Positions 1 to 64,000 of a stretch of DNA of 64,000 bases are shown one piece after another. The number at the start of each line of letters is the position of its first letter. The stretch's first letter is position 1. A program made the position numbers and the translations under genes. The notes below the pieces were generated by a model. It had not been told where the DNA came from. It made no database searches and saw nothing but the letters and a program-made list of their open reading frames with translations. Source of the stretch: a virus. The DNA lies in IMG/VR virus record IMGVR_UViG_3300009164_000047, positions 1-64,000 of that record. One strand, 5' to 3'.

Positions 1-960
1 GTCAACAAATGCCATAGCCATGTGACTTGGCATGTTACCAACGTCAATTTTAAAAACTCTACGCTCAGGGGCACGGCTTATACGATATATAAGAATAGCA
101 TCTTCAAGCAATTCTTTTTGCTTGTATACTTTGAAAATATTTTCTAAGATACTTTGTCCAAACGGCCAAAAGCGGTCTAAGCCTTCAGTCAAACTCAAAT
201 GCATAATGTGTTTAGCATCAATTGCAGATTCATTCAACCCCAATGCAAAACGACTACCAGCAGTACCTGTAGGGCTACTTGGAACTGAGTAACCACCTGA
301 ACTACCTCCGCCACCTGTACCGCCAAAACCAGTGCTTGGATTAGTTGCAAAGTCTGTGCTGACTTTCTGTGCTACTGTTAAGTTTTGTAGATTGATATTA
401 ATATCTTTAAGAACATATTGTTCTGGAAGCTTACCTTCACTTTCGTTAACAATGACTTTAGTTACTTTAGTCATGTCAACCCAATATAGTTTGAAGTTTT
501 CTGGATCACGTAAGAAAACCTGATCCCCGTATTTGATAGCATTTCTAAAGATTTTAAATGCTCTAGTGTCAAATTCGTTTAATTTGCACCATTGTTGTAG
601 TTGCTTAGTGATGATTTCAACTTCATGGGGAGTTGGATCTTCTTTAAATTCTATGTTGAATGGTGTATTGTTATGTTCGTTTTTCTGAGTACTAAACTCA
701 GCAATGATGTCCAAACATGCGTTAACTTCTGCGTCAACGTCCATCATTTCATATTGATTATAACGTTCAATACGATTTGGGTGACCAGTATAAACTTCTG
801 GTAAGCGACTTTGATAGTTCTTGTATCCAAAGTCTTGATTATTGTAACCACCGTCAGAGTTGCCACCGCCGTTCCAACTACCCTTATTACTGTTGTTTCC
901 AGAAATAGGACTAAGAACACCGTTTGGGTTAGGATCGGAAAAACGCTTTTTATATGCCAT
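1..960 (-). CDS. Portal protein, T4 gp20-like (3' part runs off the window)
   Basis: Not in the ORF track because it is open-ended. Manual translation from ATG at 960 gives MAYKKRFSDPNP...YEMMDVDAEVNACLDIIAE...LEDAILIYRISRAPERRVFKIDVGNMPSHMAMAFVD, matching the gp20 hallmark IYRxxRAPERRVFxIDVGN. Confidence 0.93.
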   Translation of the reverse strand, partial: MAYKKRFSDPNPNGVLSPISGNNSNKGSWNGGGNSDGGYNNQDFGYKNYQSRLPEVYTGHPNRIERYNQYEMMDVDAEVNACLDIIAEFSTQKNEHNNTPFNIEFKEDPTPHEVEIITKQLQQWCKLNEFDTRAFKIFRNAIKYGDQVFLRDPENFKLYWVDMTKVTKVIVNESEGKLPEQYVLKDININLQNLTVAQKVSTDFATNPSTGFGGTGGGGSSGGYSVPSSPTGTAGSRFALGLNESAIDAKHIMHLSLTEGLDRFWPFGQSILENIFKVYKQKELLEDAILIYRISRAPERRVFKIDVGNMPSHMAMAFVD

Positions 961-975
961 CAAGTATTTAGCTTT

Positions 976-3573
976 TTAAGCTGCCATGTATGTTTTTATG
1001 CTATGTTGCAACAAATTACTCTTATCCATACTAGTAATTAAATCATCAAATTGACTGTCAATCATACTCAATAATTCTAAATCTAAGTCATCTTTGTTAT
1101 CAGTATTTTGTTTTGATGTAAATGATTGCATAGTAGATTTGGGTTTAATGGTATTTCTAATCTCAGAAAATGTATTTTCTTTAAATTCTGGTGGCAGATT
1201 AATAGGGATAGTTCCATTGAATAATTCAATCAATGCTTCACGCCCGTGCATTTCAATCTCTTTACCTTGTATCATACTCTTACCAAACTTAGCTTTTTCA
1301 ATATGTACCGGGTCGTTTCTATATGGGCGTCTAAGTCCTGCTCTTTGTAGTATTCCTCTACCCTCCATCCAATCCAATTGATCCTTACTAACGTCAACCG
1401 CAGTAGAACTCATATGAGGAGTTTCTTTTACATCAGGATTTGCCGGAGTATTTACATTTCCGTGACCGGGAACATAGACCATTGGTTTACCAGGACCACC
1501 ACCTGCTTTAAGCCAACCCTGATACAATGATTTTTGTTCGTCATATGAACGAAAAGATGATGTTAGCATTAATTTTTTATTAGTTTGTTTAAAATATTCT
1601 TGAGCCAATAATGTTACATTCTTAGCTAATCCTGGATTTCTACTAGAAAATTGTGCCCAATTTTGTGCAGAACCTGATCCTGAACCAAATTCAATATACT
1701 TGGCTGCTTCACCTAAATCAGTTTTTAATATTCTGTCATTTAAATTTTGTTTATTTTGATCTTTTTCGTGGTCACTTAATGCTCTTTCACCGGCAGTAGT
1801 AGCAGTTGTTGAGGCAGTATATCCTTTATCAATTTTATCTTTTCTTTCTTGCAGTTTTGCTCTCTCTGCTTCTAATTGTTGAATAGAAGTTCCACTTTCT
1901 ATATTTTTGTCTCTCTCATCTTTTGCTATCGTTTCAGCTTCTCTTGCGGCGTTCATTGCTTTTAGTGCTTTATCTCTTTCTGCCTCAGGCGCACCTTTTT
2001 TCACAAGATTTTTATAGTTACTTTCTGCTTGTTTTCTACTTTCTTCTGCGGCTTTCAATTTATTGTTTGGTGCCTTAACTCTTTCAATTCTAGCATCCAT
2101 TTCAGCTAATTGCTTTGCGGCATCAGCCTTCATACCTTCAAGTTGTTTTGGGTTACCAATTAGTAACATCATTTTTTCAAAGCCTTCGGTATACTTACCA
2201 CCACCAATAATTCTACCAAAATCTGCAATAGCAAACGCAGTTTTCTTAACAGTTTCAACTAATAAATTAAATCCTGTTAATGCAAATGGCATCATTTTTT
2301 GAACTACAGTGTCTTTGACAAAACCCATTTCTCGTTCAGCATCAATCATTGTATTTTTTGCATCAATTATCTTATCAGGTTCATTTGCTTTTTCAGCAAT
2401 AAGTTTTTTAGCATCTTCTTCTGTTTTTATTCCGGCAAGTTTTTCTGTTTCCTGAAATACTCTGCCATTAATACCTGATGCATTTTGTAAATCTTTTGAA
2501 ACTGATAATACATCTTTATTTTTCTTTGCATAGTTTTGATATGCAACTCCTACTTCTCTAGCAGCCTCGGCTCCAGTCATTGTACCATCTTCAACTGCTT
2601 TTGCTATTTGAGCGGCTCTGTCACCCATAACCAGCATCATCTTTTTACCTTCTTCAGTAGTAGCAGTTCCATTTGCAATCCAGTCAGCCATACCCTTATT
2701 AAGTTCAGGACTAACTTTATCTAACAATGATAATACAACACCAAAATTATCTGCCGCTTTGCTATTACCACTTTTTATCAATTCTCTCATCTTAATTTGA
2801 TAAGAAGTATTTGATTTAAGTCCGGCTAATCTAGTTGCTGCCTGATCTCTACTTTCACCGGTTAGCACACTCAATGTAGTTAGTGTGTCTACATAAGATA
2901 AGGTACTTTTTCTTAATGCTCTATCATCTTCACCAATTTTCACTCCATACCCAGTTAAATATTTTACACCCTCTGCTTGATATTTCATCAGCATCTCTGG
3001 ATTTAGACCTTGTTTTAAATACTTTAATTGGTCTTCTCTGTTATCAAAAACTTTTGCTAATCTTTCGGCTGCTTTTCCTGTATTAGGACCTAAATACTTT
3101 AATGATTCTCCTACAGAGTTGAAAGACTCCATTAACTTACCAGCTTTATCTATAGGATATCCGGCTGACTTAGCCATATTGACTAGATCAGTAGTAGTCT
3201 TGGTAGCAGATATACCTACACCAGACACACTGTCCTGTAGCTTCATTACAGTGTCAACTTGCTTAAACACTCCGCCTACTAATGCATCTGCAATTGAAAG
3301 AAGCCCTTCAACCCCTGCAGCTACATTTCTTATTGTGCCGTTTTTTGATGAGCCAAAATGATTAGTTAAACTACTAAAAGACCTTTCTATACTAATATTC
3401 CATTTTGATACATCATCTCCGGCAGTTGTTATTGCTTTACTTACACCACCGGTTATACTAGACAAATCCCTAAAGGTAGCCTTACCAAAGTTCTTTAAAC
3501 GTTTTGCTAGTTTGGCAGTTTCAGCATTTAACTGTTGTGCATTACTACTAAATTCATTTATTTCATTTGACAT
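976..3573 (-). CDS. Tape-measure-like helical virion protein with C-terminal M15 (VanY/Ply500-like) zinc peptidase
   Basis: Long Ala/Lys-rich helical sequence. The C-terminal LTSSFRSYDEQ..H-x6-D (PHMSSTAVD)..DPVHIE fits the M15 zinc-ligand pattern. Paralogous to the upstream gene. Confidence 0.7.
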   Translation of the reverse strand: MSNEINEFSSNAQQLNAETAKLAKRLKNFGKATFRDLSSITGGVSKAITTAGDDVSKWNISIERSFSSLTNHFGSSKNGTIRNVAAGVEGLLSIADALVGGVFKQVDTVMKLQDSVSGVGISATKTTTDLVNMAKSAGYPIDKAGKLMESFNSVGESLKYLGPNTGKAAERLAKVFDNREDQLKYLKQGLNPEMLMKYQAEGVKYLTGYGVKIGEDDRALRKSTLSYVDTLTTLSVLTGESRDQAATRLAGLKSNTSYQIKMRELIKSGNSKAADNFGVVLSLLDKVSPELNKGMADWIANGTATTEEGKKMMLVMGDRAAQIAKAVEDGTMTGAEAAREVGVAYQNYAKKNKDVLSVSKDLQNASGINGRVFQETEKLAGIKTEEDAKKLIAEKANEPDKIIDAKNTMIDAEREMGFVKDTVVQKMMPFALTGFNLLVETVKKTAFAIADFGRIIGGGKYTEGFEKMMLLIGNPKQLEGMKADAAKQLAEMDARIERVKAPNNKLKAAEESRKQAESNYKNLVKKGAPEAERDKALKAMNAAREAETIAKDERDKNIESGTSIQQLEAERAKLQERKDKIDKGYTASTTATTAGERALSDHEKDQNKQNLNDRILKTDLGEAAKYIEFGSGSGSAQNWAQFSSRNPGLAKNVTLLAQEYFKQTNKKLMLTSSFRSYDEQKSLYQGWLKAGGGPGKPMVYVPGHGNVNTPANPDVKETPHMSSTAVDVSKDQLDWMEGRGILQRAGLRRPYRNDPVHIEKAKFGKSMIQGKEIEMHGREALIELFNGTIPINLPPEFKENTFSEIRNTIKPKSTMQSFTSKQNTDNKDDLDLELLSMIDSQFDDLITSMDKSNLLQHSIKTYMAA

Positions 3574-3575
3574 GA

Positions 3576-5894
3576 TTATCCTCTAGCATGATCTAAAAGT
3601 TCAGTTTGTAAATTGTTATTAAGTCTAATTCGTTCTAACAATGTATCTAATTTGTCAGTAACTGATTGTAGGACTCCGGTTGTTTTATTAGTTGATGTGG
3701 ATCCCCCAAACGTAGATAAAGATTGTTCGTCATCACTACCTTTAAGCATATTCATCATACTAGTCATCATATCAGTTAATTGTGAGGTGTCAGTTAATGG
3801 ATTATTTTTGTTACCCGTCAAATCTGCTGGCATAGAAGCCATACTCATATCGTTCTTAAACGATACCGGAATAGTATCTCCGCTAGGTAAGGGAACAACT
3901 GCAAAGTCTTTACCTTTTGGTAATTGTTTTCTATAGCCGGACATAGGTCCATCAAAAACCCCACCGGTTAGCTTGCTTGAATTATTGCTGGCTCCGTCAC
4001 CAGTAGTTCCACCAAATTTGAATTCTGGTACAGGGGCGTCTTGATTTACAGTAGACGTTGCACTCTTAGCTTGTTTGGGATTAAGTTTAGTGTTTCTTTT
4101 AGATGGTGCAGGTGCGGTTGTATTGTCCGCCTTGGGTGCAGGAAGTGCATCTCCGGATGTTTTGTAAACTGGGAGATTACGTTTTTTTGCTTCCTCTTGC
4201 CAAAATGCTGTTTGTTTTTTTAAATCAGCTACTTCTTGGGTTAAACTATCTAGACGAGGAGAGGTGCCGTCTTCATTGACTAGAGGAGCTTTAGATTCTT
4301 CGTCTAACAATTTTTGTTTCTTTTCAAGTTGGTCTAAAAATATATACTGTTTTTTCTCAACTTCTTCATCAGGTGTTACAGCCGTTATAAAATCATCAAA
4401 GTTTAAACCAAGTTGCTTTGCTAATGGACTTGCCATAAATCCAATTGCTAATTCTCTAATAGCAAGCATCGCTCCCTTAAATGCGTCTATTACCATTGGC
4501 AAGGTTAATTTTAAAAGTGTGTCCATCATCTTTGCTAATTGGTCAGTTGTATTTTTTACAGTATTTGAGAAATCAGTATAAGGATCTACTTTCTTCATTT
4601 TTTCATCAATAGCAGACTTAGTTGCGTCTAGTTGACCTTCGACCATTTTCTTAGCTGTATTTTCAAGAGTCTTTGTACCAATACCCATTGAATTTCTAAG
4701 TTCACCACTTGCCTTTAAGGCCGCGCCCATACTTATAAGAGTAGCTTCACCGCTTTCATTCAATTTATTAATAAATTCTTCTGGACTTAACTTACCGCTC
4801 TTAAACTCATTTGTCCAAGTAACAAATGCACCCTGTGTTCTGGTTGACAATGCTTGTGCTTCTGCACTGATAGCCGCACCATTTGCATATACATCTCTAA
4901 ATGCTTTCTGTGCAGATTCATCTACATTTGAACCAATAAGAGATGACATAGTTTGAACTAACTCTCGCTGTTTCATTCCTGCTTCACTATCACCCAATTG
5001 ACGTAGTGACATATTAAATGCAAAATCGTCTAAATCTTTTTGGCGTGATTGTTGTAGTGCTTCAGTAGTCTCGCCGGTAATAGCACTTAACACTGATAAG
5101 TTTTTTGTATAGTCAGTTGATTGTTTTACTAATGTGTCATCAACTTTTTTTCTACCAAAACCTAATGCACCTTGCTCTTTCATAAAAGAAGCTTGTGCAT
5201 TTAATAATTTTTCTTGACTAAAACCTAAATTAGCAAATTCGTTACGAGTCTTTTGTTGGTCTGCTAAACTATCAGTATTAAAACTTGCTAACTGTGTGAA
5301 AGTTTTAATACCCTCACCTGATGTTGCCCCTAACTTGAGTAAATCACCACCTAAACTTGTGATGGTTTTCACCATCATCTGAGATTGTCCATTGATGGTA
5401 TTGAACCCCGCATCGTTGAACATTCCCTCAAGTTCAGTTGAAGTGAATTGTGCCGCAGCACCTAAATCACCCAATTTATTGAAGTTACCAACTATCTTAT
5501 CTACTTGTGATAAATTAGCACCAACTAAAGCAGTAAACGCTTTGACTGCTAAACCAAGAACTACACCCAAAGGACCAAATGCCGCAGTTGCTAGACTTGA
5601 TAATCCCGATCCGGCAGCTTCTATTGCTCCGTTGTATTTTGATAAACTGTCGTCATTTTGAGTAAGTGCTTTAGAAAAACTTATTGCACTTTGTCCTAAT
5701 GACCTAAACCCAGCTTCGGCTTGCGCTATAGATGCTGATACAGCAGAGTCTCCACCTCTTATATCCTCAGCTGCCGTACCCATATTGGCAGCGGCACTTT
5801 GAGTAGCACTAGACAGAGACCTGGCACTTCTGTCAATCTCTTGTTTAGTATCTTCGTTCAGTCGTCTTGCTTCTTCTTCTGGATTTGTTGCCAT
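3576..5894 (-). CDS. Tape-measure-like virion protein (paralog of 976-3573)
   Basis: Helical protein sharing blocks with its neighbour (YTKNLSVLSAITGE vs YVDTLTTLSVLTGE; C-terminal IPV..LDxL..NxLQ). ATG at 5894 is preferred over TTG at 5909. Adjacent to the gp26-like chaperone. Confidence 0.6.
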   Translation of the reverse strand: MATNPEEEARRLNEDTKQEIDRSARSLSSATQSAAANMGTAAEDIRGGDSAVSASIAQAEAGFRSLGQSAISFSKALTQNDDSLSKYNGAIEAAGSGLSSLATAAFGPLGVVLGLAVKAFTALVGANLSQVDKIVGNFNKLGDLGAAAQFTSTELEGMFNDAGFNTINGQSQMMVKTITSLGGDLLKLGATSGEGIKTFTQLASFNTDSLADQQKTRNEFANLGFSQEKLLNAQASFMKEQGALGFGRKKVDDTLVKQSTDYTKNLSVLSAITGETTEALQQSRQKDLDDFAFNMSLRQLGDSEAGMKQRELVQTMSSLIGSNVDESAQKAFRDVYANGAAISAEAQALSTRTQGAFVTWTNEFKSGKLSPEEFINKLNESGEATLISMGAALKASGELRNSMGIGTKTLENTAKKMVEGQLDATKSAIDEKMKKVDPYTDFSNTVKNTTDQLAKMMDTLLKLTLPMVIDAFKGAMLAIRELAIGFMASPLAKQLGLNFDDFITAVTPDEEVEKKQYIFLDQLEKKQKLLDEESKAPLVNEDGTSPRLDSLTQEVADLKKQTAFWQEEAKKRNLPVYKTSGDALPAPKADNTTAPAPSKRNTKLNPKQAKSATSTVNQDAPVPEFKFGGTTGDGASNNSSKLTGGVFDGPMSGYRKQLPKGKDFAVVPLPSGDTIPVSFKNDMSMASMPADLTGNKNNPLTDTSQLTDMMTSMMNMLKGSDDEQSLSTFGGSTSTNKTTGVLQSVTDKLDTLLERIRLNNNLQTELLDHARG

Positions 5895-5907
5895 GTGTTT
5901 TTTGACC

Positions 5908-5932
5908 AATAAATATATGTAATTGTATTTAG
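5908..5932. promoter_or_regulatory. Face-to-face pair of gp55-type late promoter cores (TAAATA-N10-TATTTA)
   Basis: AATAAATA on + (5908-5915) and CTAAATA on - (5926-5932) in the gap between divergent structural genes. Resembles the T4 late consensus TATAAATA. Confidence 0.6.
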
Positions 5933-5962
5933 TGTATAAAAACTACCATTTTAGGAGAAATA

Positions 5963-6793
5963 ATGAGTTTAGAAAATAACCCTTTAAAGCAGTATTTCCG
6001 TCGCCCGGGAATTTATTTAAAATTACCCAGCGGTGGATTAGGATATGAACCGGGAGTAATTGAATTTCCAGAGACCGGAGACTTGCCTGTGTATCCAATG
6101 ACTGCGATTGACGAAATCACTAGCAAAACTCCAGATGCGTTGTATAACGGAACTGCTGTAGTAGATATCATTACTAGTTGCATTCCATCAATTAAACAAC
6201 CATGGAAAGTAACCTCAGTTGATTTAGATGCTATCTTAGTAGCAATTAAAATTGCAACAAATGGTTCTGAAATGGAGATTGAAACTACTTGCAATAAATG
6301 TGAGGAAGAATCAAAGTACGGGGTAAACTTAAGTATGGTTTTGAATAATTTCAGACCCGGTGATTATGAAAACGGACTAGTAATAGACCAATTGAAAATA
6401 AAGTTTCGCCCACTAACTTACAAAATATTAGCTGGTAGTAGTGTAAAACAATTTGAAATACAAAAAGGTATCATTTACATTAACAGCTTACCTGACGGCT
6501 TTGAAAAAGACGAAAAGTCAAATGAATTGTTAAAAACAATAACAGACTCAACAGTTGATGTATTAGTAGATACTATTGATTGTGTGATTACTCCGGAATC
6601 AATAGTAAACGATAGAGCATTTATTATGGAATTCATTATGAACACTGATAAGAAAACTTTTGAAGCTATCAGAGACCATAGTGTAAAATTGCGTGAAAGT
6701 ACACAAACTCAACCATTACACATAACATGTACTCATTGCAATAATGAGTATGACCAAGCATTCACATTGAATGTAAGCGATTTTTTCGCTTAA
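5963..6793 (+). CDS. Baseplate hub assembly protein, T4 gp26-like
   Basis: NPLKQYFRRP..LPS, YPMTAIDE, DLDAILVAIKIAT, two CxxC pairs (CNKC, CTHC), C-terminal DFF. Strong SD AGGAG. Confidence 0.8.
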   Translation: MSLENNPLKQYFRRPGIYLKLPSGGLGYEPGVIEFPETGDLPVYPMTAIDEITSKTPDALYNGTAVVDIITSCIPSIKQPWKVTSVDLDAILVAIKIATNGSEMEIETTCNKCEEESKYGVNLSMVLNNFRPGDYENGLVIDQLKIKFRPLTYKILAGSSVKQFEIQKGIIYINSLPDGFEKDEKSNELLKTITDSTVDVLVDTIDCVITPESIVNDRAFIMEFIMNTDKKTFEAIRDHSVKLRESTQTQPLHITCTHCNNEYDQAFTLNVSDFFA

Positions 6794-6829
6794 GGCTTCT
6801 ATACCTTGACCCCGAAGGTATCGGGAAGC
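6781..6829 (+). other. Candidate programmed -1 ribosomal frameshift site (T TTT TTC + 7-nt spacer + hairpin)
   Basis: Slippery heptamer 6781-6787 in the correct register. Hairpin GCTTCTATACCTT/AAGGTAT(CG)GGAAGC at 6795-6829. The -1 frame is stop-free into ORF 6832-7017. Confidence 0.75.
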
Positions 6830-6831
6830 TG

Positions 6832-7017
6832 ATGGATGGTATGGAACGGGATATAAAGGCTATTAAGAAGAACTCTGTACGTATAGCCTGGTATATGCGT
6901 GGAGCCTTAACCTATGAGGATGTACTCAATCTCAGTGCTGATGAACTAAAATCGGTTAATGAAATTATTGAAGAAAACTTAGAAACTACTAAGAAAACAC
7001 AGATGCCGTTCTTCTAA
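6832..7017 (+). CDS. gp51-like hub assembly chaperone segment, probably the frameshifted C-terminus of the gp26-like protein
   Basis: WYMRGALTYEDVLNLS..E motif typical of the small ORF after gp26. The frame is open from at least 6781. Confidence 0.7.
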   Translation: MDGMERDIKAIKKNSVRIAWYMRGALTYEDVLNLSADELKSVNEIIEENLETTKKTQMPFF

Positions 7018-7536
7018 TCCATGGTATATCATTTGTTATTATTACGGTAATCACCCTATTCATTAATTGAGAGATGAACGCAGTTCATCTAAGTACTCGC
7101 TATCGCTCGTCCTTAATTGTTTACGGTTATCTAGTTTACTAATTGTAATTTGATAATTTGTATTAAGGACTATATTGCCGCTTTGAAGCCATGGTAGTGC
7201 TATTCAGCACTACCAATGGTAAAGGTATGTTTGCCATGCCCGTCATCCATAGTCATCTCTTCCCCGGATAATCAACTCTTTTCTGTTATTATTCGCCACC
7301 GGTTGCTCTGTAGGGTTTTTGGGACTGTAGTTGAAGCTATTAGGTTCTGCCTAATTCTTCAGCAACGCATGTTACATATTCGCAAGATAAAGTAAAATAT
7401 GTACTCATTGAAGGTTCGCTTTGACGAGAGCCTTCTCGGTGTTCCGTACCATTACTGATACGCATACTCCAGAATCCGACGGCACAGCACAATCTGTACA
7501 ATCTCAAGGAGGACTTGCAACCAAGCCTACGATTTT
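7018..7536 (-). ncRNA. Candidate large structured non-coding element (RNA and/or origin), family unknown
   Basis: About 520 nt with no ORF of 60 aa or more in a gene-dense genome, with at least 7 hairpins. G-U pairs and a GUAA tetraloop favour the minus strand. Confidence 0.5.
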
Positions 7537-8103
7537 TTAAATGTCAATAGTTAGATTTGACTTTGTGTCTGTGTTTATATTTGACTTTGTGTCTGCTGAA
7601 TATGTTTGTACTAATTTGGTATTGTGTTTAAAGAATGAATCGAATTCCATGATGTACCAGTCACTAAACTTTTCACTTCCGTAGAAGAAGAAATTGTCAG
7701 TGATCCATGTTAGCTTGCATTGCACAGCAACATAACGACCCTTACGATTAAATTTCATAAAAAGAATATTCAAATCGTCTGGATCGGCTACATCAAGTAG
7801 TTGTTCTAACCAAGAATCCAATATTTTGTGTTCACCTGATAATAATAAGTGAAAGGGAAAATCAGCATAAAACTTACATTCTACGTTCATCTTCGGAAAG
7901 CTTTGTCCGGGCACAATATCACCCTTAAAGCTACGAATCTGACCTTCATGTAGAAACTGAGTTCTGGACTGATTCTTGCCACCAACATAAGCTCCGGAAC
8001 CAGGAGCTCGAATAAAGCTTTCGCTATATTTTTCGCTTAGATATTTTGCGATTTCTCGCTCAAATCCTGATCCTTTGTTCTTGCTCGGTGATGACATAGA
8101 CAT
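7537..8103 (-). CDS. Holliday junction resolvase (PD-(D/E)XK, Hjc-like)
   Basis: SKNKGSGFEREIA...GDI...VECK motifs; next to gp46/47. Confidence 0.8.
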   Translation of the reverse strand: MSMSSPSKNKGSGFEREIAKYLSEKYSESFIRAPGSGAYVGGKNQSRTQFLHEGQIRSFKGDIVPGQSFPKMNVECKFYADFPFHLLLSGEHKILDSWLEQLLDVADPDDLNILFMKFNRKGRYVAVQCKLTWITDNFFFYGSEKFSDWYIMEFDSFFKHNTKLVQTYSADTKSNINTDTKSNLTIDI

Positions 8104-8133
8104 ATACTTATCTCTTATCAGTGACTTTCAAAT

Positions 8134-10206
8134 TTATTCTACGTCTACCGCTGTGCTATATGTAGTAAAGCCGTTTTCTTTGACTACTTTTAAGACACTG
8201 GGCACACGCCCTGCTAGTTCTTCACGGTGAGAAACAAGCCAAATAGACTTATGTCGTCTACGTGACATGTCCTTAAGAATAGCAATAGCGTTTTCAACAC
8301 CCATTGTGTCTAGCCCACTGTCAATCAATTCATCAATGAATAGTGTATTGATAGGTGAATACAAGTTCTCCCAAACATCACGGAATGCAAAACTCAAGCC
8401 TAGAATTAGTCGATTACGCTCACCGCGACTTAAGTTATCAAAGTCAAGTTCACGGCCCAATTCAGTAATTTCAACCGTTAAATCATTCTGAAATACTACT
8501 TGATGCGGCAATCCAATCTTATCTAAGTAATGTGTTAAACGACTATTCAAGTACGACAAGTTTTGGTCAATAATTTTCTTACGAACAAAACTGTCTTTGC
8601 TAGTTAGAATATCTAATAGAAACTTCTGATGTTCCATAGTCTTTGTTAGTTTATTGATAGCATCAAAGTCAATTGCTTGCAACGCATTTGATTCCATTTC
8701 AACTACTTGTTCAGCATATGGATCAGTCTCTGCTGCCTTACTCTCAATATTCTGCAACAACCCAGATACTTTACTACGATGTTCAATTGCTTGAGTTTCA
8801 GTATCATAATGAGTAACTGGCATGGGACCTACTTCAACTGATGTAAGTTCTGTTAGTTGTTCAGCATATGGATCAACTTCTTTTTCTTTTTCAAGTATCT
8901 TTGTGCGAATGTTTTCTGCATCACTACCATGACGGATTGCTTCAGCTTCTGTTTTATAATGTGTCTTTGGCTTGTCACCTAACACAACGTCTTTGTCGTT
9001 TAATTCTTTTATTTGATTAACTAAAGAGGCAACATGATTTTGTGCATCTGCAAGCATCTTTTCTTTATCTTCTAAGACTTTTGTATGTTGCTCATCATGG
9101 AAATCTTGCCCACAGGCATAGCATTGATGTGCTAATAATTTTATAATTTCAACGTTTAGCTTATCTATTAGTTTTTTTTCTTTGTCAATGTCTTTGTTTA
9201 GCCGAGCAATATCTTTATCTCGGTCTTCAATTTCTTTTGACTTAATACTATATTCAGCTAATGATCTATGTGCTAGAATTTCTTGAACAATATCAATCCT
9301 AGATAACTTCTCACCGCTAGCCAGTAAATCATTGATATCCTTGTCTTGTTTTTGTTTCCACGCAGTTTGGCGAGCCAACAATGAATCACGTGTATCTTTT
9401 TGTTTTTTCTTGACATTATAAATGGCTAAGTCTTTGTGTGCCAATAACTCTTTATCAATGTCAATCTGTCCTAATTCATCATATTGTGCAACTAGGTAAG
9501 CTAAGTCACTATCATGTTTCTTTTGCCAAAGTCCTTGTCTTCGGATCAAACTTTCAATCTGTTCTTTAATACGCTTGTTGGCTTCTTCAATAGCTTTGAC
9601 TTTATATTCTTCGCTTTGTATTCCGTCTTTAGTTTCTTTTAACAATACTTTGATTGTTTCTGCTTTTTCGGATAATAAAGTAATACCCAACAACTGTTCA
9701 ATGATTTCACGTTGTTCGTTTGATTTTAATGCTAGGAACGGCTCACTATATGTATTCAATGCAACAATATGACGGAACATACTACTAGACATACATAGTA
9801 CTTTTTCAATTGCTACTTGTGTTTCTTTGTTCTCGCCCTGTGCATCATCCGTACCTTTTTGTAAATCATTGTTTACATAAAATCGTAATAGATTTGGCTT
9901 ACGACCACGCTCAATCTTATAGTCAATGCCACCAACACTGAATTCAAGTGTAACTAACATACCCTTTCCATTTGTACGATTAACTAAATTATCTTTTCTG
10001 ATTGAGTTAATGGGCACACCGAATAATGCATAGCTTAGACCCTGAATAAGACTAGTCTTACCTGTACCATTACGAGCACCGTCACCACCCAAGTCTAAGT
10101 TCTCACCTAGAATAAGTGTTAAGTCTTGGCGGTTAAAGTCAACTGCTTGTGTGACTTGTCCGATTGATAGAAAGTTCCGTAATGTAATGTTCTTTAATAA
10201 TATCAT
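8134..10206 (-). CDS. Recombination ATPase gp46 / SbcC / Rad50
   Basis: Walker A NGTGKT, central CYAC zinc hook, signature LSRGE, Walker B FIDELID, H-loop VSH. Confidence 0.95.
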   Translation of the reverse strand: MILLKNITLRNFLSIGQVTQAVDFNRQDLTLILGENLDLGGDGARNGTGKTSLIQGLSYALFGVPINSIRKDNLVNRTNGKGMLVTLEFSVGGIDYKIERGRKPNLLRFYVNNDLQKGTDDAQGENKETQVAIEKVLCMSSSMFRHIVALNTYSEPFLALKSNEQREIIEQLLGITLLSEKAETIKVLLKETKDGIQSEEYKVKAIEEANKRIKEQIESLIRRQGLWQKKHDSDLAYLVAQYDELGQIDIDKELLAHKDLAIYNVKKKQKDTRDSLLARQTAWKQKQDKDINDLLASGEKLSRIDIVQEILAHRSLAEYSIKSKEIEDRDKDIARLNKDIDKEKKLIDKLNVEIIKLLAHQCYACGQDFHDEQHTKVLEDKEKMLADAQNHVASLVNQIKELNDKDVVLGDKPKTHYKTEAEAIRHGSDAENIRTKILEKEKEVDPYAEQLTELTSVEVGPMPVTHYDTETQAIEHRSKVSGLLQNIESKAAETDPYAEQVVEMESNALQAIDFDAINKLTKTMEHQKFLLDILTSKDSFVRKKIIDQNLSYLNSRLTHYLDKIGLPHQVVFQNDLTVEITELGRELDFDNLSRGERNRLILGLSFAFRDVWENLYSPINTLFIDELIDSGLDTMGVENAIAILKDMSRRRHKSIWLVSHREELAGRVPSVLKVVKENGFTTYSTAVDVE

Positions 10207-10424
10207 TTTAATTTTCTAAAAAAACTATCTTTGGATGATTTCTCTTCCCTCAATGTTCGTTCTATTATACCTTCTAATTTCAGCTTAACTTTAATCAAAC
10301 TTTTTTGTTCACGCAAACTACCTATATAGGAATGAGTATGAGTTAATTCAGATAAAGCAATACCCAAATGCTTGTTTACTTTAATCAATGATTCTAATTC
10401 TCTAACTTCTCTGGGTATCTTCAT
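10203..10424 (-). CDS. Small basic hypothetical protein between gp47 and gp46
   Basis: 73 aa with ATGA-type overlaps to both neighbours, indicating translational coupling. Confidence 0.7.
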   Translation of the reverse strand: MKIPREVRELESLIKVNKHLGIALSELTHTHSYIGSLREQKSLIKVKLKLEGIIERTLREEKSSKDSFFRKLK

Positions 10425-11434
10425 AGGTTATTGTAAATCTCTAATAGGATTCGTTTGTCAAATGTATTTGATTCAATGCCGTTAATCTGGTCAATGACGA
10501 TTTGATCTACACTTTCAAACTTAAGACCATCAAAGCCTTGATTTTCTGTCTGTTCGACCTTCATAGGTATCAATGTCATTTCACGTAGTTTATGTTCTGG
10601 TATCATGGTTTCACGTATGAAATTTGCCTCTTCATAGCTAATATCAATGTCAAGATGTACTCTAACATGACTATCAATTAATAGCAACCCCTCAGGGTTT
10701 TCTAAGATATCGCTGAGTTTGTGTACTCTAAATATGGGTTGTCTTGGCCAGCTATGAAATACTGGTTCAACCCCCCATTCTAATATCATCATACCACGTG
10801 CATCATCACCTGCATCAGCATAGTTATGTGGGAAAGCATTACCGATATACCAAATATTTTTCTTTGCTTGTCGTTTATGAAAATGCCCACTGAATACTGT
10901 ATCAAAGCCAGTAAAATGTTCACTACTAATCTCACCGTGATCGGGCATCTCTACCATAGCATTCATAAAGAAACTTGGTAATTCAAAATGACCAAACATA
11001 TATTTGCCAGATAACTTTTGTACTTTCTTATAATCATCTTGTACAAGCCAGGGCGCAATAACAACATCACCCCGACTGAACCAATCGTTAACGATTGTCA
11101 CGTTAGGTAAATGCCTAGCCCATTCAACGCTGTGAATATCTCGCTTGTCTCTATAGTAAAGGTCGTGATTGCCGGGTATAAAGAATACTTGGTCAAATGA
11201 AGCACTTAATTTCTCAAGTGCTTGTAGACCAAAAGTTAACGTATGAATATTAATACTAGCACGGTGATGGTTATAATCACCCAAGAAGAAACAGGTTTCA
11301 CAACCCTCTTCTTTTGCTTTTTTAATAAACCAGTCTACGAAATTAGCACAGTCTTGGTTGTGCTGTAAACTGTTGCTCTTAAGGCCGAAATGGATATCGG
11401 TAAATACTGCGGCTTTTTTGAAAAGGTTAGTCAT
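10421..11434 (-). CDS. Recombination nuclease gp47 / SbcD / Mre11
   Basis: Metallophosphoesterase motifs DIHFG, LGD, GNHD, GHFE, SGHFH. Confidence 0.95.
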   Translation of the reverse strand: MTNLFKKAAVFTDIHFGLKSNSLQHNQDCANFVDWFIKKAKEEGCETCFFLGDYNHHRASINIHTLTFGLQALEKLSASFDQVFFIPGNHDLYYRDKRDIHSVEWARHLPNVTIVNDWFSRGDVVIAPWLVQDDYKKVQKLSGKYMFGHFELPSFFMNAMVEMPDHGEISSEHFTGFDTVFSGHFHKRQAKKNIWYIGNAFPHNYADAGDDARGMMILEWGVEPVFHSWPRQPIFRVHKLSDILENPEGLLLIDSHVRVHLDIDISYEEANFIRETMIPEHKLREMTLIPMKVEQTENQGFDGLKFESVDQIVIDQINGIESNTFDKRILLEIYNNL

Positions 11435-11440
11435 CTCTTA

Positions 11441-11469
11441 ATTATATAGGAGTTGGTGCTACAAAGCAA
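11441..11469 (-). promoter_or_regulatory. Sigma70-type promoter for gp47 (TTGCTT-17-TATAAT), probably leaderless
   Basis: -35 at 11469-11464, -10 at 11446-11441, then 6 nt to ATG 11434. Overlaps the inverted repeat GTTGGTG/CACCAAC. Confidence 0.65.
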
Positions 11470-11484
11470 CACCAACGGTTAAAA

Positions 11485-12390
11485 TTATTCTTCGTAAACA
11501 GTAGAACTAGTTCCAAGACCCTGGCGTGACCAGCTTGGATTAAGCCCATTCATCTCTAAAATATCATCACGTATATTTTGATTTCGTTTTTCGGAATTTA
11601 ATACACGACAAAAACTATTAGTAATAGCCGCAGTGTAATAAGCGAATGGGTTAGCAGATTTGGCTTCATTGAAACGTAAGCCAACATATGTAAGTTGTAG
11701 AATAGCCGAGTTACGCATCTCATCGTTGTATGTGTACCCGCGCCAATTAAATTTCATTGCATATTTTTCACATAGCATGATGTACATACGGGCAAGTTTA
11801 TTAGTAATGTTTCCTTGATCCTTACCAAACTCACCATTTTCTAAATCACCTTTCCAATGACTCTTTCCGATAACTTTAAAAGTATTTGTACTATCTAAAC
11901 GATAGTGCTGAAAGGGCGGGAAGTTGACTTTGACATGTACCATGTCGTCAACTTCTTTAGCGGTAGTAGGATCTTCTAAATCAGCAAAAATTTCGTCCGC
12001 ATCACCCTCAAATTCAAAGATATCTTTAGCAGTTTTCTTTTTATCTACCTTGCGAGGTTGTTTGGGTGCGACCGGAATATGATCCCAAGTCATTACACGA
12101 AATACTAAGTCTGTTGTAGGAATAGACATTGGGTCAGTCGTACCCTTAGTAAGCCCTTGTTCAATGTCTAGCCTCTCAGCCCTAGTTTCACGTGCTAACT
12201 GAATGTTCTCTGGTTTGTATGCGTATTCTAGGCTTTGAGGAATACTAGACTGGGGCATATCCACAATAAAATCATATCTATGATCCGCTTCTGCTAGAAA
12301 TGTGCAATATGAGTTTTTGCTACTGTGAATCTCTTTTAAAATGTCCTTGTTATTTAAATAATTTACGGGTTTTTTTGTTATGATTGTCAT
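11485..12390 (-). CDS. Late-transcription sigma factor, T4 gp55-like
   Basis: NYLNNKDIL N-terminus; NWRGYTYNDEM...RFNEAKSANPFAYYT. The order 55-47-46 matches T4. ATG 12390 is preferred because the longer TTG start lies inside the promoter. Confidence 0.9.
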   Translation of the reverse strand: MTIITKKPVNYLNNKDILKEIHSSKNSYCTFLAEADHRYDFIVDMPQSSIPQSLEYAYKPENIQLARETRAERLDIEQGLTKGTTDPMSIPTTDLVFRVMTWDHIPVAPKQPRKVDKKKTAKDIFEFEGDADEIFADLEDPTTAKEVDDMVHVKVNFPPFQHYRLDSTNTFKVIGKSHWKGDLENGEFGKDQGNITNKLARMYIMLCEKYAMKFNWRGYTYNDEMRNSAILQLTYVGLRFNEAKSANPFAYYTAAITNSFCRVLNSEKRNQNIRDDILEMNGLNPSWSRQGLGTSSTVYEE

Positions 12391-12415
12391 AAGTGGTTGA
12401 AGTTTCCTTGATAGT

Positions 12416-12444
12416 ATTATATCAGGTTTGTAGTCAAAAAGCAA
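12416..12444 (-). promoter_or_regulatory. Sigma70-type promoter for gp55 (TTGCTT-17-TATAAT)
   Basis: Same -35/-10 hexamers and spacing as the promoter at 11441-11469. Confidence 0.65.
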
Positions 12445-12487
12445 CTATTTTTATTAATAAAAGGTAAAAATAGCACTTTTTAGTAGC

Positions 12488-12495
12488 GATAAATA
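12488..12495 (+). promoter_or_regulatory. Late promoter core GATAAATA for the baseplate operon
   Basis: NATAAATA recurs in intergenic gaps before structural genes (5908, 12488, 20445, 39927, 40700, 42978, 51102, 55476). Confidence 0.7.
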
Positions 12496-12515
12496 TATTT
12501 AGCAAAGGTTTAATC

Positions 12516-13712
12516 ATGGCATATTCTATCGCACCACCTGTTGATCCGGGACAAGAAGCACTAGCACAAACACAGGCTAGCGTTCTCAATGCAGTAACCA
12601 CTAATCCAGTGTCAGTTCCTGCGCCTATATCAGACACTGCGGCAAAGATTGGCATATTTTCTACCCCGACATACCCCGAACCTCCTATTGTTTCAACTCC
12701 AGCAAATCCAGGAACACCGGCGGCGGGTATTGCATTTAATCAAGGAGGGCTAGGATCCAGAGCAACCACTGAGGTACCTGGATTAACTACAGAACAGCTA
12801 GCACCCGGTGATACTGCTAGTGTTAATAATTTAAGTTCAGGGTATTATCAAGCAGGGGCTACTAGTGCAAGCACTGCTACTAATAACACTCCGATAATTC
12901 CAGCAACTCCTGCTAGTACTGATTGGAGAGTTAAACTAACATTAGCCGATAGTGCTTATTTCTTCTACATGGATCCTGAACCGGGAATTCTTGCACCATT
13001 AAAAGAAACTAAGGGCGTGATTTTTCCATACACACCTAGCATTAATATGAGTTATGCTGCCAACTATGATCCCATTGACATTACACATAACAATTATAAA
13101 ATCTTTCAATACAAGAATAGTAATGTTGGCGATATCTCAATTACTGCTGAATTTACAGCACAAGACACGGCTGAAGCAAATTATCTATTAGCAGTAATTC
13201 ACTTCTTTAGATCCGCTACAAAAATGTTTTATGGTCAAGATACTAATCCGCCTAACGGAACTCCCCCGCCAATGTTATACTTAAGTGGTTACGGCCAGTT
13301 TCAATTTGATAAACATCCGGTAGTTATATCAAGTTTTAGCTATCAACTACCACAAGACGTAGACTACATCAAAGCCGGAGTACTATCAAGTCAGAAACCA
13401 AATGCGGCACCGGGTAAAACAGAAGATACCCCTGCACCCCCGCAAAATATATTTCAGAAAGCAAAATCATTTCTTAGTTCAATGTTAAGACTAGAAGGTT
13501 CTAATTTGAATAAAGGTGCAGTTGTTAACAACCCTAAATTCAAATCAAATCAAATAGCAACACCCACATATGTTCCTACTAAAATTAGTCTTACAATAAC
13601 ATTATTACCAATGGTATCACGTGGAGATATGAGTAAACGTTTCAATTTAAAAGACTACGCAAATGGAAAATTATACAGTGGTACTGCTTCAAAACATAAA
13701 GGAATTTGGTAA
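12516..13712 (+). CDS. Baseplate/tail-tube initiator-like protein (gp48/gp54-like)
   Basis: GVIFPYTPSI, ISITAEFTAQ, PPPMLYLSGYG..PVVISSFSY tube-fold-like motifs; first gene before the gp53-like ORF. Pro/Ala-rich N-terminus. Confidence 0.6.
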   Translation: MAYSIAPPVDPGQEALAQTQASVLNAVTTNPVSVPAPISDTAAKIGIFSTPTYPEPPIVSTPANPGTPAAGIAFNQGGLGSRATTEVPGLTTEQLAPGDTASVNNLSSGYYQAGATSASTATNNTPIIPATPASTDWRVKLTLADSAYFFYMDPEPGILAPLKETKGVIFPYTPSINMSYAANYDPIDITHNNYKIFQYKNSNVGDISITAEFTAQDTAEANYLLAVIHFFRSATKMFYGQDTNPPNGTPPPMLYLSGYGQFQFDKHPVVISSFSYQLPQDVDYIKAGVLSSQKPNAAPGKTEDTPAPPQNIFQKAKSFLSSMLRLEGSNLNKGAVVNNPKFKSNQIATPTYVPTKISLTITLLPMVSRGDMSKRFNLKDYANGKLYSGTASKHKGIW

Positions 13713-14014
13713 TGGCTTTATATAATGCAAACAGTCCTTACTACAACACGGATGTTGTTAACGGACAATTCTTAGACATAATGATTGATAGGCCTATCGT
13801 TAAAGATCCATTAGACATATACTGGCAAATCACACAAACCTATTCAATGCGACCCGACTTACTTGCATATGACTTATATAATGATGGCGGGTTGTGGTGG
13901 GTGTTTGCACAACGCAATCCAAATCGTATTAAAGATCCGTTGTTTGATTTTGTCGCTGGTACGTATATTTTTCTGCCACAATTAACAAATTTAAAAACTG
14001 CGTTAGGACTATAA
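13712..14014 (+). CDS. Baseplate wedge LysM-like protein, T4 gp53-like
   Basis: RPDLLAYDLY...LWWVFAQRN. TAATG overlap gives ATG at 13712. Confidence 0.85.
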   Translation: MALYNANSPYYNTDVVNGQFLDIMIDRPIVKDPLDIYWQITQTYSMRPDLLAYDLYNDGGLWWVFAQRNPNRIKDPLFDFVAGTYIFLPQLTNLKTALGL

Positions 14015-14015
14015 G

Positions 14016-16754
14016 ATGGCTGCACAAGACTCAGTAAGTCAATTCAGACAATTTAGTGACAATTTAAAAAGTACAACCGCCGGATTTCAAAGCGAATTTG
14101 ACGCCATAGATCCTAAATCACCTAATGCTGTTGAACAATATACTGCGTTAAAAGAGAAAAGAGATTCTTTTGCTCAAACATATAATGCACAAAAAGATAG
14201 TATGCAGTTAAATGCAGTAAATGCAGTGAATGCAATGTCACCTAGTCCAGAGAATACTGCATTGATGGCGGAAATAAAAAGTATACAGGCGGATTTAAAG
14301 ACTAATACTGATGAAGCATTATCAATAAAAGAAAAAATAAATGTTGCAGTAACCACAGCTAAAGCCGACGCCGCAAAAGCAGCAGATGAAAAGGCAAAAG
14401 AAGCAGAGGCTAATGCACCCCAAGACAAATTACCACCGAGCGCCGGTGACGATGCTGCCAAAACTACTACCCCCGAAAATAATAAAACTGCGGGAGATGT
14501 TGATGTAAAATCAACATCAAATAATACATCACAAAAGGCAGCACCCGGAGCAAGACCACACAATCCATTATCAATGTTTAGTAGCTATACATATCATATC
14601 ACATTGTATATGATTACTCCTTATTCATATAATAAATTTATTGAACAAGGTAATAAAGGTATATCTCCTAAAGATATGTTTGTTGTTGCCGAATCAGGCG
14701 GTACAAATGTAAATGGTAAAAATCAGCGGCTATTTGATTTAGATTTTTATATTGACGACTTTAGCTTTCAAACTTATTTGAGTACAAATACAACCAAAGG
14801 TGCAAGTGTTGACTCACTGTCGTTTAGTTTTAAAATTTATGAACCTTTTGGGTTTAGTTTTATGTCTGCATTGAAAGCCGCAGCCTTAAAGGTAGTAGGT
14901 AAGAGTGATTTGCCTGGACATGATAAAGCAAAGCATCATTTGCAACAATTATACATGATTGGCATCAAGTTTTATGGGTATGATGCTGACGGTAATTTAG
15001 TAACAGATGATACGACAAATCAACTTATACCAAATACGGATAATGGTAGTTCAAATGATAAGTTTGCAGACAACGGGGTATTTGCTAGATACTTTCCTAT
15101 TAACATTACTGAAATGCAATTTAAATTAGATGGTAAGGCAACTGTTTATAACTTTAAAGCAATTAATGTATCAATTAATACAGGTACCGGTGTTAAACAT
15201 AATCAAATTAAAACGAGTCAGAGCCTGACAGGTAAAACAGTTGAAGAATTACTATCTACCGGCGATAACAGTTTAGAAAAATTGTTGAATAAAATACAAG
15301 AAGACCTATTAAAGTCAGAAGCTATTGCTATTAAAAATATATTTAAAATAAAATTTAAAAATAGTGAAACTGGAAAAATAAAAGATTCAATATTGACTAC
15401 TGGAAACGCATCCGATAGAAATAAATCAACAATGAGCGGGAATGCAAAAGTTACAGATTCATCTAAAGCAAATGATAAGACAGCACAATCTGCTAAACCA
15501 GATAACAATACTCGCACATTTGAAATTCCCGCAGGAACATCTATTACACAAGTAATAGAAAGAGTTATTGCACAAAGCTCATATATTACTGATGCACTAA
15601 GTGCAAAAGGCAATGAAGATATGTCAAATTGGAGCGATGAGGCAAAGGCGATTGATAGAACAAGACTTCAGTGGTTTGTAATTACCCCAATTTGTAAAAT
15701 GCTAGCGTTTGATCCTATTGTAAATGATTTTGCATATGAAATTACGTACCTGATTAACGAATATAAAATTCCAAAAGTTAGGTCGGCTTATGTATCTGAA
15801 CCAACACCCTATTACGGGGCACACAAAATTTATGAATATTGGTTTACTGGTAAGAACAGTGAAGTAATAAGTTACGAACAAAAATACAATGGTTTATTCT
15901 ATATGGATGCATTGGACAATCCTGAACCAGGGAAACCCTTTCCTAACTCAAGCGGTCTGACTATACCAATCAAACCTGGCTCAAAACAAAATGCAGATGA
16001 TTCTGGGTTGTTTGATAAAGCCGGGCAAGTTATAGCAAGTGTACGTACCAGTTTGTATAGTGCAGGAGATCAAGCAATGGCAACTATACAAATATTAGGT
16101 GATCCTGATTTTATTTGCACTACTGTAGGAATGAATTATGGAGTATATGACGAATACTATGGACCTGATAAGTCAGTCGATCCACACGCTGGTCAAGTTT
16201 TTATACAAATTGTATTCAATGAGGGTGTTGATTATGACCACGACCAGGGTTTAATGAATATTAAAACTAATATACAGTTATATGATTATCCTAAGTATCT
16301 TAAGGACACAAAAGGTATAATTTATTCTGCTACCGATGTTGTATCTACTTTTTCAAAAGGTAGATTCACACAAGAATTGCATTTAGTAATGTATAGTCCT
16401 CCGGCAGATCCTCCCGATACTAAAGCTGAAAATACTAGAGAAACTGATTCATTAGCATCACGATATCCTGCACCAAAAGGATTAACTTCGGATGAAGCAG
16501 CCAAGAGTAGTGAACCTAAAACCCAACCTGCATCAGCTATCGGTGGTTCACAATCTTATTCTGCTGATTTGAATTCAACCAACAACAGTATGTTAAATGC
16601 AATGACAGGTGGCAGAGTTAAAGTTGCAAGTGAAACAAATTTATCTAGCACAAACATTCAGAATTCAGTTCAAGGTCCCAATGATGATAACCCTGGTGTA
16701 ACAGTGACAACAAATGTAAAATCTGAAGGTAGACCTAGATTATATGGAACATAA
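14016..16754 (+). CDS. Baseplate hub protein (gp27-like)
   Basis: Lies between gp53-like and gp5-like genes. Motifs IQILGDPDFI and VVSTFSKGRFTQELHL are typical of hub C-termini. Confidence 0.6.
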   Translation: MAAQDSVSQFRQFSDNLKSTTAGFQSEFDAIDPKSPNAVEQYTALKEKRDSFAQTYNAQKDSMQLNAVNAVNAMSPSPENTALMAEIKSIQADLKTNTDEALSIKEKINVAVTTAKADAAKAADEKAKEAEANAPQDKLPPSAGDDAAKTTTPENNKTAGDVDVKSTSNNTSQKAAPGARPHNPLSMFSSYTYHITLYMITPYSYNKFIEQGNKGISPKDMFVVAESGGTNVNGKNQRLFDLDFYIDDFSFQTYLSTNTTKGASVDSLSFSFKIYEPFGFSFMSALKAAALKVVGKSDLPGHDKAKHHLQQLYMIGIKFYGYDADGNLVTDDTTNQLIPNTDNGSSNDKFADNGVFARYFPINITEMQFKLDGKATVYNFKAINVSINTGTGVKHNQIKTSQSLTGKTVEELLSTGDNSLEKLLNKIQEDLLKSEAIAIKNIFKIKFKNSETGKIKDSILTTGNASDRNKSTMSGNAKVTDSSKANDKTAQSAKPDNNTRTFEIPAGTSITQVIERVIAQSSYITDALSAKGNEDMSNWSDEAKAIDRTRLQWFVITPICKMLAFDPIVNDFAYEITYLINEYKIPKVRSAYVSEPTPYYGAHKIYEYWFTGKNSEVISYEQKYNGLFYMDALDNPEPGKPFPNSSGLTIPIKPGSKQNADDSGLFDKAGQVIASVRTSLYSAGDQAMATIQILGDPDFICTTVGMNYGVYDEYYGPDKSVDPHAGQVFIQIVFNEGVDYDHDQGLMNIKTNIQLYDYPKYLKDTKGIIYSATDVVSTFSKGRFTQELHLVMYSPPADPPDTKAENTRETDSLASRYPAPKGLTSDEAAKSSEPKTQPASAIGGSQSYSADLNSTNNSMLNAMTGGRVKVASETNLSSTNIQNSVQGPNDDNPGVTVTTNVKSEGRPRLYGT

Positions 16755-16757
16755 CAA

Positions 16758-19700
16758 ATGAGTGAAAATGTAACTAAAGTATCAGGCACAACAGCAGCCA
16801 ATAAACCAGACGCCGGTGGTAAGATAAGTGTTAACTATCCGGTTAAGGGTTTAGTTAAAAATACAATTGACGCTAATCGATCAGGTAGAATTCAAGTATA
16901 CGTAGCTGATTTTGGTGGTACTGAAGATGACGATAAAAGTTGGACGACAGTTCAGTATATGAGTCCTTTCTTTGGAATGACTCCGGGTGATAATGCTCCT
17001 GGAAGTAACAATGACGGCACATTTAAAACCAATCATCACAGTTATGGGCTTTGGGCTACACCACCTGATATAGGTAGTGAGGTCATTTGTATTTTCTTAA
17101 ACGGTAAGAAAGATTTTGGATACTACATAGGTGGTATACCAAAAACAGGATCGCATCATATGGTTCCTGGTATAGGTTCTTCTACCAAGATAACTGCTAG
17201 CGAAAATGAAGCAGACAGTTACGGTGGTGCAACTGTATTGCCGGTAGTTGAGTGGAATGATATTGGTAAAGAAAAGGTAAGCGATTTTATTGAAGTACCG
17301 AGGCCAGTTCATAGCGCACTTGCTGGGCAACTACATCAACAAGGATTATTGCGTGATCCGATTAGAGGAGCAATATCAAGTTCTAGTATGCGTGAATCAC
17401 CGTCACGTGTATTTGGTATATCTACTCCCGGAAGACCTATTTATAAAGGTGGGTTAGGTGATGGATCAAATGATACTGCTATTGCTCAAGGGTTGTCAGG
17501 TGAGTCTGATTCAAAATTAAAGATTACTTCACGTAGAGGTGGACATAGTTTTGTAATGGATGACGGTGACGTTCAAGGACAAAATCAATTAGTAAGATTA
17601 CGCACAAGTTCTGGTCATCAAATTACTATGAGTGATGATGGACAAACATTGTTTATAGTACATGCTAGTGGACAAAGTTATGTTGAGTTGGGCAAAGAAG
17701 GTACAGTTGACATATATGCAATGAATAGTTTTAATGTTCGTTCACAGGGTGACATTAATCTTCATGCAGATAATAATGTTAATATACATGCTGAAAAGAA
17801 ATTAAACATTTATTCAGAAGAAATCAATATACAAAGTGATAAGAAAACTAATTTAAGAGTAGGAGATGATTTTACTCAGCATACAGTTGGCAATAATACA
17901 CTTAAAGTTGACAAGGGTATGAGTGCAAAATCAAGCGATGCCGCAAGTTTTGTATCAGGATCAGCTACCTACATTAATGGTAGTGTAGTAAATTTAAATT
18001 CCGGTTCATCATCATTAAACCCAGAAAAAATAAAATCATACAATAAAACAACGCACATTGATACACTATTTGATAGTGTAAAAGGTTGGATAGCAACACC
18101 GGGTAAATTATCTAGTATCGTTAATCGTGCACCGGCGCATTCGCCGTGGGTAAATTCTAACATGGGTGTGGACGTTGAAATTAAAACATCGGCAGATGAT
18201 GCATTGCCTAAACCAGCCCCTAAAGCAGTTCAAGCAGTAAATAACTCAGCACCAGACTCACCTAAGAATCCTACAACACCTCCAGTTGTTGCAACAGTTC
18301 CACCTGCACAACCAGTAGGTAATATGGATAAGAGTACAACACAGTCAGTTGTTTCTCAACAAGCAGTATCAGCAGCAACAAATCCAGCAACAACAACTGC
18401 TGTGGCAAACGGATCAGGTGTAGTAGATTTAAATGGAACAAAACAAGCAGTGCTTGGTAAACTAGCGCAGACACCTGCTCAACTAGAACAAGCCGGAGTA
18501 CTTAAGCCCGGCAGTGCCGCACTAGCAGATTCTTTGGTAGCAAAAGGTAAATCACTAAATGAAGCATTACCAAGCAATTTGTTTACTGGTCAAGGTGGTG
18601 TTAATAGTGTATCTGATTTTGTAAACAATCCCGGTGCACAAGTAGGAACTGCATCTACACTAATGCAACAAGGGTATAATGGATTAAAATCTGCCGGAGT
18701 TATTAATGGTAATGAAAGTGCAGGAAGTATTAGTGGCTTGGTATCAAGTGCGGCAACAAATGGCGTGGCTGCAACTACTGCGTTTGTAAAAGGTGTAGGT
18801 GGTAATCTACCTAGCACATCAGGTTCTGGTGCAATAAACCCACTAAGTGGAGTAGGATCAAAAGTTGGTGCAAGTATAAGTGAGGGTAACTTTGCCGCAT
18901 CTATGGGACAAAAATCAGCAGGGTCATTGGGAGATTCAATTAAAGCAGGAGTGACTTCAGCAGTAGATAGTGCAAAGTCAGCAGCCGCAAAAGGATTCGA
19001 TGCAGTTAAATCAGTATTCAAAAAATTAGAAGCTAATAAACCAGTCAATCTAACAGTAGCGGCATCAGAAAGCGATCCAAGCTATAAACCACCCGCGTCT
19101 ATTAAAGAAGCCGCTACTGCATTAAAAGATAAATTAAGTGGGTCTCCGGATTTAAAAACAATGGCAGCCTCAGTTAGCCCTTCTTCAGGTAGTCCCTTAG
19201 CCGGCATAAAATCTGCAATCCCTTCTGCTAGTTCATTGCTACCTTCATCAAGTTCAACTACTGCCGGCGTTGCATCTATGACAGCCGCAGCTTCAAAATT
19301 AGGTATAACTATTCCGGGAGCATCTGACATTGCTGGCTTAACCGATAACTTAAAATCATTGCCTAGTGGTGCCCCCGATTTGTCGTCACTTACTGGATTA
19401 CCTAAACCAACTTCATTGCCAAGTACCTTACCTCAGAATCCATTAGCAGGAGTTAATACTAAGCCGAAAATACCAACCGGAACAACTGCCGCTAGTGTGG
19501 TACCTCCTGGAATGGGATTGGGTGCATTTAAAGACGGACTAGCATCACTTGGATCATTTGTAAACAAAGCAAACGCAGGAACGTCTAAACCTAACTTAGA
19601 TGCAATACCAAAAGGCGGAGAAGGGTCTACGATATTACCTACATTTGCAGTAGATACAATAGATAGAACAAGCATGAATTCTGCGGCTGCTTCATTGTTG

Positions 19701-19973
19701 GGTCCTGGAATTGCATTACCTATTACGTCAGGTGGCGCATTGAATGTTCAACCATTGAGCCCAGATGCAACTAAGAAATACGATACACTCAAAAAAGAAT
19801 TAGATGAGTTAGATAAAAATAAAAAATGGGATTTGCAGACAGAAAAGAACAAAGCAGACAAAAAATACGGTTCTGATAGTAGTGAATTTAAGACTGCCCT
19901 ACAGAATTATAAAGATTGTTTAATACGTATTGAAGAAATACGAAAAGAAATGTATGACCTAACAAAGGGATAA
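16758..19973 (+). CDS. Central spike protein (gp5/VgrG-like OB fold + beta-helix) with long low-complexity C-terminus
   Basis: D..RSGRIQVYV, PPDIGSEVICIF, GHSFVMDD..LRTSSGHQITMSD, beta-helix-like repeats, RAPAHSPW. Confidence 0.8.
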   Translation: MSENVTKVSGTTAANKPDAGGKISVNYPVKGLVKNTIDANRSGRIQVYVADFGGTEDDDKSWTTVQYMSPFFGMTPGDNAPGSNNDGTFKTNHHSYGLWATPPDIGSEVICIFLNGKKDFGYYIGGIPKTGSHHMVPGIGSSTKITASENEADSYGGATVLPVVEWNDIGKEKVSDFIEVPRPVHSALAGQLHQQGLLRDPIRGAISSSSMRESPSRVFGISTPGRPIYKGGLGDGSNDTAIAQGLSGESDSKLKITSRRGGHSFVMDDGDVQGQNQLVRLRTSSGHQITMSDDGQTLFIVHASGQSYVELGKEGTVDIYAMNSFNVRSQGDINLHADNNVNIHAEKKLNIYSEEINIQSDKKTNLRVGDDFTQHTVGNNTLKVDKGMSAKSSDAASFVSGSATYINGSVVNLNSGSSSLNPEKIKSYNKTTHIDTLFDSVKGWIATPGKLSSIVNRAPAHSPWVNSNMGVDVEIKTSADDALPKPAPKAVQAVNNSAPDSPKNPTTPPVVATVPPAQPVGNMDKSTTQSVVSQQAVSAATNPATTTAVANGSGVVDLNGTKQAVLGKLAQTPAQLEQAGVLKPGSAALADSLVAKGKSLNEALPSNLFTGQGGVNSVSDFVNNPGAQVGTASTLMQQGYNGLKSAGVINGNESAGSISGLVSSAATNGVAATTAFVKGVGGNLPSTSGSGAINPLSGVGSKVGASISEGNFAASMGQKSAGSLGDSIKAGVTSAVDSAKSAAAKGFDAVKSVFKKLEANKPVNLTVAASESDPSYKPPASIKEAATALKDKLSGSPDLKTMAASVSPSSGSPLAGIKSAIPSASSLLPSSSSTTAGVASMTAAASKLGITIPGASDIAGLTDNLKSLPSGAPDLSSLTGLPKPTSLPSTLPQNPLAGVNTKPKIPTGTTAASVVPPGMGLGAFKDGLASLGSFVNKANAGTSKPNLDAIPKGGEGSTILPTFAVDTIDRTSMNSAAASLLGPGIALPITSGGALNVQPLSPDATKKYDTLKKELDELDKNKKWDLQTEKNKADKKYGSDSSEFKTALQNYKDCLIRIEEIRKEMYDLTKG

Positions 19974-19975
19974 AA

Positions 19976-20425
19976 ATGACAATATACAAAGGTTTCTCTA
20001 CACAAAACGTTAATGCTTCCCGCTCAATTAACATTCCTACTGGACTAGTTGACTATACTACTAATGCTGGCCGGTCAACAGTATCATCAACTAAATATTC
20101 AGTCGTTGATGATGAGGCTGTTATATTGAATTTCTTAAATGCACTTAATATTCCGCAAGGTTCTAAACCCGGTAAACCGTCATATGGCACTAATCTATGG
20201 AACTTTATTTTTGAACCAAATGACCATGAAACTACTACTCAATTAAAAGAAGAATTAATTCGTGTAGCTAGATTAGATCCTAGAATTATTCTTAATAACG
20301 TGACAATATATGCTAAAGAAAATGGAATTGTGGCGTCAATTGAATTGGCGGTGAGCCCGGCAAATCAAGTAAGAGACATTGCCATTCTGTTCAACCAAGA
20401 AACAAATACTGCATCATTGTCTTAA
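19976..20425 (+). CDS. Baseplate wedge protein gp25-like
   Basis: YKGFST..LNIPQGSKPGKPSYGTNLWNFIFEP..DPRI. Confidence 0.88.
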   Translation: MTIYKGFSTQNVNASRSINIPTGLVDYTTNAGRSTVSSTKYSVVDDEAVILNFLNALNIPQGSKPGKPSYGTNLWNFIFEPNDHETTTQLKEELIRVARLDPRIILNNVTIYAKENGIVASIELAVSPANQVRDIAILFNQETNTASLS

Positions 20426-20444
20426 AAACCGGTATTTTTACAAC

Positions 20445-20452
20445 GATAAATA
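20445..20452 (+). promoter_or_regulatory. Late promoter core GATAAATA
   Basis: Recurrent intergenic motif upstream of the gp6-like gene. Confidence 0.65.
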
Positions 20453-20473
20453 TATTAAAGAGATACTACTTAT

Positions 20474-23400
20474 ATGGCCACAAGTTCTAGACAATCAACA
20501 ATATTTGGTTCCAATGACTGGAAAACTATCTATAAAACCTTTAGTCAGGCTGATTTCCAAAGCTATGACTATGAAACCCTACGTAAAACTTTCGTAGATT
20601 ATCTAAAAACCTACTACCCTGAGACATTCAATGATTATGTTGAATCTAGTGAGTATATTGCATTACTAGACTTGATTGCATTTATGGGTCAAGGCTTGAG
20701 TTTCCGTGATGATTTGAATACCCGTGAAAACTTTATTGATACAGCAGAACGCCGTGATAGCGTTATCAAATTAGCTAATTTAGTTGGATATAGCCCAAAG
20801 CGTAATCTATCTGCCCAAGGTTTTCTAAAAGTTGTTAGTTTAGCAACAACAGAAAACATTAATGATATTAATGGTATTAATCTTAGCGGTACAACCGTAC
20901 TATGGAATGACCCGTCAAATGGTAATTGGCAAGAACAATTTAATACGATATTGAACGCGGCACTAGTTACTTCACAGCGCATTGGACGCCCCGGTAATAC
21001 GCAAACAGTATTGGGCGTTAAAACAAGCGAGTATAGTTTAAAGATTCCCACTAATGCATTACCTGCGATTGGGTTTACACAAAATATTAATGGCACTGCA
21101 ATGAATTTTGAGTTAATCAGTTCAAGTAGTGCAGGTCAAGAATATGTATATGAAATGTCTCCTAAAGCAAATGGAATATTTAACATGTTGTACAGAAATG
21201 ATAACTTGGGTTATGGAAGTGCAAACACAGGCTTCTTCATGTACTTTAAGCAAGGCACATTAAAAAGTCAATCTTTTTCATTGACACAAAAAATATCCAA
21301 CCAAGTAGTAGACATTAACACTGAAGGTATTAATGATACTGACACTTGGTTGTTCAAAGTTGACCCTGTAACAGGGGCATTAACAGAATGGATTCAGGTA
21401 GATAGTATATACAATAACGCATTAAAGGAAATGAATCTGTTTTCAGTTGATTCACGTTTCAATGACCAAGTTAGTTATGTATTTGGTGACGGCGTATTTG
21501 GTGAAATCCCAATTGGTAATTTCAGAGCATACTATAGAACTGGTAATTCATTACAATATAACATTGATCCAAGTGACATTCAGGGAACTACTGTTTCATT
21601 TAGCTATGTTAGTAAAACTGCTAGAGTTGAAACACTCACCATCACGTTACAATTGACACAACCAGTAACTAATGCACAAGCACGTGAAAGCATTGCTGAT
21701 ATTAAGCTACGTGCCCCGACAAGATTTTATTCTCAGAATCGTATGGTTAATGGTGAAGATTATAATGTATTTCCAAAGACATTATACAGTAGTGTATTAA
21801 AAAGCAAAGCATTAAATCGCAGTAGCATTGGCACATCACGTAATTTTGACTTGCTTGACCCAACTGCAAAATACTCAAGTGTAAATTCATTTGCAGAAGA
21901 TGGCGCATTATATTTTAAACAAAATGATGAATTTCAACCTCTTAATTTAGATAGAGGCACTACTAGTGTTATTAGTTTCTTAACTAATAAGTTATTATCT
22001 ATCTTATCTAGTCGTAGAATGCAACAATACTATGTTATCAATGCATCTAGGTATACAGTAACTGACGTTTCTTGGAAGCAAACGTCTTTTAATTCTACTA
22101 ATATTACTGGTTATTTCAAATTGGTCAGTATAGGCACTGCTATTCCTGTGGGTATCTATAGCGGAACTAATATGAAGTATGCAACAACCGGAGCATTGAT
22201 TAAGTTTGTTGCACCCGGGGGTTTTGTATTTCAAAACAATAGACTAGTACCAAAGTTACCTGGACCCGGTGACTTAACTTATATATGGACATCAATTGTT
22301 AATGTTATTGATGATGGATACAACGGCGGCGTTGGTAATTTGTACAATGGATTAGGTCCTGTGACACTAAGTCACAATATACCAACCGGCGCACTAGTAT
22401 CAATTATTATTCCGGTATTTGATAATATCGTCCCCAGCGCAATAATTCAAAATGCTATTGCTCGCTGTATTAATAATCAAAGCTTCTCTTTGAACTATGA
22501 TAACTCATTATCAATATCAGACACAAGACGTTGGTCTATTTCTGATTATAATGCAACTACCTTTTTGGTTAATTTCAAAAGTATAGGAGATGGAATATAT
22601 TCAGTGACTAACAAAGCGTTAGCATATTATTTTGGTAGTGCTAATGATACACGTTTTTCGTTTGACAGAAGTAAAATCATTTATGATCCGTTGTCAGGGA
22701 AGTCATTATATGACACGGTTAAAGTCTTAAAAACAAACTCATTGCCCGGATCAAATGCAAACTTTGGGGATGACGTTACATTAGCAGTAGTAGGTCAACC
22801 AGTAGAAGCCGATGGTTATGTTGATGATTACTCAATTGAAGTAAGTGTTATTGATCCTGCTAACAATAAGATTATTAGCAATCCAGATTTCTTTAATTAT
22901 GTTACTGGTTATGGTCAAGGACTAAAAAATTATGTGTTTGTTGAAAAGATTATAGACAGTAATTTATTAAACAAATTTAGAATTATCCCAAGCACTGAGA
23001 TTGTAACTATATTTAATAATGTAGTGCAAATTCAATCTATAAAATACGAATATCCACTTGGGCAGAAATTCTATGCAACTGATGACAAAGTATTTTATCA
23101 ATCAGTCAATGACGCAACTTCTGCAAATATATTAAAATTAAATGTGCTAACAAACATTAGCACATATTCAGGGCGTCAGGGCTTGTACTTTCAATACAAA
23201 CACAATAGTAGTAATACTGGTAGAATCAATCCAGCTACTACAAACATTATTGATATGTATCTAGTTACACAATCATATTATACACAGTATCGTCAATGGA
23301 TTACTGATACAACAAATAAAGTACTCGAACCAACTATGCCCACTATTAATGAGTTATCACAATCTTATGGTAAGATTGAAGATTATAAAATGTTAAGTGA

Positions 23401-23803
23401 CAGTGTTATTTTAAACAGCGTAAAATTTAAACCATTGTTTGGAATGAAAGCAGACCCGCAATTACAAGCTACTATTAAGGTTATCAAAGCAAGTAAAACC
23501 ACAGCAAGTGAAAGTGAAATAAGTATTGCTGTAGTGAATGCAATTAACAACTATTTTGATATAAGTAATTGGGATTTTGGCGACACGTTTTATTTCAGTG
23601 AACTAAGTGCATATTTGCATAGTGAATTGGGTGACTTAATTGGATCAGCCATATTAATTCCAAAAGACTCAACATTAAAATTTGGAGATTTATATGAAAT
23701 TCGTAGCGCACCAAATGAAATATTTGTAAGTGCTTTACAAGTATCAGATATACAGGTAATAACATCGTTGACAGCAAATGAATTTCAAACAATTAGCGGA
23801 TAA
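20474..23803 (+). CDS. Baseplate wedge protein gp6-like
   Basis: FNDYVESSE..LLDLIA..ENFIDTAERRDSV..LVGYSP; VFGDGVFGEIP; ESIADIKLRAP..QNRMVNGEDY. Confidence 0.9.
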   Translation: MATSSRQSTIFGSNDWKTIYKTFSQADFQSYDYETLRKTFVDYLKTYYPETFNDYVESSEYIALLDLIAFMGQGLSFRDDLNTRENFIDTAERRDSVIKLANLVGYSPKRNLSAQGFLKVVSLATTENINDINGINLSGTTVLWNDPSNGNWQEQFNTILNAALVTSQRIGRPGNTQTVLGVKTSEYSLKIPTNALPAIGFTQNINGTAMNFELISSSSAGQEYVYEMSPKANGIFNMLYRNDNLGYGSANTGFFMYFKQGTLKSQSFSLTQKISNQVVDINTEGINDTDTWLFKVDPVTGALTEWIQVDSIYNNALKEMNLFSVDSRFNDQVSYVFGDGVFGEIPIGNFRAYYRTGNSLQYNIDPSDIQGTTVSFSYVSKTARVETLTITLQLTQPVTNAQARESIADIKLRAPTRFYSQNRMVNGEDYNVFPKTLYSSVLKSKALNRSSIGTSRNFDLLDPTAKYSSVNSFAEDGALYFKQNDEFQPLNLDRGTTSVISFLTNKLLSILSSRRMQQYYVINASRYTVTDVSWKQTSFNSTNITGYFKLVSIGTAIPVGIYSGTNMKYATTGALIKFVAPGGFVFQNNRLVPKLPGPGDLTYIWTSIVNVIDDGYNGGVGNLYNGLGPVTLSHNIPTGALVSIIIPVFDNIVPSAIIQNAIARCINNQSFSLNYDNSLSISDTRRWSISDYNATTFLVNFKSIGDGIYSVTNKALAYYFGSANDTRFSFDRSKIIYDPLSGKSLYDTVKVLKTNSLPGSNANFGDDVTLAVVGQPVEADGYVDDYSIEVSVIDPANNKIISNPDFFNYVTGYGQGLKNYVFVEKIIDSNLLNKFRIIPSTEIVTIFNNVVQIQSIKYEYPLGQKFYATDDKVFYQSVNDATSANILKLNVLTNISTYSGRQGLYFQYKHNSSNTGRINPATTNIIDMYLVTQSYYTQYRQWITDTTNKVLEPTMPTINELSQSYGKIEDYKMLSDSVILNSVKFKPLFGMKADPQLQATIKVIKASKTTASESEISIAVVNAINNYFDISNWDFGDTFYFSELSAYLHSELGDLIGSAILIPKDSTLKFGDLYEIRSAPNEIFVSALQVSDIQVITSLTANEFQTISG

Positions 23804-23808
23804 TAATA

Positions 23809-26800
23809 ATGGCAAATAGAGTTAGAACAATTGATTTTCTTCCTGAGATTTTTAGAACAGAAACTAATAATCAATTCTTGGGTGCTACCCTAGACCAACT
23901 AGTTACACCTCCTAAATTAGATAAAATTGAAGGATATATTGGTCGTAAATTCGAATATGGATTAACTGCTAGTGATAGTTATATTGTTGAACCTAGTAAA
24001 ATTAGACAAGACTATCAGTTTGAACCAGGTGTAATATTTACTAAAACTAATACTAGTACTGCGGTTGATTTTTTAACATACCCCGGATTAGTTGACGCAC
24101 TTGTATCTGAAAATGGATCAGTAATTAATCATTCTAAACTATTTGCAAATCAATTCTATTCATGGGATAGTTTTGTAGATTTAGATAAACTTGTTAACTT
24201 CAGTCAATACTATTGGTTGCCTGATGGTCCTGATGTTGTGGATGTAAAAACTAGTTTATTGTATAACAAATTAGATTATGTTGTTACTAATCAGTCAATA
24301 GACTATTCTATTTCTGCCAATGACATTAGTTTGGGTAAGAATCCAATAATAACATTACTACGTGGTGGCACCTACACATTTAATGTATCACAACCAAATA
24401 AGTTTTATATTCAAACTAGTCCTGGAACTTCAGGTAAAAATCCATCACGTGTTAACTTAACTAGCAGAGAGATTTATGGATTGGATAATAACGGCATTGA
24501 TGCTGGTTTTATGACGTTTACTGTCCCTTATGCAACTGACCAAGATAATATCAAATATCCCGGTAATAATCCAGTTGACATTGTGTGTACTTTACCTTTC
24601 GAAAAAGTACACGGTATGCCATTGAGTAAACTTAAAGAAATTGATGGAATTAATTCATTGCGTAACAGAACATTAATGTTTTATGGATTTAAACCGGGAA
24701 CAACTGCTAAACTTACTAACTTCTATGACAACGTAGCATTTGATGATGTTACCTATGACGGCGGTGATACTACAGTAATTACAAATAATTTCTATAAAAT
24801 TAATTATGTTAGTGAAGACGACGGTGACCCCGTAATTATATTGACTGAACAGAAGGTTATTCCAACTAATCAAAAAATTACTGCAATATTTGGTGAAACT
24901 TTTATTAGCAGAGACTTTGTAAAAAATCAATTAGGTGAAATACTTCAATTAGCACAAATCACGGCTGATTTAGATACACTATATTATCAGGACGCAGTTG
25001 ATCCATTAAAGACCGGACTTATAAAGTTAGTAGAAGATAATGCATCACATAAAATCAATGTTGAAGCTGAAATTCTAGGGAAGAAAACTTATAAAAGTCC
25101 GTTTGGTGTTGTGTTTACAAACGGAATGAAGATTAATTTTGTGGGCTCAATATTTCCGGAATCATATAAAGATAAAAAATACTATGTAGAAGGTGTTGGA
25201 ACTGGAATAGAATTAGTACCTGAAACTGATGTATTGGTTCCAGAAACCTTCAGTCAGATTGTTTATAAATCATATGATAATGAAGGATTTGATACATCAA
25301 CATTCAGTGAACGATTGAATGTCCCTGTAGTTAAAGATTACATTACTATTAGTAGAAATGCAAAAAATAGAAATGCATGGAGTCGTAGTAATCGTTGGTT
25401 TCATATTAATGTATTGAAAGCTACTGCTTTATATTCAAGTGGCAAGATATCTAACGCCGCATTGAACAACGCAGATAACCGTGCCAAAAGACCAATCATT
25501 GAATTTTATCCAAATTTAAAATTGTTTAATAGTGGGACTATGCATAAAACATTTGTTGATTTTATTGATACTACAACCACTAATGCTAATACTCAAGTAT
25601 CAGGACAAACATCTTACATACCCGATGGTAGCTTACCGCTATTTGATGGTGCAACAATTGTTTTTACTGCTGATAATGATGTTGAAGTGCGAAATAAAAT
25701 ATTTACTGTAAGATTTCGATCAATTACTGGATCTGGTTCACCGATAATTACATTAACTAATGCAAATAAAGATGTAATTGTTGCAAATGAACAAGTAGTT
25801 TCAAAACGTGGAACTAATAACGTTGGCAAAACATATTATTTTAACGGGTCAAATTGGTCGTACTCACAAGCAAAAACATTAATAAATCAACCTCCTATAT
25901 TCGATGTGTTTGATATTAATGGTGTAAGTTTTAGCAATCAATCATATTATCAAGGTAGTGATTTTAAGGGAACTAAATTATTTTCATATGCTATTGGTAC
26001 CGGTACTGATGATATTATATTGGGGTTTCCAATAAAGTATAGTTCAGTAGCTAATATTGGCGATATTAATTTTAATATTGATTTTAACAGTGATTCGTTT
26101 AATTTTATTAAAAATTTTGTTTCTACTACATATAATATTACCGATGGATATGTTCATAACTATACTTCACTTACTGCCTACAATAGAAAAATAGGTTGGG
26201 AAACTGCGATTGGTGAAAGTTTTCAGTATCAAGCATTTGAATTTGAATATACCATTGGTAAATCTTTTTCAACATTAAAATTTAATATATTGCCGGTAAC
26301 TTCAAGTCCTTGGCCAACAGTCAAAGTTTATTTTGATAGTACGGAACTCACTTCATCACAATTTACAGTTAAAACATCAACTACGTTAAATCAAACAACT
26401 GTTACTTTATTATTTCCACCAGTAGTTAATACAATGATGCAAGTGTTGATATACAGTAATGATCCACTTGATTCAAAAGCATATTTTACTATACCAAGTA
26501 ACTTATCTAATAACCCGTTCAATGTTGATATCCCTGAATTAAGTTTAGGTGATTTGCGTGGACATTACCAAAGCATTTACAATAACAGTAGAAAAATTAC
26601 CGGTGATGTGTTTGGGGCAAATAACTTTAGAGATGTTGGAAATTTAATTCCGTATTCTACTAAAATAATCAGAAACAGTGCGCCAATGGTAAAATTGGCA
26701 GCATTCATGCGCCATCCAGAATACAATTTAATAGATTCATTGTCATTTAACGCACAAGAATATGTTAAGTTTAAACAATTGATGTTATCAACTGTTGACC

Positions 26801-29800
26801 AATCAGAATATTTCCCAACAATGTCCGGTGGACAGATGTTAGATGATGTATTGCAACAGATTGCTTCATATAAACAAGAAAGTGATAGTTTCTTTTGGTC
26901 AGATATGTTACCTGCGAGAGCACCATATATCTCTAAAATTTATACATTCAATGCATTTATTGATACAAGCTTCTTCCCATTAAGCAAGATATATGATTTT
27001 AAAAATGCAAACTATAATTCAATTTTAGTTTATAGTAAGAATACTGTCGGCGGGATTGATAGATACACTCAATTAATTAAAGATTTAGATTATACTATTA
27101 GCAGTACTCAGCCTAAATTACAAATTACTAAGGATTTAGTGGCAGGGGATACAATCATAGTCAACGAATATAATACTACGTATGGTAGTTATGTTCCAAA
27201 TACTCCTAGCAAATTAGGATTATATCCTGCAAGTCGCCCAAGTATTGTATTAGACAACAGTTATCTAATTCCTACGTATTTTATTAAAGGACATGACGGA
27301 TCATTAACTAAATTGTTTGGTGCATATAATAATGGTTACTTAGAAGATTTTAAAGATAAAGTTTTATTAGAGTTTGAAACTCGTATCTATAATAACATCA
27401 AAGTAAGTGCTCCTATTCCAATCAAAGAAGATGAAATTATTCCTGGTTACTTTAGAAGCACCGGCAACTCAATAGCAGAAGTTCAAAATATATATTCTGT
27501 TAATTTCTTAGACTGGGTTGGTAAGAATAACATTGACTTTGCAAATAATTTTTATTCTTCAAGTGAAAAATTTACTTGGAATTACAAAAATGCTACAGAT
27601 AAAACTAATAAAGTTATAACTCAAGGTTTCTGGAGAGGAATATATTTGTGGTATTATGATACTACCACCCCTCATTCAACGCCATGGGAGATGTTGGGAC
27701 TAACAGATAAACCTTCTTGGTGGGATGCTCGTTATGGTGAAGCACCATATACTAGCGATAATAAAGTATTGTGGACAGACATTGAGGCAGGAAGAATTAA
27801 TGGAACAGTTAATTCACGTAGAGCAAGACCCGGATTGTCTACAATATTGCCGGTTGATTCATATGGTAATTTAAAGAATCCATTTAATACAATGGTTCGT
27901 GATTATAGTAAGGCAGTATTTAACACTGCATGGGATGTGGGTGATGTAGGTCCTGCAGAATATAGTTATAGAAGAAGTAGTAACTGGCCATTTGATTTAA
28001 TGAAGATAATTGCATTATTAAAACCTGCAAAGTTCTTCTCATTGGCACAGGATATAGATTTATATACATATAGTTCAGAATTTAACCAATTCTTGTTGGA
28101 TGGATTCCTACATGGGAATAAAATTCCACTATTGTATGGTAATGGGACAGCACAGCATGGTTATATGAATTGGATTGTTGATTATGTTCAACGAACCGGA
28201 CACATAGGACATAATAAAGTTACATCATTATTAAACAATTTAGATGTAAGATTAATTTATAGAATTGCTGGTTTTACCGACAAAGAATATTTAAATTTTT
28301 ACTTAGAAAAAACAAGCACCAATTCAAATAATGTGTCATTGTTGTTACCTAGTGAAAGTTACAATGTAATGTTGTATCAAAATCAACCTGAATTTACTAT
28401 TCGCTATAGTAGTATAATTATACAAAAAACTTCTGCTAATGGATATTCAGTTACCGGTAATAGTCAGACTCGTTCATATTTTATGACATATACATCCGAC
28501 CCGGATGGTACGTACAAAGTAATTGAAGTAAATGGTAAAAAGGTTAATATACCTAATAATTACAGCACTGTAATTAAATATGTTCCTTATGGTACGGTGT
28601 TTACTACAGCGCAATCACTGGGTGAATTCATTACAAACTACGGTAGATATCTAACCGACCAAGGAATACAATTTGATAATCAAGAAAATGAATTCATATT
28701 AAACTGGGAACAAATGGTTGCTGAGGCACTATATTGGGTAGGCGCAAATTGGGAAGTTGGAAGTTTGATTAGTATTAATCCAGTTGCAAATTGTTTAGTA
28801 ATTAATAAAGATAGTTTAATTGTCCAGCCACTTACCGCACAGGATAAGAATTTTATTTTGAATCAAAACTTATATGCAATTCATTCAAGCGATTTAGCAA
28901 TATTAAGAGATGACACTAGATTTGAAGTTAGACCATTAAATGATGGTGATACTATTTCATATTTTACTGCCAGTTTAAATTCACTAGAACATGGTATTGT
29001 GTTTGATAACGTGTCATTGTTCAATGATACAATATTCAACAAACTTACCGGATTACGTCAGAATAGATTGTTCTTGCGAGGACAAAAAACTGCTGAATGG
29101 AATGGTACATTAAATGCTCAAGGATTCTTATTAAATCAGGATAATATTGAAAATTGGTCAGCGAATGTAAAATACGTTAAGGGTTCTATTGTAACACATC
29201 AGAACAAATATTGGATGGCTAATAAAACGGTGTTGGCATCACTTACATTCAATTCAAATGATTGGATTGAAACAGATTACGAAAAGATTCAAAAAGGGTT
29301 ATTACCCAATGCAAGTACACGTGCATCAGAAAGTGCATTGTACTATGATATTAAAAATGCTAACTTAAAGAATGATGGAGATTTGCTAGGGTTCTCATTG
29401 ATTGGATATAGACCTAGAGATTACTTATCTGCTAGTGATTTATCAGATATTTCACAAGTTAATTTATATAAAAGTTTTCTTAGTGAAAAGGGAACTAAGA
29501 ATGCAGTTAATATTGCTCAAAACATTACATTAGATGTTGGACAAATCAAATATGATGTATATGAAAACTGGGCTATTAAGACTGCTGAATACGGTGGAAT
29601 AACTAACCATAATTTTATTGAATTCAAACTTAACAAAACTCAATTAACTGGTAATCCCAATATCATAGGTATAGTAAATGATAAACCTGAATCAGGACTA
29701 TTACAGACTATTCCTTTATATGGACTAACTAATTTTGGATCAGTAATTACAGACATTAATATTCTACCTAGAAAACCCCTTGATTATTTTGAGAAGTTAC

Positions 29801-32800
29801 CAAGCGCAGGATATGTAAACTTTAATGACATTAAGATGTTTAGCTTATCATTTGACAGATTGAGTGTAGGTACGCTGACTGCAAATGACATATTTCAGGG
29901 TGATTATATTTGGATTGCAGATGACTATGGTAGTTGGAAAGTAACTACACCAATTCCAATGGGTACTATTAATAAACATGTTAATGCTATAAGTGTAAAT
30001 AATAATTTTAATGGTACTGCTACATTTGAATTTGATTTCCCGCACGGGTTAGTAAAAGACGATACATTTATGATTGTTAACTATGATTCCTCTATTGACG
30101 GGTTTTATAGAGTTAATACTGTAGGTGGTCTAACAACCGTGACAGTAGATTTATCATTGCCGTCAGACACAACCTCAATCAATAGTTTGGGTATTGCGTC
30201 TAAGTTTCAAACTCAACGCATAACAACCACAAAAGAATTATCTAATTTATTATTAATGAATGACGGGGCTAGTCAACAAAAAGTATGGGTTGACACTGAC
30301 CAAAATGGTAAATGGGCAGTATTGCAAAAAGATTTAAGCTACAAATATACTAATTTATTAAAACGATCAGGTACACAGAATTTTGGTAACTCTGTTATAT
30401 TTGATAAAGACTTAGGAATATATATTGGAGATCCTGGAGCAAGAACAGTTTACAGATATGCTTATGCTAAGGCAGGTACGTATGGTGTAACTTCAATTAA
30501 TGCAAATACATATGAATATAAAGAATCAGCATATGTAAATACAGCTGGATTTGGTACTGCAATGGCTAAATCAGATGATGTTATTATAATTACTTCACCT
30601 GGTGCGACAAACAGTTATGTCTATGTTGGTGTATTACATCCAAGTACGCATAAATCGTTTATTGTTCAACAAGTAATTACTATTGCCGGTAAACGTGTAG
30701 GTGATGCGGTAGCATTATCTGGTGATAAGAAATGGTTATATTTAAGTTCTTTAACAGAAGCAAAAGTTTATGTGTATAGACTTGATGATAATGTTATTCG
30801 TGTATCTGCTGGATTTGTACTCTCATCTGCAATCGCAATCTATGCTACTGGTTTTATAGTTAACGGAGACCAGTCTGATGGGTTAGGTCATGGAGATAAA
30901 GTTTCATTCTCTAATGCTATCAAAGCAGAATCATATGTAATTGAAACTAGTGAATACAATTTAGGTACAAATAAGACTACTTTTTACATTGAAGGTAATT
31001 TTAAATCACTAGTAGCTACTGGAACTACAGTCTATAAAGCAACATATAATTATTCAAGTGTAACAACATTAAATGTGTCAGATGTTATTCCTGCTTGGTC
31101 AGGCTCTACACCCTACAGTGTAGGTGCAGTGGTATTTCATAGTGGTAACACTTATATAGCAGTAGGCGGCAGCACTAACCAAAATCCAAGCACCCAGACA
31201 GTATACTGGAAAGTATCTAACACTGGCTTTGGTACTACTTTATCTACAAATTTTGATGGAAGTAAAGTTTTTATCAGTGCACCTACATTAGATTTTACAC
31301 CCACACTATTCAATATGGGTGCAGTATATGTTTATAACAGAATAGTGCAAAATATTACATACGTGCGTGACTCTATTGATTGGACAGATTTAACTACTAA
31401 GCTAGCGTGGTCTCCTGCAAATGGTATTTCAGTCTCACATAATGGTCAGTTACTAGTTCCTGCAATAGATTACACTACCACAGCTAACACAGTTACGTTT
31501 AAATATCCGTTTAGAGTTGGTGCAGGTGATGTAGTTAATATTAGTTCAGGCGACTTTGTTTTCACACAAACTCTTACACCATACGACTATAGAACAAGTG
31601 TTAGATCCAGTATTGCATTTGGTACAGGATTAGACACAAATATATTTGGCAATGATGTTCTTGTTGGTGCACCGTTCGATATATCAGTTGATAATTATGA
31701 AGGTGCAGTCTATAGATATACACATGAAGGTAAAAAGTACGGCACAATTACTGGAGTAAATGCAGTAACTTTGGTTTCTACTGCAACTATTTTAATCAAC
31801 GGAACAGTTGTAGTATTACCTAGTACAGGTTTAAATAATATTGTTACTGCTATTAACCAAGCAGGAATATTAAACGTGATAGCAACTGCCATTGATGAAA
31901 CTAAACTACAGATTAGTTTACGTGATCCTAAATTAGGTAGATTAAATGACAAATTAACAATCACTGTGTTTAACAAATCTGTACTAGATAGTTTAGGAAT
32001 CAAAGAGTACACCCAAACACAAACTATTAGAGAAGTTCATAATACTACAAATCCAACTCAATTTGGATATTCTATAAAGTTTAATGAATATAACTCAGTG
32101 GCGATTAGTGCGCCGGTGGCAAATAGATTTGCCGCAACAACATTTGATTTTATTGACGATAGTAAATCAAATAATGACACGTATTTTGATAATAACTTCA
32201 CTAGATTTATTGATTCATTTGCAAATGCAGGTGCAGTATTTGTTTATGACTATATTGCAGAATATAATGAAAGTCTAAGTAACTTAGGTAGTTATGTATT
32301 TGCTCAATCATGTAATGATTTAATTACTAACATTGGACCTAGTGCATTCTATGGTAGACAATTAGCATTTAGTGAATACACATTGGTTGTTGGTATACCT
32401 GATAATTATTCAGGAGATGGATTTAATGGTAGGGTAGTTGCTTATAAAAATCTTACTAACAAACCAAATTGGAACATATTTAGAAAATCAAATGATGTTG
32501 TTGATGTTGATAGATTATCCGGAGTTCAAATATATGACAACGACACCAATGAACGTAGTCAATCATTAGATTATATTGATCCATTGCAAGGCAAGTTGTT
32601 GGGTGTGGTCATGGAAAATCTAGACTATGTTGATAGCATTGACCCTGCTGGTTACAATACAGACGTTAGAAATCATAACTTAGTTTGGTCTAGTGAATAT
32701 ATAGGTAAACTATGGTTTGACACATCCTCAACTCGTTTTGTAAACTATCACCAAGAAGATACTGTATATAATAGTAGATATTGGGGCACTGTTTTCCCTG

Positions 32801-35800
32801 ATAGTGTAGTAAGCGTATATACGTGGGTCGAGAGTGATGTTACTCCCGTAAACTACACAGGAACAGGAACACCCTACGACTTAGAATCATATACAACTAC
32901 AGTCGAAGTTGATAATGCAGGATCATTAGTATTGAAATACTATTACTGGGTAAAGAATACTAATGTTATTCAAAGTACTAAGGGCAAAACTCTATCTGAT
33001 ACAATTTTAGAATTATATATTGCAAATCCAATAACATCAGGTGTGCCATTCTTTGCGGCATATAAACCAAACGTATTTGGCTTGTATAATGCTAGTGACT
33101 TTATAACAGATTTAACCTCTAGTTTATATATTGGTTTCAGTTCTGGTAGTAACGAAACACCGGCATACAATGAATATAAATTAATTCGTGCAGGTTATGA
33201 AGATGACTTTATTGCCGGTATCCCCTCAATGTATACCGAGCATAATGAACCAGAAGCGATGTATGAAAAATTACTAGACAGTCTTGCTGGTATGGACAGT
33301 CAGGGTCGTGTAGTACCCGACATTACATTACCTAAGTTAATGCAAACTGGTACAGCATATAGACCTAGACAAAGTATGTTTAAGAATAGATTAAAAGCAT
33401 TGGCTAACTATTTTGGATATGCTAATACAGTATTGAAACAATACCCTATCGCTGAGTTTAAAACTCCTAGTTTGCTAGGTTCTAGTAATAGTGAAAGTAG
33501 TACAGTAAGAGCACCTACATTCTTTACTATAGCTGGAGTTGATTTTGATACAACTAAGTATTGGGAATATATTTACTGGTGGGCTGAAGGTTATAGTGTC
33601 AATACTAAAATTGACGTTGAAGTTTCTAAATATTATGGTCTTGCCACACTGATCCCGTACCTAGGTATGATCGCCGGTGTTACTATGAATAGTGATGGTA
33701 AGCGTGAAGTATATGTGTACAACGGAAAGTCATGGGATAGGATTGGATTAGAACAGGGTACAATTCAAATCAAAGAATCATTGTGGAATTATTCTGGATA
33801 CAAAATTGGTTTTGACAGTAATTTCTTTGATTTAGATGCATATGATTCATATCCTTCAATGGAAACTCGCTATATAATTCGTGCATTGAATGAACAAATT
33901 TACACAGAGACATTGCGAATTCACCGTAATAAGAGTTTGATATTGTTGTTTGAATATATTGTAAGCGAGAATACAACTTCACAAAACAACTTAACTTGGT
34001 TAAATAAAACATCATTGGTAGATGTACAGCATACATTACGTGAATTAGCACAAGATAAAAACTATAAGCGTGATAATCAAGTGTTCTTGGAAGGCTTCAT
34101 TAATGAAGTTAAACCTTATCGTGTTGTCATTAAAGAATTCTTATTGAAGTACACTAAAGCAGAATCATTTACTGGACAGGTAACTGACTTTGATTTGCCG
34201 GGCAGATATAGCGTTACTACAGATAGATTTATAACACCTAATTTAGTTTTTGATTCAGTAAGAGCTACCGGACAAGTTTTACCTACTGATGCTATCTGGA
34301 CTGATAGTTTATATTCTGACTGGTATAGTAATTACGGTATATCATTGACCGGAAGTGCCAACAATCCAATCACATCTTTGGAAATATATTTAGATAAAAT
34401 TAGCGATGTTTTGTATGTAGATGATGCTTTTGGATTACCAGTAACTGGAAGAATTAAAATTGATAATGAGTACATTAACTATTCTCAAATTGACAGAGAA
34501 AAGGGTAAATTATACAGTTTAACTCGCGGCGCAGGTGATAGTGATGTAGCTAACCATATCCCAGGAACAATTGTGTATATAGATTTACCGGGAGTAGTAC
34601 TGTTAGATTCAGGAAGAGACTATATTGACCCTCCACAGATTAGTGCAGTAATTGATTCAACAATTTATCCTGCACCAACTAGACCTGCTACTCTTATACC
34701 AGTTATGTCAGGTGGAAAAGTAATTGACATTACTGTAACTGATCCGGGATTAGGATATACAACTAAACCGGATATTGTTATTCAAGCATCAATCACTATA
34801 TTATTTGATAGTGCAAATATTAACTACAATGATAATACTATAAACATTAATGCAGTTTCGTTATTAACCGGAGATGCAGTAAAATATATCAAATCATTAA
34901 CAAGTCTTGGTATCTCTGGGTTACAAAACAAAAAATATTACTATGTGCGAGTGATTAGTACAGACAGTTTATTTTATAAAAAATCAGTTATAGCATTGTA
35001 CACTACCAAGAATAATGCAATGATAGATTCACGCAGAGTGAATTTAGCTGAAAGTATAAACAGCATTAATAACAAGTTGGAAGTTTCTGCAAGAGCAGTA
35101 CCAATAGTATCCAATACACCAACAAGAGAATTAACTTCTACACTAAAATTTGACAGAACAAGTTATAGAACTAAGGTCGAAGAATGGACATCCGGTGAAT
35201 ACTACGGTAGTGTTGTTACTAATAATGGTGTAGAAAGTAGTTTAGACTTATCAGTGAACTATGCTATACCGTATCCGGGACTTACTGGAGTAGCAACTCA
35301 CCCAGGATCAGCTACTGACGGAACTGGTGCAATATTTACAATATACAATATATTGTTTGGTCTATCTTACGATGCTGAAATTACTTTTGCAGGTGCATCA
35401 TACGATGTGGGTGATATTATAACCATATCAGGTGCCAATCTAAGTGGAATCTCATCTACAAATAATTGCGTCTTAACAGTTACTACAATTAGTAATGTAG
35501 GCGGAATAACTTCAGTGACTGTTGCAGGCACGCCATCAACCGTTACACGTGCAAGTATTCAACAAGCAGTATTACCAATCACTAACGTGAGTTCTATAAA
35601 TGCAACCATTGCATCTACTACTAACGGTATTATATACGGTAATCAATTTGCCGCTGCTGGAACTATTAATGGATTGTTTATTTCAGGAATGGTACTAAGC
35701 GGTGGAACTATTCCTGCAAACTCAGTTCACATTACTAAAGTTGTAACTGCTAAATTTACTGCTGAAATTTTTGGTACATCGTCAGTTAAAATATTGACAG

Positions 35801-38800
35801 GAACTCTACCAAAAATAGGCATGCTGGTTACCGGATTTACAATACCAGCAAATACATTTGTTATTTCTGTGTCTAGTGAATACGTAGAGTTGTCTAACAT
35901 TATCAGAATAACACCGGCAGTTCAGTTTATAGACTTTACTGGAGTGATTTACGATCTTAACACCACCGTTACTACTCAATTAAATGTTGCAATAACCGGC
36001 ACATCAGGTGATTCCGTAGCAACATTAAATTATTCAGTTACAAACTTACAACCAGGACAAATTAAAGGTCTACAGTTATATTTTTATAAAATTATTAATC
36101 CATATACATATGTTGATTCAAGACCCGGCGGTGCAACTATCAAGGTGTTTAAGCCAAACTTCTCTGCTCAAAACATAACAAATAAGTACTTCATTCAAAT
36201 TATTGATCCTGGTACTATTTACGCTAATGGTGATGTTATTGTAATTAACGGTAGCAATTTAGGTGGTGTGAATGGTATTAATGATGCTAAGATTACAGTA
36301 AAGCTAGCAGATTATATAACTAATGAAATAAGCGTATATGAATTAAACGGGGTAGCAGTTAACTCTTTTGAAAAATACTATGTCAAGCCTATTAGTCAGA
36401 CACAAGTTGCGTTATTCTATGACACCTCACTAGTAAGACCTGTACCAAACCATGCATTTACATTCCTAAGTGGTGATTATGCATATATTCCAGAACCAAT
36501 CTACATTACATCCGGACACACTCGCAGTCCATATAGTTTAGTAACATTCAATAATACATTATATCGTTGCATGGTAAGTAATAATGATATTGCATTTGAT
36601 TTTAACAAATGGGAAGAAGTACGTAGTGATGAATTTGATTTGAATGCATTAGATAGAATCATGGGATTCTACAATCCAACAGACAACATGCCAGGTAAAA
36701 ATCTACCAATGTTAGTATCTGGTATTGATTATCCAAATAATACTTACTTTGGTCAACCGTTTGATGACTTAGTTAATGAACTAGATACTGTATTGAAGGA
36801 TCAAATATTCTATCCAAGCAATATCAATTTACGTGGTATTATCGTAGCCGAACAAAACTTGTTGGTTGCAATTGGTGATACTGAATCATATTCTATTATA
36901 TTGTTAAGTCACGATACTGGCGTAACTTGGACTATGAAACAAATCAGTAAAAATGTATTAAATGTACAAGACATTAGATATGATGAAGGTCATTATGTTA
37001 TCGTTACAAGTAATATACATTCACCTGTCGTAACCAGCAACGACTTAGAAAATTGGGTATCAGTGGGAGAATTTACACCATACGATACTAATAAATTTGA
37101 TGATGTGGGATATGATAGTTCATCAATTTCTGCACCAAAAGATAAATTGTACAGTGTAATTTATAACAACAATTTCTATATTGCTGTGGGTGATGAATTA
37201 CTAATCAGCCCGGACAGCTATACTTGGAGTGTTCAATATAGCTTCAGAAGTTCATTACCTCAACAATTTAAACGTGTAGCTTATGTATCTTCTGCATTCT
37301 TTGACGGTTATATTGCTACTGGTCTTGGTACAATTACTAATACTACTGTTAATGGATACACATCATTGGTATCAACTTCTAAAACTTTCAGAAGTTTGAA
37401 CGGTCTTGATTGGGAAGAAATATTACCAAGAGTAGTATCAACTGGATTAAATGTAGTATTATCATCTGGAACAGCTATTGTTTTAGCTGGTGACAATTAT
37501 CAAGTTTTCACATCAACTAACTCTCATGCATGGGATCCGGCATCAATTGACGGTACTGCAAAGACATCTAATCTGTTAAACGGTATATATGCTAACGGAA
37601 TGTTTGTTATTGTGGGCGATGATGGTACCATTATAACTAGCCCGGATGGAATTATTTGGAGTGAAGTAGTATCTAATACTACCAAGACATTGACTGCAAT
37701 AACATATAGTGACGATAATTGGATTATTGTTGGATCCGATGCTACTATTCTACGTAGCACTGATGCTGTTATATGGCAAAATGTATCATTGATTAAGACA
37801 GAAGAAAACTTCTATCAAATCAAAGGTGATCCATTCATTTCTGGTTATGGACCAGAGGAATTAGTTCCCGGTGTATTAACAGATACGTTAACCATGACTG
37901 TTACAACTCGCCCGGGAAGTACATGGCTAGTTGAAGATTATCCATTCAATGGATTTACAGTTAAAAAATTCATACATGCACTTACTGATTTACCAATAGA
38001 CTTTTCTCTGATTACCGAGAATCCTGCACACGTTGCATTATACTTAATGGATTCTTCTACTAAGTTAGGTTTTAGAATTTATCAAGATATAACACCTACT
38101 ACATCTAATAGCTATTCATATTCAATCAATTGGATTACTCAATCAATCACGCTAAGTGCTTTGGATGGTGTTAGTTTGTATGATAACACAAAATATCTAC
38201 AAATTGAAGTATATGAATTTGGTAATGGCAATCAAGAAGTTAGAAGTAATTCGCAGAACTTGCCTTTACGTATTGATCCTGTTACAGGTTATAGTGAAAT
38301 ATGGTTAGGTTATGCATACGCACCGGAAATATATGCTACTCCTGTTGTTTACTTAAACGGTAACCCTTTAATATATGAGGATGATTACAAAATATCAACC
38401 ACCGCATCTAAAGAAGCTAAATTATTGTTCACTACAACATACCATTCTGAAACTGATTATTTAAGTTTTGCAATTATGGGTCTAGAAATTAACTCTAAAC
38501 AAAATAGTTTCAGTATTCCACAAACACAAGTATTTGAAGTTGCACCATCTATAACTGAATTAGTTCTCACTAATTTTGTTGGATTGTCTTCAGATGGTTA
38601 TACCAATGATGTAGATGCTATTGTAGAATATAATGGTGTAAGATTAATTCCAACTATCCAGTATACTATTGCAGTTGATCCTAATTCAGAAATTGGTACA
38701 GTGACATTATTGTTTAATCCGGCATCTGGCGAAGATTTGATTAGTGTTACTACATTCCATGATACCCGTGACCAATACTTGTTAACAGAAAACATTAACA

Positions 38801-39924
38801 CATTACAAGTAACTCCACTATTAACTGTCAACACTGATAAAGGTGAGTTGACATTAATCGTTACTACGGTACCTGAATTTGTCACCGGTGACTTAATAAC
38901 AATTGATGGTATTAACGGTACTACACAATTAAATGGTAATGAATATTATGTTAGATTAATGACTCCTGTAACAGAGGATGCAATAACATATCAACCAATT
39001 AAACTATTCTATGATGTATTGTTGGCAAAACCAGTAACTGGTAAAATACTAACAAGTTATGTGTCTGGTGGATATATTTGGAAATCTGACACTACACATG
39101 AAATAAATCAACCTGATTTAACGTTGACTAATATTAATAGATTGTTTGTGACTATTAACGGATACAAAGTTGACAACAGTAGACTTAAACTTAAGAGTGG
39201 AAACAAGCTTAATATTTTAGAACCTATTACTACGGGTGATGTTGTTTTGATTACCAGTATGATTACAAACGCTACACCCAATCAACTAGTATATGTAAAT
39301 CACATTGATAAAAATGGTGAACAATCAATATACCGAGCAAATACAGGTGTCAGAACTTGGTTGACAAAAAACTTAGAAGTACTTGACAGTCAAATATATG
39401 TCGAAGATGTAGCTAAGTTGTTAGATTTAGTCAAAACAACCGTAGTTGCAGCTACAATAAATGAAAATGTTGCGTGCCTTGTAAATTACGCAGTCGAGAC
39501 CATTAAGGAAATTTCTGTATATAATATTTCTACACTAACTCAAATAAGTACAGAAAATATTACATTGGCTATTAAGAATTCTAGACCAGTGATTTATATA
39601 GCTAAAGGTGCTTCTGAAGGTGATAACTTGGAGGTTTCACTACGACTAGGTAACACTATCAATATTGGTGGGGAAATTATTACTTTTAAGAAAGTTAATA
39701 CTGAGACTAATACAATTTCAGGAATTACCCGAGGAGTAGATGGTTCTGGTGCTAGATTGATGCATTCGGAATATACTATGGTCTATGGTGTAAAATTGAC
39801 AAATACATTGTTCAATTTCTACTATAACCGTACTTGGAACAGTGAGGACTATTCAGTTGAGGGTGATCCGTTGCAAGTCAGTGACAGCTTCCCGGCTAAC
39901 TTCTTGCAGGTCGGTACAGAATAA
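23809..39924 (+). CDS. Giant (5371 aa) baseplate wedge protein, gp7-like, with propeller and carbohydrate-binding-like insertions
   Basis: Follows gp6. RTIDFLPEIF N-terminus, EKGTKNA and EVKPYRV wedge-like motifs, FG..GAVYVY repeats, SxDGxxW repeats. Single uninterrupted ORF. Confidence 0.75.
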   Translation: MANRVRTIDFLPEIFRTETNNQFLGATLDQLVTPPKLDKIEGYIGRKFEYGLTASDSYIVEPSKIRQDYQFEPGVIFTKTNTSTAVDFLTYPGLVDALVSENGSVINHSKLFANQFYSWDSFVDLDKLVNFSQYYWLPDGPDVVDVKTSLLYNKLDYVVTNQSIDYSISANDISLGKNPIITLLRGGTYTFNVSQPNKFYIQTSPGTSGKNPSRVNLTSREIYGLDNNGIDAGFMTFTVPYATDQDNIKYPGNNPVDIVCTLPFEKVHGMPLSKLKEIDGINSLRNRTLMFYGFKPGTTAKLTNFYDNVAFDDVTYDGGDTTVITNNFYKINYVSEDDGDPVIILTEQKVIPTNQKITAIFGETFISRDFVKNQLGEILQLAQITADLDTLYYQDAVDPLKTGLIKLVEDNASHKINVEAEILGKKTYKSPFGVVFTNGMKINFVGSIFPESYKDKKYYVEGVGTGIELVPETDVLVPETFSQIVYKSYDNEGFDTSTFSERLNVPVVKDYITISRNAKNRNAWSRSNRWFHINVLKATALYSSGKISNAALNNADNRAKRPIIEFYPNLKLFNSGTMHKTFVDFIDTTTTNANTQVSGQTSYIPDGSLPLFDGATIVFTADNDVEVRNKIFTVRFRSITGSGSPIITLTNANKDVIVANEQVVSKRGTNNVGKTYYFNGSNWSYSQAKTLINQPPIFDVFDINGVSFSNQSYYQGSDFKGTKLFSYAIGTGTDDIILGFPIKYSSVANIGDINFNIDFNSDSFNFIKNFVSTTYNITDGYVHNYTSLTAYNRKIGWETAIGESFQYQAFEFEYTIGKSFSTLKFNILPVTSSPWPTVKVYFDSTELTSSQFTVKTSTTLNQTTVTLLFPPVVNTMMQVLIYSNDPLDSKAYFTIPSNLSNNPFNVDIPELSLGDLRGHYQSIYNNSRKITGDVFGANNFRDVGNLIPYSTKIIRNSAPMVKLAAFMRHPEYNLIDSLSFNAQEYVKFKQLMLSTVDQSEYFPTMSGGQMLDDVLQQIASYKQESDSFFWSDMLPARAPYISKIYTFNAFIDTSFFPLSKIYDFKNANYNSILVYSKNTVGGIDRYTQLIKDLDYTISSTQPKLQITKDLVAGDTIIVNEYNTTYGSYVPNTPSKLGLYPASRPSIVLDNSYLIPTYFIKGHDGSLTKLFGAYNNGYLEDFKDKVLLEFETRIYNNIKVSAPIPIKEDEIIPGYFRSTGNSIAEVQNIYSVNFLDWVGKNNIDFANNFYSSSEKFTWNYKNATDKTNKVITQGFWRGIYLWYYDTTTPHSTPWEMLGLTDKPSWWDARYGEAPYTSDNKVLWTDIEAGRINGTVNSRRARPGLSTILPVDSYGNLKNPFNTMVRDYSKAVFNTAWDVGDVGPAEYSYRRSSNWPFDLMKIIALLKPAKFFSLAQDIDLYTYSSEFNQFLLDGFLHGNKIPLLYGNGTAQHGYMNWIVDYVQRTGHIGHNKVTSLLNNLDVRLIYRIAGFTDKEYLNFYLEKTSTNSNNVSLLLPSESYNVMLYQNQPEFTIRYSSIIIQKTSANGYSVTGNSQTRSYFMTYTSDPDGTYKVIEVNGKKVNIPNNYSTVIKYVPYGTVFTTAQSLGEFITNYGRYLTDQGIQFDNQENEFILNWEQMVAEALYWVGANWEVGSLISINPVANCLVINKDSLIVQPLTAQDKNFILNQNLYAIHSSDLAILRDDTRFEVRPLNDGDTISYFTASLNSLEHGIVFDNVSLFNDTIFNKLTGLRQNRLFLRGQKTAEWNGTLNAQGFLLNQDNIENWSANVKYVKGSIVTHQNKYWMANKTVLASLTFNSNDWIETDYEKIQKGLLPNASTRASESALYYDIKNANLKNDGDLLGFSLIGYRPRDYLSASDLSDISQVNLYKSFLSEKGTKNAVNIAQNITLDVGQIKYDVYENWAIKTAEYGGITNHNFIEFKLNKTQLTGNPNIIGIVNDKPESGLLQTIPLYGLTNFGSVITDINILPRKPLDYFEKLPSAGYVNFNDIKMFSLSFDRLSVGTLTANDIFQGDYIWIADDYGSWKVTTPIPMGTINKHVNAISVNNNFNGTATFEFDFPHGLVKDDTFMIVNYDSSIDGFYRVNTVGGLTTVTVDLSLPSDTTSINSLGIASKFQTQRITTTKELSNLLLMNDGASQQKVWVDTDQNGKWAVLQKDLSYKYTNLLKRSGTQNFGNSVIFDKDLGIYIGDPGARTVYRYAYAKAGTYGVTSINANTYEYKESAYVNTAGFGTAMAKSDDVIIITSPGATNSYVYVGVLHPSTHKSFIVQQVITIAGKRVGDAVALSGDKKWLYLSSLTEAKVYVYRLDDNVIRVSAGFVLSSAIAIYATGFIVNGDQSDGLGHGDKVSFSNAIKAESYVIETSEYNLGTNKTTFYIEGNFKSLVATGTTVYKATYNYSSVTTLNVSDVIPAWSGSTPYSVGAVVFHSGNTYIAVGGSTNQNPSTQTVYWKVSNTGFGTTLSTNFDGSKVFISAPTLDFTPTLFNMGAVYVYNRIVQNITYVRDSIDWTDLTTKLAWSPANGISVSHNGQLLVPAIDYTTTANTVTFKYPFRVGAGDVVNISSGDFVFTQTLTPYDYRTSVRSSIAFGTGLDTNIFGNDVLVGAPFDISVDNYEGAVYRYTHEGKKYGTITGVNAVTLVSTATILINGTVVVLPSTGLNNIVTAINQAGILNVIATAIDETKLQISLRDPKLGRLNDKLTITVFNKSVLDSLGIKEYTQTQTIREVHNTTNPTQFGYSIKFNEYNSVAISAPVANRFAATTFDFIDDSKSNNDTYFDNNFTRFIDSFANAGAVFVYDYIAEYNESLSNLGSYVFAQSCNDLITNIGPSAFYGRQLAFSEYTLVVGIPDNYSGDGFNGRVVAYKNLTNKPNWNIFRKSNDVVDVDRLSGVQIYDNDTNERSQSLDYIDPLQGKLLGVVMENLDYVDSIDPAGYNTDVRNHNLVWSSEYIGKLWFDTSSTRFVNYHQEDTVYNSRYWGTVFPDSVVSVYTWVESDVTPVNYTGTGTPYDLESYTTTVEVDNAGSLVLKYYYWVKNTNVIQSTKGKTLSDTILELYIANPITSGVPFFAAYKPNVFGLYNASDFITDLTSSLYIGFSSGSNETPAYNEYKLIRAGYEDDFIAGIPSMYTEHNEPEAMYEKLLDSLAGMDSQGRVVPDITLPKLMQTGTAYRPRQSMFKNRLKALANYFGYANTVLKQYPIAEFKTPSLLGSSNSESSTVRAPTFFTIAGVDFDTTKYWEYIYWWAEGYSVNTKIDVEVSKYYGLATLIPYLGMIAGVTMNSDGKREVYVYNGKSWDRIGLEQGTIQIKESLWNYSGYKIGFDSNFFDLDAYDSYPSMETRYIIRALNEQIYTETLRIHRNKSLILLFEYIVSENTTSQNNLTWLNKTSLVDVQHTLRELAQDKNYKRDNQVFLEGFINEVKPYRVVIKEFLLKYTKAESFTGQVTDFDLPGRYSVTTDRFITPNLVFDSVRATGQVLPTDAIWTDSLYSDWYSNYGISLTGSANNPITSLEIYLDKISDVLYVDDAFGLPVTGRIKIDNEYINYSQIDREKGKLYSLTRGAGDSDVANHIPGTIVYIDLPGVVLLDSGRDYIDPPQISAVIDSTIYPAPTRPATLIPVMSGGKVIDITVTDPGLGYTTKPDIVIQASITILFDSANINYNDNTININAVSLLTGDAVKYIKSLTSLGISGLQNKKYYYVRVISTDSLFYKKSVIALYTTKNNAMIDSRRVNLAESINSINNKLEVSARAVPIVSNTPTRELTSTLKFDRTSYRTKVEEWTSGEYYGSVVTNNGVESSLDLSVNYAIPYPGLTGVATHPGSATDGTGAIFTIYNILFGLSYDAEITFAGASYDVGDIITISGANLSGISSTNNCVLTVTTISNVGGITSVTVAGTPSTVTRASIQQAVLPITNVSSINATIASTTNGIIYGNQFAAAGTINGLFISGMVLSGGTIPANSVHITKVVTAKFTAEIFGTSSVKILTGTLPKIGMLVTGFTIPANTFVISVSSEYVELSNIIRITPAVQFIDFTGVIYDLNTTVTTQLNVAITGTSGDSVATLNYSVTNLQPGQIKGLQLYFYKIINPYTYVDSRPGGATIKVFKPNFSAQNITNKYFIQIIDPGTIYANGDVIVINGSNLGGVNGINDAKITVKLADYITNEISVYELNGVAVNSFEKYYVKPISQTQVALFYDTSLVRPVPNHAFTFLSGDYAYIPEPIYITSGHTRSPYSLVTFNNTLYRCMVSNNDIAFDFNKWEEVRSDEFDLNALDRIMGFYNPTDNMPGKNLPMLVSGIDYPNNTYFGQPFDDLVNELDTVLKDQIFYPSNINLRGIIVAEQNLLVAIGDTESYSIILLSHDTGVTWTMKQISKNVLNVQDIRYDEGHYVIVTSNIHSPVVTSNDLENWVSVGEFTPYDTNKFDDVGYDSSSISAPKDKLYSVIYNNNFYIAVGDELLISPDSYTWSVQYSFRSSLPQQFKRVAYVSSAFFDGYIATGLGTITNTTVNGYTSLVSTSKTFRSLNGLDWEEILPRVVSTGLNVVLSSGTAIVLAGDNYQVFTSTNSHAWDPASIDGTAKTSNLLNGIYANGMFVIVGDDGTIITSPDGIIWSEVVSNTTKTLTAITYSDDNWIIVGSDATILRSTDAVIWQNVSLIKTEENFYQIKGDPFISGYGPEELVPGVLTDTLTMTVTTRPGSTWLVEDYPFNGFTVKKFIHALTDLPIDFSLITENPAHVALYLMDSSTKLGFRIYQDITPTTSNSYSYSINWITQSITLSALDGVSLYDNTKYLQIEVYEFGNGNQEVRSNSQNLPLRIDPVTGYSEIWLGYAYAPEIYATPVVYLNGNPLIYEDDYKISTTASKEAKLLFTTTYHSETDYLSFAIMGLEINSKQNSFSIPQTQVFEVAPSITELVLTNFVGLSSDGYTNDVDAIVEYNGVRLIPTIQYTIAVDPNSEIGTVTLLFNPASGEDLISVTTFHDTRDQYLLTENINTLQVTPLLTVNTDKGELTLIVTTVPEFVTGDLITIDGINGTTQLNGNEYYVRLMTPVTEDAITYQPIKLFYDVLLAKPVTGKILTSYVSGGYIWKSDTTHEINQPDLTLTNINRLFVTINGYKVDNSRLKLKSGNKLNILEPITTGDVVLITSMITNATPNQLVYVNHIDKNGEQSIYRANTGVRTWLTKNLEVLDSQIYVEDVAKLLDLVKTTVVAATINENVACLVNYAVETIKEISVYNISTLTQISTENITLAIKNSRPVIYIAKGASEGDNLEVSLRLGNTINIGGEIITFKKVNTETNTISGITRGVDGSGARLMHSEYTMVYGVKLTNTLFNFYYNRTWNSEDYSVEGDPLQVSDSFPANFLQVGTE

Positions 39925-39941
39925 ATGATAAATAAACTATT

Positions 39942-40082
39942 ATGAACGAAAAACCAGAAAATACGGCAGAAACTAAGGAAGTAAAACCCAATGAACAAAG
40001 CGGATTTTACTTTAGTTCCTTCCTCAAGATTACTGATCCCAATACTAAGGAAATTCTAGTGCAAGTCAGGGGCGATAACTAA
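39942..40082 (+). CDS. Unannotated 46-aa protein (MNEKPENTAETKEVKPNEQSGFYFSSFLKITDPNTKEILVQVRGDN)
   Basis: Fills the gap exactly, starts 7 nt after GATAAATA and is TAATG-coupled to the next gene. Confidence 0.75.
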   Translation: MNEKPENTAETKEVKPNEQSGFYFSSFLKITDPNTKEILVQVRGDN

Positions 40083-40699
40083 TGTCAATACAAAATATGT
40101 TAAAAATTGAAGGATTTGTCAAATTGACCGACCCTAACACAGGTGAAGTCTTACTGGACAAAAAGAATGCAATCCACTATGAGAACATTTCCCAAGCTAT
40201 TGCAGACGCACTTAGTAACCGAGGTTACGGCGGAATCTATAAGATGGCATTTGGCAACGGAGGAACTAGCGTAGATGATACAGGTATTATTACGTATTTG
40301 CCCCCAAATACAGTGGGTATTAATGCAAGTTTATACAATCAGACTTATACTAAGATTGTAGATGATACTAGTATTTTAAATACTGACCCCTCAAGAAATA
40401 AAATGATTATCAGTCATGTTACTGGTAAAGTTTATACCGACATTATCGTGCAGTGTTTACTAGACTTTGGTGAACCCAATGGACAGACAGCGTTTGATAA
40501 TGGTACTCAAACAGAATCATCGTACACCTTTGACGAAATGGGTATTTTAGCTGGATATGGAATGGATACGTCTGGTAATGAACAGACAAGACTATTAACT
40601 CATGTGATTTTTCACCCCGTTCAAAAAAGTTTGAACAGACAAATACAATTGGACTACACAATCAGGATTCAAAGCTTGACAAACGTAGTTACAATTTAA
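40082..40699 (+). CDS. Virion structural protein (baseplate/fibre attachment)
   Basis: MAFGNGGT..FDEMGI..LLTHVIFHPVQKS..DYTIRI; follows the gp7-like gene. Confidence 0.65.
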   Translation: MSIQNMLKIEGFVKLTDPNTGEVLLDKKNAIHYENISQAIADALSNRGYGGIYKMAFGNGGTSVDDTGIITYLPPNTVGINASLYNQTYTKIVDDTSILNTDPSRNKMIISHVTGKVYTDIIVQCLLDFGEPNGQTAFDNGTQTESSYTFDEMGILAGYGMDTSGNEQTRLLTHVIFHPVQKSLNRQIQLDYTIRIQSLTNVVTI

Positions 40700-40733
40700 G
40701 ATAAATATTTAAAGACTCTGGAGCAACAAGCAA

Positions 40734-41945
40734 ATGGCATATACAATTATTAGAAGTAACGGTAGTACGTTAACTACTATTCAAGACGGTACAATCAATA
40801 CTACTAGTACCTCACTATCACTACCCGGTCGTAGCTGGTCAGGATATGGACAAGCATTTGATACAAACTTTGTTCGTATTACTGAAAGTTTTGCCGCAGG
40901 TAGTCCTCCTGCTAACCCACTGAAGGGTCAATTGTGGTACAATACATCGACTAATACATTGAACGTTTGTCCGGCAGACGGTACGCTAACTGCAAGTTCT
41001 TGGTTGACGTTAACATCAACTAGCACTTCAGGTACTGCTACTCTTGCTAACGTAACTGTTACTGGAAATTTATCTGCTAATAACATTAGCGTGGGTAATT
41101 TAATCAGCGGCGATATTCTTAATGTTCGTTTAGCTAACGTATCCGGTACAATGACTGCTACTACAGGTAATATTACTACTGGTACTATTAGCACATTAAC
41201 TACACGCACAATAACAACAGGTAGCGCAACAACAACTGGTACATTGACAGGCGCGTGGTCTGTTTATGGTAATACTTCTGGTAATGCACTTTCTATTGTT
41301 AACGGTAATATTGCGTTCACTGCAAGCAGTGTTAATGGTATTCGTTGCGACAACTACATGTATGCAAACGGTGTACAATTTAATCCATCAGGTACATATA
41401 CAAACGCAAACGTTGCTGACTATTTGACTGGCGCGAATAGTATTGCACAATTTACAGGTAATATTGCTCCAAGACAAGTTACAACAACTCGTTTAGCAGG
41501 CGGCGGAACAGTTGCAGGTGTATGGACATTAGAAACTGGCGCAAGATTTCAAGCAACATTCGCTGACTTGGCAGAACGTTATTCGGCTGATGCAATCTAT
41601 GATGTTGGTACAGTTGTTGAATTAGGCGGTGACAAAGAAGTTACTGCTGTTAAAGAAGATTTAAGTTCAGATGTCTTTGGAGTTGTATCAAATAGCTATG
41701 CTTACTTATTGAATCAAGGTGCAGGCAATGATGAAACTCACCCTGCGGTTGCATTAGTTGGTCGTGTTCTAGTCAAAGTACAAGGACATGTTAAAAAGAA
41801 TGATCGCTTAGTAAGCGCAGGAAACGGTTATGCACGTGCAGCCAATCTTGAAGAAGTTACTGCATATAATACTATTGGACGAAGTTTATCTAATAAAGAC
41901 ACAGATGGTCCAGGTACGGTAGAAGCAGTAGTAAGCATAAGATAA
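40734..41945 (+). CDS. Tail fibre/baseplate protein with C-terminal intramolecular-chaperone (peptidase G2-like) domain
   Basis: P.NPLKGQLWYNT motif, Thr/Gly-rich shaft, ADLAERY..GTVV..GVVS..VALVGRVLVKV. Confidence 0.75.
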   Translation: MAYTIIRSNGSTLTTIQDGTINTTSTSLSLPGRSWSGYGQAFDTNFVRITESFAAGSPPANPLKGQLWYNTSTNTLNVCPADGTLTASSWLTLTSTSTSGTATLANVTVTGNLSANNISVGNLISGDILNVRLANVSGTMTATTGNITTGTISTLTTRTITTGSATTTGTLTGAWSVYGNTSGNALSIVNGNIAFTASSVNGIRCDNYMYANGVQFNPSGTYTNANVADYLTGANSIAQFTGNIAPRQVTTTRLAGGGTVAGVWTLETGARFQATFADLAERYSADAIYDVGTVVELGGDKEVTAVKEDLSSDVFGVVSNSYAYLLNQGAGNDETHPAVALVGRVLVKVQGHVKKNDRLVSAGNGYARAANLEEVTAYNTIGRSLSNKDTDGPGTVEAVVSIR

Positions 41946-41957
41946 GGGATACAGGAA

Positions 41958-42953
41958 ATGGCATATCAATCAACTGGATTAATTCAATCTTCAGATTACA
42001 ATACCTATCTAGGTAGTGTAACCGGAGTTACTCCAAACACAATTAATGGATTCTTTGCGACGGGGACCAGTAGATATGGATATGGACAAACTGCACTACC
42101 GCAAGTAGGCCCTACAGACAAAATTACTTCTGCACGTTGGGTCAATTTAATTAATAACATTGTTGCCGCATCTAGTCATCAAGGAACTTCAGTAACTACA
42201 ATTCCATTAACTGACTATGAAATTGGTGACACTATTATAACTAGTTTACAAGGTGGAACATCAAATAGTATTTTTGCAGTTGACATTGCAACATTGTTTA
42301 ATAACATAAATAATGCGGCTGCTCAAGGAAGTACCACTACCTATAGTTCAACTAGTACTTCTACGTGGTCAACACAAATGACTGCATTGTTCACTATTAC
42401 ATTTGCATCAGCCGATGCTACACGTTATTTCTTTAATGCAGGTGGACAAATCGCAATTAACTTATCACATCCTGCAGGATCAGGCATTAATTCATTGTGG
42501 AATACTTTGGGTACTCAGTCAGGTACGTTAGTATTAAGTGCACCTGATTCAGGTACTGTTCGTATTGCCGGTACAAACTACAATGGATTTCAGAAAGTCG
42601 GGGGTTCAGGTAGCCCATTAATTAATGCAACTAGTACAGGATACTATGCACTTAGTAGTACATGGCAAACAATGTATAAACAGGCTGCAAGTTCTGGGAT
42701 TTCAAACTATCTACAAAGCTATTTGAGTGTTAGTATGAAAACAAACGGAACTCGCGGCTCATACGGTGATAAAGGTAACATTATTTATGTTGCTGTTAAA
42801 TGGGATCAAGTCCCTGATGGTGGCTCTACTCTATTAAGTGCAGTAGGAACCACAGCAAGTCTTACAATTAGACCGCCCGCAAGTACATATATTACCAATA
42901 CATGGGGAACTCCTGCAGTTACTTATGTGATGGGTACTAATATTGGCTATTAA
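41958..42953 (+). CDS. Virion structural protein
   Basis: Thr/Ser/Gly-rich; GYGQ and RYFFNAGGQI motifs; in the structural operon. Confidence 0.6.
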   Translation: MAYQSTGLIQSSDYNTYLGSVTGVTPNTINGFFATGTSRYGYGQTALPQVGPTDKITSARWVNLINNIVAASSHQGTSVTTIPLTDYEIGDTIITSLQGGTSNSIFAVDIATLFNNINNAAAQGSTTTYSSTSTSTWSTQMTALFTITFASADATRYFFNAGGQIAINLSHPAGSGINSLWNTLGTQSGTLVLSAPDSGTVRIAGTNYNGFQKVGGSGSPLINATSTGYYALSSTWQTMYKQAASSGISNYLQSYLSVSMKTNGTRGSYGDKGNIIYVAVKWDQVPDGGSTLLSAVGTTASLTIRPPASTYITNTWGTPAVTYVMGTNIGY

Positions 42954-42977
42954 AATAAAACCATAAACAAATAATCC

Positions 42978-42985
42978 TATAAATA
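42978..42985 (+). promoter_or_regulatory. Late promoter TATAAATA (exact T4 consensus) heading the glycosyltransferase cluster
   Basis: Exact consensus 17 nt before ATG 43003, with SD GGAGGAG between them. Confidence 0.75.
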
Positions 42986-43002
42986 CTCGGAGGAGTATTA
43001 CT

Positions 43003-43308
43003 ATGGATATTGGAAATTTAATTGTAACAGCTAAAAACAGATTTAATCATAATTCTGCTAAAAAATACCTAAAAGAAAAATACGACAATAAATTGATTGT
43101 TGCAGAACAGGGTGGGTTATGGAAAATCACACCTAAATTAATTGCTATTCTTGCAATATATCCATCTAAGACATTGATACTAATGGATATGTACGATAAT
43201 CCTATAACAGTAAACAAAAATGCTTTTCTAAGCAAAGTAAGTTCAGTATACGACACTGTAATGTCTGAATACCAAGCTGAATGGGAAGAACTAAAGAATA
43301 AAAGATGA
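43003..43308 (+). CDS. Hypothetical protein
   Basis: Strong SD; ATGA overlap with the next gene. Confidence 0.75.
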   Translation: MDIGNLIVTAKNRFNHNSAKKYLKEKYDNKLIVAEQGGLWKITPKLIAILAIYPSKTLILMDMYDNPITVNKNAFLSKVSSVYDTVMSEYQAEWEELKNKR

Positions 43309-44111
43309 GTAGGGGTGCGTTACTTTTTGCCTTCAATACTGACACAGTAGATTATTTTAGTATGGCTGTGTACACGGCTAAACGCATCAATCATTTTTTA
43401 AACTTACCAGTAACCGTAATCACTGATAATATTGATAACGGACTCAATAATGATTATCAATTTGATAATATAATATACACTACTAGCGACCATACAAATT
43501 TTAAAGACAATAAAGTTTGGTTGAACAAGGGTAGATATCAAGCATTTGAAGATAGTCCTTACGATGAAACATTATTACTAGACACTGACTATATTGTCAA
43601 TTCTGATAGATTGCTATCATTGTTTTCCTACTATGATGATTTTTGCTGCCACAACTCAACCAATTATATAATGAACTCAAATGAAACACAAGAGACTATT
43701 GGTAAGCATGGCTTTAATTCATTGTGGGCAACAGTCATGTTATTCAAAAAGTCTGAAAGAGTTCATCAAATCTTCGAATGTATGAAAATGATACAAGATA
43801 ATTATGACCACTATGTAAAACTATATGGTATGTATAAAACAATGTATCGTAATGATTATTCATTGGGTATAGCACAGCATATTGTTAATGGACATGTTGA
43901 TGTTGTATCTGATTATATACCATGGGACCTACAGCATGTTGGTAAAAACATATTAGTTAAGAAGAACACCGATGCATTATTCAACACTTCATACAATATA
44001 TCATATAAACTAGATGAGCCTGACAATCAAAAGAATGAATACATCATAGTTAAAGATTTTGATTTTCATATGCTTGACAAGGATAATTTCATGGAGATTA
44101 TTAATGAATAA
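43305..44111 (+). CDS. GT-A fold glycosyltransferase (GT8-like)
   Basis: SPYDETLLLDTDYIV (DxD); RNDY; late His motif. Confidence 0.75.
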   Translation: MSRGALLFAFNTDTVDYFSMAVYTAKRINHFLNLPVTVITDNIDNGLNNDYQFDNIIYTTSDHTNFKDNKVWLNKGRYQAFEDSPYDETLLLDTDYIVNSDRLLSLFSYYDDFCCHNSTNYIMNSNETQETIGKHGFNSLWATVMLFKKSERVHQIFECMKMIQDNYDHYVKLYGMYKTMYRNDYSLGIAQHIVNGHVDVVSDYIPWDLQHVGKNILVKKNTDALFNTSYNISYKLDEPDNQKNEYIIVKDFDFHMLDKDNFMEIINE

Positions 44112-44871
44112 GAAGGGCTTTGTGATTATGGCACAAAATACAAAGTCAGTAAACTATGTAAAATGTGCAAACGTACTATCTGATAGTATTTTAAGAGTTA
44201 TGCCAGATGCTAATGTAACCATTATAACTGATAAGATGTTGCCTTACGGAGACCTAGCACCCAAGAGTACTTGGAAGTTAATCAATGATTGGCAAGTATA
44301 TGAAGCTAGTCCATATGAACATACTATTAAATTAGAAGCAGACATGATTATCCCATCTAATATAGACTATTGGTGGGGAATCTTGGCACTGAAAGATGTT
44401 GTGGTGTGCAATACTATTCGTAACTTCAAGGGTAACATATCTGATATTAAGTTCTATCGTAAATTCATATATGATAATGAATTACCTGATGTTTATAATG
44501 CTATTACTTATTTTAAAAAGAGTGAATTTGCAAAAGATTTCTTTGATACTGTTAGAACTATCTTTGAAAATTGGGAAGAATGCAAGAAAATATTAAAATG
44601 TAATATAGACGAACCTGCAACAACAGATTGGGTATATGCGTTAGCCTGTCACATACATGGAGTAGAGAACACTACTATTCCTGCATTTACTGACATGAGT
44701 ATGGTACACATGAAACAGCACATTAATGATTTGTCAACAGAAGATTGGACAAATGAACTAGTATGTGAAATATTACCACATTGTTTGCGTGTTAATACAT
44801 TTGTACAAAGTTATCCATTTCACTATCATGTAAAAAAGTTTTCAAGTATAATAGAGAAGTCTTATGGTTGA
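44104..44871 (+). CDS. GT-A fold glycosyltransferase-like paralog
   Basis: SPYEHTIKLEADMII (ExD variant); TTDWVYA; FHYH. ATG 44104 is preferred over TTG 44059. Confidence 0.7.
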   Translation: MNKKGFVIMAQNTKSVNYVKCANVLSDSILRVMPDANVTIITDKMLPYGDLAPKSTWKLINDWQVYEASPYEHTIKLEADMIIPSNIDYWWGILALKDVVVCNTIRNFKGNISDIKFYRKFIYDNELPDVYNAITYFKKSEFAKDFFDTVRTIFENWEECKKILKCNIDEPATTDWVYALACHIHGVENTTIPAFTDMSMVHMKQHINDLSTEDWTNELVCEILPHCLRVNTFVQSYPFHYHVKKFSSIIEKSYG

Positions 44872-45151
44872 GTTTAGACTATATCACGACAATGGAAAGT
44901 TTATACGTTATTCGTGTGAAGAATTAGACGGAGAATATATTGTTGTAAATGCAGAGACTTATGCCTTAGGTGATCCGCATGTACAAGTAATAGAAGGTAA
45001 GATTGAACCGCTATCTTTTGGTATGGAGTTATATAAATTAACTAAAAATAAAAAAGGTACAATATGCCCAGTAGAAGATATAGCAATTGTAGTAGATAAA
45101 TCCTACAAAGGTAAGACAAACAAATATTCATATGAACAAATTAAAAATTGA
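44864..45151 (+). CDS. Hypothetical protein
   Basis: 95-aa ORF overlapping both neighbours in the operon. Confidence 0.7.
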   Translation: MVEFRLYHDNGKFIRYSCEELDGEYIVVNAETYALGDPHVQVIEGKIEPLSFGMELYKLTKNKKGTICPVEDIAIVVDKSYKGKTNKYSYEQIKN

Positions 45152-46079
45152 TATAGCAGATTTAGATTGTATCTACCTTAGTTACGATGAACCACAGAAA
45201 GAAGAATTCTGGGTTAAGATAAAGAACATGATACCCTGGGCACGTAGAGTAGACGGTGTCAAGGGTAGCGATGCCGCACACAAGGCAGCTGCCGAAGCAA
45301 GCGATACTGAACGTTTCATATTGATTGACGGTGACAACATGCCTAACATGGAGTTCTTTAATCTTACATTAGACTTTACTGATAAAGACGAAGACTTCCA
45401 ACATGCACAATATCGTTGGAGAGCTATCAATGCTATTAACGGATTGCGCTATGGTAACGGCGGCATGAGTAGTTGGACTAAAGAATATGTAATGAACATG
45501 CGTACACATGAAGCAAGTGATGGCAACGACACACATACGATTGACTTTTGTTTAGACTATAATAACAGTTTGTATTGGAGTATGTATGATTGCTACTCAA
45601 CTACATGTCCTAACTATACACCATTTCAAGCATGGCGTGCTGGATTTCGAGAAGGCGTTAAGATGTGTTTAGTTAATGGTAAAAAACCAGACATAGAAGA
45701 TTTCAAACGCAGTGTCCCCGGACGTAACTTTAACAATTTAACTATCTGGCATAACGTCGGACTAGATGCAGAGAATGGTGATTGGGCTATATATGGTGCA
45801 AGATATGGTACTTACATGACAATGTTAGAACACTGGAATGCAAAAGATGTTCAATGGTTTGATAATCTAACTAGAATATGGGGACATATAAACGATGTAA
45901 ACCCTATAAAGAATGCAGAAAGCATTGGTGAACAACTAAGAGATAAACTAGGACTACCTATATGCACAATGAGTGCTGAACAAAGCAAGTTCTTTAAACG
46001 ACATTATAACAGTGACAAACACAATCTAGGTCCTCTAGTGCGTGAGATAGATATAATCAGAAAAATAGAAGGCTGGTAA
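45132..46079 (+). CDS. GT-A-like glycosyltransferase/nucleotide-sugar transferase
   Basis: DCIYLSYDEP..VDGVKGSDAAH..FILIDGDN (DxD)..AWRAGFREGVK. Confidence 0.7.
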   Translation: MNKLKIDIADLDCIYLSYDEPQKEEFWVKIKNMIPWARRVDGVKGSDAAHKAAAEASDTERFILIDGDNMPNMEFFNLTLDFTDKDEDFQHAQYRWRAINAINGLRYGNGGMSSWTKEYVMNMRTHEASDGNDTHTIDFCLDYNNSLYWSMYDCYSTTCPNYTPFQAWRAGFREGVKMCLVNGKKPDIEDFKRSVPGRNFNNLTIWHNVGLDAENGDWAIYGARYGTYMTMLEHWNAKDVQWFDNLTRIWGHINDVNPIKNAESIGEQLRDKLGLPICTMSAEQSKFFKRHYNSDKHNLGPLVREIDIIRKIEGW

Positions 46080-46080
46080 T

Positions 46081-47496
46081 ATGACAGACGAAGAAAAATA
46101 TGCAAAGCATATTACAAAAACACGTGACGAGTTGAATGAAGTTAGTCCTAGCTATTGTGTAGCTAAGTGGAAACAAGTCACCATGCATTTGCAGAATGGA
46201 CATACACATAGCTGTCATCACCCACGCACACACTTAGTTCCTGTAGAAGAATTAAAACAGAATTACAAAGCACTTCACAATACTTCATACAAGAAACAAC
46301 AACGTAAATTGATGTTAGAAGGTGTGCGTCCAAGTGAATGTGATTATTGCTGGCGTGCAGAAGATGCAGGTAATATTAGTGACAGAACATACAAAAGTGC
46401 TGACCACTCTTGGGCATATGGTCACTTAAAAGAACTACCTAAATTAGAATGGGACGCTGATATAGACCCTAGTTACGTTGAGATTAGTTTTAGTAGCGTA
46501 TGTAATTTTAAATGTAGCTATTGCAGTCCAAACATCAGTAGTCAATGGATGGAAGAAATTGAAAGATATGGTGCTTATCCAACAAGCAATAAGTTCAACA
46601 ATCTACAATGGTTTCAACAGAATGACCAGATACCTATACCTAACAACCAAGACAATCCATATGTAGATGCGTTCTGGAAATGGTGGCCTACTATGTATAC
46701 AGAACTAAAGCAATTTAGAATTACTGGTGGTGAGCCTTTACTAAGTAAAAACACATTTAGGGTACTTGATTATATCATTGAGAACCCTGCAAATATACAT
46801 TTAACATTTAGCGTAAACACGAACATGAATGTACCTGATGAATTATACAATAAGTTTATTGAAAAGTTAAAAATAATTCAGGAGCAGGGTAAGATTGGGA
46901 GTTTACAAATCTTTACAAGTGCAGAAGCACATGGAGCACAAGCAGAATATATACGTAACGGTATGAATTACGAACAATGGTTAAAGAATTTGCATCGTAT
47001 GATTAATGAAGTACCTAGAGTAGCAATTACAATTATGAGTACTTACAATATTCTAAGCATTCCTAGCTACCGGCAGTTCTTGCAGGATATGCTTGACATT
47101 AGATTACAGTATAGAGACATTGCATACAAAAATAACAGAAATCCTGTGACAATAGATATGCCTTATCTACGTCACCCATCTCATCAAGCAAGTTTCATTA
47201 TACCAGAATATTTGTTACATTATGTAGAAGAACAAATTAAATTTATGGAAGCACATCCCGAGCCTAGCACGCCTGGACAAGAATATACAGGCTTTTATGA
47301 AAATGAAATATATAAGTTGCGTAGAATTTACAATATTATCAAAGCAGAGATTGATTCCGGTAATGATAACACCACTAATCGTAAAGATTTTGTATCGTTT
47401 GTAGATGAACACGACCGTAGACGCGGTACTAATTTCTTAGAAACATATCCCCAACTAACACAGATGTACACCGAATGGAAAAATTTATTGACATAA
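46081..47496 (+). CDS. Radical SAM enzyme with N-terminal twitch/SPASM-like Cys cluster
   Basis: CNFKCSYC (CxxxCxxC), ITGGEP; N-terminal C..SCH..CDYC. Confidence 0.9.
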   Translation: MTDEEKYAKHITKTRDELNEVSPSYCVAKWKQVTMHLQNGHTHSCHHPRTHLVPVEELKQNYKALHNTSYKKQQRKLMLEGVRPSECDYCWRAEDAGNISDRTYKSADHSWAYGHLKELPKLEWDADIDPSYVEISFSSVCNFKCSYCSPNISSQWMEEIERYGAYPTSNKFNNLQWFQQNDQIPIPNNQDNPYVDAFWKWWPTMYTELKQFRITGGEPLLSKNTFRVLDYIIENPANIHLTFSVNTNMNVPDELYNKFIEKLKIIQEQGKIGSLQIFTSAEAHGAQAEYIRNGMNYEQWLKNLHRMINEVPRVAITIMSTYNILSIPSYRQFLQDMLDIRLQYRDIAYKNNRNPVTIDMPYLRHPSHQASFIIPEYLLHYVEEQIKFMEAHPEPSTPGQEYTGFYENEIYKLRRIYNIIKAEIDSGNDNTTNRKDFVSFVDEHDRRRGTNFLETYPQLTQMYTEWKNLLT

Positions 47497-49814
47497 AGCG
47501 CCGCAAAGAATTGTTTGACCAGGGGTACTGGGAAGTACCTGATGGATTGAATACTGCTATGTTTGATTTTAAATGGCGTCCTGATCCTATGGATAGACCT
47601 TATATACATCAATTTGGCACACAATGGCAAAAGACGGGAGGTCCACGTTTTGTAATACCGGAGAATGAAGGTATAAAGTATCAAGACTGTCAAATAGCAA
47701 TAAAAAATTCTGACCATAACAATCGTTGCTGGAGACCAATATTAGCTAACTGTACAATTGACTTTAGCTGGCACCCAGATGATACTGAGCCGCCATACAT
47801 ATATGTCTTTTATAATCAATGGCATGATTCACCTACGTATCAATATCGTGTGCCGGGTGCTACTGATAAAAAATATATTACAAATCTTAGAGCGTATCTA
47901 CTACCGGAGAAAGAATACTGGGAAGTGCCGGATGACATTGATGAAAGTAAGTTTGATTTTAGTTGGAGACCAAACCCAGAAGAACCTCCCATGATTCATC
48001 AGTTTGGCACACAGTGGCAAAAGACGGGCGGTCCTAGATATATGATTGAAGGTGCAACAGAAACAAAATATGTTGACACACTAAAAGCAATTAAATTACC
48101 ACAGATGCGTAATTGGCGAATACTAGAAGAAATAGAAACAGATAAGTTTGACTTTAGTTGGCATCCAGACAATACAGAGCCACCTATGATGTATGAGTTT
48201 GGTACACAGTGGCAAATAGCTGGTGGACCTATCTATGTAACAAAAGGTAGCACCCAAACGAAATATTGCGGTGATCAAATTGCTATTCGCATATCAATAG
48301 AAGATAGATGCTATAGACCATTAGTATCTAATTTACAGTTTGATTATAGCTGGCATCCCGATCCTAATGAGCCTCCATACATATATGTATTCGGTAATCA
48401 ATGGTATGATGCAGAAGTAATGCCCACACTATTATATCGTGTAAAAGATGCAACAGAAAAGAAATACGTAACAAATGTCAAAGCTAAGTTAACTGAAAAG
48501 ATGGATAACTGGGTTACTCCCGATGATGTAGATTTCACTGTATTTGATTATAGCTGGTGCCCACATCCCGGTGAGCCACCACTAATACATCAGTTTGGTA
48601 CACAATGGCAACGCAGTGGCGGACCTGCATACATAGCAAAAGATGCTAATGGTATAAAGTATGAAGATGTAATCAAATCAATTAAGAAACCTAATATACG
48701 CAATTGGCGAATCATTGAACCTATCGACAAAGATACATTTGACTTTAGTTGGCATCCTGATGCTACAGAAGAAAACTACAATCATGTATTTGGAACTAAG
48801 TTTCATACACCTGAGATATTACCCGCATTAATGTATCGTGGACATGATGATGCTAGAAACAATAAGTATAGCAATGACCTACAAGCAGATTTGCAGATAG
48901 AAAAGGTTATCTATGAGGACAGTATCTTTGATGCATGTAAGGATCACAAGTTCTCTACTGCATACGCACATTTTATTAAGAGTACAAATAGTAACTACCT
49001 ACATGAGTTGATTAAGGCTGATAATGTAAGTGTACATTTGTTTCCTAGTGAAGCAATTGTCCCAAAAGATGCAGTACAATACATGTACGACAAATTATCA
49101 GATTATGATTATGTAGTTGAACATAACTTTGACGAAACAATAAAACCATTAGATGTTATATTCTTTAGCAACGGAGAAGCATGTGCGGAAGAAAACTATG
49201 AGCATTTGTTATCACTTGGTATATTGAATAGAATCATACGTATTGACGGTGTTAAAGGTCGTGTAGCAAGTCAACATGCGGCTGCCAATGCCAGTAATAC
49301 ACCTTGGTATTTTTTAGTCAATGCTAAACTAAAAGTCAGAGAAAACTTTGACTTTAATTGGCAACCTAACATACACAAATCACGCAGACATTATATCTTT
49401 ACTGCTACTAATCCAATAAACAAATTAGAGTATGGACATCAAGCTATTGTTGCAAACAATAAGAAACTTACACTGAATACAGTTGTTCGTGGATTAGACT
49501 ACACTATGGATAGCAAGACAGAAGTATTGTCGGTTAATTCTGGTGTTAGTACATTCAATTCTAGTCCATGGGATACATGGCGCACCGCATTCAGAGAAGT
49601 TATTAAATTGAAACACTATACTGATGTTGATTCAAAACGTAGACTAGATGCTTGGTTGACTATTAAAAATGGGTTGTTTGGTGATTACAGTATTAAGGGT
49701 GCAACTGATGCTGTTAAATATTATGAGGAAGTTGATGGTGCTATGGATAAACTTATGTTATCCTACGATTGGGAATGGTTAGAACAGAGATATTACAAAT
49801 GTTTAAAAAATTAG
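47475..49814 (+). CDS. Tandem-repeat protein (7 x FDFSWxP..FGTQW) fused to a degenerate GT-A domain
   Basis: Seven ~65-aa repeats. The C-terminal domain parallels 45132-46079 (IDGVKG..H, WRTAFRE) but has NAK in place of DGD. Confidence 0.7.
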   Translation: MEKFIDIKRRKELFDQGYWEVPDGLNTAMFDFKWRPDPMDRPYIHQFGTQWQKTGGPRFVIPENEGIKYQDCQIAIKNSDHNNRCWRPILANCTIDFSWHPDDTEPPYIYVFYNQWHDSPTYQYRVPGATDKKYITNLRAYLLPEKEYWEVPDDIDESKFDFSWRPNPEEPPMIHQFGTQWQKTGGPRYMIEGATETKYVDTLKAIKLPQMRNWRILEEIETDKFDFSWHPDNTEPPMMYEFGTQWQIAGGPIYVTKGSTQTKYCGDQIAIRISIEDRCYRPLVSNLQFDYSWHPDPNEPPYIYVFGNQWYDAEVMPTLLYRVKDATEKKYVTNVKAKLTEKMDNWVTPDDVDFTVFDYSWCPHPGEPPLIHQFGTQWQRSGGPAYIAKDANGIKYEDVIKSIKKPNIRNWRIIEPIDKDTFDFSWHPDATEENYNHVFGTKFHTPEILPALMYRGHDDARNNKYSNDLQADLQIEKVIYEDSIFDACKDHKFSTAYAHFIKSTNSNYLHELIKADNVSVHLFPSEAIVPKDAVQYMYDKLSDYDYVVEHNFDETIKPLDVIFFSNGEACAEENYEHLLSLGILNRIIRIDGVKGRVASQHAAANASNTPWYFLVNAKLKVRENFDFNWQPNIHKSRRHYIFTATNPINKLEYGHQAIVANNKKLTLNTVVRGLDYTMDSKTEVLSVNSGVSTFNSSPWDTWRTAFREVIKLKHYTDVDSKRRLDAWLTIKNGLFGDYSIKGATDAVKYYEEVDGAMDKLMLSYDWEWLEQRYYKCLKN

Positions 49815-50353
49815 ATTTTACATTGGATATTGATTTTGATAGAATAAAAAATGACCAAATGATGGAATCATATGGTGATACATTTTTTAGTTATCCATTA
49901 AAAGATGTAGAATACTTCAATGATATATTGTCACGCAGTATCAAATTAAATCTACAACCATACGCCATAAACTATACTGAAATATCAAAAGAAGGCGCAG
50001 GCCCACATTCTGATGGTCCCATCGTTGCACTTAATTATTACCTTAAAACAAATGGTGAAGCTACACTGTTCTGGGAACCAAAAGTATCTAACATAAAAGT
50101 ATTACCTCCTATTCAGGGTCTAGATGGCGGTCCTATTAATTACAATACGTCTGTAGTTGGGTTTGAATCTAGTGAATTAAAATTGAGCAATTATTTTGTA
50201 GCCAAACCAAATGATGCGTATTTAATTGATGCATCATTTATACATTCAATTATAAAAAGAGACCATACTATTGTTCGCAGATTTATTAGATTTTTTTGGG
50301 AAAATGCTACATTCGATGAAGTATTAAATAGCATTGAAATACTACCAAAATAG
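49799..50353 (+). CDS. 2OG-Fe(II) oxygenase/cupin-like protein
   Basis: PHSD (HxD), ALNYY, IHSI, distal R. ATG 49799 is preferred. Confidence 0.6.
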   Translation: MFKKLDFTLDIDFDRIKNDQMMESYGDTFFSYPLKDVEYFNDILSRSIKLNLQPYAINYTEISKEGAGPHSDGPIVALNYYLKTNGEATLFWEPKVSNIKVLPPIQGLDGGPINYNTSVVGFESSELKLSNYFVAKPNDAYLIDASFIHSIIKRDHTIVRRFIRFFWENATFDEVLNSIEILPK

Positions 50354-50392
50354 TTGACCATAACTAAATACTATGATACAATAGGAACTGTT

Positions 50393-50542
50393 ATGGAACT
50401 AATACGATACAGAGATGCGGGTATGAATACATATACTTGGTTTTATGTAAATGAAAAGAAACATTGTATTAGTCCTTTTTTTGATAGTGAGCAAGAAGCC
50501 AAAGACTGGTTTGAAAAAGTCTTTGACGAAATACAAGAGTAA
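50393..50542 (+). CDS. Small hypothetical protein
   Basis: AGGA SD precedes ATG 50393; the track gives an alternative TTG start at 50354. Motif SPFFDSEQEAKDW. Confidence 0.6.
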   Translation: MELIRYRDAGMNTYTWFYVNEKKHCISPFFDSEQEAKDWFEKVFDEIQE

Positions 50543-50548
50543 GGTTTT

Positions 50549-50650
50549 ATGTTTGAAAATTGGCATTGGGTTTATATGTGGGGCATTTTAGTTGTAGCCA
50601 ACTATATGTTCTGGATAGTAAAAAGTCTTTTTGACAACGTGAAAGAGTAA
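50549..50650 (+). CDS. Unannotated 33-aa single-TM protein (MFENWHWVYMWGILVVANYMFWIVKSLFDNVKE)
   Basis: TAAGG SD overlaps the preceding stop; hydrophobic, Trp-rich core; fills the gap exactly. Confidence 0.6.
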   Translation: MFENWHWVYMWGILVVANYMFWIVKSLFDNVKE

Positions 50651-51060
50651 GTTATTGCTGTATGAAGCAAAGAGAAAAGTGTTCTGGACGGGGGTGCGAA
50701 TCCCCCCAGGTCCACCATAAGGAAGTTTGTGAAAAGTAAAAGTAAGTTCAGTCGTTTTAATCTTAAAGGCAACATTATGTGGTGCCTAAATTTGCGTAAC
50801 GGATGGGTAAGAATTTACAACACTATAATTCGTTGGAATACCGATTGGACAACTAATTATAGATACTTTTCAATAGAACAAATAAAAGTTTCTTTATGAT
50901 GGGCCTGCATAGTTTCGACAGGGCAAGTAGTAACAGAGTGGACAGCACGGTAGGCGATGACCGTTAATCAAGCAAAAAAAGTAAACGCAAACGACTCACA
51001 GTTCGCATTAGCAGCCTAAACACTGCTTAGGGTAAGACATACCTCGTAACAGAAAATCAG
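50651..51060 (+). ncRNA. ssrA: Circularly permuted (two-piece) tmRNA
   Basis: Acceptor piece ~50651-50717 (T-arm GGGGG-TGCGAAT-CCCCC, then CAGGTCC-A-CCA) lies upstream of the coding piece, which starts GGGCCTG at 50901. They form a 7-bp acceptor stem with G3-U70. D-loop TTCGAC; tag ORF 50987-51019 encodes ANDSQFALAA*. Confidence 0.95.
50729..50899 (+). CDS. 56-aa basic/aromatic ORF inside the tmRNA intervening segment
   Basis: SD TAAGGA 50718-50723, GTG 50729, TGA 50897-50899. Fills the segment between CCA and the 5' G almost exactly. Confidence 0.6.
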   Translation: MKSKSKFSRFNLKGNIMWCLNLRNGWVRIYNTIIRWNTDWTTNYRYFSIEQIKVSL

Positions 51061-51087
51061 AAAAGGCTCTTAGGAGCCTTTTTCTTT
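51061..51087 (+). terminator. Intrinsic terminator of tmRNA
   Basis: AAAAGGCTC-TTAG-GAGCCTTTT followed by a T-tract. Confidence 0.9.
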
Positions 51088-51130
51088 GGCATAATTTTTC
51101 TAATAAATACTATATTAAATAGGATAAATT

Positions 51131-54100
51131 ATGTCTTTTACGTTGTCTGATGGTGGAGTTCAAATATCTAATATTTCAATTTTAGGGCCTACCCCCGGAG
51201 CCCCCGGTATAACCGCAGCAACCCAAATTGGAATAGGGCAGGTACAAATAGATTATACTGCACCAATTTATAAAGGTGCATCGATCATTACACGATATTT
51301 TGTAGTTTCCTCACCTGGTAATATTACTGCTAGTATAACTACATTTACTTCCGGTAGTATTGTTCTTTCTGGTTTGACAGATAGACAAATTTATGTCTTT
51401 GTTGTTTATGCGGAAAATTCATATGGGTTTGGTGCAACTGCAATTAGTTCTCCGGTACAGATATATCCTGCAAAACCAGATGAACCTATAATAGTATCAG
51501 TATCTCAGCAAGGGTGGGGAGCTAATATTTCTTATACTGCCCCCTTACTGACAGGCCTTTCTCAGATACAATCATATACCGGTATCTCTACTCCGGGTAG
51601 TATTACTAAAACTGTAAATCAATCGGGTTCAGGATATTTAGTAATAGGTGATAATACAACTAAGTTAACATTAGGTACACCTTATACTTTTACAGCACAT
51701 GCTACTAATTCTTATGGTGATAGTATAGAAAGTATTGCTAGCAATAGTTTAACTTTAACAAGGCCCACTGTTGACGGACCTACGTTAGTACCATCTACTT
51801 ATCAAACTGATTTAAATGTGTATTTAACTGTCATCCCCCCAACACGTACTGCGGTTCAAGCACCGGTTACTACTTATTCCGTAACATTTAATGGCGGTAC
51901 TACAACAGGTTCATCTTCTAGTACACGCACGGTTAGTTCAAGTATATTAGCTTGCAGAACTGCCGCTCCAACAGTTGAATCTGCAGGACCATATACATTA
52001 ACGGTTGGAGGGATAGCAGCAATACCAGTTTCAACTACTTATCCTAACTCTTACGTTTATCCCTATAGTCCTTTTATGGGGGCTATAGCTAGTAATTTTA
52101 ACGGAAGTAATTATTTAATAGGACCAACTAAACGTAGATTAATTAACACTGGGCCATTCAGTATTGAATGTTGGATAAAACCCGCAAATCCAGTTTCCGG
52201 TACCGACCAATGTATAGTTCAAAACTTTGATTGGAATGGTGGAAATAATTCTGGATTTATATTGTGGTTAACTGGTTCTGGAAAAATAAGATTAGAAGCA
52301 ACTGATGGAGTATTTAGCCTTACAATTCCTACACAGCCTACAGTAATCGAAAGTAATTATGCACTACCGGCGAATACATTATACGCATTACGTTTTACTA
52401 ATACTGCTACTAATGGTTCTCAGATGATAACCGGACCATTAACTCAAGCAATACTTACTGTTGGACCATTTACTATTGAAGCTTGGATAAAACCTAATCA
52501 GCCATCAGTAGCGGTAAACATGTTAGTTGTTGAAAACGCACGATGGTCTGCTGGTAATGCCGGAGGATTCAGAGTATATGTAACGACTGCTAATACCATA
52601 AGGTTAGATGCTGTTAATGGAACATGGAATTCTTTTCCAACGGTTTTAACTAGTACTACATCAATACCAAATGGAGATTATACTCATGTAGCAATAACTA
52701 GGGACAACAACAATGATATAAGGATTTTTCTTAATGGGGTAGTAGATGTCTCTACTGTTAATAATTCAAGTAATTTTAGTAACATAGCGTATAGCTCTGG
52801 TACCGGTGGTTTAGGTACATTAAGAATAGGTGCAAGTCAATCTGATTCTACTTACCCCAATCCATTCCAAGGGTTTATATCTAATTTAAGAATAGTTCCG
52901 GGGGTTGCAGTATATACTGTATCTTTTACCGTTCCTAATTTTTTGCTAAGTGCTACACAAAGTTCAAGTACAAATATAGCGGCTATTGGCCCTGTTATAC
53001 CATCAGATGGTTATAGTGTACTTTTTAATCCAAATATAAATGCAAAACAATACTTAACAGTACCCTATAATTCTATTTTTGATATCCCGACAGACACTCA
53101 ATGGACTATTGAATGCTGGGTATTAACAAGTAGTACAAATGCTTTTATTATAGCCAATAGAAATTGGAATTATGGTAGTGGTGGTCCTACATGGGGATTT
53201 AGCCTTCAAGGTGGAGTCACACCACAATGGGACATAGCTGGATCAGGATCTGCAAGTTTTGTCTTGGCTACATCTACTTTAAGTGGTACACTGGGTCGAT
53301 GGAATCATTATGCATTTACCCGTGATTCTAACAATGATTGTAGAATTTTTGTTAATGGACAGGTGGGTGTTACCCGTAATGATAATAGAGCAATGACTAA
53401 CGCTGCCGGACCTGTATTTATCGGTGTTGCTAGTAATCTCAGTAACTCCTCATATTCTTCTGGACATATATCAAATTTAAGAATTGTTAAGAATCAAGCA
53501 TTATATACTACCAATTTTACACCAAGCACAAGTCCATTAACTAGAACAAGTCAAGGTGCTATAGCATCTAATGTAATTTTAGTAATATGCCAGGGTAATA
53601 CTTTATCTGATAATGGAACAGGTAATAGTGGCTCTACGTTTACCCTATCTGCTTTTGGAAATATTAATTATGTAAATACACCTATAATTACAAAACATTA
53701 CAGTCCTTTTGGTACTCAAGCAGTACTTCTTGCAGGACAATCTAGTTCAGCTACCACCGACAATTCCGGTCTTTCACCACTTAGTGGCGGTGCTGGAGGG
53801 GTTGTTTTATTTCAAAATAAATGGTATCATATTGCAGTATCACGTGATATATATAATGTTGTTCGTATTTTTGTTGATGGGGTTGCAGATACTAATACAG
53901 TAACTTATCCAGCAAGTTTAAGTTTACGTGCTACGCAATCCGTCGGTAATCCAGGACCAACATTCAGAATAGGAGCACGTGTTAAAGATTCTAGTGTATC
54001 TAATAATTATACTGGTTTACTATCTGATTTACGTATCATTCAAGGTTACTATCGTTCAATTAATTTTTCATTACCAACAGAACTATCAAATGCTAGTGAA

Positions 54101-54898
54101 ACCTTGAGTAATATATATCCAATATTGTCTTTACCAAACAATACTTATACCTTTACTGGTGTTTCAAATAATATATATGGTGACGGGCCTGCAGGTACTG
54201 CATCATCTCCGTTTATTGTTAATAACAGTCAAATAGCATGGGTTAATACAAGTACAGTAAATGCAATCAGCACAACATGGACAGTACCTGCAGGTGTTTA
54301 TTCTATTAGTGCAGTTGTAATAGGAGGGGGCGGAGGAGGAGGATATAAATCGGGCGGAGGCGCCGGTGGTGGTGGAGGAGGAGGATTGACTTATGCTAAT
54401 AACATCACTGTTAATCCAGGGGAAGTTTTAACAATACGTGTTGCATTTGCAGGTGCATTCGCTACTGCATCGCTATCTCCTGGATATGGTGGAAGCTCAT
54501 CAATTACCAGAGCCTCTGCAACTGTTTTAATTACTGCTAGTTCAGGGTATGCAGGCTCTCAAAATGCTAGTACCGCTGGTGCTCAGGGCGTTGGAGGGAA
54601 CGGAACAATAGTAAACGGTTCTGGATTAAATGTTGAAGGTGAAACTGTAACCGGGTATAGTGGTAAAGCAGGTAACGGAGGAAGCGGCACTACAAATGGT
54701 CAAGGTGGTAGTGCGGCTACGTATACAGCACAACCGACTACTACTCTTGTAGGTATAAGTGAACTAGGTAGTGCAGTATCCGGAGTAAACGGTGTAGGTG
54801 GTAGTAGCGGTTCTAATGGTGGTCCGGGTGTCGTGCGAATTGTATGGCCAGGAGAATTTAGAAAATATCCAGATACAAACGTTAGTACAAATCTTTAA
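51131..54898 (+). CDS. Adhesin-like virion protein: FN3 repeats, three LamG/ConA domains, Gly-rich C-terminus
   Basis: FN3 patterns (YVFVVYAENSYG, YTFTAHATNSYG); LamG patterns (FSIECW, WYHIAVSR, ISNLRIV); WTVPAGVYSISAVVIGGGG..GVVRIVW. Late promoter at 51102. Confidence 0.8.
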   Translation: MSFTLSDGGVQISNISILGPTPGAPGITAATQIGIGQVQIDYTAPIYKGASIITRYFVVSSPGNITASITTFTSGSIVLSGLTDRQIYVFVVYAENSYGFGATAISSPVQIYPAKPDEPIIVSVSQQGWGANISYTAPLLTGLSQIQSYTGISTPGSITKTVNQSGSGYLVIGDNTTKLTLGTPYTFTAHATNSYGDSIESIASNSLTLTRPTVDGPTLVPSTYQTDLNVYLTVIPPTRTAVQAPVTTYSVTFNGGTTTGSSSSTRTVSSSILACRTAAPTVESAGPYTLTVGGIAAIPVSTTYPNSYVYPYSPFMGAIASNFNGSNYLIGPTKRRLINTGPFSIECWIKPANPVSGTDQCIVQNFDWNGGNNSGFILWLTGSGKIRLEATDGVFSLTIPTQPTVIESNYALPANTLYALRFTNTATNGSQMITGPLTQAILTVGPFTIEAWIKPNQPSVAVNMLVVENARWSAGNAGGFRVYVTTANTIRLDAVNGTWNSFPTVLTSTTSIPNGDYTHVAITRDNNNDIRIFLNGVVDVSTVNNSSNFSNIAYSSGTGGLGTLRIGASQSDSTYPNPFQGFISNLRIVPGVAVYTVSFTVPNFLLSATQSSSTNIAAIGPVIPSDGYSVLFNPNINAKQYLTVPYNSIFDIPTDTQWTIECWVLTSSTNAFIIANRNWNYGSGGPTWGFSLQGGVTPQWDIAGSGSASFVLATSTLSGTLGRWNHYAFTRDSNNDCRIFVNGQVGVTRNDNRAMTNAAGPVFIGVASNLSNSSYSSGHISNLRIVKNQALYTTNFTPSTSPLTRTSQGAIASNVILVICQGNTLSDNGTGNSGSTFTLSAFGNINYVNTPIITKHYSPFGTQAVLLAGQSSSATTDNSGLSPLSGGAGGVVLFQNKWYHIAVSRDIYNVVRIFVDGVADTNTVTYPASLSLRATQSVGNPGPTFRIGARVKDSSVSNNYTGLLSDLRIIQGYYRSINFSLPTELSNASETLSNIYPILSLPNNTYTFTGVSNNIYGDGPAGTASSPFIVNNSQIAWVNTSTVNAISTTWTVPAGVYSISAVVIGGGGGGGYKSGGGAGGGGGGGLTYANNITVNPGEVLTIRVAFAGAFATASLSPGYGGSSSITRASATVLITASSGYAGSQNASTAGAQGVGGNGTIVNGSGLNVEGETVTGYSGKAGNGGSGTTNGQGGSAATYTAQPTTTLVGISELGSAVSGVNGVGGSSGSNGGPGVVRIVWPGEFRKYPDTNVSTNL

Positions 54899-55008
54899 GT
54901 GTTTACACTGGGTAAAAACAATGATTTTCTCTATGTTATTTTTGATTTTTCCGTGTATAATAACGATATATACTATGACAGTATGTCAAACTTAACCAGG
55001 AGAAAACT

Positions 55009-55080
55009 ATGTGGACAAAACCAACAGCATCTGATATGCGTTTCGGATTTGAAATCACGATGTATATTGCTAACCGCTAA
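55009..55080 (+). CDS. pqqA: Pyrroloquinoline quinone precursor peptide PqqA ([23 protein letters not shown])
   Basis: 23 aa with W-x-x-P and RFGFExxxY (EITMY); SD AGGAG; own terminator. Below the ORF-track cutoff. Confidence 0.93.
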
Positions 55081-55094
55081 TATATATTGAAATC

Positions 55095-55122
55095 AAAAAA
55101 AGGGCACTAGTTGCCCTTTTTT
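55095..55122 (+). terminator. Intrinsic (bidirectional-type) terminator after pqqA
   Basis: A7-GGGCA-CTAGT-TGCCC-T6. Confidence 0.85.
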
Positions 55123-55158
55123 CTTTACTGCTTCTGAATAATCATATATACTATTAAC

Positions 55159-55446
55159 ATGAGTACTGAACAAGACAAATTCAACCATTCTAAGCGTTTA
55201 CTCAAGGATGAGAACGCCATTAAAAAGCAAACTAGGATTGCTAAATCAGCAGGCATAAAAGTTGACGAACCACATAAGTTTGCCAAACATCATGCATTAG
55301 ACTGTGGTAATCCAGAATGTTTTTTATGCGGTAATCCTAGAAAAACACATAAAGATAAGCTAACTCAACAAGAGAAACGTTTATTTCAAGATGTAGAACA
55401 AGAGCGTGATAAACGCAGTAATGGTCTACCAAAAAGTGAAGAATGA
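55159..55446 (+). CDS. Basic hypothetical protein with C-x4-C-x2-C-GNPR putative zinc motif
   Basis: HHALDCGNPECFLCGNPRK; preceded by TTTACT-17-TATACT, 6 nt, then ATG. Confidence 0.75.
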   Translation: MSTEQDKFNHSKRLLKDENAIKKQTRIAKSAGIKVDEPHKFAKHHALDCGNPECFLCGNPRKTHKDKLTQQEKRLFQDVEQERDKRSNGLPKSEE

Positions 55447-55448
55447 GA

Positions 55449-55466
55449 CAGTAATATTTCTGTCAC
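55449..55466 (+). promoter_or_regulatory. Pho-box-like 11-bp direct repeat upstream of the porin
   Basis: CAGTAAT-ATTT-CTGTCAC compared with the PhoB consensus CTGTCAT-A(A/T)A(A/T)-CTGTCA(C/T). Confidence 0.45.
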
Positions 55467-55512
55467 ATTTTTACTAATAAATACATAATCATTTAAACAC
55501 TAAGGAGATAAA

Positions 55513-56076
55513 ATGAGATTTACAAAATTAGCAGTAACATTCGCATCACTATTGATTGCAGGTTCAGTATTTGCTGGAGGCTATGCATCATTGGAATATT
55601 ATGATGAAAGCAATCGTCTAACCGGTGCAGACAACATTAAAGAAGCATTGGTCATCGGTAACAAAGTTGGTGACACAGACTATAGTCTTAAAATGGAAAA
55701 CAGCCAAACAGAATTTGGCAGTGGTTCTATTACACAAGGTCTTGAAGTTCGTGTAAAACAATCTTTTGGTGACAAGGGTGGTATCCGTCCTTACTTGGGT
55801 GTTCGCCTGGGTGAAAAAGTATCTAGTTCAACTAACTTTAGTCACTATGCTTTTGATGCAGGAGTCAAGATTCCTCTAGGCGCAGGTTTTACCGGTGATG
55901 TTGGTGCTCGTTATCGTGATGCATTTGATACATCAAACAGTTACACCACACAACGTGCTCACCTTGCAATTGGTTATGAATTAACTAAACAAGACGCAAT
56001 TGCAGTTCGCTGGAGCCGTAGCTGGGGTGATGAAGAAAAAGACGCAGTACGTTTACAGTACACACGTAGTTTCTAA
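55513..56076 (+). CDS. Small outer-membrane beta-barrel (porin-like)
   Basis: Sec signal peptide (..GSVFA), alternating amphipathic strands, C-terminal BAM signal LQYTRSF, SD TAAGGAG. Confidence 0.82.
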   Translation: MRFTKLAVTFASLLIAGSVFAGGYASLEYYDESNRLTGADNIKEALVIGNKVGDTDYSLKMENSQTEFGSGSITQGLEVRVKQSFGDKGGIRPYLGVRLGEKVSSSTNFSHYAFDAGVKIPLGAGFTGDVGARYRDAFDTSNSYTTQRAHLAIGYELTKQDAIAVRWSRSWGDEEKDAVRLQYTRSF

Positions 56077-56089
56077 TCAGTATTTAAAA

Positions 56090-56132
56090 AATCGACCGCA
56101 ACGATTGAGCGGAGCTGAAACCCGTAATCAGC
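56090..56132 (+). ncRNA. Candidate small pseudoknot + hairpin RNA in the porin 3' region
   Basis: AATCG/CGATT stem whose loop CCGC can pair with downstream GCGG; then a GCTGA/TCAGC hairpin. Confidence 0.4.
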
Positions 56133-56136
56133 ACTA

Positions 56137-56157
56137 GGACCCGAAAGGGTCTTTTTT
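56137..56157 (+). terminator. Intrinsic terminator
   Basis: GGACCC-GAAA-GGGTCT followed by a T-tract. Confidence 0.9.
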
Positions 56158-56158
56158 A

Positions 56159-56187
56159 TTGACAAAAATACCTTGATATGTTATAAT
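56159..56187 (+). promoter_or_regulatory. Perfect sigma70 promoter TTGACA-17-TATAAT with extended -10
   Basis: TTGACA 56159-56164, TG at 56179-56180, TATAAT 56182-56187. Confidence 0.9.
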
Positions 56188-56193
56188 CTTGCT

Positions 56194-56448
56194 ATGAAGA
56201 TAGAAAAAGCAACTGATTGGCAAGATGTGCATACTAAACTGCGTAGTCAAATGCTTAGTATTGGATACAATCCTGATTTGCAACGTATGCTTAACAACAT
56301 TACTAATATGGTAAGTGAGTTAAGTAACCTAGAAGTAGATGCTAGACGTACACGCATAGAACATTATGCAAAGGAAAAGGTCAATGAAGTTAATAAAGCC
56401 ATTGACCATTTAGAAAAGTTATTGTTGATAGCACAGTTAATGCGTTAA
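56194..56448 (+). CDS. Helical hypothetical early protein (leaderless)
   Basis: ATG 56194 sits at the predicted +1. The track's TTG start at 56173 is inside the promoter. Confidence 0.75.
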   Translation: MKIEKATDWQDVHTKLRSQMLSIGYNPDLQRMLNNITNMVSELSNLEVDARRTRIEHYAKEKVNEVNKAIDHLEKLLLIAQLMR

Positions 56449-57803
56449 TGTTTCTTTACATCAACTAATAAATCAAAACCAACTTGTTGTATTTCCATGT
56501 CAAAGTTATGTTCTTTGGCAATATGTTCAAATACTTTCTTACTGAACCCAGTACGGTGTATCATAAAGTCAACCCGATTCTTATGTACACTATGACGATG
56601 ACCGTAGATAATATCAATAGGACTAATTGGTCCACCAGCACTTTCATATACAACGTCAAGTAAATCACCTGATGCAATCTTTTCACCTATAACTTGTAGG
56701 TTAGGTGTCAATATTCTAACATATCCATCGGGCTTGCACACACGCAATAACTCACTGATAACACTAGGTACTTTAAAGTAATCAATATGTTCAATCATAT
56801 GTGAAGTGTAAGCACAATCTACATAGTTATTTGGTATATGACTTATATCAGTTACATCAGCTAGTATATCTGGATTAAACTTATTATCAATATCCAATGA
56901 TATCTCACGCATATCTTCAAATACTTCAGTATACAATAAATCTTTAATTGCTATACCGCCAAACCCAACGTTCAATACAGTCTTATCAGTTGTTGGTTGT
57001 AATGTTTCAGGTCTATCATATCTATCCCACCATTCACGCCAATTCATTTGGTCATCTTCTTCTGTATCATATTGCATATGTAATGCAAGACTTGGAATAG
57101 GAACAAATAAATAATAGCCGCGCTTTCTAAACAATTGGTTGATAGTATTATCTTCCATTTTACTAGTAACCTCATGTTTGCCCATTGCTTCAAACACATC
57201 CCAATTGTCTTTGATAACTTGATGATGTACCATAAAACAACTAGCAGTCATGGGCAATGTACGCCAATGACGTCCTTGTCTACGAATGATATGACTTTGT
57301 ACTGCTGTGTTTTCTGGTATATACTTATATGGATCGTCATATGGATAGATACTAGTAAAGTTACCCAATGCACCGCTGGTAAACATCATTGTTTGAATCA
57401 TATCATAAATTGCAGTGGTGTCGTATAAATAATCATCTTGTGCAAAGTACACAATCTCTTTTCCATAATCACGACCGTGTTCATAGCAACGTAGTATGCT
57501 TGGCATGATACCATACGTATCAAGTGCAATGAATTGTGTTTTAAATGTAGCGATATTGAGATTGTTTTTAATCTCATTCACAATTGACGCATCACTATGG
57601 TCATCAAATACAACTAATTCAAATGTGCTATCTAAGTATAATTCCTTAGCATAGTTCATTGTCTCTACTAAACTACGTGTGCAACGTCTTGTTATCTCAC
57701 CTTTGGGTGCTTTAACAAAACGTTCATTCTGATTCATTCCTAGATAGTGCTGGCTATCACCTTTGCTATGTGTTTGTAATACTACTAATACATTTATTCC
57801 CAT
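56445..57803 (-). CDS. GT-A glycosyltransferase fused to a class I SAM methyltransferase
   Basis: VFDDHS and FAQDDY (GT2-like); VLNVGFGG, YTSHMIEH, RVCKPDG..TPN (MTase). Confidence 0.8.
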   Translation of the reverse strand: MGINVLVVLQTHSKGDSQHYLGMNQNERFVKAPKGEITRRCTRSLVETMNYAKELYLDSTFELVVFDDHSDASIVNEIKNNLNIATFKTQFIALDTYGIMPSILRCYEHGRDYGKEIVYFAQDDYLYDTTAIYDMIQTMMFTSGALGNFTSIYPYDDPYKYIPENTAVQSHIIRRQGRHWRTLPMTASCFMVHHQVIKDNWDVFEAMGKHEVTSKMEDNTINQLFRKRGYYLFVPIPSLALHMQYDTEEDDQMNWREWWDRYDRPETLQPTTDKTVLNVGFGGIAIKDLLYTEVFEDMREISLDIDNKFNPDILADVTDISHIPNNYVDCAYTSHMIEHIDYFKVPSVISELLRVCKPDGYVRILTPNLQVIGEKIASGDLLDVVYESAGGPISPIDIIYGHRHSVHKNRVDFMIHRTGFSKKVFEHIAKEHNFDMEIQQVGFDLLVDVKKH

Positions 57804-58973
57804 TTAAATAAACCAAGTTATAATACTGTATCGTGTGCCTTTAGTTACAGGCATTATTTCATGTGGGTACATAAAGTTACTAGGGAACATTAATACGCTA
57901 CCCTTTTTAAGAAAAACTTTCTTTTCTCTATCCCAAAAAGCAAACTCACCGCCTTCATAGTCATCATTTATTGCAAATGAACAACTAACTGCTCTCGGTT
58001 GTTTTAAGAAACTATCAGTATGCTGGATGTAAAATTGTCCTTCATTATATCTTAACAGTTCATAGCCACTATCTTGATCTATTCTAGCTTCTGGAAAAAC
58101 TTCATTATACTTTTGAATTGCAGTAGCGGCAGCTTTAAATAATTCTTCATCTAATGCTTTTCTTATTTCAGGATTTTGCTGAATAACAGCTTGGAAACTT
58201 AATCCAATGGTATCAGTATTCCGTATCTTTGTATCAAGAACTCCTGCACCTATAATAGTTGGTTGCCAGTCATTGCTATTTACATACTCACTTAAAATCC
58301 TATCACAAAGGTCATCGGAAACAATATTTTCAAATACTTGTATATAATCTTCAATATTCTTTTTGTATTCTACTTTGGGTAACATGACTTCTTTTGTAGC
58401 TTCTGTTCGTTTTTCCATTACTAATTTTTTTGTTTCTTTATCTTTGTTATCAAAGAATGCATAATTTCTATCACCCCTACTACGTACATAATGCAAAAAT
58501 ACTTGAACATATTCTTGCCCTTGAAATTGTTCACGCCAGTGTTCGGCTTCACAACCCAAATACATCATAGCATCTCCGGATTTTAAATTTAATGATACCT
58601 CTTCACCGTTTGGTTTTTTAATATAGATGGGCCATTCTGCGTCACCAGCTAAGTGTAGTGTTAAACTAATTTCACACGCATCCCTATCTTTGTGAATTTT
58701 TAAATCACTGCCTTCTTTATATACTCTTGCATAGGTGTATGTTGGTAACACTGGCTCACCCAAAAAATTATTAATCTGGGGTGTTCTTTCACATAACAAT
58801 TCTAAAAAGTCTATATAATTGTAAACTGCATGAGAATTTTCAACTTGAGTGTCACCGGGTAAATTTTCTTCAATACAATAATTTATGAATTTGTTATATA
58901 AATGATTTGCATGATCCTGTGATATAAAATTAGGGATGTATAGATAGTTATTGTCTATTAATTTCTGATTCAT
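57804..58973 (-). CDS. Tandem double 2OG-Fe(II) oxygenase (prolyl-4-hydroxylase-like)
   Basis: Domain 1: HKD..EHWR..FLHY. Domain 2: HTD..DDYEGGE..PHEIMPVTKGTRYSIITW. Confidence 0.85.
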   Translation of the reverse strand: MNQKLIDNNYLYIPNFISQDHANHLYNKFINYCIEENLPGDTQVENSHAVYNYIDFLELLCERTPQINNFLGEPVLPTYTYARVYKEGSDLKIHKDRDACEISLTLHLAGDAEWPIYIKKPNGEEVSLNLKSGDAMMYLGCEAEHWREQFQGQEYVQVFLHYVRSRGDRNYAFFDNKDKETKKLVMEKRTEATKEVMLPKVEYKKNIEDYIQVFENIVSDDLCDRILSEYVNSNDWQPTIIGAGVLDTKIRNTDTIGLSFQAVIQQNPEIRKALDEELFKAAATAIQKYNEVFPEARIDQDSGYELLRYNEGQFYIQHTDSFLKQPRAVSCSFAINDDYEGGEFAFWDREKKVFLKKGSVLMFPSNFMYPHEIMPVTKGTRYSIITWFI

Positions 58974-58974
58974 A

Positions 58975-59310
58975 TTATTCTAATAAATTATTGTCTGAGG
59001 TTCTGTCAACTATTAATTGTTTTTTCAATTCGTTCATATCGTTTGTTGCGGCAGCAAGCAATACTCTATGACTAGCTTCATTAGCTTTAACCATTTCATT
59101 TCTAAAGCTTTCGACTGCGGCGCCAGTTGAACGTTGTTGACCTGAATTTTCAATTAATAGCATTGGGATTAATGCAACTGTGCAGTTCCATTCATCTACA
59201 CGTTTGCCTGTGTTCATGTCGTAGCCTTCTACTTTAACGAACCAGGCACAGTCTAATCCAATACATTCTTTTTTGAAGATTGGGCAAAGATTTTTTCTTT
59301 TTAATTCCAT
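58975..59310 (-). CDS. Cys-rich hypothetical protein
   Basis: CPIFKKECIGLDCAW..WNC..AAVESFRNEMV. Start at 59310 or 59322. Confidence 0.7.
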   Translation of the reverse strand: MELKRKNLCPIFKKECIGLDCAWFVKVEGYDMNTGKRVDEWNCTVALIPMLLIENSGQQRSTGAAVESFRNEMVKANEASHRVLLAAATNDMNELKKQLIVDRTSDNNLLE

Positions 59311-59408
59311 AGTATGTCTCACTTATGTTAGTGATATATTTACTGTGTAAAAAGAAACCCAAATAATTTTATGTATCGACTATGTTAGTATTTGGATATT
59401 CCCTATGT

Positions 59409-62400
59409 TCATAATCCAAATCGTTTTTTAAACCTATTAAAGTTTGTAGTAACTTCTTCTGCCGATAAAGCACGATTGTATACCGCAACTTGATTAATTC
59501 TTGCACTAGCATACTCATTAGCAATGGCATCACCGCCAACATAGAATGGCATAGCAGTAGTCCTAAAAGTTGGTTGATCGGCATCACGTACTCCTACCTG
59601 TATGCCATTTACATACAGTTTCATATTAGCTGTTCCACTTTGTGACCCATCATAGACCGCTGTGATATTTTGCCATGTGTTGAGAGTGAACATATAGTAT
59701 ATTTCAGCGGGAGACATCTCAAATTTCTGTGTGGTTAATTTGTAAAACGTAGATCCTACAGCTCTATAACCCATTAAAAGACTAGAATCAGAGTTTGTAA
59801 CAGGATAAACCCATATACTCCAGGTAAATGCTGTGGATGCTGATTGTATCGGAGTTTGATAGGCAGGTGTCCCGCTAAAAATAACTCTTTTCGCCTCGCT
59901 ACTTACAAAACTAAAATAACTACTATCAGTTGCCGAAGTAAATGCAGGACCAGTATAAAGTTGACTAGAACCAATATGTAGTAAACCATCAGTTCCGTTA
60001 CCACTCAAATCTTTCCAAGTTTGTCCTGTTCCTGAATAACTTGAAGATTTTCCTGCATCCAAATAAAGTTGTAACCCGGAAGAGATGGGTGTTGATGTAC
60101 TGGTATCTCCAATAGAAACAGCGTTAATACCAGAGCTACTAGTACTAGTAATTACCGGGGTACTGGTATAACTGGTTTCACGAATCTCTAACATAAAAAA
60201 TTCAGTTCCCTCTGTTGTTAGATCCGCAATAGCAGTTCGAGTAATAACAGCTTGGTTATTCTGTACTGTGACTGTACCCTGAAGCAGACCGTCTGTGAAA
60301 TCATCAGCGGAAACAGCGTAACCGGGGTACGCATAAGTGGTCCAATATAATGTTGTACCGTTGGCAACGTTGGTGGTGGTCAGAGTAAATGTTGCCGTAT
60401 AATTACCTTCGGATATATACCAGTTAAGTGACAAATTATCGGTTACTCCAATGAATGATACATATGCTGGTGTAGGTGTTGTACTTGTATCATTAATAGT
60501 AACAGTATTACTTGTAGCAACCACATCTCCGATAACACTGACTGTTCTAATACTAACTGTAAATGTTTCTGCACCCTCGGTAGTTAAATCAGCAGTGGGT
60601 GTTACTGAGAAAGAGCCAGTATTAGATGTAATTGTAAATGACCCATTAATGGTAGAAAAGTCACCTGAGTTAGTAGCAATAGTCCAATATAATGTTGTGC
60701 TATTAGCTACATTGGTAGTAGTAACATTAAATGTACCAGCACTACCTTCATTGATTGATGTGGGTATTACTCCAAATGCATATGTGGGGCTAGTACTAGT
60801 ATCATTGATAGTAACATTATTACTTGTAGCAACCACATTAACAAACTGACTGTCGGTACTAATTTTAACAATGAATGTTTCATTTCCTTCTGTAGTGATA
60901 TCTGCTGTTGGTGTTACTGAAAAAGAACCAGTATTAGATGTAATAGTAAATGACCCGTTAATGGTAGAAAAGTCACCTGAGTTAGTATATACAAACCAAT
61001 ATAGTATAGTGCTATTAGCTACATTGGTAGTAGTAACATTAAATGTACCGGAGCTACCTTCATTGATTGATGCGGGTATTACTCCAAATGCGTATGTGGG
61101 CGGGGGAGTAATGCTAGTATCATTGATAGTAACAGTATTACTTGTAGCAACCACATCTCCGGTAACACTGACTTTTCTAATACTAACAGTAAATGTTTCG
61201 TTTCCTTCCGTAGTTAAATCAGCAGTGGGTGTTACTGAGAAAGAGCCAGTATTAGATGTAATTGTAAATGACCCATTAATAGTAGAAAAATCACCTGAGT
61301 TAGTAGCTATAGTCCAAAATAGAATGGTTGCGTTAGCTACGTTAGTAGTTGTAACATTAAATGTACCGGCGCTACCTTCATTGATTGATGTGGGTATTAC
61401 TCCAAATGCATATGTGGGGTCAGTACTAGTATCATTGATAGTAACAGTATTACTTGTAGCAACCACATCTCCGGTAACACTGACTTTTCTAATACTAACT
61501 GTAAATGTTTCATTTCCTTCTGTAGTGATATCAGCAGTGGGTGTTACTGTAAAAGAACCAGTATTAGATGTAATTATAAATGAACCTTTAAAATCTCCAA
61601 AGTCACCTGAGTTAGTAGCTATAGTCCAATATAATGTTGTGCCATTAACAACATTGGTTGTTATGACATTAAATGTACCAGCACTACCTTCATTGATTGA
61701 TGTGGGTATTACTCCAAATGCATATGTGGGGTCAGTACTTGTATCGTTAATTGTTACTGGTAAACTAGTAGCAACTACATTAATAAACTGATTGTCGGTA
61801 CTAATTTTAACAATAAATGTTTCGCTTCCTTCTGTAGTAGCATCCAATGTCGGTGTTACTGAGAACGAGCCAGTATTAGATGTAATTGTAAATGACCCGT
61901 TAATGGTAGAAAAGTCACCTGTGTTAGTATCTACAAACCAATATAGAATGGTTGCGTTAGCTACGTCAGTAGTAGTAACATTAAATGTACCGGCGCTACC
62001 TTCATTGATTGATGTGGGTATTACTCCAAATGCATATGTAGGCGGGCTAGTACTTGTATCATTGATAGTAACAGTATTACTTGTAGCAACTACATCTCCG
62101 ATAACACTGCCTATCCTGATTTTAACAGTAAATGCCTCCGCACCCTCGGTAGTTAAATCAGCAGTGGGTGTTACTGAAAAAGAACCAGTATTATTTGTAA
62201 TGATAACTGAACCATTAATAGTAGAAAAGTCACCTGCGTTAGTAGCTAGAGTCCAATATAGTGTGGTGCCGTTGATAATATTAGTTGTAGTAACATTAAA
62301 TGTACCAGCACTACCTTCATTTATTGATGCGGGTATTACTCCAAATGCATATGTGGGGTATGTTGGATCTATTAATGTAATTGTTGGAGTTTGAGCAAAT

Positions 62401-64000
62401 ACAGTAGTAGTGATGTCACTATTTTTTCTTAGTTGTATTGTAAATGTTTCATTACGTTCAGGTAATTCACTCGCAAGAATGGTAATATTAAATATTCCGG
62501 AACCCGATGATTCGTTCCCAGTTGAGTTTAAGAATGAGCCTGAAGATACTGAAAAGTCATTAGTTGAAGTTGTTAAATGATTTATAGTCCAATATAAAGT
62601 TGATCCAATAGGAACATTGGTCGTCCTAACTGTATAACTATAAGAAATTCCCTCAGTTACTGATGTTACTGGACTATCAAATGTATAAGTTGGGGTTAAT
62701 GAAGTATCGGTAATCAATATAACATCACTTATTGCTACTAAAGGTCCTATTGTAATCAAATCTACATATCTTCTTACTACTATTCTAAAAGACTCAAGAC
62801 CTTCTGTCAATCTATCTAACCAGGGGGTAAGTGAAAACGAACCGGTAGAAAGTGCAAAGGTTCCTGAATGGTTGAACATATTTTCTATTATTATTGGAGG
62901 TGTTGAAGTTGAATATACTCTAGGATATGATCCGGTATAAGTTAGTGTTAAATTAAAAGTAGAATTATCAACCATAGACATGTTAGTACATATTAATAAT
63001 ACTGTATTTGTAATATTTGTTAATTGTACGGGTGTTGATGATATTGTAAAATTAGAAGTGTATAATGCTGTACCTTTAATTATACGTAGATTGCTTATAT
63101 TTCCATTAAAGTATCCATTAGCACCAAACCCAATTCTTGATCTAGTATAAGTGAAGTTGTTAGTAACTGATGCGCTACCCTGGCTTAATCCATCTACGAA
63201 CATATATAATGTCCCGTTTGATCTAGTAACAGCTACATGATACCATCTGTCACGTGCTAGTGCAGTAGTCCCGGTTAGTTTATTAACATTTTTCGTACCA
63301 AATATTAATCTGTTGCTACTGTTAATATAAAACCCGTAACCTGGCCCTTCTAGCTCACCTGTGCCGGGTGCTGGTACTCTAGTGTCGTATATTGCTTGAC
63401 TTACATTTATAGTTGTCAAATAAATCCAACATTCTATGGTAAAATCTGAGGTTTCCATAGCAAGTACACTGTTACTATCCATTACTAGAGAACTTGACCC
63501 GTTAAAATTTACAGAAGATGTTAGTGAATTACTTACAAAATCTAAGATAGTAGCAGAACCGTCATTAATCTCCCAATAATAAGACGTAGGATTAACTGAA
63601 GTAGTTTGAAAATTAACAGTTGTAGTAACACCCTCAGACATTACTCTTGGTAATAACGGGAAAGTATATTCTGGGTTCTTTGAAGTATCAACTAACACTA
63701 TAGGTGAAACTGACGCTACAATAGTACCAGGTGCAATTGCTGTTCTAAGATTTAATATAAATGATTTATCGCCACCTGTAACTCCCCCTCCTACTGTTGT
63801 AATTGAAAAAGTGCCTACCCCTGCAGTAAGTGTGATTGTTCCCGAAACCGCACCACTAAAATTACCGGCAGCGGTCGTATCATTTACAATATCCCAGTAT
63901 AATGTAGTAATTGTAGTATTAATTGCATTTACAGTGTATGTTGTAGTAGTATCCTCATTTATATAAGTACTTGGATTTATAAAATAATATGATTCTGTAT
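59409..64000 (-). CDS. Large adhesin-like protein with Calx-beta/Ig-like repeats and two LamG domains (5' end outside the window)
   Basis: The frame stays open upstream of the track's GTG at 63698 and encodes another repeat (TLYWDIVND). C-terminal GLQLYLDAG..VYNRALSAEEV LamG. Confidence 0.82.
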   Translation of the reverse strand, partial: TESYYFINPSTYINEDTTTTYTVNAINTTITTLYWDIVNDTTAAGNFSGAVSGTITLTAGVGTFSITTVGGGVTGGDKSFILNLRTAIAPGTIVASVSPIVLVDTSKNPEYTFPLLPRVMSEGVTTTVNFQTTSVNPTSYYWEINDGSATILDFVSNSLTSSVNFNGSSSLVMDSNSVLAMETSDFTIECWIYLTTINVSQAIYDTRVPAPGTGELEGPGYGFYINSSNRLIFGTKNVNKLTGTTALARDRWYHVAVTRSNGTLYMFVDGLSQGSASVTNNFTYTRSRIGFGANGYFNGNISNLRIIKGTALYTSNFTISSTPVQLTNITNTVLLICTNMSMVDNSTFNLTLTYTGSYPRVYSTSTPPIIIENMFNHSGTFALSTGSFSLTPWLDRLTEGLESFRIVVRRYVDLITIGPLVAISDVILITDTSLTPTYTFDSPVTSVTEGISYSYTVRTTNVPIGSTLYWTINHLTTSTNDFSVSSGSFLNSTGNESSGSGIFNITILASELPERNETFTIQLRKNSDITTTVFAQTPTITLIDPTYPTYAFGVIPASINEGSAGTFNVTTTNIINGTTLYWTLATNAGDFSTINGSVIITNNTGSFSVTPTADLTTEGAEAFTVKIRIGSVIGDVVATSNTVTINDTSTSPPTYAFGVIPTSINEGSAGTFNVTTTDVANATILYWFVDTNTGDFSTINGSFTITSNTGSFSVTPTLDATTEGSETFIVKISTDNQFINVVATSLPVTINDTSTDPTYAFGVIPTSINEGSAGTFNVITTNVVNGTTLYWTIATNSGDFGDFKGSFIITSNTGSFTVTPTADITTEGNETFTVSIRKVSVTGDVVATSNTVTINDTSTDPTYAFGVIPTSINEGSAGTFNVTTTNVANATILFWTIATNSGDFSTINGSFTITSNTGSFSVTPTADLTTEGNETFTVSIRKVSVTGDVVATSNTVTINDTSITPPPTYAFGVIPASINEGSSGTFNVTTTNVANSTILYWFVYTNSGDFSTINGSFTITSNTGSFSVTPTADITTEGNETFIVKISTDSQFVNVVATSNNVTINDTSTSPTYAFGVIPTSINEGSAGTFNVTTTNVANSTTLYWTIATNSGDFSTINGSFTITSNTGSFSVTPTADLTTEGAETFTVSIRTVSVIGDVVATSNTVTINDTSTTPTPAYVSFIGVTDNLSLNWYISEGNYTATFTLTTTNVANGTTLYWTTYAYPGYAVSADDFTDGLLQGTVTVQNNQAVITRTAIADLTTEGTEFFMLEIRETSYTSTPVITSTSSSGINAVSIGDTSTSTPISSGLQLYLDAGKSSSYSGTGQTWKDLSGNGTDGLLHIGSSQLYTGPAFTSATDSSYFSFVSSEAKRVIFSGTPAYQTPIQSASTAFTWSIWVYPVTNSDSSLLMGYRAVGSTFYKLTTQKFEMSPAEIYYMFTLNTWQNITAVYDGSQSGTANMKLYVNGIQVGVRDADQPTFRTTAMPFYVGGDAIANEYASARINQVAVYNRALSAEEVTTNFNRFKKRFGL
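60475..62360 (-). repeat. Six near-identical ~315-bp coding tandem repeats
   Basis: PTYAFGVIP(T/A)SINEGS.GTFNV...VTINDTS occurs six times with long DNA identities such as GGGTATTACTCCAAATGC. Confidence 0.95.

Follow-up and report, generated by a model that had tools for sequence, protein, structure and literature searches.

A conserved slip site and -1 extension suggest that a single T4_baseplate-family gene of jumbo phages yields both gp26-like and gp51-like proteins

Introduction

A conserved -1 frameshift in the tail assembly chaperone genes of phages was reportedly described by Xu, Hendrix and Duda in 2004, and the tail genes E and E+E' of phage P2 are said to be connected by a frameshift on T TTT TTG, an observation attributed to Christie et al. 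in 2002. The pair gpG and gpGT of phage lambda has a short member of about 140 aa. Chaperones that are made in a short and a long version by frameshifting are a hallmark of long-tailed phages, in which the frameshift is conserved 'except T4' (Atkins et al. 2016, PMC5009743). In T4, gp26 and gp51 are listed as 'hub assembly chaperones' (Leiman et al. 2010, PMC3004832); their roles have been unclear for decades, and gp51 is needed for assembly and absent from the particle (PMC3004832). As gp51 is required yet missing from the particle, its behavior would fit that of a low-abundance frameshift product.

Here we analyzed a window of 64,000 nucleotides (positions 1 to 64,000 of the IMG/VR virus record IMGVR_UViG_3300009164_000047). 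The source record is a fragment of 97.7 kb judged to be about 28% complete, and the count of a single gene of Pfam family PF12322 (T4_baseplate) holds for this fragment only. An initial annotation of the window had proposed that a programmed -1 frameshift fuses a gp26-like and a gp51-like reading frame, and comparison with relatives strongly supports it: it is very likely that a conserved programmed -1 frameshift yields gp26-like and gp51-like forms from one PF12322 gene. A full-text literature search, outside which most subscription journals lie, brought up no description of frameshifting in gp26-type genes; the PA5oct omics paper is silent on this frameshift, and neither baseplates nor jumbo phages come up in the PRFect paper.

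Results

A slip-site cassette at the 3' end of a baseplate-hub gene

The cassette consists of the following elements:

5963 to 6793, plus strand: 0-frame gene for the short form of 276 aa, a baseplate-hub assembly protein of the gp26/gp51 family that contains two CxxC pairs and a terminal FF
6781 to 6787, plus strand: slippery heptamer T TTT TTC, an X XXY YYZ motif in the 0-frame register
6788 to 6793, plus strand: spacer, composed of GCT as the final 0-frame codon and of the TAA stop; read in the -1 frame, it falls within Arg-Leu-Arg codons
6794 to 6830, plus strand: putative stimulatory RNA hairpin of 14 bp with a 2-nt bulge, beginning 6 nt past the heptamer
6787 to 7017, plus strand: -1 frame extension of 76 codons and a TAA (7015-7017)

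The ORF at 5963-6793 ends AGC GAT TTT TTC GCT TAA, with the stop at 6791-6793 and SDFFA as the C-terminus of the 0-frame product, and bases and translation both agree with what had been noted for the gp26-like ORF, namely the end GAT TTT TTC GCT TAA with an in-register T TTT TTC. The -1 frame starting at C 6787 (RLRLLYLDPEGIGKLMDGM..., given also as RLRLLYLDPEGIGKLMDG...) runs without a stop for 76 codons until TAA 7015-7017. A shift at the heptamer would therefore add these 76 residues to residues 1-275, giving a fusion of 351 aa and reproducing the length of about 351 aa that had been predicted beside the 276-aa product. The earliest ATG, GTG or TTG within the extension is ATG 6832, its codon 16. 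When positions 6788-6835 were folded, a 7 + 7 bp stem was obtained that is closed by a 7-nt loop and carries a 2-nt bulge in its 3' arm (-16.1 kcal/mol, z -2.05, 8/200 shuffles being as stable). The hairpin of 13 bp seen earlier at 6795-6829 is this 14-bp stem minus its outer G-U pair, with a spacer of 6 or 7 nt. Taken by itself, the cassette of the window is suggestive; it is the comparison with relatives that takes it far beyond chance.

The 276-aa protein matched PF12322 with an E-value of 4.2e-16 and 59.7 bits (cut-off 24.5) over profile positions 35-219 of 219, and was assigned to phrog_150, 'baseplate hub'. PF12322 was its sole Pfam match, and no TAC, gpG or gpT family was hit; for the extension, no family was found in Pfam, PHROGs or NCBIfam, and its profile had no match below E 0.07 among PDB sequences. 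Residues C110, C113, C256, C259, F274, and F275 are unchanged among the window protein and its cultured relatives, and all of them except C110, which is invariant among the jumbo relatives, are also invariant in the alignment with T4 gp26. AlphaFold2 predicts an alpha/beta domain for the short form (pLDDT 89, pTM 0.83), and in the model the four cysteines are supplied by two distant CxxC pairs. A Foldseek search of the PDB with this model gave no match at E <= 0.001, and the best VIA-align result against the PDB (Z 7.4) was a generic helical hairpin only; among predicted viral structures, the same fold is widespread in myoviruses, including some phiKZ-type phages, Campylobacter phage CP220, and Bacillus phages.

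The heptamer and the -1 frame are conserved among relatives

A first set of 80 IMG/VR loci was picked solely by similarity to the 0-frame protein (37-73% identity), and four isolates were added. The in-register heptamer was present in 82/82 loci with complete 3' ends, the four isolates included, and in each of the IMG/VR loci with a complete 3' end it is followed by a 76-codon -1 ORF. A second set of 80 loci contained 74 loci of the frameshift type, 6 with an in-frame long form and 0 with neither. The closest cultured relatives of the window are the Rak2/121Q/PA5oct/Atu_ph07 jumbo myoviruses (28-34% identity), and a slip site was found in 7/7 cultured relatives, T TTT TTC in Atu_ph07, PA5oct, 121Q, Phosso, XaC1, and Munch and T TTT TTT in RsoM2USA. 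In the genes of Atu_ph07, PA5oct, 121Q, and Phosso, the sequence NNT TTT TTC is followed by one to three codons and the stop, and the homologous -1 stretch covers 71-77 codons; in XaC1 and Munch the 0-frame stop is reached 11 codons later.

In E. coli, all-pyrimidine heptamers with a UUY codon in the A site belong to the class that is prone to shift (PMC4066793). All distinct junctions (126/126) read NNT TTT TTC G, for which the codon usage of the same genes predicts a fraction of 0.127 (13%). The residue preceding FF is variable (D, S, N, T, H, or G), and the third base of its codon is always T. In T4 gene 26, the FF is retained but is coded TTC TTT.

From a profile of 65 homologues, it is evident that the -1 peptide is conserved from its codon 1 onwards as R-x-R/K-L-L, with R1 and L5 invariant and L4 nearly so, and that the codons for this conserved start differ by clade (CGC TTA AGG CTT CTA vs CGN AGC CGC CTC CTG). 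Coding constraint on the -1 frame thus begins at the slip site. This bears on an explanation that does without frameshifting, according to which ORF 6832-7017 would form a small gene of its own, encoding 61 aa, that has independent initiation or is translated by termination-reinitiation, and whose start is regulated by the hairpin. Such a gene could start at ATG 6832, which is preceded at a distance of 4-9 nt by GGGAAG, a part of the hairpin's 3' arm; small ORFs are also annotated separately at this place in the GenBank records of 121Q, Phosso, Atu_ph07, XaC1, and Munch, and in about 1/4 of the loci an ATG overlaps the 0-frame stop. However, the start position is not conserved, the first possible start codon wandering from codon 1 to 36 (often 11-36), and the extension of PA5oct contains no start codon at all; in PA5oct and RsoM2USA the extension is unannotated. 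The 15 codons ahead of the ATG in the window are conserved as protein with codons that differ by clade, the synonymous sites of the heptamer are invariant, and natural in-frame fusions exist, as described below. A small independent gene in place of the frameshift is therefore considered very improbable.

Natural in-frame long forms occur beside a second, short gene

A profile of the extension was searched against 1.84 billion representative proteins and gave 493 matches, mostly small called ORFs. Twenty of the matches are natural proteins of 319-351 aa that contain a PF12322-type domain and the extension in one frame, and their junction is non-slippery (..F-R-x-K-L/I-L/I..). In the search for related loci, a single protein as query gave no match, and loci were obtained with an alignment as query. 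In 6/6 in-frame loci, two family genes are present in tandem, one short and one long, and in loci of the frameshift type there is a single family gene within 8 kb on either side. Consistent with this arrangement, there is one PF12322 gene each in the complete genomes of Atu_ph07, PA5oct, 121Q, and Phosso, and there are two in T4.

One tandem pair, at locus L094, is close to the clade of the window. Its long form reads GAA TAT TTT CGG GTT AGA (E-Y-F-R-V-R) across the junction and is 42% identical to the short form of the window and 51% identical to its extension. Judged by its sequence, this long form is the frameshift product made permanent. Its structure was predicted with a pLDDT of 95.9 and a pTM of 0.92, and in the model the extension forms four helices packed on the body of the protein.

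A hairpin downstream of the slip site shows compensatory changes

Among the 48 nearest relatives, the columns of the hairpin were paired in 80.5% of cells, compared with 38-53% when the partner was slid by 1-3 columns. Cells with a double change numbered 41 vs 18.3 +/- 4.5 in shuffles, and 0/500 shuffles reached as high a number; examples of such compensatory changes are U-A/C-G at one pair and, at the pair after it, A-U/C-G/G-C. The Leu-Leu codons in the 5' arm of the hairpin are invariably CTT CTN. The hairpin was tested by this pair counting after RNAalifold had found no consensus structure in the 48-sequence alignment, and an Rfam scan of 6600-7600 matched no family. For the 60 nt that follow the heptamer in 127 junctions, the mean MFE was -14.6 kcal/mol (mean z -1.94), compared with -8.3 kcal/mol (mean z -0.55) and -11.1 kcal/mol (mean z -0.44) in two control windows of the same genes. 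In more distant clades, stems of longer range, beginning at roughly the same position, take over from the local hairpin. The stimulator thus differs between clades; it is real but evolves. The alignment of homologous loci that the initial annotation had named as a check on its proposal thus gave the heptamer in 82/82 loci, compensatory pairs in the hairpin and an open -1 frame.

The same observations bear on the possibility that the RNA polymerase, rather than the ribosome, slips on the run of T, with one U lost or two gained in the mRNA. A homopolymer run is indeed present and amounts to nine T in RsoM2USA, a length at which polymerase slippage is known in bacteria (reviewed in PMC5009743); six T are short for efficient slippage of the polymerase. 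In 126/126 distinct junctions, the run consists of exactly six T with a C after them and lies in a fixed codon register, and as the register matters to the ribosome and not to the polymerase, this counts against transcriptional slippage, as does the covarying hairpin at a spacing of 6 nt, which is typical of ribosomal stimulators. Slippage during transcription appears highly unlikely, and we infer that it is the ribosome that slips. An assembly error or a decaying gene, that is a homopolymer sequencing indel or a pseudogene, can hardly be entertained. Some sequencing chemistries do make errors in homopolymers, but an identical break, at one and the same base, recurs in >120 distinct sequences obtained from independent metagenomes as well as in 7 finished genomes of isolates, and purifying selection acts on both frames.

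The short and long forms probably correspond to T4 gp26 and gp51

T4 gp26 matched PF12322 with an E-value of 8.8e-64 and T4 gp51 with one of 3.9e-52 over residues 1-201. With gp51 thus belonging to PF12322, gp26 and gp51 are paralogues. In an alignment with frameshift products made in silico, gp26 ends just past the FF like the short form and gp51 runs on like the long form. When the profile of the extension was compared by hhalign with 86 gp51 tails, a collinear match was obtained with a probability of 74% (P 2.8e-5), and a broader profile scored 25.2 against the gp51 tail family, compared with 10.4 +/- 2.2 (maximum 18.9) in 100 column permutations; against the lone T4 gp51 sequence, the hhalign probability of the extension profile was 2.5%, in the wrong region. 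With a probability range of 58-74%, these comparisons provide moderate support for homology between the gp51 tail and the extension. A Pfam tail model, PF28602, is assigned (precomputed) to gp51 homologues.

T4 gp26 (208 aa) and gp51 (249 aa) have both CxxC pairs at the same positions as the family member in the window, and the gp51 tail contains the motifs ..F-K-L-L-x-N-P-D-E-I.. and ..M-x-P-x-E-R.. collinear with the -1 extension. As with the T4 genes, the gene in the window is located away from the main baseplate operon and is divergent from its neighbors. In contrast to the window, with its one gene and a proposed frameshift, T4 uses a pair of paralogous genes transcribed divergently and lacks a slip site (TTC TTT); the window would encode longer proteins, of 276 and 351 aa, with an extension that exceeds the gp51 tail by about 17 residues. 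The labels 'gp26-like' and 'gp51-like' of the initial annotation were thus essentially right, with the correction that the downstream small ORF matches the C-terminal tail of gp51 only and is not a gp51-like gene. Sequence comparison indicates that the equivalent of gp51 is the whole predicted 351-aa trans-frame product and that the short product corresponds to gp26.

Genomic setting

Two further features of the region upstream of the gene are:

5935 to 5942, plus strand: putative late promoter TATAAAAA, 20 nt 5' of the ATG and followed by AGGAG
3576 to 5909, minus strand: 777-aa protein, possible tape-measure candidate, divergent from the PF12322 gene and with its position kept in relatives

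The motif TATAAAAA differs by one mismatch from the T4 late-promoter consensus TATAAATA, and the window contains a gene for a gp55-type late sigma factor at 11485-12444; the motif is a candidate T4-type late promoter. The PF12322 gene is divergent from ORFs of 777 aa and 865 aa, does not lie between tube and tape-measure genes, and is followed on its 3' side by 520 nt of non-coding sequence and then by recombination genes on the opposite strand. Among the genes nearby are those for a gp46/gp47-type recombination nuclease, a portal protein, the late sigma factor, and baseplate proteins resembling gp5, gp25, and gp6, together with an ORF of 5371 aa. A blastn search of phage records with the locus gave no match.

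The adjoining genes had been described as two tape-measure-like genes. For the 777-aa protein, no match was found in Pfam, PHROG or NCBIfam, and hhalign of its family against T4 gp29 gave a probability of 0.2%. Feature leads from the ESM Atlas pointed to PhageMin_Tail and TMP_3 clusters with a score of 0.94 that reflects just 104-121 shared features, and for both neighbors such language-model leads to tape-measure families are weak, and neither shows similarity to T4 gp29. The N-terminal parts of the two neighbors are paralogous to each other (hhalign probability 96.5%), and the 865-aa protein contains a VanY-like peptidase region. A role as tape measures is thus no more than possible for these neighbors. 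In the PA5oct record, gp335, the counterpart of the 777-aa protein, is marked as a virion protein by mass spectrometry, and gp336, the hub gene, is unmarked.

Discussion

According to the frameshift model favored here, most ribosomes would stop at TAA 6791-6793 and release the 276-aa short form. A minority would pause with two tRNA-Phe on T TTT TTC, as the hairpin 6 nt downstream resists unwinding, and these paused ribosomes would slip back by one base and read 76 codons more, producing a 351-aa long form whose extra part is predicted to be a four-helix C-terminal module. The short form would be the counterpart of T4 gp26 and the long form that of T4 gp51, and the frameshift would set their ratio from one mRNA. 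The functions of both products as chaperones would be those known from T4 genetics.

The locus resembles lambda gpG/gpGT in that a -1 shift is predicted on an X XXY YYZ motif, only a few codons ahead of the point where a gene for tail morphogenesis ends, and in that a major short and a minor C-terminally extended product would share their N-terminal part. Neither the G nor the GT product is present in the lambda virion, and the same is true of gp51 and the T4 particle. Unlike lambda, the gene of the window shows no relation in sequence to the gpG/gpT families, and the Foldseek and VIA-align comparisons with the PDB gave no gpG-like match; its N-terminal part is a zinc-type domain of 275 aa, the gene is neither located between tube and tape-measure genes nor codirectional with them, and the extension is predicted to pack on the N-terminal domain and not to hang free. 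As for P2 E / E+E', the pair is said to share with the window a contractile tail and a near-identical T-rich heptamer late in a tail-chaperone gene, and to differ from it in protein family and in gene order, the P2 pair reportedly lying directly upstream of the tape-measure gene.

The initial annotation had called the pair of the window an equivalent of G/GT; this holds for the short and long products that share an N-terminus by way of a -1 shift, but not for family membership or gene order. By analogy, the G/GT tail assembly chaperones may possibly have their T4-type counterparts in gp26 and gp51, a reading that we hold only tentatively and rate at somewhat less than even. Under this G/GT reading, the tape measure or the hub core would be held by the zinc-type domain that both forms have in common, and the rare long form would use its extension to nucleate the step of assembly that follows. 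If it were true, the tail-chaperone frameshift would be universal in long-tailed phages, and T4 would have swapped recoding for gene duplication.

The frameshift proposed here connects the cited exception of T4 with the roles of gp26 and gp51. In a clade of T4-related jumbo phages that is both large and abundant, gp26-like and gp51-like forms would arise from one recoded gene, and some lineages appear to have hard-wired both forms as tandem genes, as T4 did. From this, a stoichiometric partnership of gp26 and gp51 is predicted, with one member abundant and the other rare. The annotation of 7/7 cultured relatives calls for correction, as the long form is missing from it and the extension is given as a separate hypothetical protein or is uncalled. 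In addition to the long form, some free small peptide may be produced by translational coupling, given the ATG that overlaps the stop in about one quarter of the sequences.

Possible RNA pairing and slip sites in related loci

The local hairpin that follows the slippery heptamer of the hub gene, the gene for the PF12322 (T4 gp26/gp51 family) protein, is absent from the more distant clades of related loci (4-codon and 3-codon classes, for example L063, L068, and L070). Instead, these clades contain complementary segments that may pair over a longer range, beginning about as far from the heptamer, such as GCCTCCT with AGGAGGC, separated by about 50 nt, or GCCTAATT with AATTAGGC, separated by about 35 nt. 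In Ralstonia phage RsoM2USA (L174:1150-1420) the slip site is a run of nine T residues, GTT TTT TTT TCC, with the heptamer T TTT TTT, and a homologous -1 ORF is present but unannotated in the record of this phage. The T9 run could permit transcriptional slippage as well.

Tandem copies of the hub gene

In a lineage near the clade of the window, the hub gene is tandemly duplicated (L094:7929-9869, from IMGVR_UViG_3300043399_000272, and L095). The first of the two genes encodes a long form hard-wired in frame, with the junction GAA TAT TTT CGG GTT AGA, and the second encodes a short form that ends in ..DINVNSI, its terminal FF having been lost.

Distribution of the gp26/gp51 fold

Among predicted structures in BFVD, matches of model m63886acaba0b with E < 1e-4 extend the gp26/gp51 fold to numerous further groups of myoviruses, among them Campylobacter phage CP220, Bacillus phages SP-15 and BCD7, Erwinia phages phiEaH2 and Special G, Ralstonia phage RSF1, and Pseudomonas phage PaBG, as well as an Ackermannviridae 'cysteine-rich protein'. 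Some of the matching proteins comprise 450-690 aa.

Genomic surroundings of the hub gene

The window includes the following features.

976-3573, - strand: large ORF (865 aa), upstream of the hub gene
3576-5909, - strand: large ORF (777 aa), upstream of the hub gene
5935-5942, + strand: candidate late-promoter-like TATAAAAA, one mismatch to the T4 late-promoter consensus
23809-39924, + strand: single ORF (5371 aa), after a gp6-like baseplate wedge gene

The N-terminal parts of the 865-aa and 777-aa ORFs are paralogous (hhalign probability 96.5%, E 8e-10, for a profile of the 777-aa family aligned to residues 32-308 of the 865-aa protein), and a weak VanY/endolysin-like region is located at about residues 637-748 of the 865-aa protein. 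In cultured relatives the hub gene and the portal gene are separated by just one gene of this kind, whose length ranges from 610 to 999 aa across loci.

The candidate TATAAAAA lies 20 nt upstream of the ATG of the hub gene, with an AGGAG ribosome-binding site after it. Exact matches to the T4 late-promoter consensus TATAAATA number only 3 in the window, whereas 13 would be expected by chance.

Rfam yielded no match in 6600-7600. Between the stop codon of the -1 frame extension and a PDDEXK/RusA-like gene on the opposite strand, about 520 nt (7018-7536) are free of ORFs.

Follow-up and report, generated by a model that had tools for sequence, protein, structure and literature searches.

What lies between positions 7018 and 7536 of the window (the whole stretch of 64,000 nt analyzed here, from IMG/VR record IMGVR_UViG_3300009164_000047) is the question raised by this locus. 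The source is an uncultured freshwater (lake-water) T4-like jumbo phage, and the gap separates a 61-aa ORF on the plus strand (6832 to 7017) from a nuclease gene of the PDDEXK_15/RusA-like resolvase type on the minus strand (7537 to 8103; Pfam PF24608, E = 2e-24; PHROG 244). It is the exact junction of two convergent operons, and the element within it begins at the stop codon of the nuclease gene, its upstream same-strand neighbor, which lies outside it. The minus-strand block ending here runs gp55-like sigma, SbcD, SbcC and the small nuclease. A sequence-only reading of the gap had described a hairpin-dense noncoding element and proposed a novel large phage noncoding RNA (ncRNA). We are confident that positions 7072 to 7536 are best explained, as a whole, as a minus-strand gene whose product is a large structured ncRNA.

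The noncoding nature of the gap, as first read, was borne out in related phages. The order hub, o61, gap and nuclease is retained in 110 related IMG/VR loci with 82 unique gaps, mostly 420 to 530 nt long, and none of these 82 carries an ORF conserved in frame and position, the stop-to-stop frames of at least 30 codons varying in frame, strand and place. The right part of the gap is also GC rich, as had been noted, with 0.41 to 0.44 over positions 7200 to 7500 versus 0.33 to 0.35 in the flanks. Stretches free of any ORF of at least 100 aa occur elsewhere in the window too, for example at 54899 to 55512.

The conservation of the element is extensive among these relatives. In 78 of them, identity to the window is 60 to 96% per 10-nt bin over most of 7068 to 7536, with 70 to 96% in the conserved helices and junction strands and a drop to 22 to 45% in an AU-rich linker (7138 to 7167) and in the loop of helix P8 (7338 to 7357). 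The leftmost 50 nt or so (7018 to 7071) are poorly conserved and probably lie outside the RNA. Searches with nhmmer recovered the element in 235 loci, at near full length in 206, and the 97.7-kb contig of the phage itself has a single copy. By blastn, 99% of the core was alignable in 103 relatives, at a median identity of 77.7%, whereas 44 to 89% of the flanking coding sequences was alignable; by alignability in these loci, the core thus appears to be conserved at least as well as the genes beside it. A 20-base motif taken from hairpin P10 was present in more than 119 viral contigs among the matches listed; cellular genomes (596 Gb) gave one match, which by our estimate could be due to chance. 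Against 50,697 records of cultured phages, blastn gave only chance matches of 25 to 30 nt, and, whether or not filters were on, our models R1, R2 and R3 had no credible match in Salicola phage SCTP-2, PA5oct or Sinorhizobium phage Phosso; the four published ncRNAs of PA5oct sit at other loci (PMC7318152). Five more distant loci (L113, L116, L118, L122 and L123) have ORF-free syntenic gaps of 493 to 623 nt that the three models did not match. In the literature, we found no description of a jumbo-phage RNA of this kind.

The strongest evidence for an RNA comes from covariation, which the sequence-only reading had proposed to examine in the same interval of related phages. In an unfitted MAFFT alignment of 47 sequences (A2), the full structure comprises 115 pairs, two pseudoknots included, of which 94.4% are standard. 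Both sides had changed in 79 of the 115 pairs, versus 44.9 ± 2.7 in shuffled alignments (none of 500 reached 79) and 21 to 30 in slid controls, and the covariation score of 0.344 exceeded those of shuffles (0.141) and of slid controls (0.082 or less). RNAalifold on the same alignment gave 74 pairs, 43 of them compensatory, and an unsupervised mutual-information scan of 115 unique sequences recovered both pseudoknots. The strand is the minus one because G-U pairs (389) outnumber A-C pairs (88) on it and because the P3 loop is a GNRA tetraloop on that strand only (92 of 115 sequences, versus 0 on the plus strand); the alifold energy was -206.9 for the minus strand and -189.5 for the plus strand. 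Since the G-U pairs are strand specific, selection acts on an RNA fold and not on the DNA, in agreement with the initial suggestion of a selected minus-strand RNA with a GNRA loop (GUAA here) at 7446 to 7461. Single-sequence folding (z = -1.9 for the minus and -3.1 for the plus strand) is weak evidence, and the comparative data carry the case. On this comparative sequence evidence, positions 7072 to 7536 encode a real structured ncRNA on the minus strand.

Along the minus strand, the whole conserved element (7072 to 7536) would consist of a short A-rich leader, a structured core of about 350 nt from P1 to a CGGC box (7177 to 7527), an AU-rich linker and two 3' hairpins, for an RNA of about 350 to 460 bases overall; nearly all the covarying helices lie within the core. 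The predicted core opens with hairpin P1 (7512 to 7527; 6 bp with a GUUG loop, five of six pairs changed on both sides). It is followed by P2 (7467 to 7511), an invariant CUCC/GGAG helix (save that two lineages have a compensatory U-A in place of one C-G pair) with an extension, which would enclose hairpin P2a (7482 to 7499), and by P3 (7445 to 7462), whose GNRA cap sits on four outer pairs that are all compensatory. A central four-way-junction domain (7297 to 7441) would then be closed by P4 (7437 to 7441 with 7297 to 7301) and formed by P5 (7410 to 7435), P6 (7369 to 7408), P7 (7361 to 7366 with 7302 to 7307) and P8 (7333 to 7360). The fold of this domain in alignment A3 has 30 pairs, 19 of them compensatory, and its model, R1, scores 154.9 bits in the window.

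Hairpin P9 (7265 to 7295; 11 bp, ten compensatory) comes next, and the strand after it, GGGAAGAGAUGA (7253 to 7264), would be tied by two pseudoknots to the central domain. In PK1, the sequence UCCC of the P7 internal loop (7321 to 7324) pairs with 7261 to 7264, with four of four pairs compensatory; in PK2, the sequence UUAUCU of the conserved P6 loop (7385 to 7390) pairs with 7253 to 7258, with five of six compensatory; and 97% of cells are paired in each. Hairpin P10 (7189 to 7219; 13 bp, 97.5% of cells paired), the source of the search motif, is near invariant, and its changes are mostly one sided, yielding G-U on the minus strand. The CGGC box (7177 to 7180), which is, with 7227 to 7239, one of the "twin boxes," possibly pairs with GCCG at 7480 to 7483 and so closes the core; RNAalifold predicts this helix, in which all changes are one sided. 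Immediately 5' of the box, a nucleotide co-varies with its counterpart in GACGG-N-CAUGG, as G/G or U/U.

Downstream of the core, the AU-rich linker (7115 to 7176) is variable in sequence and, in alignments A1 and A2, in length, with an occupancy of 0.49 to 0.56 and an identity of 22 to 25% at 7138 to 7157. It would lead into hairpins P11 (7091 to 7114), where seven of seven pairs vary on both sides and only 82% of cells are paired, and P12 (7072 to 7090), with 8 bp, six of them compensatory, 99.5% of cells paired and a trailing UCUCU/UCUUU. P12 is the probable 3' end or a weak terminator of the RNA, and it also marks the end of the gap in several lineages. In most relatives P11 is followed by a plus-strand T-run, not clearly present in the window (plus-strand consensus ...GTTCTTATTTTTTAC), and it may terminate the late hub/o61 operon on that strand. 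Neither hairpin showed a strand preference, and both may serve transcription termination rather than the working fold of the RNA. A consensus scan of 6700 to 8300 found no intrinsic terminator-like site; P12 is A/U rich with a weak UCUCU tail.

Six of the seven stems listed in the sequence-only reading correspond to conserved helices with compensatory changes, namely, P12 (7072 to 7090), P10 (7192 to 7215), P8 (7332 to 7361), P6 (7373 to 7403), P5 (7410 to 7435) and P3 (7446 to 7461). The seventh, a 9-bp stem (7109 to 7117 with 7162 to 7170), is present in the window, where it competes with P11, and is not kept by relatives. The list included neither the long-range helices P4 and P7 nor the two pseudoknots.

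The RNA would be transcribed by read-through from the nuclease gene or from a start at a late-type promoter motif. P1 is directly preceded by a conserved A-rich motif, and in many relatives a motif resembling ATAAAAAT stands about 6 nt 5' of P1; the window's own version, TTTAAAAAAT, fits the late-promoter pattern poorly. Transcription would probably end at P12. A consensus scan of the minus strand found no canonical sigma-70 promoter. The late genes of the window are headed by ATAAATA-like motifs; the stricter T4 late-promoter octamer TATAAATA was discarded as a signal, with only 3 occurrences in the window versus 13 expected. Contigs of relatives from three lake metatranscriptome studies cover 7322 to 7539, although they are strandless, lack ends and may include DNA; their word depth is 12 to 24 over this interval versus 2 to 8 on flanking genes, and contig depth cannot rank genes. 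These contigs are a hint that the RNA is expressed.

It is important to consider that a conserved fold next to a stop codon could also act in cis, as a 3' element of the nuclease operon: a terminator or insulator, an mRNA-stability element or a riboswitch-like module that would limit early or middle read-through into the late baseplate antisense or tune a toxic nuclease. The position of the element invites this reading, since it lies exactly between convergent operons, from the nuclease stop codon onward, with P11 and P12 resembling a back-to-back terminator pair. Additionally, one relative's RNA-library contig spans from the 5' part of the RNA into the end of the gene before it. The gene just 5' of the RNA is in every case one for a small nuclease, even where its family differs (PDDEXK here, a SegE-like GIY-YIG gene in L098 and L126). 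The same exchange, however, argues against the cis reading, as the RNA persists where the nuclease family is swapped and so appears to be independent of its neighbor gene. Moreover, no known riboswitch aptamer reaches the size of this core, whose roughly 350 nt and two pseudoknots go far beyond the needs of termination. Its conservation is on par with that of coding genes, no conserved alternative pairing was found between the core and P11 or P12, and the presence in many relatives of a motif like a late promoter, 6 nt ahead of P1, points to a separate transcript. We therefore consider a cis-acting element unlikely and a separate ncRNA the better explanation.

A second alternative, which we regard as quite unlikely, is that this ncRNA is a plain member of a catalogued family (Polynucleobacter-1, GOLLD, ROOL, RNase P, tmRNA or a group I intron) missed by the Rfam models. 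At gathering score, Rfam 15 found nothing in the gap, its only match in the whole window being a complete permuted tmRNA (50656 to 51019). A cmscan of 4227 families over 6500 to 8200, with E up to 10, returned only chance-level snoRNA matches (E 4 to 7.5), and GOLLD, ROOL, OLE, raiA, HEARO, RNase P, tmRNA and group I/II introns were all without a match there. The tmRNA located elsewhere speaks against a tmRNA reading, and the flanks form no split ORF, which speaks against an intron. When 25 related loci were scanned against Rfam at E ≤ 10 or E ≤ 1, nothing was found for this phage's clade.

The exception is Polynucleobacter-1 (RF01718), which reaches its cutoff (46.9 bits versus 37) only in three distant loci, L126, L127 and L129, with the same synteny from hub to SbcC as the window. 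Scans of 6500 to 8200 (E up to 10), of the phage's own 97.7-kb record and of 15 further relatives (E up to 10 or 1) gave no match to it. In L126, the match (5410 to 5553) is directly followed on its 3' side by a central-domain match of models R1 and R2 (5284 to 5401), which is weak (E = 0.0016 and 0.0011, filters off); the 3'-domain model, R3, had no match in the RF01718-bearing loci. Compared by eye only, L126 retains P5, the UGCGUU...ACAGCGUAACCGCC strands and P6, whose loop is UUAUCU-like and has an AUAGAU partner. The SegE-like GIY-YIG gene of L126 holds the position that the PDDEXK_15 gene holds in the window, directly 5' of the RNA. Polynucleobacter-1 was likewise described from freshwater and estuarine phage-like DNA, downstream of a small conserved same-strand gene (GOS11034, PSSM2_218-like) (Weinberg et al. 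2010, PMC2864571), with a 3' half "not always detected" and no purified phage carrying the motif (PMC2864571, Additional file 1). However, the RF01718 model covers a 141-nt 5' domain only, and the double-pseudoknot architecture of about 350 nt is absent from its description; the window RNA has a shorter 5' domain (P1 to P3, about 95 nt) with another sequence and other helices.

On the grounds of synteny, the weak model matches (E about 1e-3) and the comparison by eye, we infer that the window RNA is an undescribed, distant, full-length relative of RNAs with a Polynucleobacter-1 5' domain. The initial proposal of a large phage ncRNA is supported, with strong covariation and no Rfam match in the window; its novelty is qualified by distant syntenic versions that carry a domain already catalogued. 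Polynucleobacter-1, 141 nt long and an orphan motif since 2010, would probably be no more than the 5' part of a far larger RNA of phages.

Two other catalogued RNAs invite comparison. tRNA genes are often found close to those for GOLLD and ROOL, whereas the 64-kb window has none. Like the present RNA, GOLLD (RF01998) and ROOL (RF03087) are large, multidomain, pseudoknotted phage RNAs conserved by covariation (cryo-EM: 10.1101/2024.12.08.627333). The window RNA is smaller than either, with its core of about 350 nt, and multimeric self-assembly is hypothetical here.

A replication-origin element was the other possibility raised in the first reading, and it seems very unlikely. Under this explanation, the RNA would be a structured pre-primer like ColE1 RNA II or the T4 origin RNAs, with the AU-rich linker as the site of an R-loop and an initiator protein bound to a conserved, repeated box upstream. 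In T4, oriE has iterons and oriF and oriG use R-loop primers, while the lambda origin lies inside a coding region. The locus shares with the ColE1 and T4 origin RNAs a transcript of several hundred nucleotides, repeated boxes, an AT-rich stretch of variable sequence 3' of the core and a neighborhood of recombination and replication genes. The locus-specific box, CAGACACAAAGTCAA, occurs 5' of the RNA as two copies 24 nt apart (7557 to 7595, minus strand), a tandem 24-nt repeat in the C-terminal tail of the nuclease ORF; these are its only exact copies in the window, where six matches with at most two mismatches compare with 0.5 expected. By a strict pattern, it is found 5' of the RNA in 95 of 117 relatives (82 with one copy and 13 with two, the remaining 22 having none), and L098 has three copies in noncoding DNA. 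Against this reading, most relatives have a single box, at a variable 45 to 80 nt from P1. Furthermore, the double-pseudoknotted core, GNRA loop and invariant junction bases far exceed the needs of any known R-loop primer; neither ColE1 RNA II nor the oriE, oriF and oriG transcripts of T4 are known to require double pseudoknots or GNRA contacts. The strand-specific G-U pairs again speak for selection on an RNA fold, and GC skew, on a contig 28% complete, points neither way. Read purely as coding for DTKS in the nuclease tail, the box (CAGACACNANGTCAA) was also discarded, as it occurs in noncoding DNA of L098 and L126.

That there is no RNA at all, and that the gap holds a missed small protein gene (its short ORFs encode 59 aa on the plus strand, 7216 to 7395, and 55 aa on the minus strand, 7340 to 7507) or a DNA element such as a cruciform, packaging or recombination site, is extremely improbable, since the longest open frames differ in frame, strand and position among the 82 relatives, substitutions come as compensatory pairs, pseudoknots included, and neither the G-U versus A-C asymmetry nor GNRA loops on the minus strand only are expected of DNA hairpins.

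Returning to the ncRNA reading, our preferred guess is that the RNA acts in trans by means of its tertiary fold. Large, complex-folded and deeply conserved RNAs are rare, and most of those known have proved to be ribozymes, ribonucleoprotein cores or, lately, RNA-only assemblies. Among these roles, a ribonucleoprotein core, or a decoy for a conserved partner, is a tentative proposal; a ribozyme is a more doubtful one, and a self-assembling RNA of the GOLLD/ROOL type would be rather surprising; some room is left for other roles. It would be similarly doubtful to claim a new large natural ribozyme or self-assembling RNA used in infection, possibly as a cofactor, guide or regulator of the upstream nuclease. 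Hundreds of uncultured giant phages of fresh waters have the RNA, each in a single copy, and it is conserved like their core genes; finding its function would show a need of jumbo phages that is met by no protein. The double-pseudoknot architecture is determined well enough for structural work and biochemical assays. One further candidate role, in which the invariant CCUCCUUGAG would act as an anti-Shine-Dalgarno mimic of the 16S rRNA 3' end, was set aside: its CUCC is taken up by an internal helix with GGAG, in which one compensatory change is seen.

Comparison of related sequences indicates that the element at 7072-7536 is a genuine minus-strand gene for a large RNA with two pseudoknots. It occupies a gap (7018-7536) between a plus-strand and a minus-strand gene block. 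The plus-strand block brings a T4-type baseplate-hub gene (5963-6793, PF12322) and then a 61-aa ORF (6832-7017), which is kept at 41-95% identity in nearly all related loci. The minus-strand block comprises genes for a gp55-like late sigma factor (11485-12444), SbcD-like (10421-11434) and SbcC-like (8134-10206) proteins, and a PDDEXK_15/RusA-like nuclease (7537-8103). The 64-kb window begins an IMG/VR viral record of 97.7 kb, and because a contig of this length is rated only 28% complete, the genome is likely jumbo-sized.

The hairpins listed in the sequence-only reading are present, and so is the GC enrichment it described (0.41-0.44 over 7200-7500 versus 0.33-0.35 alongside). The nuclease and hub proteins, used as queries, yielded 128 related IMG/VR loci, 110 of which (82 unique) retain the order hub, 61-aa ORF, gap, nuclease, with a gap of 420-530 nt in most. 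No ORF is common to these gaps, and their longest stop-to-stop frames vary in frame, strand and place. In an alignment of 78 gaps, helices and junction strands within 7068-7536 keep 70-96% identity to the window, compared with 22-45% in the AU-rich linker and in the loop of P8. By blastn (103 loci), the core of about 350 nt is 99% alignable at a median identity of 77.7%, compared with 44-89% alignable at 71-75% identity for the flanking coding sequences. The element was found by nhmmer in 235 of the loci collected, near full length in 206. A 20-base motif of P10 occurs in more than 119 viral contigs among the matches listed and once across bacterial and archaeal genomes totalling 596 Gb, where we estimate that chance could yield one match. 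The earlier failure to place the element in a known class holds against Rfam 15, with no match in the region at E <= 10, and blastn against 50,697 phage records returned nothing above chance. Many uncultured jumbo phages of fresh water carry the RNA, which Rfam does not recognize in this clade.

A small nuclease gene invariably lies upstream, and the RNA persists when the nuclease family is swapped: in two loci (L098, 2091-2537; L126, 5586-6014; both minus strand), a SegE-like GIY-YIG nuclease gene (142-148 aa) directly upstream replaces the PDDEXK gene. In L126, a 69-aa Hc1 histone-H1-like gene (6011-6220, minus strand) sits between the GIY-YIG gene and SbcC. Distant loci (L113, L116, L118, about 5050-5670; L122, L123, about 5050-5550) have an ORF-free gap of 493-623 nt in the same place, conserved in sequence inside each group. 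Models of the central domain P4-P8 (R1, R2) and of the 3' domain (R3) gave no match in these gaps, which may hold a further-diverged RNA or a different one.

Single-sequence folding is unremarkable (z = -1.9 for the minus strand, -3.1 for the plus strand), and the case therefore depends on comparison with relatives. Given 47 minus-strand sequences in a plain MAFFT alignment, RNAalifold proposed 74 pairs, 43 with compensatory changes. On the minus strand, the structure runs from P1 (7512-7527) through P2 (7501-7511 with 7467-7480), which encloses P2a (7482-7499), to P3 (7445-7462). P4 (7437-7441 with 7297-7301) is followed by P5 (7410-7435), P6 (7369-7408), P7 (7361-7366 with 7302-7307), P8 (7333-7360), P9 (7265-7295) and P10 (7189-7219), and the variable AU-rich linker leads to P11 (7091-7114) and P12 (7072-7090). 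Two pseudoknots were added by inspecting alignments: PK1 pairs UCCC of the P7 internal loop with GGGA just upstream of AGAUAA (4/4 pairs compensatory), and PK2 pairs UUAUCU of the conserved P6 loop with that AGAUAA, after P9 (5/6 compensatory). Both were recovered by an unsupervised mutual-information scan of 115 unique sequences, for example at columns 149/284 (UA 82, CG 32) and 151/282 (AU 75, GC 35). The full structure of 115 pairs was counted on the 47-sequence MAFFT alignment, which is not fitted to it. Standard pairs fill 94.4% of cells, against 83.0% in shuffled and 31-43% in slid controls, and the covariation score is 0.344, against 0.141 and at most 0.082. Selection on an RNA had been supposed from the sequence, and the relatives bear this out by covariation, with 79 pairs altered on both sides (44.9±2.7 in shuffled controls, 0/500 reaching 79; 21-30 in slid ones).

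Other positions covary by being identical, not complementary. The N of GACGG-N-CAUGGCAA and the N of AA-N-CGGCAAU, in two GGCAA-type boxes (about 7239 and 7181), vary jointly and are identical (G/G or U/U) in 102/115. The base before P4 and one base in ACNUUACAG are always alike and both complementary to the base after CGGU (approximately 7442, 7316 and 7297). Such a pattern suggests a base triple, a switch or twin binding sites.

The folded strand is the minus strand, as had been proposed. The alignment folds at -206.9 kcal/mol on this strand versus -189.5 on the plus strand, its helices hold 389 G-U pairs versus 88 A-C pairs, and the P3 loop is a GNRA tetraloop (GCAA, GCGA, GUAA, GUGA) in 92/115 minus-strand sequences and in none on the plus strand. 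This asymmetry speaks against a hairpin element acting at the DNA level. Three metatranscriptome studies of lake water provide contigs that match 7322-7539 at 85-99% identity, one of them extending into the final part of the upstream gene in a relative; this is a hint only, because the contigs give no strand, ends or level and RNA libraries can contain DNA.

A consensus scan called neither a minus-strand promoter of the sigma-70 type nor a canonical terminator. ATAAATA-like motifs precede late genes of the window (e.g., 12516, 20474, 40734, 43003, 51131 and 55513), and the strict T4 octamer TATAAATA falls short of expectation (3 copies versus about 13). Many relatives conserve (T/A)ATAAAAAT about 6 nt before P1, a spacing that we take to agree with a T4-type late start at P1; the window's own motif there, TTTAAAAAAT, is a poorer match than theirs. 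Several lineages have a gap that terminates exactly at P12, and the 3' end is likely P12 plus a short U/C tract. In most relatives P11 has a T-run behind it on the plus strand and may instead terminate the late operon. Further upstream, a box CAGACACNANGTCAA lies 45-80 nt from P1 in 95/117 relatives, mostly as one copy. The window carries it twice, as a 24-nt tandem repeat (7542-7595, minus strand) in the non-domain C-terminal tail of the nuclease ORF, where it translates as ...DTKSNINTDTKSN. Since L098 has three copies in non-coding DNA (1965-2035, minus strand) and L126 one degenerate copy in a short non-coding spacer, the box is tied to the RNA locus rather than, or in addition to, the protein. 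It is a candidate promoter element, protein-binding site or iteron.

This RNA combines a compact double-pseudoknot fold, a GNRA cap, a possible triple and many invariant junction bases, features seen in ribozymes, ligand-binding RNAs and ribonucleoprotein cores. They exceed the needs of terminators or R-loop primers, and on both grounds a trans-acting folded RNA is favored. A cis-acting role at this junction of convergent operons is unlikely in our estimation. A primer at a replication origin, the other option of the sequence-only reading, is very improbable; only the AU-rich linker and the repeated box upstream of the RNA speak for it.

The RNA is probably a full-length relative of an orphan motif of 2010, Polynucleobacter-1 (RF01718), as judged from distant loci. 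The motif is 141 nt long, with a 3' half "not always detected", and was found downstream of GOS11034 genes and in no purified phage (PMC2864571). We found no mention of it in the literature after that paper. RF01718 has no match in the window, the whole 97.7-kb record or 15 other relatives scanned, and the window's RNA does not qualify as a member at the family's cut-off of 37 bits. The RF01718 model scores 46.9 bits in L126, L127 and L129, distant loci sharing the hub ... SbcC synteny. In L126, this match (5410-5553, minus strand) immediately precedes, on the 5' side, the sole match there of R1/R2 (5284-5401), a weak one (E about 1e-3, filters off); R3 does not reach this locus. By eye, P5 and P6 are retained in L126, the P6 loop being UUAUCU-like with an AUAGAU downstream to match it, as are the strands UGCGUU...ACAGCGUAACCGCC; the flank of the Polynucleobacter genome copy has these features too (2010 supplement, PMC2864571). 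We consider it fairly likely that RF01718 corresponds to the 5' domain of this same large RNA in a divergent branch.

Among cultured phages, SCTP-2, PA5oct and Phosso gave no match to the RNA, and the published PA5oct ncRNAs are located elsewhere than the corresponding locus (PMC7318152). The loci compared from Sinorhizobium phage Phosso (2490-3503) and PA5oct (1979-3491) contain 1-1.5 kb of DNA, unannotated or with tiny ORFs, adjoining a resolvase-like gene, in which the models detected no homologue. Elsewhere in the window, one uninterrupted ORF of 5371 codons spans 23809-39924 (plus strand). A complete permuted (two-piece) tmRNA lies at 50625-51110 (plus strand; Rfam tmRNA_permuted, 131 bits), with the tag peptide ANDSQFALAA according to ARAGORN. 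Its -FALAA ending is, we presume, reminiscent of betaproteobacterial tags, and the tag would fit a freshwater Burkholderiales host, e.g., Polynucleobacter.

Follow-up and report, generated by a model that had tools for sequence, protein, structure and literature searches.

An apparent slot for exchangeable protein-coding genes in the intervening segment of a permuted phage tmRNA

The DNA analysed here (the window, 64,000 nucleotides) is the first 64 kb of a 97.7-kb viral contig from IMG/VR (IMGVR_UViG_3300009164_000047) that CheckV scores as 28% complete, which puts the phage genome at the order of 350 kb. The source is an uncultured freshwater myovirus-like jumbo phage, whose baseplate wedge and hub, virion proteins and SbcC-like nuclease point to the myovirus type. 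ARAGORN reports a single RNA gene in the window, a permuted tmRNA (marked tmRNA*) that is called once, at 50625–51110 on the plus strand, with the tag ANDSQFALAA*. The Rfam model of permuted tmRNAs (RF04321, tmRNA_permuted) matches at full length across 50656–51019 (model positions 1–213), with 131.3 bits against a gathering score of 47. The order of the parts is that of a permuted gene: the encoded CCA at 50715–50717 comes before the 5′ G at 50901, which is followed by a tag frame at 50987–51019 that starts with an alanine resume codon and ends in a hydrophobic ..ALAA and a stop. The initial annotation of this stretch, made from the letters alone, had called a permuted two-piece phage tmRNA, and both programs agree with it. 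A small ORF for a 33-aa membrane peptide (MFENWHW...; 50549–50650, plus strand, from the ORF list) ends 5 nt before the acceptor piece of the RNA gene and has a dN/dS of 0.2–0.3.

The acceptor piece of the tmRNA (50656–50717, plus strand; RF04321 model positions 1–62, and part of the ARAGORN call) comprises the 3′ strand of the long helix, the T arm, the 3′ strand of the acceptor stem, the discriminator and the CCA. The coding piece (50901–51060, plus strand, with an approximate 3′ boundary; ARAGORN and RF04321) holds the 5′ acceptor strand from G50901 onwards, the long helix, the pseudoknot region and the tag frame with its TAA stop. Directly after it, at 51061–51087, lies a terminator-like hairpin with a GGCTC/GAGCC stem and flanking A and T runs; a scan flagged this palindrome on the minus strand, and in the plus-strand role that we propose for it the hairpin probably ends the precursor transcript. 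The two pieces are separated by an intervening segment (IVS, or spacer) of 183 nt (50718–50900, plus strand), which RF04321 leaves unaligned as an insert between model positions 86 and 87. Its limits are those first proposed, with the CCA ending at 50717 and the coding piece beginning with the G at 50901. By analogy with characterised two-piece tmRNAs, the IVS would be absent from the mature RNA.

Relatives were picked by one exact 32-mer, the 3′ end of the acceptor piece, which is identical in more than 119 viral contigs among the matches listed, and the family counts given below rest on these. A degenerate acceptor pattern matched only two Bacteroidota MAG contigs, of about 20 kb each, which are probably binned phage DNA and from which we draw no conclusion about the host. 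The window tmRNA resembles the betaproteobacterial two-piece tmRNA (RF01850; the general model is RF04321) in having the CCA piece upstream of the tag piece, an IVS between them and a tag ending in ..ALAA. On the window itself, the beta_tmRNA model RF01850 reaches 74 bits (gathering score 84) with a misplaced start at 50773, and the alpha and cyano models also stay below their gathering scores (45 versus 50 and 31 versus 70, respectively). These low scores would suit a tmRNA that is a decaying remnant, split by the insertion of a gene and of no further consequence beside that gene, a reading that we regard as extremely unlikely. Relatives with the same acceptor end and a short IVS obtain 102–143 bits on beta_tmRNA, above its gathering score; the shortfall of the window copy is therefore explained by the 183-nt insert, which breaks the alignment, and the window tmRNA is probably of the betaproteobacterial type. 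Decay is also contradicted by the full-length RF04321 match with its intact tag frame, by the identity of the 32-nt acceptor end in so many contigs, and by the conservation of both tmRNA halves, and of the stem that closes the spacer, whatever the cargo. Full-length RF04321 matches are kept in 12 of the 13 relatives tested, with IVS lengths of 70–491 nt, and thus the RNA gene is intact irrespective of what it carries. In L055, which has a 382-nt spacer, cmscan reported no tmRNA, even though the two halves can be seen. No intron family passed its threshold in the Rfam scan of the window, and a group I intron-interrupted tmRNA was rejected because the CCA and the 5′ G flank the insert, which is therefore outside the T-loop. 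The initial annotation had described permuted tmRNAs as a feature of alphaproteobacteria, some betaproteobacteria and cyanobacteria; this range needs widening, because two-piece tmRNAs also occur in aquatic phages, where they make up 53 of 133 unique phage tmRNAs, including that of the OM43 phage Melnitz (PMC9004378).

Within the IVS, a predicted protein gene extends from a GTG start through 56 codons to a TGA stop (50729–50899, plus strand; ORF list, relatives and dN/dS). Its Shine–Dalgarno sequence, AAGGA at 50719–50723, is followed 5 nt later by the GTG at 50729, and the TGA at 50897–50899 leaves a single T before the mature 5′ G, all of which is as the initial annotation had placed it. Shine–Dalgarno-like sites precede 12 of the 31 long ORFs of this phage, compared with 6.7% of random sites, so initiation led by such a site is normal for it. 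Being a mere 56 codons long, with a GTG start and neither a Pfam nor a PHROG family, the ORF might be taken for a chance open frame in an AT-rich non-coding spacer. However, an ORF this complete appeared in just 0.4% of interior shuffles of the segment (p = 0.004), and relatives confirmed by tblastn are present in 6 viral and 22 metagenome contigs (28 loci), down to 56% identity. Over a 41-codon core, dN/dS is 0.08–0.48 for every pair with at least 8 nucleotide differences, with synonymous sites saturated in the most distant pairs, and the variable columns at codon positions 1, 2 and 3 number 21, 14 and 32. The two alternative frames contain 2–7 stops in every family member. Length changes stay in frame, as in L127 (a 6-nt insertion) and L140 (a 12-nt deletion).

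The family extends beyond tmRNA spacers. Free-standing homologues in L149, L150 and L152 have their own Shine–Dalgarno sequence and ATG and a different C terminus, and in L141 and L142 a homologue sits immediately upstream of a tmRNA acceptor piece. A profile search against 1.84 billion representatives returned 27 clusters at E ≤ 0.001, 7 of them at E ≤ 1e-10, with lengths of 42–83 aa. The family is defined by a significant profile match together with a conserved Trp/Gly/Asn core (RYxLKG..WCLN..NGWxR..RWNTxW), of which G25, W26 and W36 are invariant in an alignment of 31 sequences; profile matches in the long proteins P0007, P0011 and P0028 were set aside as apparent artefacts of repeats, such as TPR, or of low complexity. 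Given the shuffles, the homologous loci, the selection on them, the free-standing copies and the related clusters, to which a confident AlphaFold model built with the family alignment can be added, a chance origin of the frame is scarcely credible and, as far as sequence evidence goes, already refuted. These signatures mark the 56-codon ORF as a true gene on which purifying selection acts. By the same comparison, its family also includes ordinary free-standing phage genes, and its association with tmRNA is positional, not obligatory.

The predicted 56-aa product has 10 K/R versus 2 D/E, a net charge of about +8, and four Trp, which fits its first description as a basic, Trp-rich protein. A first AlphaFold2 model from 8 close sequences only was poor (pLDDT 61), whereas the model from the 31-sequence alignment is a small all-beta fold with a pLDDT of 82.5. 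Foldseek found nothing in the PDB at E ≤ 0.001 for the AlphaFold2 model, and the best match from a wide VIA-align search had a Z of 4.7, inside the noise range stated for the tool. No Pfam or PHROGs model matches the product, and the ESM Atlas returned unnamed clusters only. With this model, the product can be described as a small all-beta protein, basic and rich in Trp, whose family has no name.

The IVS is closed by a long-range stem, in which the 5′ arm (50714–50726, plus strand) pairs with the 3′ arm (50886–50898, plus strand) in 13 of 13 positions, three of them G-U. The stem is present in both the MFE and the centroid structure of 50711–50903, and this fold beats all 200 shuffles (z = −3.4). 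The clamp of 13 bp with three G-U pairs that the initial annotation had drawn around the segment therefore exists, but it extends beyond the segment: its first two pairs use the CA of the CCA, so that the stem prolongs the acceptor helix, with a small internal loop between the two. The remainder of the 5′ arm holds the AAGGA, and the 3′ arm encodes the C-terminal (K)VSL of the protein and supplies the TG of its TGA stop; the closing stem thus does contain the Shine–Dalgarno sequence in one arm and the stop in the other, as had been suggested. In the predicted fold, base pairs involve the Shine–Dalgarno sequence and some of the start region, a pairing that could block translation instead of timing it.

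The stem is kept throughout the relatives. In all 77 of the 77 spacers longer than 40 nt, the register is the same: the CA and the first 11 nt of the spacer pair with a stretch of 13 nt whose last two letters are the TG of the TGA, and many compensatory pair types are found. Across 68 distinct arm pairs, the eight variable columns are paired in 91.7% of cases, compared with 60% when partners are shuffled (maximum 67% in 2,000 trials), and sliding the 3′ arm by 1–2 nt lowers the paired fraction to 44–60%. Arms that bear a Shine–Dalgarno sequence give 88% versus 67% shuffled when taken by themselves. As such covariation needs both arms on one RNA, we infer that the acceptor piece, the spacer and the coding piece are made as a single transcript. 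The two tmRNA pieces could instead be independent transcription units, with the ORF as an ordinary small gene between them and no joint precursor; spacers of up to 491 nt that can hold two genes, and a neighbourhood in which small genes also lie directly upstream of the acceptor piece, would suit such an arrangement. We consider it very unlikely, because the covarying stem joins the first and the last 11–13 nt of spacers, long coding ones included, and because a consensus scan finds no promoter-like site between the 56-codon ORF and G50901. Characterised permuted tmRNAs, moreover, are made from one precursor (Keiler et al. 2000, as cited in PMC9004378). Directly 5′ of the acceptor piece there is no convincing promoter, the nearest sigma-70-like site being about 300 nt upstream, and sigma-70-like sites found by the consensus scan are not enriched over shuffles.

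The stems of coding and non-coding spacers differ in composition. Those of coding spacers have more G-U pairs (2.06 versus 0.88) and are slightly weaker (−9.5 versus −10.7 kcal/mol), because AAGGA faces TCTTT or TTTTT. TGA is near-universal at the spacer end and is therefore primarily a structural element. It serves as the stop of the ORF in 14 unique coding spacers, including that of the window; about a dozen others stop 12–13 nt earlier, at the edge of the arm, and in at least five (L006, L084, L011, L025 and L096), as well as in a 115-nt family, the reading frame continues into the mature tmRNA. The common arm TCTTTATGA explains why unrelated cargo proteins have ..SL as their last residues. 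The free-standing homologues of the window protein end differently, and those in L141 and L142 keep ..KVSL, so the ..SL tail is imposed by life in the slot. Read across these spacers, the coding versions are ones in which the 5′ arm became a Shine–Dalgarno sequence and the stop is at or next to the 3′ arm, which supplies it or comes directly after it.

To compare the spacers, we delimited them with a regular expression for the 5′ acceptor strand, which succeeded in 109 contigs and gave 81 distinct spacers of 25–491 nt; the loci left undelimited are cut by contig ends. Spacers with a Shine–Dalgarno sequence start with TAAGGA, AAAGGA, TAAAGG or TAAGAGG, have an ATG or GTG 5–9 nt further on and are filled by one or two ORFs. 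Those without one (no Shine–Dalgarno-like 4-mer in the first 12 nt) start with TAAGCATA, TAAACATA, GAAGTATA and similar sequences and are short hairpins, mostly of 55–119 nt, with no ORF filling them. The association between a Shine–Dalgarno sequence (yes or no) and an ORF that covers at least 80% of the spacer is strong (29/6/5/41 among the 81 unique IVS; Fisher p = 3e-11), and of the six apparent exceptions, four hold two genes or are nearly full. Conservation of the Shine–Dalgarno sequence, which the initial annotation had linked to the ORF, is thus seen in most of the ORF-filled spacers, but does not extend to the short non-coding hairpins.

The cargo falls into about 26 unrelated small-protein families among the matches listed, in a clustering that was curated by hand and from which spurious ORFs, beginning close to the end of the spacer and continuing into the tmRNA, were removed manually. 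Many are hydrophobic peptides of 23–41 aa. A CxxCxxCC protein matches PF03692 (29.4 bits, cut-off 23), and a GNAT acetyltransferase matches PF13508 (28.5 versus 27) and PF00583 (26.6 versus 20.7). Where two variants of another cargo exist, dN/dS is 0.06–0.14.

Several spacers share genes in different combinations. The two-gene spacer of L058 combines the first gene of L032 with the single gene of L023, the second gene of L032 resembles the single gene of L037, and in L126 the gene of the window is followed by a 60-codon gene. Genes also move between the spacer and its upstream flank: the spacer gene of L111 sits upstream of the acceptor piece in L084, and a homologue of the 33-codon ORF at 50549–50650 is found inside the IVS of L006 and L084. 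The four nearest tmRNAs, whose coding pieces are 89–91% identical, carry 70- and 79-nt hairpins, a 284-nt CxxCxxCC gene and, once, the gene of the window, which itself occurs in at least four different tmRNA variants. On this evidence, the content of the slot is swapped independently of the tmRNA halves. The simplest reading is that cargo is exchanged by homologous recombination in the conserved halves, an interpretation drawn from incongruence, not from mapped breakpoints. The proposal of a cassette slot for cargo genes is thereby borne out in more than 100 contigs, with one- and two-gene spacers and cargo decoupled from tmRNA relatedness; related permuted tmRNAs keep the stem, and their Shine–Dalgarno-bearing spacers carry conserved (dN/dS < 1), interchangeable ORFs. 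In a blastn search of 50,697 phage records, the only match was the acceptor piece of Xanthomonas phage BUDD, in which the spacer is non-coding; no coding spacer came to light in a cultured phage. As separate observations on existing annotation, an annotated CDS of one cultured phage overlies a tmRNA that lacks annotation, and one database protein extends into the tag frame.

Taken together, we think it likely that the locus encodes a functional two-piece tmRNA of the betaproteobacterial type, the IVS of which has been taken over as a slot for accessory genes, and that its transcript is a messenger first and a tmRNA precursor afterwards. The acceptor piece, the gene and the coding piece would form one transcript. 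Ribosomes would bind to the emerging AAGGA-N5-GTG when about 170 nt have still to be made before the complementary 3′ arm is there, and would terminate at the TGA, which lies 1 nt short of the RNase P site. A ribosome that terminates there would occupy the first twelve or so nucleotides of the 5′ acceptor strand, which would make translation and tRNA-like folding mutually exclusive on one molecule at one time. Once the ribosomes have cleared, the stem would form, hide the Shine–Dalgarno sequence and stack on the acceptor stem; RNase P and 3′ trimming would then produce both pieces of the tmRNA, with loss of the messenger part. The order proposed here, with translation before processing, is deduced from geometry only. 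Between co-infecting phages, the conserved tmRNA halves would act as homology arms through which cargo is swapped.

The initial annotation had offered, as one of two alternatives, a different order, in which maturation (by RNase P at 50900/50901 and a cut after the CCA at 50717) frees the segment as a small mRNA that is translated only after excision, so that its output is coupled to processing. Both presumed cuts would leave the Shine–Dalgarno sequence, start and stop intact, and in the 14 unique coding spacers that use the terminal TGA the ORF ends 1 nt ahead of the cut, as though selection had kept it whole. We nevertheless find a released messenger improbable. The excised fragment would still form 11 of the 13 stem pairs, with the Shine–Dalgarno sequence occluded, and the ORFs that read on into the tmRNA in the five spacers named above and in the 115-nt family would be truncated by excision. 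Bacterial 3′ trailers, in addition, are usually degraded, and their removal is largely exonucleolytic. Translation of the nascent precursor is favoured over that of the fragment because the latter keeps these pairs and an occluded Shine–Dalgarno sequence and because trailers are usually degraded.

A more far-reaching version of the precursor-translation model, which we put forward tentatively as possible rather than probable, is that the spacer is a dedicated, integrase-free gene-cassette system. The RNA halves would be its recombination arms and the stem its translation timer, allowing a short period of translation before the transcript is committed to tmRNA maturation, and small host-takeover or membrane proteins, the 56-aa protein among them, would be dosed through a ribosome-rescue gene. 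Cargoes that read through into the tmRNA would, in this version, become non-stop messages made by RNase P and tagged by the same tmRNA.

The arrangement can be compared with several known systems. In hok-type type I toxin mRNAs, translation is inhibited by fold-back between the 5′ and 3′ ends, with the ribosome-binding region paired to the 3′ end of the RNA. The window likewise has a small ORF with its Shine–Dalgarno region in long-range pairing with the 3′ end, and the cargo of its relatives often consists of 23–41-aa hydrophobic peptides. In contrast to hok-type mRNAs, there is no evidence of an antisense RNA or of toxicity for the slot, the predicted product here is a soluble, basic beta protein and the stem belongs to a tmRNA precursor. 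Phage morons and integron cassettes are small accessory genes, single or in tandem, that come and go at one fixed position with conserved sequence on either side. The slot shares with them its single or tandem small genes, fixed site and conserved flanks, but it is not known to have an integrase or an attC site, its flanks together form a functional RNA gene, one half on each side, and its cargo lies within the precursor of that RNA.

Among interrupted stable RNAs, group I introns with homing-endonuclease genes occur in the T-loop of tmRNA genes (PMC11915505). They too place a protein gene in a part that is missing from the mature tmRNA, but they are self-splicing, sit at a T-loop site and encode a selfish nuclease, whereas the window has no intron core or ligation and the cargo of the slot is small, diverse and non-nuclease. 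The nearest analogy we found is the 23S rRNA intervening sequence of Coxiella burnetii, present also in Leptospira, which contains an S23p ORF whose protein is apparently not made in vivo (PMC4990558). There, as would be the case here by inferred excision, a stem-closed segment that contains an ORF is excised from a stable-RNA precursor. The Coxiella segment differs in lying in helix 45 of 23S rRNA, in its excision by RNase III and in carrying a single ORF family, not an exchangeable slot for many families. An rRNA intervening sequence of this type was rejected as a class for the window, in which the host RNA is a tmRNA and the product has no Pfam family, and the likeness is one of analogy only.

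In the published accounts examined, the IVS of two-piece tmRNAs is treated as a discarded spacer (the word ‘intervening’ is absent from PMC9004378), whereas the IVS of the window is a predicted protein gene under selection, in a swappable slot with a built-in Shine–Dalgarno sequence and stop. The 2025 tmRNA database contains 11,946 permuted sequences, only 79 phage tmRNAs and, as odd spacers, one tRNA-Ala gene and one repetitive element (PMC11915505). The IVS of the window resembles these unusual spacers in its exceptional content and differs from them in that the content is a protein ORF; an ORF in the IVS of a permuted tmRNA is not mentioned in that paper (‘ORF’ occurs 0 times in its text). 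Full-text searches of the literature found no report of a protein-coding IVS in a permuted or two-piece tmRNA. The class of RNA gene is therefore known, and its spacer as a selected, exchangeable protein-coding slot appears to be undescribed.

Stable-RNA precursors are normally taken as non-coding, and the spacer of permuted tmRNAs as waste. The locus described here indicates that a stretch of a stable RNA which was supposed to be discarded very probably doubles as a messenger. One short RNA would thereby be under dual constraint, with a 5′ arm that is both processing stem and ribosome-binding site and a 3′ arm that is at once the ..SL residues and the stop, and across relatives the same architecture carries about 26 different genes. 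For annotation, the consequence is that gene callers miss spacer ORFs or run them through the RNA. For phage evolution, the slot would be a hot spot of small-gene exchange that is flanked by an RNA gene. For RNA biology, it would offer a natural system in which translation and RNA processing compete on one transcript, and it may serve as a source of small phage proteins that are under selection, of which many are membrane peptides.

Immediately beside the tmRNA gene of the window lies a 33-aa membrane-peptide gene (MFENWHW...; 50549–50650, + strand) that ends 5 nt upstream of the acceptor piece. Homologues of this gene are found within the tmRNA spacer itself, between the acceptor and coding pieces, on five other contigs (L006, L084, L033, L040 and L050). 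The dN/dS of the gene is 0.2–0.3. The spacer-borne copies lack an in-frame TGA, and their reading frame extends 39 nt into the mature tmRNA.

Two further reading frames overlap mature tmRNA sequence. The first encodes a CCxxGCxxCVW (Oxidored-like) motif and is associated with the 115-nt spacers of four loci (L010, L046, L049 and L071). The frame lacks a start codon inside these spacers; it opens at an ATG within the acceptor piece (..TGTATGAAGC..), spans the entire T arm and the CCA, and stops 12–39 nt inside the coding piece. Its conservation across the four loci is strong, and synonymous changes occur. The second is that of P0002, a 98-aa protein from an ENA metagenome that is related to the basic, Trp-rich protein encoded in the window's spacer. 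Here the TGA is out of frame, and the frame as called crosses the 5′ region of mature tmRNA sequence, enters the tag frame and ends in ...ANDELYAMAA, so that, judged from its sequence, the called product would itself bear the degradation tag.

Large cargo proteins are encoded in the spacers of L017, L062, L080, L117 and L055. These five proteins (101–151 aa) have in common the N-terminus MRI(N/K)E(I/L) and are otherwise unrelated. Four of the five genes also have the same 23-nt leader, TAAGGAGATTGAATAAATACTAG, which separates SD and ATG by about 16 nt and may be a common cassette boundary or may act as a split, structured ribosome-binding site.

Among cultured phages, the 199-kb Xanthomonas phage BUDD (ON758385.1) carries a permuted tmRNA at 167.3–167.8 kb that is not annotated in its record (RF04321, 77.5 bits; ARAGORN tag VAANDADYSVARYA). 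Its spacer is stem-closed and non-coding, and a CDS annotated as 'hypothetical protein' (USV41083.1) overlies the acceptor piece and spacer. The 79-nt spacer of L077, also non-coding, holds a T-arm-like GGTTCGAGTCC element, which recalls the case of a tRNA in a tmRNA spacer mentioned in PMC11915505. One relative (L008) has some 30 tRNA genes arrayed beside its tmRNA; the 64-kb window contains no tRNA gene. In another relative, of 286 kb, the tmRNA is separated by about 4 kb from a GOLLD RNA (L032:10928–11336; 160 bits, truncated where the locus ends).

Auxiliary genes near the window's tmRNA encode a radical SAM protein (46081–47496, +) and a fusion (57804–58973, −) whose N-terminal and C-terminal halves match PHROG families annotated as ferrochelatase and 2OG-Fe(II) oxygenase, respectively. 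Directly 3′ of the baseplate wedge gene is a single ORF of 5371 codons (23809–39924, +), the predicted product of which is giant by phage standards.

The phage-type tmRNA also occurs on 20–23-kb contigs binned into two Bacteroidota MAGs, a Crocinitomicaceae (L129) and a Haliscomenobacter (L130). One of their spacers is a 61-nt hairpin; the other holds a membrane-peptide gene of 84 nt that has its homologue in the L035 cargo. These contigs are either mis-binned phage DNA or a hint of the host.
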